Source of the DNA: Psammoneis japonica
Taxonomy: Eukaryota
Direction of reading: 5' to 3'
DNA length: 20,000 bases
Assembly: GCA_008632985.1 (NCBI GenBank)
Contig: QPGO01000026.1
Span: forward strand, 673,727-693,726
Part shown: piece by piece, positions 1-20,000 of the stretch
Layout of the letters: each line of letters starts with the position of its first letter
Position numbering within the stretch: the first letter of the stretch is position 1
The notes under the pieces: generated by a model
The model's database searches: none
Told to the model about the DNA's origin: nothing
Seen by the model: the letters and a program-made list of their open reading frames with translations, nothing else
Position numbers and translations under genes: made by a program

Positions 1-1
1 A

Positions 2-628
2 GAGTCATTGATTGACGGGTGGATGTCTCCGCGGATGCACCATGCATTGACTATCACTGCTGAAATTGAAAAGGACTTTCAAAATTCAGATGAAGGCATT
101 TTCTTCTATCCTGGTCGGCCTACCTCCATTTCCAAATGTGTGTTTGGAATGAGTCGACTTGCCTACATTCCCGCCGATGTTCTCCAGCAACATCCCGAAG
201 GACTTTATAAGAGTTTTGTCGACACGTGGCTCCATCTATGGGAGGTTATGATGCGCATCTTACGCAGTGGCAGGGTACCGACCGTAGATCGCATTCGACA
301 ACAGTTGGAATGCTTCTATATAAGGTTTGATGAGCGCAAGGTACGACACTACTTTAGCAAAGGTGGCAAGATTGAATATGCTGTAGATGCCTTAATTGGC
401 ATCACCCGAAATGTCGTCATGGACGGTGACGACGGATGGGAGTATGAAGAATTCCGGGAGGAGATTGAGTCTCACCCGGAGACTCCTATGGATAAGGATT
501 TTGATCTAGTGTGGTTCAAGTGCATAACACAAGGTGGTGGTGACTTAAACTCTCGTGGGCCATACGACGAGACTCGGAGGCTAGGGCAAAGCTGCCTCTT
601 CGACAATGACGATATGGCTGACTATTAG
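2..628 (+). CDS. 3' part of a hypothetical protein, open at the window edge
   Basis: Frame open from base 2 to TAG at 626-628 (>206 codons) with protein-like composition (DGWMSPRM...GGKIEYAVDAL). No function recognised. Confidence 0.7.
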   Translation, partial: ESLIDGWMSPRMHHALTITAEIEKDFQNSDEGIFFYPGRPTSISKCVFGMSRLAYIPADVLQQHPEGLYKSFVDTWLHLWEVMMRILRSGRVPTVDRIRQQLECFYIRFDERKVRHYFSKGGKIEYAVDALIGITRNVVMDGDDGWEYEEFREEIESHPETPMDKDFDLVWFKCITQGGGDLNSRGPYDETRRLGQSCLFDNDDMADY

Positions 629-1110
629 TCAGAGTCAAATAGATAATTGGTATTAACTTATTTTGCGATGGAATTAAGGAGAGCCAAACGCCGCCTCTAG
701 AAACCAGGCGAAGGAACTCGACATGGCTCGTAACGCCAGGACGCACCGGTGCAGCCTTCGACTTGGATTGGTAACTACTGTTGTCTTGTGATTCTTTCTC
801 GTTTGAGGCCAACGGAAACTACTGGCCGAACTGTTTGTTTCGATGCTTCGGACCCTCTCGGACTACTCTCGAGAACAACTAGAATCTCGTTTCCTTTGCA
901 AGCAGCCTCACACGATGAAATCTACCACGACAACGAAAGAGGCGCGGGCGAGTATATTCGATTTTCTATTTGTCTTTGTGGAATTTTCACTGAAAGAGAC
1001 TGTTTACACAACATATGCAGTTTGACACACTAATTGGAAACAAAATTCTTACAATCAAGAATTGCAGTGCATAGTGCACGACTATATCAAACCAGCTATC
1101 TCCGGTCCCA

Positions 1111-2118
1111 CTACTTGTAGTCAACGTCCTTCTCTTGATCTTCATCGTCAAGAATGACGATACTATCTTGGGGAATGATCACGACGTGTTCCTCTTCATC
1201 TTCTGTTGGAGCACTTGCGGGTACAGAAGATGGAATCGAGTCCTCGGGATGGATCGCATCCGCGCCATTATGATGTTCAGTAATGCAACACTCCCGAACC
1301 ATCACCACGTTCACAGTATCCTCAACCTCTTCCTCATTGGCCATCATGGCTGCTGGACAACAGTTTGACCTTGGAGGATTCTTCCATTCCTGAAAGGGCA
1401 TTCGAAAGGCCCAACGAGTGTAGTGAGCCAAACGTCGCGTGTGTTGGTGCCACGCTTGACCCACGCCACAATCCAACGAAAAGAGGGCACAAATCATGGC
1501 ATTGATTACGGCCAAGAGTTCAACAAGCAAGACATTGACCCAGAGCAAAAGGATGTCTGTCCATAAAAACACTTGAAGCATAATCCAAAAAACGGATAGA
1601 GGAAGAAAGGTCAGAACGTTGAGCTTGCAGCAGTGACAAATCTTGTGGAAACCAACCGCCATGAGATAGAGCGGAGCAGAGATTGTCTCGAGTATGAATG
1701 CGCACAGGACGGCAATGAGAGCAATGGTAAAACCAAAGACACAAGCAAACAAACCACCGTGTTTTCTTTTTGGAGTCTCGGTTGGAGCGGCCGTGTTTGA
1801 TGCTTGTTCCGCTTCAGACGACTCTCCGTTATTATTAGCCACGGGTACACCCGTTACGTGGTGCGTCGTAGTAGCTCTTCCTTCTTCATAGACAGTTTTC
1901 CACGGGTTGTCTGGAGTAAAGAAACGAGGATCAATAGTAACATGGGCGTTTTCAGGATGGAGTGTAGCGATCCAGGATACATAAGATGAGTTTGGATTCA
2001 ACGCCAAATGTGCATCGAGATGACTGCGGATCATACGGGTACTTTCCTGCCGAGACGCAGCAGCAGTCGCTTCTGCATCTTCGTCGCTTGCGGAAGAAGC
2101 ATTTTCCTTATTCCTCAT
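1111..2118 (-). CDS. Hypothetical multi-pass membrane protein (start uncertain; an upstream exon is possible)
   Basis: Long ORF with first ATG at 2118. N-terminal globular motif YVSWIATLHPEN...IDPRF, several hydrophobic segments (GLFACVFGFTIALIAVLCAFIL, LTFLPLSVFWIMLQVFLW, ILLLWVNVLLVELLAVINAMICALF) and an acidic tail. Confidence 0.75.
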   Translation of the reverse strand: MRNKENASSASDEDAEATAAASRQESTRMIRSHLDAHLALNPNSSYVSWIATLHPENAHVTIDPRFFTPDNPWKTVYEEGRATTTHHVTGVPVANNNGESSEAEQASNTAAPTETPKRKHGGLFACVFGFTIALIAVLCAFILETISAPLYLMAVGFHKICHCCKLNVLTFLPLSVFWIMLQVFLWTDILLLWVNVLLVELLAVINAMICALFSLDCGVGQAWHQHTRRLAHYTRWAFRMPFQEWKNPPRSNCCPAAMMANEEEVEDTVNVVMVRECCITEHHNGADAIHPEDSIPSSVPASAPTEDEEEHVVIIPQDSIVILDDEDQEKDVDYK

Positions 2119-2483
2119 TGACACAAACCACAGTAGAAGGAAACAAAAGATGGTCTTGAAGTGTTTGTGAACTGCCAAGATGTGAATGATGATGTGAAGA
2201 AAAAAATGAGGCAATCTCGCCTTCGCACGACTCAACTATCACAAGTGGGTCCTTGTTCTGCGGTCTCAAGTCACAGAAAAAAAATAGAGCAACCCAACCA
2301 ACCAACGAAATCCCAAAAAAGTACCAACATGAAATGAAAATCTCCTGCATCTGCAACATTAGAACCCGATTCTTATTTACACAATGCAAACGCAGCGGAT
2401 TGTAAGGATGTGTGGGTCGTAGAGCCTACAATGTCGACGTCAAGAACCTGGTCGAGTGGCTTGAACCGCAATCCGCGCCTTCT

Positions 2484-2565
2484 TTTCGCGCGCAAATGCT
2501 TCGCTCGCTCCGATTCCCGCGCAAAAGTCTGTCGTCGCGCGTCAAAGATCTTTCAATCTCCCGCC
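2484..2565. promoter_or_regulatory. CpG-rich cluster of E2F-like motifs in a divergent promoter
   Basis: TTTCGCGC 2484-2491, ATTCCCGC 2513-2520 and TCTCCCGCC 2557-2565 resemble the WTTSSCSS E2F consensus. They lie between divergently oriented genes. Confidence 0.3.
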
Positions 2566-2960
2566 CCTGCTTCCGAGGAGCGACCAGTTGGGAGTGAGAG
2601 CGACGTGCGACCCACGACCCACCCACACTCTGGGGGACGTCTTCGGAAGTGAGACTGTCGAAGAAAGTTACGTAGAATTTGTACTAAAACAGTCTGTCAA
2701 TCAGTGCGATTGGGTATTTGGGACCTCTGGACAGATCCTACGTGTTTTCTTGCGCGTACAAAATGTACTGGAAAAACCCCCAAACGCACTGGCGATCAGA
2801 CCGCCATCGACGATCTCACTTCCAAAGACGCCCCCCAACTCCACACTACACATCAACGCAACGCTTCACAAGAAAAGGTTGCAGCGTGTGCTAAATTGAT
2901 TGTGTTTGTTGCCTTCTTATATTCTTGAAACCAATTGTATTTATACATATTATTCACAAT

Positions 2961-4967
2961 ATGTCATCGTTGGCTACAATCAATGTTGACTGGTCTTCCG
3001 ATACCGCCTTGATGACAACGTTGATTCCAAAGTCTTCGGCAACGGTTGCCGATTGGATTTTGGAAATCATAGAGCGAGGAGGTTTAGCAACGTGGTGGTA
3101 TTTTCCCCATTTACCACAAGGAGACAAAATTGTTGATTTTTGGTGCAATTTTCGACAGGGAATACGAATGAACATTATAATGGAACCACAACGACGTGAA
3201 CAACAACAGCGCGTGGCTCATTATCGTTATTTTGTTCGAGCCTATCACAAAGTGGGAAGCCACGAAACGTTTTGGGATCCCTTTTGTTGTATAGCCGATT
3301 TGTTACCACCGGGTCAACAATATCATGTTTCGTTGTGGTTGGAGCCTGTCGAGTATTGGGTGTATGATTATGAACGCAGAAACGACAATGATCCCATCAA
3401 TTGCGATGATCCAACACCGCCTCTTTCCACAACCATGACGTTGGCATATGAACCACCAAGAAGAGGAGCTGTAGAGGGGTGGGTGGTTCAAGACGCAGCA
3501 GCAGATAACAATGAAGACAACAGTGATGCATCTGCAGCAGCATCGTCGTCCTCGAATTCATCTTCAGGCTCCTCGACGAGTCACATGGACACAGAAGAGG
3601 AATTGAACAATGCCTATCACAAGGAGGCATCGCCACCAACCGAAGAAGAAGCAGGAAAAGACAGTATCCTGCAGGCGGCCAAAGTGGCTAGCTTGGCTTC
3701 AACTGCCAACAAGGAACAGGCGACTACTACAGCTGCTGCTGCAATTGCCTCGGAAAAGATAGACACTGCAACGTCTTCCGCTCTGGCCAGTCCTGATGAA
3801 AAGGCGAATGAGGCTACCGCAAAGGCAAATGGGCCCGAGACAGCAGCTAATGGCAGCGGAACAGAAGAGACGGAACCCACTGTGAAAGAGACAGAGGAAA
3901 CAAAAGACGACACCAACGAAGAAGCTAATGAGGAATCAAGTGTTGTGAATGGCGCGATAAAAGGGATGGGGACAAGTGTTGAAGATAAAGAGGAAAACGC
4001 AAAAGAAGCAAAGAACGATTCAACTGCTAACAAAGAGGACGGACCTAGCAACCATGAGGAATCAAAAGCTAAAACAGACATGGCCGACGAAAATGAAGAC
4101 GAGGATGATTCGAGCTCAACTACAAGTAGTAGTAGCAGTAGTAGCAGCAGCAGCTCGAGTTCGTCATCATCTTCCTCTTCGAGTTCAAGCGAAAGTTCTT
4201 CTTCGTCATCCAAGCCAGACGAAGAACATGCTCCAGTACCAGTCACGCAAGAAGATCCGCCAGAGGAAATAGAGCCTGATTCGCCAGAACAGAAAACAAA
4301 CGACGTGATCCCGGATTCACCAAACGACAAGAAGGAGCCTGGCAAAGACAAAGACAACGTGATCCCGGATTCACCAAGCGACAAGAAGGAGCGTGACAAA
4401 GGAAAAGGTGACATTGATCCAGACCAAGACAGCGTAGTGGATCGTGTACCCGACAATGACGAGCAAAAGGGTGTCGTTTCACCAGAGGCACAGAAAGAAG
4501 AGGGATCCAAGAAGGAGGAAGAGGATTTGTCGAGTACGAGCTCATCATCGTCTTCTTCTAGTAGCTCCGCCTCCTCGTCGTCATCATCATCTTCTTCTTC
4601 TACATCATCATCATCATCCGATTCTAGTAGCACTAAAGAAAAGCAAGGAGAAGAGACACAATCTAAAACTACCAAATCAATGGAGCCAGAGGCACAAGCC
4701 AAAGAGGAGCAAGAAAAAGGGAAACAAACTACAGCCACCAGCAAAAAGGAGCAAGAGGTACAGATTGCCAAGCAAGAAGAAAAACAAACCGAGAAAGTAA
4801 ACGAAGAGAACCATGATGCCTTGAAACCGGAGAATGGGACTTCCAATGACACGAGCTCGCAGCAAGAGACTCCTGCAGCGGCGAGTCCAACTGCCGGCGT
4901 GAGGCGTTCCTCTCGTCGCAGGAAACCATTGTTGGATCCAAATTTCAAGTTTGGAAAGAAAATGTAA
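2961..4967 (+). CDS. Acidic, Ser-rich, largely disordered protein with an aromatic N-terminal domain and a basic C-terminal RRSSRRRK motif
   Basis: 668-codon ORF from ATG 2961. Three poly-Ser tracts, Glu/Lys/Asp-rich linker, C-terminal NLS-like RRSSRRRKP. No signal peptide. Confidence 0.8.
   Translation: MSSLATINVDWSSDTALMTTLIPKSSATVADWILEIIERGGLATWWYFPHLPQGDKIVDFWCNFRQGIRMNIIMEPQRREQQQRVAHYRYFVRAYHKVGSHETFWDPFCCIADLLPPGQQYHVSLWLEPVEYWVYDYERRNDNDPINCDDPTPPLSTTMTLAYEPPRRGAVEGWVVQDAAADNNEDNSDASAAASSSSNSSSGSSTSHMDTEEELNNAYHKEASPPTEEEAGKDSILQAAKVASLASTANKEQATTTAAAAIASEKIDTATSSALASPDEKANEATAKANGPETAANGSGTEETEPTVKETEETKDDTNEEANEESSVVNGAIKGMGTSVEDKEENAKEAKNDSTANKEDGPSNHEESKAKTDMADENEDEDDSSSTTSSSSSSSSSSSSSSSSSSSSSSESSSSSSKPDEEHAPVPVTQEDPPEEIEPDSPEQKTNDVIPDSPNDKKEPGKDKDNVIPDSPSDKKERDKGKGDIDPDQDSVVDRVPDNDEQKGVVSPEAQKEEGSKKEEEDLSSTSSSSSSSSSSASSSSSSSSSSTSSSSSDSSSTKEKQGEETQSKTTKSMEPEAQAKEEQEKGKQTTATSKKEQEVQIAKQEEKQTEKVNEENHDALKPENGTSNDTSSQQETPAAASPTAGVRRSSRRRKPLLDPNFKFGKKM
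4303..4410 (+). repeat. In-frame 54-bp tandem duplication (VIPDSPxDKKE x2)
   Basis: acgtgatcccggattcaccaa.cgacaagaaggagc starts at both 4303 and 4357. Confidence 0.9.
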
Positions 4968-5087
4968 TTTATTTCATCAAAGAAGTTCTAGCTAGAGGAG
5001 GGATGACTTTCAATACGTTCTACTTTTATTTACACTTGTCACAATGAAGCGATTGGATTCTACAAGTACGCGACGGCAAAACTGAAC

Positions 5088-5110
5088 GGGGGGGGGGGGG
5101 GGGGGGNNNN
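5088..5110. other. G19 run ending in an assembly gap (nnnn 5107-5110)
   Basis: Seen directly. Contiguity across this point is not guaranteed. Confidence 0.95.
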
Positions 5111-5713
5111 ACGCAAAGTTTACCAAGGGTATTGGGAGTACCTTGCTGGAGTGTGAATGACTATCCATGCTAAATGCTCATTTCAGCTACAATGATGAAC
5201 AAGGATATCCTTATATTGGGATGCAGAAGAAGCACGTGAGAGGACTCAAAAAGCTAGCAGCAAAGATTGAAGGAGTCATGTGAATTGTTCAGAAGTTCGC
5301 CTCTTTGGGGGCAGCGACGACTTTTGCAAGCGTCCTTTGAATCCTGTATTGCCAGATTCACTACGTACATTTGCCCCGCGCGAAACTCATCTTTGAAAGA
5401 ACTACGGCGAGCTGAACCGGGACAAGTTCAGTTCCTTGCTAGAGTGCCTAAGGACAATATCGGGAACATGGAACGATGACATGAGCGTTTCATGTCTCGT
5501 TCGCTTGTTAGTTCAATAAGTGCCTTTGAAAACTCTCAACGCCAGCGCTGCTCACAGCCGTGATGGAATCCTGATTCTCGTCCTCGCTGCCGTCGTTTGA
5601 GGATACCGACAAGTTGGTGTTAGTGTCTTTTTGACTTTTCTAAACTAGGCACGAGGAGAAGTAAATAAGCTGCTTATAGAAGTAGTATATAGTGAACCAA
5701 GTATGTGCCCAAC

Positions 5714-8173
5714 TCACTTCAGTCGTCTCGTCCGATCATCCATGTCTCGATCTCGTTTCTGCCGGTCACTGTAGTCCAAGCCATGGAATCCACCCCCGAC
5801 TCGATCTCGGTTTTCCCAGTCAACGCCACTTAGAAATTCTTTTATACTTTCAATAACTTCGTGTAAAGTCATTTCAGTTACACCATACTTCCTTCCCAAA
5901 AATCCTTTCATGTTTGCTCTTGCCAGATCATCATTATACCTCTGCACAAATTCATCCTGAGACTGAGCTGTTTGTCCTTCATTTCTCAGTGCGCAAAAGC
6001 ACTCGTCGTGGCCGTCATAAATGTGGCGAAAATCAAACGTAACATCGCCAGCATCAGTTAAAACACGGAGCTTCCTGTCAGAAGCGTCATTGAAGAGACG
6101 GGCATTTTCCCCGCACCCCCTACACCTACCCTTGACTCTAAACCGAAGGCTCCTCTTCTTTTGCTGCTTTGTTACAATATTCAAATCTCTGTGTCTTAGC
6201 ATTGGCTGCTCTTCGTCTTGGACACTCACTTCCGTAATGTAGCGGAACTCTGGGTCGCAGTAGGACCTGCATGGACGTGATAGTGAAAGCGGTTAGTGTG
6301 AGATGTTTGAATGCGGTGTTTGACGAAAAATATTCCTGGACTTACGTTGCGGCAGAGTTGTATTCGTTCAAGAAACTGTCACCGAGATAGCCAAAGTCTT
6401 TCTCCAAGGGATCACCCGTGAAATCCAAGTCATAGTCACTTTCAAACACATCTTGTTGCCAATCGCAGTTAACCACCCCATATTCTATGACAGTGTTCAC
6501 CGATTTCAAATTCGATAAGCTTCCATGGGCCTCAGTCTCGAAGAGCGCTTCTTGGAAAGCATCTCTGAATTCTGCCTCCATGGGTGCGCGATTTTCGGTA
6601 AGGCCTCCAGCGCACTCGCAGGTTGTTGGCGTCTTGTCCGCCAACACAGAAAGGACCTTCTCCTCGTTTCTACGATTGCCGGCGTCAAAGAGATGTGTGT
6701 CTTCTGTGCAGCCAATACCTTCGCAACTTCCAGTGACTCTATACAGAAAGTTTCGTGAGGTGAGTTTGTGGCCTTCCATGTGTTTCAAGATGTGGTCCGT
6801 CTCTACCACCGTGACTCTCTCCACAACCCGTTTCGAATCCATGTCGCAAACATGCTCTTCTTGACTGGGGGCATTAAGAGCATTGTACGTGTCACGAAAT
6901 GCGCTTTCAAGGATTGGAAATATCTCTTCATTGCTCTCGTCGGGATCGTGCAGCGTGTGTTCCACAAGGGCGTACGTTTCAAAGGTTCCCGAACGTTTGC
7001 AGGACGAAAGACCTTTGACATGCCCCCCTACTGACTTTTTTGTGGTAGTCTGTGCCTTAAGACCTCCCTCCGACTTGTTTGTCGTAGCTCGTATCGGGAA
7101 TGGAGTTGGTTCAGCCGTTTCTCTTGTGGTTGGCTCGGGCGTCGGCTCCTGAGTTGAGGGTATCGTTGGCGGTGGTGTTGGCGAAGGCGTGGGATTCTGG
7201 GTGAGAGCACGTGCCGTGGCACCACCGCCTGTCTCACCGTTCTGGTCTATGCCTTCGGTTTCTAATTCCTTCGTCAGCGGGCTTCTTGATGGGGAAGAAT
7301 TAGAAGCTGCGACTTGCTTCTGAGGGTTTGGAGCTTTACACCGTCTCTTCACCATGAACTTCCCACCAACGACGTTCCCTTGACAAGAGATCTTCCTTTT
7401 GCGCCATCGTTATTCTTGAGTTTCATTTTCTTACCTGAATCATTGTCTTGAAAAACTAACGTTGAGTTGTACGCATTCCCACTAAACACGATTGAGTCAG
7501 TTGCGACGTTGCCAACAATATCAATGGCGTGGAACTTGTTTCCTTCGATGGCAATCCTCTTGGCGTTGGAGTTCATACTGATGAAAGCTTTCTTGGAGCC
7601 CGTCACAGTATTCTTTGATACGATCAATGACTTTCCTTTCTTCAACATGTTGTTGACTATCTTGAGAGTGTGAACAGAATTCTTATCAACTGTGATAGTG
7701 TCTGCTAGGACTCCTTGGATCTCGACACTGGAACTGGATCCGGAACTTTCGTAGACTTTAAGATTTCCGCCTATATGAACGTAGCATCCCTCTGCTGAAA
7801 TGGAAACCTGGCTCGTTCTTTTTGCCTTGATACCCGTCTTGAACATTGGACAAACATTTTCTTCAGATGAAACAACCAAACTGCTCCTACGTTTTAAAGT
7901 GATCTCTCCTTCAAAGGTGACTTGTCCAGTGATGATGAGTGTCGCTCCCCTATTCACTTGGACTTTATCATAAATCGTGACTGGAGACGATCCCTTGATC
8001 CCTCCGTAAATTGTGCATGTCGCACCATTTGGTACGTTGACCTCGTCGCGTTCAAGACCTCCATGTCCGTTTATCTCTCCAGGCGCCTTTGATGTGCCAC
8101 ACAAGAACTCACCCCTTGCAAATGGGGCACTCAACGCTAGCGTCCAAGAAACAAAGCAACGCATAGTCCTCAT
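5714..8173 (-). CDS. Secreted modular protein: signal peptide, beta-solenoid-like N-domain, Pro/Thr linker, two Cys-containing modules. Three listed ORFs probably form one gene.
   Basis: Signal-like MRCFVSWTLALSAPFARG and repeated (I/V)xGN/NN rungs. PTPSPTPPPT linker. Module YN..CD..R..V..YRVTGSCEG.GC...LF is repeated as YN..CDPEFR..FRVKGRCRGC...LF. Intron 6345-6267 joins two ORFs in frame. The junction near 7375-7435 needs a -1 shift or a short intron. Confidence 0.7.
6267..6345 (-). other. 79-bp spliceosomal intron
   Basis: GTAAGT donor, CTAAC branch point, TGCAG acceptor. Splicing gives NSAAT-SYCDPEFRYITEVSVQ in frame. Confidence 0.9.
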
Positions 8174-8601
8174 TTTGGATCTTTTGGACTTGTTCTCAAA
8201 CCAAACATGACGAGAAAAAATGGGATGGACGTCGTGGTGAAAACCATACCACCCGGGGCTTAATTAAAAATCGTTTGTAGCAGGACATTCTAAGATATTA
8301 GAATGTCTATGAACAGTGTCTCGTCACTGGGCATAATTTTACGATCATGTGCGGGTGCCGTGTGACGAGGAAAAGATGAAGGAGGGCTTATGAGGCAAGC
8401 ATTGAATGACCTCACGTATTGCCCGAATCAACATTAGTCGTAGATTGATTCATTCGACTGAATTTGTCTATGATCATCTCCGTGACTCATTTTCGTGGAA
8501 CAATTTGAGGGTCACCCACATGATTTGTTCTTGCAACATGACCAGCATTTCATTTTTTCATCCGCCGTGTGCTTCTCGACCCACTTGGTCCAGCACGCAC
8601 C

Positions 8602-9442
8602 TGTTGGAACATTGGGGTTAGAGGCAGTTTTCACAGGACAGACACAGACAAAGACACACTGAGCGACGATTGTGGCGGGCAATGTGGCAAGTCGATCTTG
8701 TCAGATGCAAACGAAAAGGCAGCCAAGGCTTGGAAGCAGCTGGCGCTCATTCATCAAGATGAGGTGGAAGCACTTTTTTTAAGATTGTTGGCACAATTGG
8801 TTTGCAAGCTCAGTTGAAACAGGAGTGGAAACACACGTCCTGTGGCAGGATCATCCCGGACGGAAGAAATCACCAAAAAAGAAGATGGACCCAGCAAGGA
8901 TGCCAATGACGCCTGGAACAAAAAAAAGGAACAAGCCATTGGTGGCGATGCCAGTGGAAGGTGCCAAGGAACACACTGGCAAGTCTTGAAAGACCTGCAT
9001 CAGCGGCTCACATTGGGGGTTGACACTCACCCCAATCCAGCTGAAAAGGCACCATGGGTGTTGGACACACCTGCTGCAGGACCAACAAGAAACCGGGTGG
9101 CACAAGTTTTGCATGGAGTGAGATGAAGCAGATTGAGTGCTGGCAATGCAACAAGTTTGTTGGGCATGTGAGAAGGAGGGTTGCCCTGACAATGATCGTT
9201 CACTGTCAGCAGAGTTGGATGATGTGGGCCATTGGAATTGGCAGAACAGCCAACATGTTGTTGGGTTGCATGGTTTCCAAGTGTCATCCACCCATGCTTG
9301 ATGGGCATGAGGTTGACCAGTTGACATGGCTTGTGTGAAGAAGTGTGTTGGAGCATCAAGGTCAGAGTCAGTTTTTGCAAGACAGACAGACAAAGTCACA
9401 GTGTGATGCACACTGGCGACAATTTTGGACAATGTGGCAAGT
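8602..9442 (+). repeat. Diverged direct repeat, 8602-8692 vs 9346-9442
   Basis: 34 of the first 43 columns are identical and 8 of the 9 mismatches are transitions. Both copies end caatgtggcaagt. Confidence 0.85.
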
Positions 9443-9513
9443 TTGTGTTTGCAACTTGGTTTGAGTTGCAGGTCTTGTTGTGTTCACTTTTTAGCTTCTG
9501 CACCTGGCCAACA
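8602..9513 (+). mobile_element. Degenerate LTR-retrotransposon remnant (partial LTR, gag zinc-knuckle relic, LTR)
   Basis: Two diverged copies start TGTTGGA (8602, 9346). The second ends CCAACA at 9513 (TG...CA, 168 bp). A frameshifted CCHC-like CWQCNKFVGHVRR..CPD lies at 9138-9190. No TSD found. Confidence 0.5.
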
Positions 9514-11470
9514 TGGCAACAGTGATTGACAACAATGGCAACGTGTTTTTGCAAGCCACGCAGCAGGCTCAGAGATCATGGTGAGACCAAATGCACACCA
9601 GCTGGCAAGTGGTGAAGCTCCAACAGCAACAGGAGCTCTTCACGGGGGGGGGGGCATGCAAAAGCACTTTGTCTGTCACTTTTCTTGCTTCTTTGCTGAA
9701 CAGCTGGGCTGGCTTCACTTTTTGTGCATGCTCAGCTGGGTGTTCAAAGAATGCTTCAAAGCAGCAGCACAGCAACATTGGTTTGGTGCTTCAACCTGCC
9801 CACATCTTTGCTGAGCAATGTGTGTGTCACACCACAGCAGTTGTGTTTCTTTAACTTTTCTCAATCACTTGTTGTTTGCAGGCTGCTAGAGAAAAAAGGT
9901 GAAAGCACACTGTGTGCAAGCAAGAGATGCCAGCACACCAGTGTTTGGAGGAACCAAGCCTTCAAATAGAAGCACAAAAAAGCTCAACAAAAAGATGTTG
10001 ATGTTGTGCCAGCAAGGACTTCTGGGCTTGTCATTGGTGGTGTTGGATGGCACCTGCTCTCTTGTGCTGCCTGCCTGTGCAATCTGGGTGGCAGCAGCAG
10101 CAGCCATTGGTGCACATGAGTGGGCAAGCAAGTTGATTGGCACCCCACCATGGCAACAAACGGCTGACTCACTGCTCTCTCTTGCCTCTTGCCATGGTGT
10201 GCAAGAAACCAGAGCTGCTCTGACAAAGCATGCAGAGTGCGGCAGCATGCCATGTCGACTGCATCATGCTGGTCCGGATCCAAACACTCAGAGAAGCGAG
10301 TCCTCATCAAGAAGATTGGTTGCTTGTCTGCGTGCCGATGAGGTCACCTCAACAGCGAATCAGCTGTCCAAGCTGCCGCATCATCACTCTGGACAACCTG
10401 GCACTGTTGGCTAAACATCTGTTGCACCGACCGAGGGAATCTCAGTGCAGTGTGCGCGCAAGTGCAGCAACACTTTCGAACAACATTTGGGCATGAAAAC
10501 AGAAGCAAACAATGTGTGGGGCAAGATGTGATGACAATGGCATTGTTGGACTGTGCTGTTGTTGCTTAAATTCAGTTCAGAAATCATGAATTCAAAGTGC
10601 GATGAAGACAAACTGACACCAAAGGACAACAAGATCGAGACTCTTCGACACCTGCATCGCCAACACGGGCAACAAAGAACAAAAATCAACGTGTGTTTTG
10701 CACGTCTCATTCATTGACACTCACTTCTTTCCTGATTCCTGAGAAACACAACACATGCAACATCAGTGTTGCTGTCTCTGACAGGCTGTCATGTGGCCAC
10801 ACACACTTGGAAACTGCCGAGTGACGAACGCAAACGGAGTCGAAGCACATTCTGTCATTGTGCTTTTGCAAGCATTTTTTGTTCATTCTCCCATCCACAA
10901 GAGCACGAAGCATTGAAATGAATCAATGTTGAACAGCGCCACAAAATGCGTTGCTTTCTAGAGTGCGCACGTGGCAAACACACCAACAAACCACCACGGT
11001 TCATCCACAACATTTGCGTCTGTAGAGCAAAATTTTTAGCACCAGCGTAGAAATGGTGCCAAGATCTTGTGCAGACTTGTGACATGGCAAGACCGCAACG
11101 GAAGATTGCACATTTTTTTCTCAACCCGAAACCTTCGCCATTGTGCTGGAAGTGTTTCGGCAGCCATCGCAAGTGCACCATGCACTGACAATCAGCTCAT
11201 TGCATCATTGATCTTCAAAGGAACATCCCACAATGCTTGTTTGCTTGAAATTGCATGGAAGTTGAAGAAACTCAGTTGCCAACAATCAGGAAGAAATGTT
11301 GCAGCATTCCGAGGGTGCCGACAAGCAGCAACACGGCGGGGTTTCGTGTCTGTTCATCTTGTTGAACCAACAGCTGGAACATTGTCTCTTTCGAACATTC
11401 AAGGTGAGTTAAATGTGAACATTGCAATTCAAAACAATCCCAAAATGTTCTCAGATTTTTTTCGGTACAA

Positions 11471-11527
11471 ATCTACGCAGCTTTGTCGTAGATGGCACAG
11501 AAACCCGTGGCAAGGTTCTGTGCCATC
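11471..11527. repeat. Two overlapping inverted repeats
   Basis: atctacg/cgtagat (11471-11477, 11487-11493) and gatggcacagaa/ttctgtgccatc (11491-11502, 11516-11527). Confidence 0.8.
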
Positions 11528-11822
11528 GAAAATGCTCAGGACCTCGCTGCGCGTTTCTGTGCATGCCGGTAATGAGCAGGGATATCGTCTGTAATTGACA
11601 AGAAATATTTTTAGTCATATGATTCGACGCTAATACCACCGCACGTAAGTTGAACCGTGGTGAAACGGGGTGCTGTACGCGCGAAATGTACGTGCTACCG
11701 TAATCCGCGCCTTGCTTGCCTTCATTGCCGCGATGTGTTGAATTTCAAGACATCGATCTCTAGCTAGAGTGATAGAGCGACAAGAGAGCTCCAACAACAG
11801 CAACAACAACAACCACACGACC

Positions 11823-13084
11823 ATGTCGGCTCCTTGGGCCCGAATAACTGATGATGCCTACAAGTCATGGCTTCTGGAGGCCATGACAGCTGAAGAGTAC
11901 AATGGACTTGGACCTGTTGAACGACGAACTTTACTGACCCAATTTCAGCAGCAGCAACAGCAGGCGCCGTCCCCGAAGCAATTCTCCGAAGAAACCGTTG
12001 CTGGTCTTGCACAGTTTGCAACGGATTATCAAACAAGAAAAAGGACAATTGTACTTTCTGGAGCAACTAGTTCAACGAAAAATGACCTGATGGATATGCT
12101 GAATATGCAAGAGAAAGGGGCTGGCTGGAGAGATAGAACTGCTGTTTCGCAGTCAGGGCAGCATGTCGATGGGTTTTTGTGGTTAAAAAGTAACGAAGAT
12201 TCTGACGAGAATCGTGAAGGGTATATGGCTCATCTCAATGCCTTCATACAAAAACCAGTGGAGTATGCATTAGCAGATGTGCAGCCAGATAGGGACCTGT
12301 TGACGGTACATTTCCTTCGATCAGAACCCGAAAGTCGACAAATACGTGGAACTACTGATGTTGTCATCGCAAAATCAGTTCACGTTAACAATGCGGCAAT
12401 TCGGAACAACATTGAAGCTCTGATTGAATTGAAGAAGCCCAGAACTTGCAAGAAAAAGATCACACCCCACAAACAATTGGTGAACACTTTGCGGCCTCTT
12501 ATCTTAATATCCATTGTCCGGTGGTTTCCGTTTTGACCGATTTGAACGACAGATGGACTTTCTTCTGGTTTGCAAGAGGAGAGGATTGTTTGGGTTCGGC
12601 TGCTCTCTACAAGATCTGTCTCAAGGGATCAAGCGCAGCGGCAGAGGCAAAACACATACTGAATAGCCTTTTCGTCAAAGACGTGCCCGAGGACAGACTT
12701 CCGGCCACCTTTGCTAATCGAATTTCACTTCAGGCTGCCTTGGAGTGTGTCGCAACGAGCAAGAAGACGCGAATTGAAAGTAGTGGCCATGATGAGGGAG
12801 CTGCGAAGCCTGCTGGTGGGTCGGATGAGTCTCCAACACCTAAAAGAAGCCAACATGCCTCTTCACAGAGGGGTGGCAAATCAGATCGAAACAATCAAAG
12901 CATCGTTCGCGGGAATAGCAGTGCCCCAATGAACATGACTGAAATGTTGAGCCTCTTTGCGCCTCCTGCCGATAGAGATGTAGCCAATGAGCTTGACCTG
13001 TTAGATATGGTGGACGAAAATGAACAGTATGAAATTATCCGTTCATTTGCTTTGAAGCACATCGTGCCTTACATGAAGGGATAA
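11823..13084 (+). pseudogene. Crinkler (CRN)-like protein with a restriction-endonuclease-fold domain, interrupted by a -1 frameshift near 12440 (pseudogene or assembly indel)
   Basis: IRGTTDVVIAK...ALIELKK (PD-(D/E)XK-like) is in one frame. QTIGEHFAAS...PVVSVLTDLNDRWTFFWF follows in the -1 frame. One extra base in aagcccagaac joins them. ATG at 11823 with a poly-Gln N-terminal header. Confidence 0.7.
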
Positions 13085-13448
13085 CTGTGAAATCTCTTCC
13101 GGAGCTGTTCTTTGGCCTTTGGGAGAAGCTGAATCGTATCTTTCATCACGGCTACGAATATTAGTATGCATAACGCTGCAACTTTGCTTGGTCAATCCAA
13201 AAGGAGAATGGATCAGAGGAGCGAGAAACGAAGCGGAAGACATGGCGTAACAAAAGTTCGATATGCACGATAATTTAGTTGCTTCTACATGTATGTGGTC
13301 TCTTAATTGCCGAAAGCGCTTATAAAGAAGGATGTGCGTTCTCTCTAGCTAGCTGCTCGAAGTTTGCTATCGTACCGGTAGTTGACCAACAAAAAGGCGC
13401 ACAATTATTGGGGTGCCGAATGTAGTCGTCGTGTCTCTCCGTAGCTAG

Positions 13449-14255
13449 CTAGTCTATGTCTTGTGAGCTAGGATCCACAATGTTAAGTTTGCCATTTCGA
13501 GGTTCAACAGCATGCATGGTGACACCCAGTTGATCGGCAAACTTTTGCGGTACATTGCGTTCTTGGGACTGGTTGTCAAGTTGATGACAACAACTCCTGG
13601 TCTCCCACCTCACCCGCACCGGCCAGTGCGATGAGCGTAGTGCGAAGCATCTGTTGGCGAATCAAAGTTGATCACATGTGTCAAAAGGGGTGAGTCGAGA
13701 CCTCGTGCTGTCAGCTCTTTAGCAACAATGATGCCAACTTAGCCTTCTTGTAACTGAAGCAATCTTCTCACTCCCTCGTCCACCGTGAAGAGGGGCGGCA
13801 ACAATGCCCATGCCCTCTCTAGCTTTTCCACAATGACATCTACCTTTCAAGAGTTTTTGGCAAAAACTGGTGTCTGTTGTGGCAATGGATCAGCATGCAG
13901 TGTTCTTCGCAAAGTCTCAAGAGCATGTCAATGATGCGGAATGTGCACGACACCGTGAATTGCTGTTCAACTGACTCGAGCAGCTTGCCCTTTTCCAGAC
14001 CCTTCCTTTCCACCATCCAATGATGAAGTCACAAGGACATTGTCCTTGTCCACCATTGCAGCTGTGCAATCTTCTTGCAAACATGCTTCTAGCCAGCCAG
14101 CTTCGGAGAGCCCAGCATGTCTGATGCAGTCACAGAGCAAAGGACGGACTGCAACAGATCCCCACGTCATTTCTTCAGGCACTGGGCAATGACATTGGCA
14201 GGATTACGGTGAGGCTTGCACTTCAGCAGAGCATCAAACTCATCCAAAAGAACAA
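13449..14255 (-). pseudogene. 5'-truncated DEAD-box RNA helicase pseudogene (not recognisable in the ORF track)
   Basis: Manual minus-strand translation: motif II LLDEFDALL (DEFD 14244-14233), motif III LCSVT (from SAT), APLHGG, motif V ELTARGLD (ARGLD 13708-13694), HVINFDSP, motif [17 protein letters not shown], stop TAG 13451-13449. Several TGA stops (probably from CGA) and frameshifts. Confidence 0.9.
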
Positions 14256-16190
14256 GATCACAACTCCGAAAACTCACAAAGAATTGCAACGCTTTGTCGG
14301 CATGATCAACTGCTGTCGAGTCATGTGGCCTCAACAATCTCACGTTGTTGCTCCTTTGGCCAGACTCACCTCAACACCGGCAAAGTGGGATTGGACCAAA
14401 ACGGAAGAAAAAGCCTTCAAAAATGTGAAGCACATCATCTCCAAAGACATGTCACTGTCACACCCAAATTTTGACAAACCCTTTGAGATGTGTGCTGATG
14501 CGAGCAATTCTCAATTGGGAGTGGTTGTCATGCAGAACAGTTGGCCTGTTGCTTTCCACAGCCGCAAGCTGAATGGAGCACAGATGCGTTGTGCTGAAAT
14601 GGAAGAAAAAGAACTGTTGTTCACAGTGGAGATGTTAAAAGAGTTCCGGAACGTGCTGTTTGGCCAACAGATGAATGTGCACATGGATCATAAAAATCTC
14701 ACACACAAAAACTTCACAATGGACAGAGTCATGCACTGGCATCTGACAATGGAAGAATGCAGTCCCAAACCAATTTACCTCAAGGGCAAGGCCAACATTG
14801 TTGCAAATGCAATCAGCAGACTCACCATGAAAAAAGTGGAACCTGTGGAAAACCTCAGCAATGAAGAACCAGCTGAAATGTTGCCACCAAAATCCAGTGA
14901 CAATGTCTTTCTGTTGACGTGCAAAGTTCTTGACACTGAACAAAAGCAGGACAAAGACATTCTCTCCAGATTGTCGGGTGCAACACATCACACAAAGATT
15001 CTTCATGGAGGTGAGCGAGGCTGGTTGCTCACATGTCACAAGGACAAAATCATCACTCCAAAGACATTGCAAAAGGCAGTGACGACAGATTGGTGTCACA
15101 CTCACCTTCTTCACCCTGGCACAAACAGAACAGAAGAAACACCATCTCACAAAACACTTGTGGTGGTCTGCCCTGCATGATGACATGCAAAAATGCGTGT
15201 GTCAAAATGTGAGATGTGCCAAAAATTCAAAAAGAAACAGAAGACATTTGGACATTTGCCCCCCCCCCAAGTGTGCAGAAACCAGTGCCATGGGAATGAC
15301 TGTGTGTGGATCTCATTGGACCATGCAAAGTGCATTGCAAGGGAAAGAACAAAGAACCCCCAGCCCTGAAATGTTTGACAATGATTGATCCAGCAACCAG
15401 ATGGTTTGAAGTTGTGGAAATTCCAAACAAGGAATCCACAACTGCAGTTGGACTGTTGGAACAAACATGGTTGAGAGCAGACATCCTTGGCCGTTGTCAA
15501 TTGCACGTGACTGTGGAAGTGAGCTCATCAGACACTGATTTAAAGACATGGTTGAAGAGGGCTGTGGAGCTGCAAAGTCAAGCCTGCAACCACACAAAAT
15601 CCACAGTCGAGCGCAACTGTAGAATGTGCACATCAAGTGCTGGGCAATGTGCTGCATGCATTTGACCCACAACATTCACCGTTGGATGCTGCTGATGATC
15701 TGTTTGCTGGTGTGCCATCCGCAGCAGCCTTTGCTGTGCTTTCTGCATGTCACACCACTGTGCAAACTGCACCAGGACAATCAGTCTTCAATGGAGAGAC
15801 ATGATTTTTAATGTCCAACATGTTGCTGATTAGAAGTTTGTCCAAAAGCAAAAACAGCAAATCACAAATGGAGACAATGCCAAAGAAAACGCTCGATCTG
15901 TGCACTCCATGCATGCACCACAGAGCAGGTGAGAAGACACCACTCGAGAAACACTTCCAAAAATTAGAACAGCTGCATGCAGGGCCACATGCTGTGATGA
16001 CAACGGCACACGCCAATGGCACAGCAAAGATCAAACACAGTGATGTCATTGACGGCTGTCAACATTCATTGTGTTGTGTGCCGTTTTTGACGAATGATGT
16101 CACAATGTGCAATTGGGGAGGCGAACGCAACATGCATTGTCATGTGCATTTTGTGTGTGTGTGTGTGCATTCATTAACAGTTTGGTGACC
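14255..16190 (+). mobile_element. pol: Degenerate 5'-truncated Ty3/Gypsy retrotransposon: RT thumb/connection, RNase H, integrase, GPY/F region, PPT, short LTR remnant
   Basis: Domain order RT-RH-INT. Motifs GMINCCR, CADAS, AFHSRKL, DHKNL, VANAISRL, HLLHPG, CVDLIGP, MIDPATRWFE, DCGSE, NPQS..VECAHQ, GPH. Frameshifts after about 15140. PPT-like ggggaggcgaa at 16115-16125. Confidence 0.93.
16152..16167. repeat. (TG)8 microsatellite
   Basis: Seen directly, inside the presumed LTR remnant. Confidence 0.9.
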
Positions 16191-16475
16191 CTCAAAACAA
16201 CAGCCAAGTGGTTCATGACATGCGCCGAGCGAATTCGGGTTGCAAAACTTTTTTTGCGTGTGCACGCACAGATAGATGCTCGATTTTACTACGCGACGCC
16301 CGCGCGCGCGTGGTCTTACTCCGAGCAACATTCAATCGTGGGAATCATTCCAACGCTCTCTTCCACTTCACTCGCAGGCAGTCCACGTAGAATTCGTACC
16401 ACATTCTACACAACAGCTGCCAGTCACTGAGAGAACGCATTCTCGCAAAAAAACAACAAAAACGCGACAAGCACC

Positions 16476-17959
16476 ATGGGAAACGAAAGTTCCAAGGCAC
16501 GAAAACAACGACAGGACAAAAAGACTCTTGTCCAAGTCGTCAAGTCTTCCTATGCTACTGCCAGTAAGGCTGTTCAATTCCATGATACACCCGCTACAAC
16601 CGCCACAACGGTTGCTGCTGCTTCGCCGTCTTCCGGAAAACATAATTTACTCGTCACGGGTCGATTATCCCATGTCCGCGATACATATCACATGTCTCCT
16701 CAAGAGATTGGACACGGTCATTATGGGATTGTACGTAAATGTCGTCATCGTGAAACGGGTGAATGGTGTGCAATCAAATCGATTCAAAAATCTAAACTCA
16801 GCAATACCAAAGTACTCGAGAGAGAAGTGCATGTCCTGCAAGCACTGCATCATACGCATGTGTTGGAATTGAAACAAATCTTTGAAGATGAACATTATTT
16901 GCATTTTGTCACCGAACTATGCAAGGGAGGTGAACTCTTTGATGAAATTTTGAAACGAGAGCATTTTTCCGAAGTGGACGCAGCGCAACTCATGCGGGAT
17001 GTGCTGTCGGCGATTCGGTATTGTCACGATGAGAAACAGATTTGTCATCGGGATTTAAAGCCCGAGAATTTTTTGTTTTTGAATCCAGATGGAACACACA
17101 TTAAAATTATCGACTTTGGTTTGTCGAGATTTGATTTGGATGGAGAAATCATGAAAACCAAGGTCGGAACGCCGTATTATGTCGCACCGGAAGTGTTGCG
17201 ACGACGATACACCAAGGCGTGTGACATGTGGAGCTTGGGAGTCATTACGGTATGTGTGTGTAGAAAACAGAGCTATTGTTGTTGTTGTTTTATAATTTTG
17301 TATTGCACATCCTCACCATCTTTTCTTTTCTAATTCACTTAACTACAACACAGTACATTCTACTCTGTGGCTACCCACCCTTTTACGGGGATTCCGATGC
17401 CGAAATTTTCAAATCCGTTTCGGCGGGGTATTATTGCTTTCCACAACCCGAATGGAATGACATTTCCGATGAAGCCAAGGACTTTGTCAATAATTTGTTG
17501 CAAATGGATCCCTCCAAACGCATGACGGCAGCCCAAGCGTTGGAACATGAATGGATTACGAAGTATAACAATGAGACAAAACCAAAACCAGAATCATCAT
17601 CACAGCGAGCACAACCACAGCAAAAGCGGAATAGTGTCAAGAGTGAAAAGTATCAACGTGATCGTGCCTTGCAAAAACTCAAAAAGGCAACCTATGCCTA
17701 TTTACAAAAAAACAAGCAACATGCCGATAGCAATGCTTCGACGAGTAGTGACGAAAACAATTCGGAAGATGAAAAACGCATCAAGAGTGCCTTTGATCAT
17801 TTTGTCACGTCGGATTCCAAGGGATTGTCGGTGGATAATGTCAAGGATATTTTAAGAGATTCGGTACAAGCCAAGGAATTGATGGATTTGGTAGATACCA
17901 ATCATGATGGAAGAATATCCTTTGACGAATTCTATCAAGCCATTGTTCAAAAGGAATAA
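16476..17959 (+). CDS. CDPK: Calcium-dependent protein kinase-like, 2 exons (16476-17249, 17354-17959), 459 aa
   Basis: MGNESS myristoylation motif; GHGHYG, AIK, HRDLKPEN, DFG, APE. A 104-bp GTATGT...ACAG intron joins SLGVIT-YILLCGYPPF. Junction LQKLKK and EF-hand DTNHDGRISFDEF. Confidence 0.95.
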
Positions 17960-18243
17960 ACAAAAACTATATTAGAATCGTGAGGCAGTGTTATTGCTTG
18001 ACAGTAGCATAGTCCGTCCTCTCCAGTATGATAGTGATAGTAGTGCTAAAGAGTAGCAGAATCCACACACAAGCTCGGTGTGGTTGCAGCTTTATCAAGC
18101 CGTTGTTCAGAAGGAATAATAAATTAGAATCGTGAAGCAAGGTGTTGCTTGGAGTAGTAGTAGTCCGCCCACTGGTAGTAGTAGGAGTAGAAGTAGTACG
18201 AAATAGTAGCAGAAAGCACAAACATTCGCGGTGTGGTTGGTGC
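17931..18243 (+). repeat. Diverged ~160-bp tandem duplication of the CDPK last codons and 3' UTR
   Basis: tatcaagcc(a/g)ttgttca(a/g)aaggaataa...attagaatcgtga...agtagcagaa...cggtgtggttg starts at both 17933 and 18093. Confidence 0.88.
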
Positions 18244-18290
18244 AAAAGCAGCATGATTGATGCAAAAGGATGAAATACAAACATGCAATT

Positions 18291-19952
18291 CTAATTGTTG
18301 TTTACCGAGAAAGCATACGCGGAACCAGAATGCTCGCCATTGACATCAGTCCGATGAGCACCAACTCCAATGACGCTTCCGTTGGCTGACAAGGAAACGG
18401 AATATCCAAAATTATCATCTTCAGCCTCACCATTCAAAGAATCTCCGACTTGATTCCATTTAGACATGGTGATGTCGTATTGAAAGATTCGAACTTGACC
18501 AACATCGTTCAGTCCATTGACGTCGTGCTGCCAACCACCGACAGCCACAACATTTCCATTTCCACTCAATGATACTGAGACACCAAATCCATCATTTGGC
18601 TGTTGCGTTAACAGAGTTTGGCCACGTTGATTCCATTTAGACGCCGAGCGGTCGTACGAATAAACCAAGACTCTCTCGTCACTTCCAGGTGCGCCCACGG
18701 CCATGGTCAAGCCGCTATCGTCAAGAGAAACAGAACGTCCAAATTGGCCATTAATAACCTGTCCATTGATTGGACTACCCAATGGATGCCATTCTGATGA
18801 TGTAGAATTGTATTCATATACAGACACTTTACCAGCATTGGCTTCAAATGCCCCAACTCCAACAATGGTTCCCAGGGCATTTATGGACACGGAACGTCCG
18901 AAATGGTCTTGACCAAATAGTGCCTGTCCGAGTTGCCTCCAGGAGGATGCGGCACGGTCGTATTGAAACAATTGAACTGATCCATAATTCTCGCCGTTTC
19001 CCAAGCTACTCGAATAAGCTCCCACTGCAAGAATGTCGCCCGCGTCCGACAGCGACACGGAAGAACCAAATCGATCATCAGCGTCTATTCCAAAAAAGGC
19101 ACCACCGAGTTGGACCCAACGATCTGATGCAGAGTCATATTCAAACACTCGAACGTGGCCAACATTTTCTCCGCCACTGTCATTCCATGATGGAGCTCCA
19201 ACCGCAAGAATTGTGCCATCTCCATTTAACGAAACAGACCTTCCAAAATCGTCACCGTCGGCTTGTCCAACCAGTTCTTGACCAATTTGTATCCACTGTT
19301 GGTCTACGTCATTCCGTACGAATTGATTCCTCGACTTTTTTGGGCTGTGTCGATTGACAACAACATAGCCGGGATCAGAAGAAGATTGCTCTGCTCCGAT
19401 AGCCATGACACTACCATGACGAGACAAGGACACCGAAGTGCCAAAATAATCTTTCGCAGCTTTGCCGTGCAATACTTGTCCAGCGGGCTTCCACGTCCCA
19501 TTTGAAATGGCAGATGCAGAAGCTTGGTCAACTGGGGAGATGGTGTTGGCTCTTGGTTGGAAATCGGAGTCATCGTTGATGTCGGGTTCGGTATGCGACC
19601 GTTCCATATGGGACCGTTTTCCCATGGCTTCACTCCTACAACAACACCAACAATCGTAGCAATGATTGTAGTCGCAACTCCTCCAACGACGATGCAACTT
19701 TTGCGACGTCTTCTTATCCCTGCCATTGTTCGAATCAGTTTGATCAACATGGGGTTCTGTATCATCAGAAACCCTAATGACAGGTTCCATAGCCGGGGCT
19801 GGGTGAAGAAGAATGTTCTCTTCTGGAAGTGAGCCGCTTCTTCGTCCGCCACTTGCTCTGGACAGAAGGCGTCTTCATCCGCCTCTGCTCTATACAGAAG
19901 GTGCCGATGCTTCATTGTCATCGCTCTGCTCGCCACCTTTATGCGTTTCCAT
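18291..19952 (-). CDS. FG-GAP (integrin-alpha-like) 7-bladed beta-propeller protein, probably type II membrane-anchored; 5' region disrupted
   Basis: Seven FGxSVS(L/I)xxxGxxxxxG(A/G) repeats in the 18291-19790 ORF. The TM helix CIVVGGVATTIIATIVGVVVGV plus a PT stalk lie in a different frame (about 19700-19530). The in-frame ATG at 19952 is followed by stops at 19892 and 19877. Confidence 0.8.
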
Positions 19953-20000
19953 ATCCTCCCTTACCAGAAAATAGTTAGGCTTAGACTCTTTAACCCTCTC

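Follow-up and report, generated by a model that had tools for sequence, protein, structure and literature searches.

Why should some 3 kb of a diatom genome almost lack a single dinucleotide when its base composition is otherwise unremarkable? The window analysed here is a 20,000-bp stretch of the Psammoneis japonica assembly (GCA_008632985.1, contig QPGO01000026.1, positions 673,727 to 693,726), and its positions 8471..11465 (unstranded) contain 13 TpA in 2995 bp, an observed/expected ratio (o/e) of 0.06, with none between 8782 and 9491; a recount agrees on both points with a preliminary description made from the letters alone. At the o/e of the left flank (0.53) 106 TpA would be expected (Poisson P 3e-30), and, as the preliminary description had held, the deficit is not an effect of GC content, since this is 48% in the desert and 47% in 1-8470. 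Two features absent from the preliminary description are the compensating gains of CpA (o/e 1.89) and TpG (o/e 1.73) and an overall CpG o/e of 0.41, which is patchy and ranges from 0.05 to 0.84 by segment. All 13 surviving TpA read TAG or TAA on the + strand. The edges had been called abrupt, which holds for the left one, where the adjoining 240 bp (8231-8470) are indeed rich in TpA (15 rather than the 14 first counted). The right edge is slightly softer (o/e 0.11 in 10991-11465), although TpA does return at 11466, 11474 and 11489. Change-point analysis, as the preliminary description had advised, places the borders at 8469 (support interval 8441-8534) and 11409 (11356-11473). Tandem repeats were considered as a cause of the desert and rejected.

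The desert is not an isolated oddity. In ten 10-kb stretches elsewhere in the 91-Mb assembly, hand-picked on larger contigs rather than drawn at random, TpA o/e was 0.2 or below in 36 of 100 1-kb bins, 0.35 or above in 58 and intermediate in 6. Rather than falling within a single genome-wide distribution, which the preliminary description had named as a way for its claim to fail, TpA o/e in the sampled bins is bimodal, and according to this hand-picked sample TpA deserts are a separate and common class in the genome. It could be objected that such blocks are assembly artefacts, contaminants or foreign DNA that is intrinsically poor in TpA, particularly as a single sample is involved and a long-read consensus in repeats could rebuild TpA, which may explain the TpA-rich islands and reference copies described below. 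However, separately assembled contigs of a public run (X1, whose sample may be the one behind the assembly) reproduce the desert, with 2 differing letters in the record covering 8445-9455 and no differing letter and 1 gap in that covering 9430-10649, and they also carry letters of the second locus copy introduced below. Sequencing depth is even through the unique parts, and the genome itself contains TpA-rich relatives of these sequences, which disposes of intrinsic TpA poverty as well as of the foreign-DNA reading anticipated in the preliminary description. An artefactual origin is therefore highly improbable.

When examined in detail, the desert turns out to be composite: 0.7 kb of single-locus DNA is interspersed with an LTR remnant and two further repeats. 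Its left margin (8471..8601, unstranded) consists of 131 bp of single-locus DNA with 0 TpA and lies outside the first repeat, the repeat contigs starting at 8601/8602. There follows what is left of a non-coding LTR element of ~2 kb (family A; 8602..9625, + strand), comprising the start of one LTR at 8602, then internal sequence, and a whole ~280-bp LTR with TG...CA ends at ~9346-9625; the LTR remnant of the preliminary description is thus present, and its relatives, ~70% identical, are all TpA-poor. The next 600 bp (9626..10225, unstranded) are single-locus DNA found only here and in the second locus copy (TpA o/e 0.08, CpG o/e 0.05), with a depth of ~61 that equals that of the unique flanks. 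Family B (10226..10990, +) is an unclassified low-copy repeat that has a TpA-rich relative, L009, with 79% identity; at 31 of the 40 TpA of L009 the desert reads TpG or CpA, as it does at 19 of the 40 CpG. Family C (10991..11663, +) derives from a non-autonomous TIR element of 1.6 kb, of which this copy has lost internal sequence, and has a 4-bp target duplication and CAC...GTG ends, which we take to be reminiscent of Chapaev/CMC elements. Relative to L007, a fully TpA-rich copy, its 5' part carries TpG or CpA at 20 of 26 TpA and has gained none, while its last 198 bp are unmutated (12 TpA, o/e 0.86), so that the right edge of the desert falls inside the element. Consequently, the “about 2 kb of other sequence” previously noted is other sequence, but 1.24 kb of it belongs to two repeats and 0.73 kb is single-locus. 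None of 18 frames matched a Pfam domain when the desert, L007 and L009 were searched in six frames.

A second desert (13485..16272, unstranded) occupies a Gypsy-type pol remnant (RT/RNase H). The signature of the first desert is shared with this Gypsy block at ~13.5-16.3 kb, which bears out the earlier suggestion that the former is a second target of the same process. In the ~2 kb between the two, TpA is normal and 0 of 87 TpA differ between the two copies of the locus. Among repeat copies, the choice between TpG and CpA is largely independent (agreement ~44-72% at shared sites), indicating that the change took place later than insertion. A relative of the Gypsy element encountered in one metagenome scan (1 locus) has normal TpA (o/e 0.76-1.30). 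The TpA-rich reference copies could be partly artefacts of assembly consensus; the direction of change would be unaffected. As read from these alignments, the conversion of TpA to TpG or CpA is a chromosomal event that postdates insertion, affects both strands and occurs independently in each repeat copy, and the process evidently covers retrotransposon and DNA-transposon remnants as well as the single-copy DNA between them.

The strongest constraints upon the nature of this process come from a contig (C119) that carries a collinear copy of the locus, 98-99% identical over window positions 2872-20000 and ~88% identical further left. C119 is probably the other haplotype; the alternative would be a segmental duplicate. 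The desert is common to both copies, but C119 has acquired two insertions. The first is an 8049-bp LINE-like element (+) at 7032..7047 with a 16-bp target duplication, 1.4 kb left of the desert, whose endonuclease domain scores just below the Pfam cut-off and whose sister copies are 95-96% identical; over 8 kb it differs from the nearest sister at 83 TG/CA swap sites and by 7 transversions. The second is a 4176-bp LTR element (+) at 11344..11349, the two 275-bp LTRs of which differ at 18 places, all of them transitions; six TG/CA swaps account for 12 of these.

Between the LINE and the desert lies a gap of 1.4 kb (7047..8470, - strand), which holds the promoter of a host-type gene together with its 5' half, both single-copy. 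This DNA occurs in just 2 places in the genome. In the window its TpA is normal, whereas on C119 41 of 53 TpA are altered (25 to TpG and 16 to CpA). All 54 of 54 substitutions in the gap are transitions, and 41 of the 48 A:T>G:C changes are at TpA. By comparison, three control blocks show 0 of 379 TpA differing between the copies (Fisher P 6e-47), and the TpA change in the gap is at least ~650-fold above background A:T>G:C divergence, a copy-to-copy divergence rather than a rate. CpG changes are also elevated (6/71 vs 4/493 in the controls, P 5e-4), albeit CpG loss amounts to 8% compared with 77% for TpA. The changes show no gradient with distance (6/8, 9/10, 10/12, 6/8 and 10/15 TpA in successive 300-bp intervals). 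Contigs of run X1 carry 13 of 18 C119 changes in the record covering 7708-8246 and 4 of 7 in that covering 7093-7519, in both cases mixed with window letters; such mosaics are as expected for two collapsed haplotypes, and these contigs cannot phase the letters.

On the far side of the LINE the situation is entirely different: 0 of 143 TpA are changed in the host DNA to its left. Furthermore, the left copy of the LINE target duplication retains TpA, as does the window, while the copy facing the desert reads TpG, from which it follows that the change came later than the insertion. The first 200 bp of the LINE contain 17 TpA on C119 but only 3-6 in 7 of 7 sister copies covering that end, which places a new left border inside the LINE; intrinsic protection of its 5' end is rejected by the same sister copies. 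Because the gap is hit beside the LINE while the controls are clean and just one of the two target duplications is mutated, the process depends on position, follows insertion and fills the gaps between elements. According to the alignments of this locus, the new insertion has carried the affected block across 1.4 kb and into a host-type gene and left the far side untouched, although the result represents one event. The domain action proposed in the preliminary description is therefore borne out as position-dependence, given the mutated single-copy DNA, the edges inside elements and the 1.4-kb extension on C119; that these domains consist of chromatin we infer.

The same observations bear upon how the mutator finds its targets. 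One could imagine the same TpA mutator, which might still be a deaminase, being guided by sequence homology, through small RNAs or a RIP-like pairing, with leakage into 1-2 kb of flanking DNA. Repeats make up most of the desert, RIP is known to leak into flanks, and several Gypsy copies share lightly mutated islands of 0.8-0.9 kb at the same element positions (4/17 and 3/17), all of which favours homology guidance; a domain acting purely in cis leaves these islands unaccounted for. Nevertheless, leakage should decay with distance, which it does not in the gap, and should also reach to the left of the LINE, where none is found. Edges fall inside elements, and which end of an element is mutated varies with its neighbours: family C is affected at opposite ends in copy L005 and in the window, in each case in step with the adjoining sequence. 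In addition, the fully TpA-rich repeat L007 persists between deserts, and in Bigelowiella natans, where integrated viral DNA undergoes TpA hypermutation, the target is single-copy according to the main text of the preprint describing it (Mettrop et al., bioRxiv 10.64898/2026.01.13.699255). Guidance by homology thus seems unlikely, even if it deserves to be kept in mind. It should be added that the lack of leftward spread from the LINE counts against the domain reading as well.

The sequence context of the changes further narrows the possible chemistries. In a fit to 1632 observations, with sites re-used across copies, the relative rate by the base following TpA was 3.5 for C, 3.3 for T, 1.7 for G and 1 for A, and by the base after that 2.1 for C, 1.8 for G and 1.4 for T; the gap alone yields the same trend. 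The survivors mirror this preference, as 116 of 219 surviving TpA in 106 desert bins have a following purine on each of the two strands, compared with 536 of 2940 in 156 normal bins (18 of 280 bins with intermediate TpA being excluded), and the same bins contain 0 and 206 ATAT, respectively. There is no sense-strand bias (450 TpG vs 482 CpA in eight Gypsy comparisons), and runs of same-strand changes reach significance in 1 of 14 comparisons (the gap, P 0.012) and in none when pooled. With 1 of 14 run tests significant, processivity is unsupported, and the lack of general strand coordination fits many independent hits better than one processive pass.

These data effectively dismiss ADAR-type editing of retroelement RNA followed by fixation through reverse transcription. 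ADAR does prefer a 5' U, as cited in the preprint (10.64898/2026.01.13.699255), and two A_deamin genes are present in the genome. However, editing of the sense strand alone should not leave both strands equally affected, a +1 G is disfavoured, and changes have occurred in place in a DNA-transposon derivative, in one copy of a target duplication and in a host-type gene. RNA editing is refuted by such in-place changes in single-copy DNA, and we accord it a vanishingly small probability.

A second possibility is that T:G mismatches arising from methyl-CpG deamination provoke long-patch repair in which an enzyme resembling polymerase eta makes errors at W-A. Several features of the gap are in keeping with this: both the CpG changes and the A>G changes outside TpA (7/664, P 2e-4) are raised, three of the non-TpA changes lie 2 nt from a TpA change on the same strand, and the one significant run test also belongs here. 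Yet the preference for a 5' T is far too strict. By 5' base, A>G changes affected 41 of 104 strand-sites after T, 3 of 242 after A, 1 of 203 after C and 3 of 219 after G, so that TpA is hit ~30 times as often as ApA, whereas polymerase eta has a modest bias for TpA over ApA and errs at the latter at a comparable rate. Moreover, TpA loss greatly exceeds the CpG loss that would initiate it, pooled strand coordination is absent, and 230 of 231 changes in the Bigelowiella regions are A:T>G:C in the main text of the preprint. We consider this mechanism very unlikely.

Only slightly better placed, and still quite unlikely in our estimation, is a lesion of the thymine, in which the T of R-T-A is oxidised or modified, pairs with G and produces T>C. 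As TpA is self-complementary, lesions of A and of T are indistinguishable by sequence, and this symmetry makes the thymine reading equivalent to A>G in all alignments; in dinoflagellates, 5-hydroxymethyluracil is said to favour TpA. On the other hand, a genome search revealed no Tet_JBP (PF12851) candidate, a blank that does not equal absence, and T-A-Y, as the context reads on the A strand, is similar to a known target of a deaminase.

The setting of the desert provides additional clues. It occupies the space between two divergent ORFs, ending 297 bp short of one ATG (8173) on the left and 357 bp short of the other (11823) on the right. The left, host-type gene (5714..8173, - strand; ORFs 7349-8263, 6342-7409 and 5714-6292) encodes a repeat domain of an uncharacterized family with 63 relatives in a full HMMER search; word-index homolog searches returned no homolog, and the ESM Atlas leads for its N-terminal part were all below 0.9. 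In the window this gene has a 4-bp deletion at 7385, which may be recent, and its frame is shifted, whereas the C119 allele has an uninterrupted frame between ATG and LINE despite many replacements, including 3 of Tyr to Cys or His. Since the window allele is frameshifted and yet has normal TpA, protein selection offers no obvious reason for its border. The ORF on the right (11823..13084, +) is interrupted at ~12440, where the run X1 contigs and C119 carry one more C than the window, and this break is probably an assembly slip. The window also encodes a calcium-dependent kinase, the best named relatives of which (55-62%) are from diatoms and the diatom relative Triparma, with plants at 39-50%, a single-gene indication that the host is a diatom.

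Based upon these features, we favor the view, at a probability of roughly 0.55, that the desert was left behind by a defence-like, position-dependent hypermutation at the DNA level, in which a silenced domain recruits or licenses a nuclear adenine deaminase. The most likely cause would be recruitment of a DNA adenine deaminase to such domains, where we infer both the enzyme and its link to chromatin. Firstly, transposable elements would nucleate a silenced domain, presumably CpG-methylated, as the parallel but weaker CpG loss suggests, and neighboring domains would fuse such that everything in between is rewritten. Secondly, a nuclear deaminase of the TadA/ADAT or the ADAT1/ADAR fold, recruited or licensed by the domain, would convert the A of TpA to hypoxanthine, which would be fixed as G at replication. 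Many rounds of hits could follow until TpA is almost exhausted, destroying Tyr codons and stop codons alike. Domain borders would end before active promoters, even though the promoter-near borders could reflect selection instead. The outcome would be an irreversible genome defence with a RIP-like effect, the opposite chemistry and no need for a duplicate.

Candidate enzymes do exist in the genome, including an ADAT2-like gene, a TadA-like gene and the two A_deamin-family genes; ADAT3 was not recognized among its deaminase genes, the scanned deaminase pieces (exons) contain no chromatin-binding domain, and an exon of the second A_deamin gene had no match in the ESM Atlas. The ADAT2-like gene carries the Asn that the Bigelowiella preprint cites for ADAT2, although all known eukaryotic ADAT2 share this residue and the amphioxus enzyme favors GAA rather than TA, according to the portions consulted of PMC10354150. 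Wild-type TadA, by comparison, reads U-A-C-G (PMC10586758, in part), and the mutator context T-A-Y(C/G) resembles this target by analogy. The genome contains 29 C5-methyltransferase matches, and a search for methylpurine glycosylase (PF02245) yielded no candidate, a blank that again does not equal absence. An endonuclease V gene is present, which counts against the deaminase reading.

Several consequences follow. The locus constitutes a natural experiment on targeting, in which the same single-copy DNA exists with and without an adjacent insertion, and allele-specific chromatin data would put the targeting rule, chromatin domain or homology, to a direct test. The T-A-Y fingerprint narrows the hunt for a would-be natural adenine base editor of chromosomes. 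Caution is also warranted in such genomes, as repeat ages, heterozygosity and gene models (long ORFs poor in Tyr) will be distorted. More tentatively, it is conceivable that a dedicated natural DNA adenine deaminase specific for T-A-Y recognizes silent chromatin and extends along with it in cis, in which case one new insertion would irreversibly rewrite the neighboring genes of that chromosome only, and that such an enzyme, common to diatoms and chlorarachniophytes, represents an old and unrecognized genome defence of the SAR supergroup.

Among known systems, RIP of the ascomycetes is similar in effect; it converts C:G to T:A, creates TpA from CpA, is triggered by duplication, hits both copies and takes place before meiosis with a RID/DNMT4-type methyltransferase. 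Both processes inflict irreversible, dinucleotide-specific transitions upon the two strands of repeats and damage the flanks. However, the present process is not RIP: TpA is destroyed while CpA and TpG are gained, the reverse of the RIP chemistry, and no duplicate is needed, as the gap exists in two places and is mutated in one. In another diatom, transposable elements form CG-methylated islands that overlap H3K9me2/3 and H3K27me3 (PMC9998398, as far as its consulted part extends). These DNMT5-dependent islands, set within a genome that is elsewhere unmethylated, would explain the conversion of CpG to TpG and CpA here, whereas cytosine deamination cannot remove TpA, the loss of which runs far ahead of CpG loss in young blocks. 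TadA/ADAT enzymes and adenine base editors perform the A>G change through inosine; TadA-8e favors UA and amphioxus ADAT2/3 can deaminate DNA (PMC10586758, PMC12296453 and PMC10354150, each in part), but these sources document no natural member that hypermutates chromosomal domains.

The process is real and barely described in the literature: a mostly open-access search on diatoms and algae found no diatom report, and the Bigelowiella preprint was the only relevant match. According to its main text, TpA hypermutation in B. natans affects integrated NCLDV and virophage DNA, was measured directly in mutation-accumulation lines, is ongoing in mitotic lines but active in some of them only, and proceeds at about three orders of magnitude over background, with ADAT2 being proposed as the enzyme (10.64898/2026.01.13.699255). 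The likeness is close. Both systems convert TpA to TpG or CpA on both strands of chromosomal DNA, nearly all A:T>G:C changes fall at TpA, as in the gap, single-copy DNA can be a target in both, and the changes stay within kilobase blocks of foreign or repeat DNA, to which the single-copy host-type DNA between elements is added here. The differences are equally clear, as far as the main text of the preprint allows comparison. B. natans is a rhizarian and the present host a diatom, a stramenopile; the targets are LINE, LTR and TIR elements together with the host DNA between them rather than integrated viruses; saturation is far more advanced (o/e 0.06 vs 0.45 in the Bigelowiella NCLDV region); about a third of the sampled 1-kb bins are affected; and the block has extended into a host-type gene on one haplotype. 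The +1 pyrimidine preference and the parallel CpG loss are untreated in that main text, in the accessible portion of which “spread”, “CpG”, “trinucleotide” and “diatom” each occur 0 times, though Table S2 may hold context data. Relative to the main text, then, the diatom host, the involvement of all transposon classes, the near saturation, the haplotype-specific extension, the +1 preference and the CpG loss are new, while the supplements may bear on context. A mutational defence known from one preprint is thereby encountered in a second eukaryotic lineage, and on a far larger scale.

Duplicates of host genes are also targeted, as is evident from broken, TA-erased copies of a C5-methyltransferase gene, found on contigs C301 (L080) and C297 (L081), and of a deaminase gene on C151 (L074). 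Two genes of the A_deamin family, which has the ADAT1/ADAR fold, are encoded on C40 and C79 (L092-L095), and the second of these is divergent and a noteworthy candidate. Separately, C79 encodes a nucleoside-deaminase domain fused with a domain resembling 2-oxoglutarate/Fe(II) oxygenases (L040; domain call by eye).

To the right of the second desert (13485-16272), a calcium-dependent protein kinase gene (16476-17959) and a gene for an FG-GAP repeat protein (18291-19874) both have normal TA content. TA reappears approximately 200 bp before the start codon of the kinase gene, and the other desert borders are alike. Next to the main desert, the frame of the left gene (5714..8173, minus strand) is shifted by a 4-bp deletion at 7385 relative to C119, the contig carrying the probable other haplotype, and this gene appears to be broken in both alleles. 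On the right, positions 12437-12440 contain one C fewer than C119 and the contigs of sequencing runs X1 and X2; the missing C, which splits the ORF at 11823-13084, is probably an assembly error.

Lightly mutated, TA-rich islands of 0.8-0.9 kb can be observed at two positions among the 17 Gypsy copies: at approximately 2800-3700 on L052 in four of them (L048, L050, L060 and L061) and at approximately 1600-2600 on L052 in three others (L054, L056 and L057). Within each set of copies the islands occupy the same element position and are flanked on both sides by desert, and inside them the copies remain different from one another. They could reflect a sequence-guided targeting signal with gaps, local protection, or an artefact of the long-read consensus. 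A fully TA-rich TIR element copy, L007:1501-3092, likewise lies between two deserts and is 99.8% identical to L008; it is either a very young insertion that is still unmutated, perhaps due to episodic activity, or a consensus artefact.

The C119 copy contains an LTR element (232578-236753) inserted at the site corresponding to 11344-11349 of the window. It encodes a single long ORF with a DUF6964-like tandem repeat of 14 residues, and its TA content is lowest at both ends and higher in the middle. Across window positions 1-2554 and further upstream, identity to C119 253355-261135 drops to approximately 86-90% with normal TA, due to either paralogy or an old divergent haplotype block. Elsewhere, the two copies differ by same-strand transitions paired 2 nt apart (7772-7774, 7951-7953, 8389-8391, 8442-8444 and 10298-10300), and these pairs resemble bystander edits.

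Follow-up and report, generated by a model that had tools for sequence, protein, structure and literature searches.

Probable context-specific hypermutation of chromosomal DNA in a TpA-depleted Ty3/Gypsy remnant and an unrelated repeat

What process could strip a retrotransposon gene of nearly all its TpA dinucleotides, and do so on both strands? The question is raised by positions 14255–16095 of the window (the whole stretch of 20,000 nucleotides analysed here), where a sequence-only reading had noticed a Gypsy pol apparently rewritten by TpA-to-TpG/CpA changes. The deficit itself is confirmed; the interval contains 8 TpA, against 131 expected by base composition and 71 expected from the TpA rate elsewhere in the window (Poisson P 2e-21). 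CpG is also scarce (31 against 96 expected), while TpG and CpA number 202 and 227. The anomaly lies where it had been reported, but it is wider than that interval: the window harbours two sharply limited TpA-depleted domains, D1 (about 2.9 kb) and D2 (about 2.8 kb). Their features are as follows.

8470–11410, no strand: D1, an unrelated repeat, apparently non-coding; TpA 12 against 194 expected, o/e 0.06
13485–16273, no strand: D2; TpA 18 against 194 expected by composition; o/e for TpA 0.09, CpG 0.41, TpG/CpA 1.83
13485–14166, no strand: left shoulder of D2, partially depleted of TpA (o/e 0.17–0.38 over 13500–13899, and 0.08 from 13900)
14167–16140, plus strand: Ty3/Gypsy pol remnant, 5'-truncated and frameshifted (end of the reverse transcriptase, RNase H, integrase), located by tblastn of relatives
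14392–14757, plus strand: RNase H-like domain of pol (PF17919, E 2.5e-21; PF17917, E 1.7e-18)
15264–16053, plus strand: integrase part of pol, split over two frames (tblastn segments)

The explanation favoured here, and considered probable, is that two transition processes, each with its own sequence context, worked on chromosomal DNA and rewrote a defunct copy, truncated at its 5' end, of a high-copy Gypsy element together with an unrelated repeat 2 kb away, both in intergenic DNA of a diatom-like genome. The first would be a TpA-specific A:T-to-G:C hypermutation that can strike either strand, and thus turns TA into TG or CA; it would have removed about nine tenths of all TpA. The second would be ordinary methyl-cytosine decay, converting CG to TG or CA most strongly in the domain cores.

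The composition of the domains agrees with this picture. In the dinucleotide profile, D1 and D2 have o/e values of 0.06–0.09 for TpA (near saturation, as had been claimed), 0.41 for CpG and 1.8 for TpG/CpA, against 0.54, 0.96 and 1.18 in the window outside them. The summed frequency of TA, CG, TG and CA is about equal inside (0.254–0.255) and outside (0.238); hence the gain of TG/CA matches the loss of TA and CG. Along the domains, TpA loss is uniform and CpG loss is graded. CpG o/e ranges over 0.06–0.5 and falls to 0.06–0.2 in the cores; in D1, where TpG/CpA o/e is 1.82, it is 0.06–0.14 in the core (9000–10250) and 0.4–0.7 at the sides. Both marks of CpG decay are present, namely the deficit and C>T/G>A changes at CpG sites. 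The six frames of D1 and D2 hold 133–140 TGA but only 10–16 each of TAA and TAG, and this erasure of TAA and TAG accounts for the long spurious open frames in such DNA.

The coding content of D2 allows the damage to be read residue by residue. The relatives of the pol remnant, which carry PF00078, PF17919/PF17917, PF17921 and PF00665, align to it by tblastn from residue ~384–420 through their C-terminus; some 400 N-terminal residues are absent here, including the reverse transcriptase core. The remnant reads in frame 1 to ~15262, in frame 3 to ~15530 and again in frame 1 from ~15565, giving two frame changes. PF17919 and PF17917 correspond to residues 90–185 and 115–211 of the frame starting at 14125, and the integrase part has a weak Pfam rve match (E 0.02, under the curated cut-off). 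The order is that of Ty3/Gypsy elements (reverse transcriptase, RNase H, integrase), with the reverse transcriptase core missing from this copy. A search for LTR-like direct repeats of at least 35 nt within 8000–16800 found none, nor were tandem repeats found. The sequence at 14167–16140 is a remnant, devoid of flanking LTRs and of an intact frame, and no whole element.

The stop-to-stop frame at 14125–15180 encodes 351 amino acids with a single Tyr (0.3%, against a median of 3.7% in 240 relatives), bearing out the Tyr-poor open reading frame first described. All the peptide strings then quoted (GMINCCR, LSHPNF, EMCADAS, AFHSRKL, RCAEME, VHMDHKNLTH, WCHTHL, DLIGPC, SACH, GPH) are present in the translations. 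The statement that every Tyr had become Cys or His was somewhat too strong. Of the 13 alignment columns with Tyr in at least 60% of relatives, 6 read Cys and 4 His in the window, and Tyr (at 14776), Phe and Trp take 1 column each. Control residues of that alignment are retained (Phe 9/9, Trp 7/8, His 6/6, Lys 17/18, Pro 17/18). Further replacements affect Arg (4 to Gln, 3 to His, 1 to Cys) and Thr (4 to Met). Away from TpA and CpG, conservation of pol is still good, with 174 of 258 conserved columns unaltered; the target sites must therefore have mutated far faster than others.

The direction of change was polarised by the consensus of 120 relatives that are 35–50% identical, rather than by copies of the same family. 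On this footing, 71 replacements are explicable by one nucleotide change. A>G or T>C falls at TpA in 25 of 28 unambiguous cases, with TA>TG (14) and TA>CA (11) nearly balanced; the three exceptions are two A>G changes after A and one T>C not before A. The context check thus returned the TpA-dominant, two-stranded spectrum that had been proposed, albeit for pol against its relatives' consensus. C>T or G>A falls at CpG in 19 of 26 unambiguous cases (CG>CA 12, CG>TG 7), and some relatives have lost CpG without losing TpA (L094, CpG 0.05 and TpA 0.81; also L060). The TpA and CpG processes are therefore separable, as had been suggested. A pyrimidine follows the edited A in 21 of 28 cases, a figure inflated by Tyr codons, which are TAY by definition. 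The surviving TA dinucleotides are concentrated in YTAR (19/30, against 96/551 elsewhere in the window; Fisher P 9e-8), with 1/30 in RTAY.

The sequence-only reading knew of no description of such a process, but one exists. Working with mutation-accumulation lines of Bigelowiella natans, Mettrop et al. saw viral DNA that had integrated into the genome hypermutate de novo from TpA to TpG/CpA (bioRxiv 10.64898/2026.01.13.699255; drawn on here for the parts of its text that were available). By analogy, the first of the two processes is read here as being of the same kind.

The strongest competitor, though an unlikely one, replaces the deaminase with error-prone repair synthesis: a Pol eta-type polymerase would fill patches after methyl-cytosine T:G mismatches within the same methylated domains. 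In somatic hypermutation, Pol eta favours A-to-G changes at WA motifs. The co-occurrence of TpA loss and CpG loss in the same domains fits this idea. A WA preference should strike ApA too, however, and the unambiguous A>G changes follow T in 14 of 16 cases and A in only 2; transversions at A are few (4). The uniform TpA profile also departs from the graded CpG profile, and the B. natans hypermutations, in the portion of the preprint available, were all on TpA (bioRxiv 10.64898/2026.01.13.699255).

At a likeness of at least 80%, 1284 contigs of the public run X1 were mapped. Summed contig depth over the pol remnant is 650–5750, against a baseline of ~56–60, so the Gypsy element is a high-copy repeat. 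D1 is likewise repeated (depth 480–2180 on 8602–9504 and 790–1050 on 11010–11611). No coding identity emerged for D1: 15 frames gave no Pfam match, its 210-aa frame (8854–9483, minus strand) no phmmer match among 1.84 billion representatives, and tblastn with 120 Gypsy polyproteins as queries no match. The left shoulder of D2 (13485–14166) has no protein match, and contig depth on 13418–14019 is 59, equal to the baseline, which makes that stretch single copy at a likeness of at least 80%. Two stretches, 13485–14020 and 9806–10106, are TpA-poor yet single copy by this measure, and a plain rule of repeat targeting leaves them unaccounted for.

These data weigh on a second, improbable alternative, in which the RNA and single-stranded cDNA of the retrotransposon were edited before integration in the manner of APOBEC3/ADAR, so that copies were mutated from birth. 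The element is a retrotransposon, and if both its RNA and the minus-strand cDNA were edited, A>G and T>C could in principle each appear in the sense strand. Yet D1 is equally depleted in the absence of recognisable retroelement coding, and depletion reaches 680 bp to the left of the pol remnant, into the DNA that is single copy at a likeness of at least 80%. Loss of ~90% of targets in one cycle would moreover be extreme, and a copy with so much damage could not enter another. The B. natans mutations, according to the accessible part of the preprint, appeared after the DNA had been integrated (bioRxiv 10.64898/2026.01.13.699255). Editing of RNA only is rejected, as is RNA-level A-to-I editing carried into DNA, which would leave A>G on the sense strand only and within the transcribed retroelement: 11 sense T>C changes at TpA stand beside 14 A>G, and neither D1 nor D2's left shoulder bears retroelement coding. 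APOBEC-type editing is rejected as well; C>T outside CpG amounts to 2 events, with no excess of that type. The hyperediting of animals by APOBEC3 and ADAR resembles the present case as a deaminase-type hypermutation of mobile elements, but it acts on cDNA or RNA and is strand-asymmetric, in contrast to the 14 against 11 found here and the involvement of non-retroelement DNA.

Equally improbable is an absence of any targeting, with unconstrained DNA drifting to a TpA-poor, TG/CA-rich equilibrium and the domains being simply the oldest neutral stretches. The window outside the domains is itself TpA-poor (o/e 0.54), as drift would have it. Adjoining intergenic DNA is nevertheless TpA-normal, with o/e 0.75–1.12 over 13100–13499 and 0.8 over 17751–18500, and the domain edges are sharp, within ~100 bp. 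At the left edge of D2, TpA o/e passes from 1.12 (13300–13499) to 0.17 (13500–13699); at the right edge it is normal again between 16175 and 16273. The depletion ends ~200–330 bp short of the adjoining host genes. The conservation of pol away from TpA and CpG also speaks against long neutral drift.

Relatives of the element provide a measure of native composition. In 80 related metagenome loci (the best 80 of 482), TpA o/e is 0.59–1.06 with a median of 0.74, and in 22 further loci it is 0.52–1.11; none of these 102 lies below 0.52, so that the low TpA represents damage rather than native composition. A native TA-poor composition (such as that of an element acquired horizontally from a TA-poor genome) or an assembly artefact, with nothing but the composition in its favour, is accordingly very improbable, given also the replaced Tyr positions, the broken frame and X1 contigs that reproduce the locus at 99% or more, although X1 is possibly the assembly's own source and its match is then not independent support.

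Two further candidates are rejected. GC-biased gene conversion would oppose the change of CG to TG/CA. Fungal-type RIP leaves indices that are opposite in direction, as had been noted: RIP-affected DNA has TpA/ApT above ~0.89 and (CpA+TpG)/(ApC+GpT) below ~1.03, whereas the domains have 0.08–0.105 (lowest 0.079) and 1.73–1.77, outside both ranges. Ascomycete RIP is otherwise comparable, being DNA-level, context-specific, restricted to repeats apart from a limited spread into flanking DNA, and disabling to transposons; however, its CpA-to-TpA change raises the first index and lowers the second, and it creates stop codons where the process here erases TAA and TAG. The methyl-CpG decay known from methylated transposons is present here (CpG o/e down to 0.06–0.2 in the cores), but it does not explain the loss of TpA, whose profile along the domains differs.

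In principle, the chemistry of the TpA-specific process may be conversion of adenine to hypoxanthine by deamination at 5'-TA, possibly favouring TAY, by an enzyme of the ADAT2/TadA type. Silenced or foreign chromatin, and not sequence homology in itself, would be what the process targets. Its purpose could be genome defence: elements would be disabled through missense replacements (Cys/His for Tyr, Met/Thr/Val for Ile) and through the loss of TA-containing signals.

Comparison with B. natans, as far as the available text of the preprint allows, reveals close parallels. Both cases show A>G and T>C at TpA alone, whichever the strand; clusters that have lost TpA have gained CpA+TpG; and foreign or mobile DNA is struck, including sequences that bear reverse transcriptase. 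TpA-poor clusters of B. natans are enriched in reverse-transcriptase domains, and ADAT2 is a candidate there, also as a hypothesis; the discussion adds that ADAR favours U before the edited A (bioRxiv 10.64898/2026.01.13.699255). D1 (0.06, 1.82) and D2 (0.09, 1.83) pass the preprint's thresholds for such clusters (Rho TpA at most 0.43, Rho CpA+TpG at least 1.52). The differences are also clear. B. natans is a chlorarachniophyte (rhizarian), and the host here, judged by protein similarity, is apparently a diatom (stramenopile); single-copy giant-virus and virophage inserts are targeted there, against a high-copy Ty3/Gypsy element and an unclassified repeat here. Depletion is near saturation (o/e 0.06) compared with 0.45 in the B. 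natans NCLDV region. CpG decay accompanies TpA loss here, unlike in the B. natans account, and the main text of the preprint, in its available part, lacks the words 'CpG', 'diatom' and 'trinucleotide'. Finally, the B. natans mutations were seen in real time, while the present signature is read from sequence alone. A literature search on diatoms or stramenopiles with TpA or RIP-like mutation yielded no description beyond this preprint. The locus is read here as placing a kind of process already described in a new lineage and on a new target.

Should the host be a diatom, the process, known to date from a single report on one rhizarian alga, would extend to diatoms, which are ecologically dominant and genetically tractable; enzyme and targeting signal could then be tested by knock-out. 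Ordinary retrotransposons would be among the targets, beyond viral inserts. The process pushes AT towards GC, opposite to the usual mutation bias, and its marker (TpA o/e below 0.1 with TG/CA of ~2) could locate silenced mobile DNA. The spurious frames may mislead gene callers, and public catalogues list several Tyr-poor 'hypothetical proteins' that appear to be such frames. Public metagenomes contain 10 Tyr-poor Gypsy proteins with Cys/His at the same Tyr columns; in one group, 76–89% identical, columns vary as C/H, C/H/Y and I/M/T. These would reflect independent mutations, copy by copy, in other families; no close paralogue of the window's pol frame was found in viral_contigs or metagenome_contigs, nor any relative closer than 54% identity in the protein catalogue. 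It may be proposed, as a conjecture slightly less likely than not, that TpA-directed DNA hypermutation extends beyond a single chlorarachniophyte and is a chromatin-targeted genome defence across the SAR supergroup, shared or evolved repeatedly. In diatoms it would be saturating on retrotransposons and work alongside CpG methylation, preferring TAY, sparing YTAR and spreading a few hundred bases into flanks; the Tyr-poor metagenome frames suggest that it is common in the sea.

The X1 contigs permit some minor observations. Joints at 12435–12524, 12586–12946 and 12502–12975 do not have GT..AG ends and are thus not read as introns. Many TA-poor paralogues are as depleted as the locus, and 379 unaligned letters that were counted contain no TA. 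Most differences of the contigs are transitions, with the four kinds in balance (A>G 142, C>T 127, G>A 122, T>C 122). Among the 40 differences seen, of ~680 variant places, 25 are TA/CG versus TG/CA, including TG-versus-CA doublets at 10374/5 and 10405/6; with 40 seen, independence of hits within the family rests on the symmetry of the counts and these two doublets. In D1, same-locus contigs differ by 2 letters in 1011 and by 0 in 1219. A further same-locus contig differs from the window at 13729, 13951 and 14065, a weak hint of de novo mutation.

When the window is scanned with a sliding dinucleotide profile and each TpA and CpG is listed, two sharp-edged domains stand out, here called D1 and D2; the latter carries the remnant of a Ty3/Gypsy pol.

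Dinucleotide composition of the two domains and the rest of the window (o/e: observed/expected ratio)
D1, 8470–11410: TpA 12 seen, 194 expected from base composition, 114 expected at the rest-of-window rate, Poisson P 3e-34; o/e TpA 0.06, CpG 0.41, TpG/CpA 1.82
D2, 13485–16273: TpA 18 seen, 194 expected from base composition, 108 expected at the rest-of-window rate, Poisson P 8e-27; o/e TpA 0.09, CpG 0.41, TpG/CpA 1.83
Rest of window, 14.3 kb: o/e TpA 0.54, CpG 0.96, TpG/CpA 1.18

The summed frequency of TA, CG, TG and CA is nearly equal in the domains (0.254–0.255) and outside them (0.238); TG and CA have gained what TA and CG lost. TpA depletion is even along each domain, and CpG depletion is graded, with o/e of 0.06–0.2 in the domain cores and 0.4–0.7 toward the edges. 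Over six frames, the stop triplets are mostly TGA (133–140), with only 10–16 each of TAA and TAG; this scarcity accounts for the long open frames in the domains.

In D2, the frame at 14125–15177 gives Pfam hits to the reverse-transcriptase RNase H-like domain (PF17919, E 2.5e-21; PF17917, E 1.7e-18). Its relatives, at most 49–54% identical, are polyproteins of 1000–1500 aa with RVT_1, RT_RNaseH, Integrase_H2C2 and rve domains, mostly from marine metagenomes and in some cases from the diatoms Amphora and Epithemia. By tblastn, their residues from about 384–420 to the C-terminus map onto 14167–16140, the reading frame shifting near 15264 and again near 15565. Judged by these alignments, the element is a broken, 5′-truncated Ty3/Gypsy pol; no LTR-like repeats were found flanking it. 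A short TG-rich run of about eight TG units lies at its right end (16141–16179) and was skipped as a repeat in the contig alignment.

The residue shared by most of 120 relatives served as ancestor proxy for reading the direction of change, at columns with at least 25 sequences and at least 60% agreement. This gave 258 columns, 174 of them unchanged in the window.

Fate of conserved residues in the pol remnant
Tyr, 13 columns: 1 kept; Cys 6, His 4, Phe 1, Trp 1
Ile, 16 columns: 3 kept; Val 7, Met 2, Thr 2, others
Arg, 18 columns: 7 kept; Gln 4, His 3, Cys 1, others
Thr, 23 columns: 11 kept; Ala 5, Met 4, others
Phe, 9 columns: 9 kept
His, 6 columns: 6 kept
Gln, 8 columns: 8 kept
Lys, 18 columns: 17 kept
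Pro, 18 columns: 17 kept
Trp, 8 columns: 7 kept

A single nucleotide change suffices for 71 of the 84 changed columns.

Classes of the 71 one-step changes
TA>TG 14; TA>CA 11
CG>CA 12; CG>TG 7
A>G not after T 2; T>C not before A 1
C>T not before G 2; G>A not after C 5
Transversions 10; ambiguous 7

The A:T>G:C changes are therefore TpA-specific (25 of 28) and affect both strands about equally. The sequence-only reading was right both that the Gypsy pol is anomalous, strikingly so in its TpA and Tyr content, and that TA had become TG or CA on both strands. Among the 13 two-step cases, three are Ile to Val as GTG, as two hits on one T|ATA might produce.

The TpA that survive point to a tentative extended-context bias. 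YTAR (TTAA, CTAG, TTAG/CTAA) makes up 19 of the 30 left in the domains; the corresponding counts are 96 of 551 elsewhere in the window (Fisher P 9e-8) and 5324 of 22094 for the relatives (P 6e-6). RTAY accounts for 1 of 30, against 151 of 551 elsewhere in the window. A pyrimidine follows the edited A in 21 of 28 polarised TpA events, a figure inflated by Tyr codons being TAY by definition, and there is no preference two positions before it.

Both domains are repeats, since contigs of a public run from the same organism, aligned at a likeness of at least 80%, pile up far over the single-copy baseline of about 56–60: summed depth is 650–5750 over 14020–16126, 480–2180 over 8602–9504 and 790–1050 over 11010–11611. 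Depth is only at baseline on the TpA-poor stretches 13418–14019 and 9806–10106. For D1, a Pfam search gave no match, its longest frame matched none of 1.84 billion representative proteins, and no similarity to Gypsy was found. A contig present in both public runs, X1 and X2, matches 10293–10446 at about 86%; it retains TA or CG at several positions that read TG or CA in the window (10334, 10379, 10383, 10395), and its listed flanks have normal TA content. Possibly it is a homologue of part of D1 that has mutated less or not at all.

Taken together, two repeat-bearing, sharply limited domains have been rewritten by a DNA-level, strand-symmetric, TpA-specific A:T>G:C process combined with CpG decay, and the host genes 200–330 bp away are untouched. 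The sequence-only reading held this process to be undescribed, a claim now outdated: one paper on it was found in the literature searched (bioRxiv 10.64898/2026.01.13.699255). In that preprint, mutation-accumulation lines of Bigelowiella natans yielded 302 new point mutations, 231 of which fell inside two integrated viral regions, GC-biased ones all being TpA to TpG or CpA; it reports 124 TpA-poor, CpA+TpG-rich clusters and 324 CDS low in TpA in which reverse-transcriptase and DDE domains are enriched, and proposes an ADAT2 homologue as the enzyme. TpA frequency is reported as 6.0% there, against 3.9% outside the domains here. The words diatom, CpG and trinucleotide are absent from its main text, and the literature searched gave no report of the process in diatoms or other stramenopiles. 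The present case is best seen as extending this very recently described kind of hypermutation to a new lineage and a new class of target; what it adds is saturation, co-occurring CpG decay and context bias among surviving TpA.

Adenine deamination by an ADAT2/TadA-type enzyme may underlie the TpA changes. Chromatin that is silent or methylated, and not homology, would be what guides targeting: CpG decay occurs in the same domains, some of the DNA hit is single copy, and so are the targets in B. natans. The role could be defensive. Error-prone repair, pre-integration editing and untargeted drift were weighed as rivals. Native composition or artefact fares worst: TpA o/e is 0.59–1.06 (median 0.74) in all of the best 80 of 482 metagenome loci encoding relatives and 0.52–1.11 in 22 further loci from viral and genome collections, and the TpA-poor state of the D2 element is damage.

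Some relatives have lost CpG alone (locus L094, CpG o/e 0.05, TpA o/e 0.81; L060, 0.12 and 0.62), so the two processes are separable. With L084, these loci span CpG o/e of 0.05–0.32 at normal TpA o/e (0.62–0.81), that is, CpG decay without the TpA process. Nineteen Gypsy-encoding contigs (L084–L102) sit in bins labelled bacterial MAGs (e.g. Sphingobacteriaceae, Pseudanabaena, Shewanella) and almost certainly represent eukaryotic DNA wrongly binned with prokaryotes.

The same scar seems, from protein alignments, to extend to other families and organisms. In public metagenome catalogues, ten relatives listed as 'hypothetical proteins' (P0162, P0239, P0224, P0208, P0158, P0175, P0159, P0147, P0230, P0231), contain 0–1.8% Tyr, and the conserved Tyr columns described above are occupied in them by Cys or His; they are other families, 38–47% identical to the window. 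Five form a group (76–89% identical) whose variable columns include C/H (4), C/H/Y (3), I/M and I/M/T (5), C/R (5), L/S (4) and L/P (4), a pattern characteristic of separate copies having been hit independently. In metagenome Gypsy frames the scar seems to yield spurious gene calls.

Differences between the window and aligned contigs are mainly transitions (A>G 142, C>T 127, G>A 122, T>C 122; transversions 12–30 each). Equal counts are expected if copies are equally saturated and a given ancestral TA or CG ended as TG in some of them but as CA in others. Among the 40 variant places listed, from about 680 in total, 25 set TA/CG against TG/CA, and TG-versus-CA doublets occur at 10374/5 and 10405/6. 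By hand count, the 379 listed X1-contig letters that fall outside the alignment to the window hold no TA. Weak hints of recent activity come from a same-locus contig (TG versus CG at 13729 and 14065, CA versus TA at 13951) and from the sole run contig over 8000–8300, which differs from the window at 5 of about 130 bases: it has TG for the window's TA at 8034, 8139 and 8165 and CA for CG at 8136, and could be another allele or a paralogue whose TpA-poor domain reaches further left. Against recent activity, however, same-locus contigs nearly match the window inside D1.

The best named matches of the kinase gene adjoining the domains (50–61% identity) are only diatoms and the bolidophyte Triparma. 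No near-identical protein turned up for it, as one should have for B. natans, whose proteome is in the public catalogues. The window's FG-GAP protein falls in a cluster mostly of Bacillariophyta (score 0.92). The window's genes are long and intron-poor; B. natans is intron-rich. Together with the TpA frequencies given above, these features make a diatom or a near relative of diatoms the probable host. Between D1 and D2, at 11742–13084, two overlapping open frames of 264 and 218 aa have normal TpA and no Pfam match; contig joints there lack GT..AG ends. X2 covers these frames and the kinase gene, and hardly covers D1 and D2. The assembly has a gap of 4 N at 5107–5110. A 690-aa open frame at 2895–4967, with Ser/Glu/Lys low-complexity runs and long poly-Ser tracts, explains why A so strongly exceeds T at 3000–5000.

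Follow-up and report, generated by a model that had tools for sequence, protein, structure and literature searches.

Giant-virus and virophage DNA integrated in the genome of the chlorarachniophyte Bigelowiella natans undergoes TpA-restricted hypermutation, as described in the accessible part of a report by Mettrop et al. (bioRxiv 10.64898/2026.01.13.699255). In mutation-accumulation lines of this species, the mutations of a virophage and of an integrated giant virus, the latter single copy and transcriptionally silent, fall at TpA alone, and the agent proposed is an ADAT2-like deaminase (10.64898/2026.01.13.699255). Within the portions of text reached by a full-text literature search, this TpA signature was described only for B. 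natans (10.64898/2026.01.13.699255), and no diatom paper was found. Two further systems are relevant, again as far as the available excerpts describe them: repeat-induced point mutation (RIP) of Neurospora and other ascomycetes (PMC7296669), and CG methylation of diatom transposons, which is DNMT5a-dependent in Phaeodactylum tricornutum (PMC9998398). The locus described here resembles RIP in its local burst of transitions at specific dinucleotides, by which transposons are killed and stop codons made, and which spills into unique neighbouring sequence. Indeed, RIP itself leaks into adjacent single-copy DNA. Animal ADAR and APOBEC enzymes, by comparison, have RNA or single-stranded cDNA as their substrates, and their strand-biased marks are confined to sequence that has passed through the retroelement cycle.

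The window, by which we mean the whole 20,000-nucleotide stretch of DNA that was analyzed, looks from its sequence like part of a pennate-diatom nuclear genome. It contains, on the minus strand at 13449..14262, a truncated DEAD-box-type helicase pseudogene running from motif II to the stop codon (260 alignable codons, recognized by homology and Pfam), hereafter the relic, which adjoins a 5′-truncated, multi-copy Ty3/Gypsy pol fragment on the plus strand at 14263..16035. The relic and the transposon share with the B. natans system, as far as the accessible part of that preprint goes, the change of TpA to TpG and CpA, a long-term depletion of TpA and an enrichment of CpA plus TpG. In both cases the effect is limited to a domain of silent foreign DNA with normally mutating genes next to it, repetition is not needed (the B. 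natans target being single copy), and the hypermutable zone exceeds the annotated insert. Unlike B. natans, a rhizarian, the organism here is a diatom and thus a stramenopile, the targets are retrotransposons, and a host-derived gene remnant is hit. Moreover, the B. natans changes are described as almost exclusively A/T to G/C, whereas change of CpG to TpG or CpA is strong here, accounting for 16 of 60 private changes in the relic and 20 of 75 single-base changes in the Gypsy fragment, and the B. natans mutations were observed as they arose, whereas ours are a fossil footprint only. The comparison with RIP is one of opposites in chemistry and direction, since RIP converts CpA to TpA, while here TpA is destroyed and depleted and CpA/TpG is enriched; furthermore, no duplicate of the relic is seen at 80% likeness or above among the contigs of X1, the one public run found to contain the locus. 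The CpG to TpG or CpA changes in and beside the transposon, including five Arg CGA to TGA stops in the relic, are like the CpG decay of methylated transposons, but deamination of 5-methylcytosine covers only the CpG half of the relic's damage. ADAR and APOBEC share the deamination chemistry, and ADAR also prefers U or T before the edited A, but the marks reported here are strand-symmetric and extend into single-copy flank. Taken together, we favor with moderate confidence a DNA-level, strand-symmetric, domain-targeted TpA mutator, accompanied by CpG decay, that extends from a silenced transposon into the adjoining DNA.

The initial annotation had placed a minus-strand helicase remnant with motifs II, III, V and VI at this position, and ortholog matches, Pfam and tblastn all agree with it, except that the upper end lies at about 14262 rather than 14255. 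When four full-length orthologs were searched by tblastn against the whole window, the sole match was at 13452-14271. The minus-strand translation matched 46 diatom helicase proteins at E<=1e-3 among 690 candidates (best E=1.5e-50), the top 32 matches being diatom proteins with both PF00270 and PF00271, and the read-through frame matched Pfam Helicase_C (PF00271) at E=6.9e-8. The closest relatives are from Fistulifera, Epithemia, Mayamaea and a Bacillariaceae MAG, and identity to pennate diatom orthologs is 48-64% despite the damage. The core motifs follow one another in order, namely motif II (LLDEFD, with DEFD in the orthologs too), motif III (SVT, where the orthologs have SAT), motif V (ARGLD) and motif VI (HRTGRCG*, the asterisk being a stop), and together with the Helicase_C homology they assign the sequence to the DEAD-box (DExD) branch of superfamily 2. 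What remains is the C-terminal third of a DEAD/Helicase_C-type helicase of about 750 residues, the N-terminal two thirds being missing. It is not a functional gene, as it retains residues from motif II onward only, without motifs Q, I, Ia and Ib, and its reading frame is interrupted by six in-frame stops and shifted at least four times. Five of the stops are TGA (codons starting 14169, 13969, 13930, 13849 and 13612), each facing an ortholog Arg; the sixth, a TAA at the codon starting 13741, faces Tyr. Frameshifts or indels occur near 14094-14082, 13813, 13754 and 13564, and the terminal stop codon is a TAG at 13451-13449. To judge from these matches, the relic derives from a nuclear cellular gene that is conserved in every pennate diatom sampled, and therefore a functional copy probably exists. 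In the protein database nothing was closer than 83% identity over the least-damaged 113 relic codons, and a same-species parent was not found there. Similarly, when the flanking-gene ORFs of the window were compared for synteny with the flanks of 20 ortholog loci, nothing matched, these flanks being short (1.5 kb).

The relic lies at the margin of a zone that is nearly devoid of TpA. In 500-bp bins, the observed/expected ratio (O/E) of TA is 0.84 at 13001-13500, 0.22 at 13501-14000, 0.06 at 14001-14500 and 0-0.15 from there to 16000, and the mean of the TG and CA ratios rises to 1.6-2.0 over the depleted bins (CpA/TpG O/E range 1.6-2.2). The TpA counts given in the initial annotation, 2 in 13861-14255 (at 14090 and 14205) and 7 in 13501-13860, are exact on recount, and a further 4 lie in 13449-13500. 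The whole relic has 12 TA in 811 bp and 24 CG, compared with 23-50 TA (O/E 0.54-0.85) and 42-68 CG in the homologous stretch of 13 functional orthologs; the TA depletion is thus far beyond chance. It is not uniform. The heavily damaged proximal relic (13802..14262, minus strand) has 4 TA (0.9 per 100 bp, O/E 0.13) and 9 CG (O/E 0.34), with 11 TA-type and 12 CG-type changes, and the lightly damaged distal relic (13452..13801, minus strand) has 8 TA (2.3 per 100 bp, O/E 0.37) and 15 CG, with one TA-type and four CG-type changes, as against 2.5-6.6 TA per 100 bp in the orthologs. The non-coding 3′ flank (13100..13448) has normal dinucleotide content and serves as a local neutral control: 13100-13451 holds 25 TA in 352 bp (7.1 per 100 bp, O/E 0.95) and 22 CG (O/E 1.25), and neutral DNA at this place is therefore not losing TA. 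On the Gypsy side (14263-16140) there are only 8 TA in 1878 bp (0.4 per 100 bp, O/E 0.06), and three neighbouring coding regions have TA ratios of 0.45-0.51, so that the TA ratio delimits a domain, from 0.06 in the Gypsy through 0.13 and 0.37 in the relic to 0.95 in the 3′ flank. At its other end the TA-poor island tails off over 16036..16270, where the only TA is at 16175; a unique X1 contig starts at 16111, and the last ~130 bp are single-copy flank.

A second TA-depleted island, also partly multi-copy, occupies 8470..11400, with 12 TA in 2931 bp (O/E 0.06) and TG/CA ratios of 1.7-1.9. It is multi-copy at 8600-9500 and 11000-11600, its stretch at about 9800-10100 is covered by one X1 contig only, and this single-copy stretch is equally depleted in TA. 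A six-frame Pfam scan of 8301-11902 found no families, and a HMMER search with the ORF at 9899-10414 found no matches among 1.84 billion representatives. Deep CpG loss in this island is limited to 9100-10200. Across the window, TA loss fills both islands, but only their cores (9100-10200 and 14400-16000) show the deepest CpG loss, and these different spatial extents suggest two processes rather than one.

To read the mutation spectrum at the protein level, the relic was aligned to a profile of 32 ortholog proteins, and a difference was taken as informative if the column was conserved (at least 75%) or if the relic residue was seen in no ortholog. Consensus residues are retained at 180 of 260 codons and at 139 of the 170 columns conserved at 75% or more. 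All but one of the 44 informative differences are explainable by one base change. Among these 43 are five TA>TG, five TA>CA and one TA>TG that is ambiguous with a transversion; seven CG>CA, two CG>TG and seven CG-type changes ambiguous with a transversion, including the five Arg to TGA; and nine other transitions, one mixed case (other transition or transversion) and six transversions. Unambiguous AT to GC transitions fall at TpA in 10 of 14 cases, where the three control coding regions of the window predict a fraction of 0.12-0.14 (p=1.5e-6); the other four, all T>C, lie off TpA, and the match is therefore not exclusive. Likewise, 9 of 14 unambiguous GC to AT transitions are at CpG, against an expected fraction of 0.22 (p=8e-4).

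The peptides that first drew attention to this damage (LLKCKPH, LEACLQEDC, RRTLHADP and QQTPVF) are present in the translation, and at the corresponding positions the orthologs read LLEYKPH, (Y/F)LR.G(Y/F), RRILHT(E/D)P and QQIL(I/V)F. The proposal that restoring TA recovers helicase residues is thus supported, except for the second Cys of LEACLQEDC, which faces Phe in most loci. Some inferred ancestors are firm, for example Tyr encoded by TAY in 13 of 13 loci at 14220, or the CGN codons that most loci have opposite the five TGA stops. Others are less so, as the rarer codons ATA, CTA or GTA are needed at 13903, 13873, 13870 and 13963; indeed, the Val to Ala change at 13963 needs a GTA codon, which none of the ortholog loci has there.

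The same question was addressed at the DNA level with 13 of 20 ortholog loci from a metagenome scan. We dropped L008, L014, L016 and L017, whose translations duplicate L007, L013 and L015, as well as two partial loci (L018 and L019) and one of 30% identity (L020). A private change was defined as a base differing from a majority of at least 75% of the other sequences, with each sequence taken in turn (leave-one-out). The relic has 60 private changes, comprising 12 TA-type, 16 CG-type, 19 other transitions and 13 transversions, with ancestral states taken from other species, synonymous sites mostly uninformative and few TA sites. Change of TpA to TpG or CpA makes up 12 of 60 in the relic compared with 18 of 429 pooled in the 13 functional orthologs (about fivefold; Fisher p=6e-5), and change of CpG to TpG or CpA makes up 16 of 60 compared with 19 of 429 (about sixfold; Fisher p=2.6e-7). 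The A:T to G:C changes at TpA yield both products, and the split between strands is even, with six TA>TG and six TA>CA, whose order along the relic (five runs among the 12 sites, by a rough hand count) is not unlike chance. The mutated sites are therefore enriched for TpA in both tests, a feature whose lack, along with that of a gradient, had been named beforehand as grounds for abandoning the idea.

The transposon itself bears damage of the same kind, and stronger. When the fragment was aligned to 21 pol homologs, only one of 14 conserved Tyr codons was kept; six are now Cys, five His and two Phe, so that 11 of 14 have become Cys or His. Conserved Arg is kept at 9 of 22 positions. One base change is needed for 75 of the 91 changed conserved columns, and these 75 comprise 26 TA-type (plus two ambiguous), 20 CG-type, 12 other transitions (plus one ambiguous) and 14 transversions. 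Again the TA-type changes fall on both strands, 14 giving TG and 12 giving CA.

The relic and the Gypsy fragment are fused head-to-head on opposite strands. The latter begins 'TTPKTHKELQRFVGMINCCR...' at the end of the reverse transcriptase and continues with RNase H and then integrase; RNase H was identified by Pfam, and the integrase and the C-terminus of the reverse transcriptase by the alignment to pol homologs. Since both pieces are 5′-truncated and meet head-to-head, the junction at 14263-14272 is the scar of a rearrangement or deletion and not a simple insertion site. A repeat search found no LTR pair, inverted repeat or other long repeat in the window apart from a tandem pair of 54 nt at 4300-4407. 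In run X1, 11618-14318 is covered by just one contig, of depth 59, which differs from the window at five letters, and summed depth climbs from about 14275 to reach 3200-6250 over 14301-15500. Contig differences in X1 number 513 transitions and 154 transversions. The relic is thus single copy in run X1 and lies outside the repeated Gypsy unit, and this, combined with its cellular origin, indicates that it is no part of the retroelement. Therefore, as the initial annotation had claimed, a cellular gene copy carries the TpA damage, being single copy in X1, common to pennate diatoms as a gene, and about five times as rich in TA-type changes as its orthologs.

These copy-number data bear on a mechanism that senses duplicates, as RIP does in fungi, whereby the relic was mutated as a second copy and the mutated zone marks the extent of homology rather than nearness to the transposon. 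The probable existence of a functional copy, given the conservation of the gene in every sampled pennate diatom, speaks for such a mechanism, as does the near coincidence of the TA-poor zone's limit with the end of the coding sequence. However, no second contig at least 80% alike over 13101-14000 was seen in X1, and none in X2 or X4, which is no proof of absence, and no protein comes closer to the least-damaged part of the relic than the 83% given above. The TA damage also stops about 350 bp before the homology does, the single-copy stretch of the island at 8470-11400 is just as depleted, and the B. natans target, in the part of the preprint available, is single copy (10.64898/2026.01.13.699255). 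Finally, if pairs were sensed, the functional copy would have been damaged along with the relic. We therefore regard duplicate sensing as unlikely, although it is the most credible of the alternatives to a domain-targeted mutator.

The initial annotation further proposed that the TpA damage fades with distance from the Gypsy, and the counts bear this out. At the DNA level, 11 of the 12 TA-type sites lie at or above 13802, the remaining one being at 13511. Counting hit sites together with those where TA is still present, 11 of 15 TA targets were hit within 460 bp of the junction (13802-14262; 4 still present) compared with one of nine in the last 350 bp (13452-13801; 8 still present; p=0.009). 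The CpG targets, for which a comparison of the fraction mutated with distance had also been suggested, follow suit, falling from 12 of 21 proximally to 4 of 19 distally (p=0.027). The fall is nevertheless shaped more like a tract edge near 13800 than like a smooth gradient, because the two halves of the proximal tract are alike, with 4 of 6 and 7 of 9 TA calls at the protein level. By composition, a weaker effect reaches further out: the distal relic's 2.3 TA per 100 bp is under all 13 orthologs (2.5-5.8), and its 18.3 TG+CA per 100 bp is over all of them. A first rough length scale of spill-over can be given, with heavy damage reaching about 0.5 kb and traces of it about 0.8 kb. Such a reach of 460-800 bp is unusually far, as unique DNA at the three remaining island edges is TA-poor for no more than about 130 bp.

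The shape of this fall raises the question of whether the relic is a patchwork, for example one in which gene conversion by a functional copy replaced the distal 350 bp once the damage was done, making the fading an artefact. All change classes are about two to three times denser proximally (46 in 228 testable positions, compared with 14 in 195), transversions included (9 compared with 4), and part of the fall could therefore reflect a general difference between the relic halves such as old gene conversion distally. Two frameshifts and a six-codon deletion are, moreover, located exactly at the transition (13813-13754). Yet the distal half still has two TGA stops, one of them at 13612, and one TAA, as well as the frameshift at 13564, its TA density is below that of all 13 orthologs, and no donor copy is seen among the X1 contigs. 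We consider a patchwork origin of the fading quite unlikely.

Ordinary neutral decay of an old pseudogene under a genome-wide, context-dependent mutation process, without local targeting, must also be weighed. Methylated pseudogenes do lose CpG, transitions dominate most mutation spectra, and the 60 private changes of the relic are hardly exceptional in number, since some functional orthologs have 52-57 each. Against this, the adjoining non-coding flank keeps its TA and CpG (O/E 0.95 and 1.25), the share of TA-type changes is five times that of the orthologs, and the depletion is contiguous with the transposon and graded, which together make untargeted decay improbable. Editing of a chimeric Gypsy-helicase transcript by ADAR-like (A-to-I) or APOBEC-like (C-to-U) enzymes, or reverse-transcriptase error, with the product copied back into DNA, is very improbable: the ADAR-type preference for a 5′ U fits TpA, to go by the accessible part of the B. 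natans preprint (10.64898/2026.01.13.699255), and the relic abuts a retroelement, but the relic is single copy with the repeat starting only at the junction, the two pieces have opposite orientations and are both 5′-truncated, a poor fit to template switching, no poly(A) tract follows the 3′ flank of the relic, the changes are evenly split between strands, and the damage fades inside the relic instead of covering it evenly. The even TG/CA split, the single copy, the opposite orientation and the lack of poly(A) thus uphold the earlier view that RNA or cDNA editing and reverse-transcriptase error are not the whole cause.

Under the reading that we prefer, a domain-targeted TpA mutator with superimposed CpG decay, the C-terminal third of a helicase gene would have been cut off, joined head-to-head to a truncated Gypsy, and then have decayed, the proximal 460 bp of the relic sharing one mutated tract with the transposon. 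The mutator would change A:T to G:C specifically at TpA, leaving TpG on one strand and CpA on the other. It may act on a domain of silenced chromatin with the transposon at its centre and reach several hundred bases outward, whether the DNA is repeated or not. Superimposed on this would be C to T change at CpG, as expected from 5-methylcytosine deamination in methylated transposon regions, which may reach further along the relic. The cause is probably driven by an enzyme targeted to the domain, with the CpG part stemming from methylation, and a candidate is an adenine deaminase of the ADAT2/TadA kind, as proposed for Bigelowiella.

A single-copy, host-derived sequence bearing a transposon's damage is of particular use, as it separates editing within the RNA/cDNA cycle from mutation in place on the chromosome. 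The relic favors the latter, and suggests that targeting is by domain (chromatin or position) and not by sequence repetition. It also illustrates the cost of such a defence, namely the collateral loss of neighbouring gene sequence. We tentatively raise a broader possibility, to which we give somewhat less than even chances: that a diatom DNA mutator targeted to chromatin domains, probably a TpA adenine deaminase, marks silenced transposons and spreads over hundreds of bases without needing repetition, and that together with the Bigelowiella system it represents an old, SAR-wide genome defence whose editing runs opposite to fungal RIP. If the phenomenon is general, junctions between transposons and unique DNA would provide a simple genome-wide assay of mutator reach and timing in diatoms.

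Differences between the window and public runs give some indication of timing. Three of the five differences of the X1 contig lie in the relic. At 13729 and 14065, the window reads TpG and X1 retains CpG together with the ortholog residue; this is CpG decay after the window and X1 versions split, so that the CpG part of the damage was recently active. At 13951 the direction is opposite, the window keeping the ortholog Val and X1 having TpA. Both polarised relic polymorphisms (13729 and 14065) are accordingly CpG-type and none is TA-type. Elsewhere, to the left of the island at 8470-11400, the sole X1 contig over 8034-8165 differs from the window at five places: the window has TA and X1 has TG at 8034, 8139 and 8165 (all on the same strand), 8136 is CG in the window and CA in X1, and 8150 is another A>G. 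The edge of the mutated tract there may differ between the assembly and X1. To the right of the Gypsy, the single-copy flank at 16140-16270 has one TA in about 130 bp, and 16214 is CA in the window and TA in X1; there may be a short spill-over on this side as well.

Several minor features of the window were also recorded. A predicted calcium-dependent protein kinase gene with a kinase domain and EF hands lies on the plus strand at 16476-17959, split over two overlapping ORFs (16476-17333 and 17276-17959), which suggests a short intron or a frameshift, and a predicted FG-GAP repeat protein gene lies on the minus strand at 18291-19790. Right where the TA-poor island gives way to the kinase gene, 13 CpG are packed into about 90 bp (16223-16309). 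The 54-nt tandem pair at 4300-4407 is 89% alike and lies inside a long ORF (2925-4967), and a run of four N at 5107-5110 marks an assembly gap. Run X2, from the same sample as X1, covers gene-like stretches only, one of its contigs (1546 nt) lying over 11740-13284 and another, of high depth, over the kinase gene (16457-17000), and does not cover 13401-16400. It skips 88, 359 and 472 bases between 12435 and 12975. X2 may be a transcript-like data set. Finally, a marine sediment metagenome (run X3) has 151-nt contigs over 13179-13329 and 13467-13616 with one or two differences each, plus scattered reads over 13021-15438, and therefore the same or a very close organism is present in that sediment at low depth.
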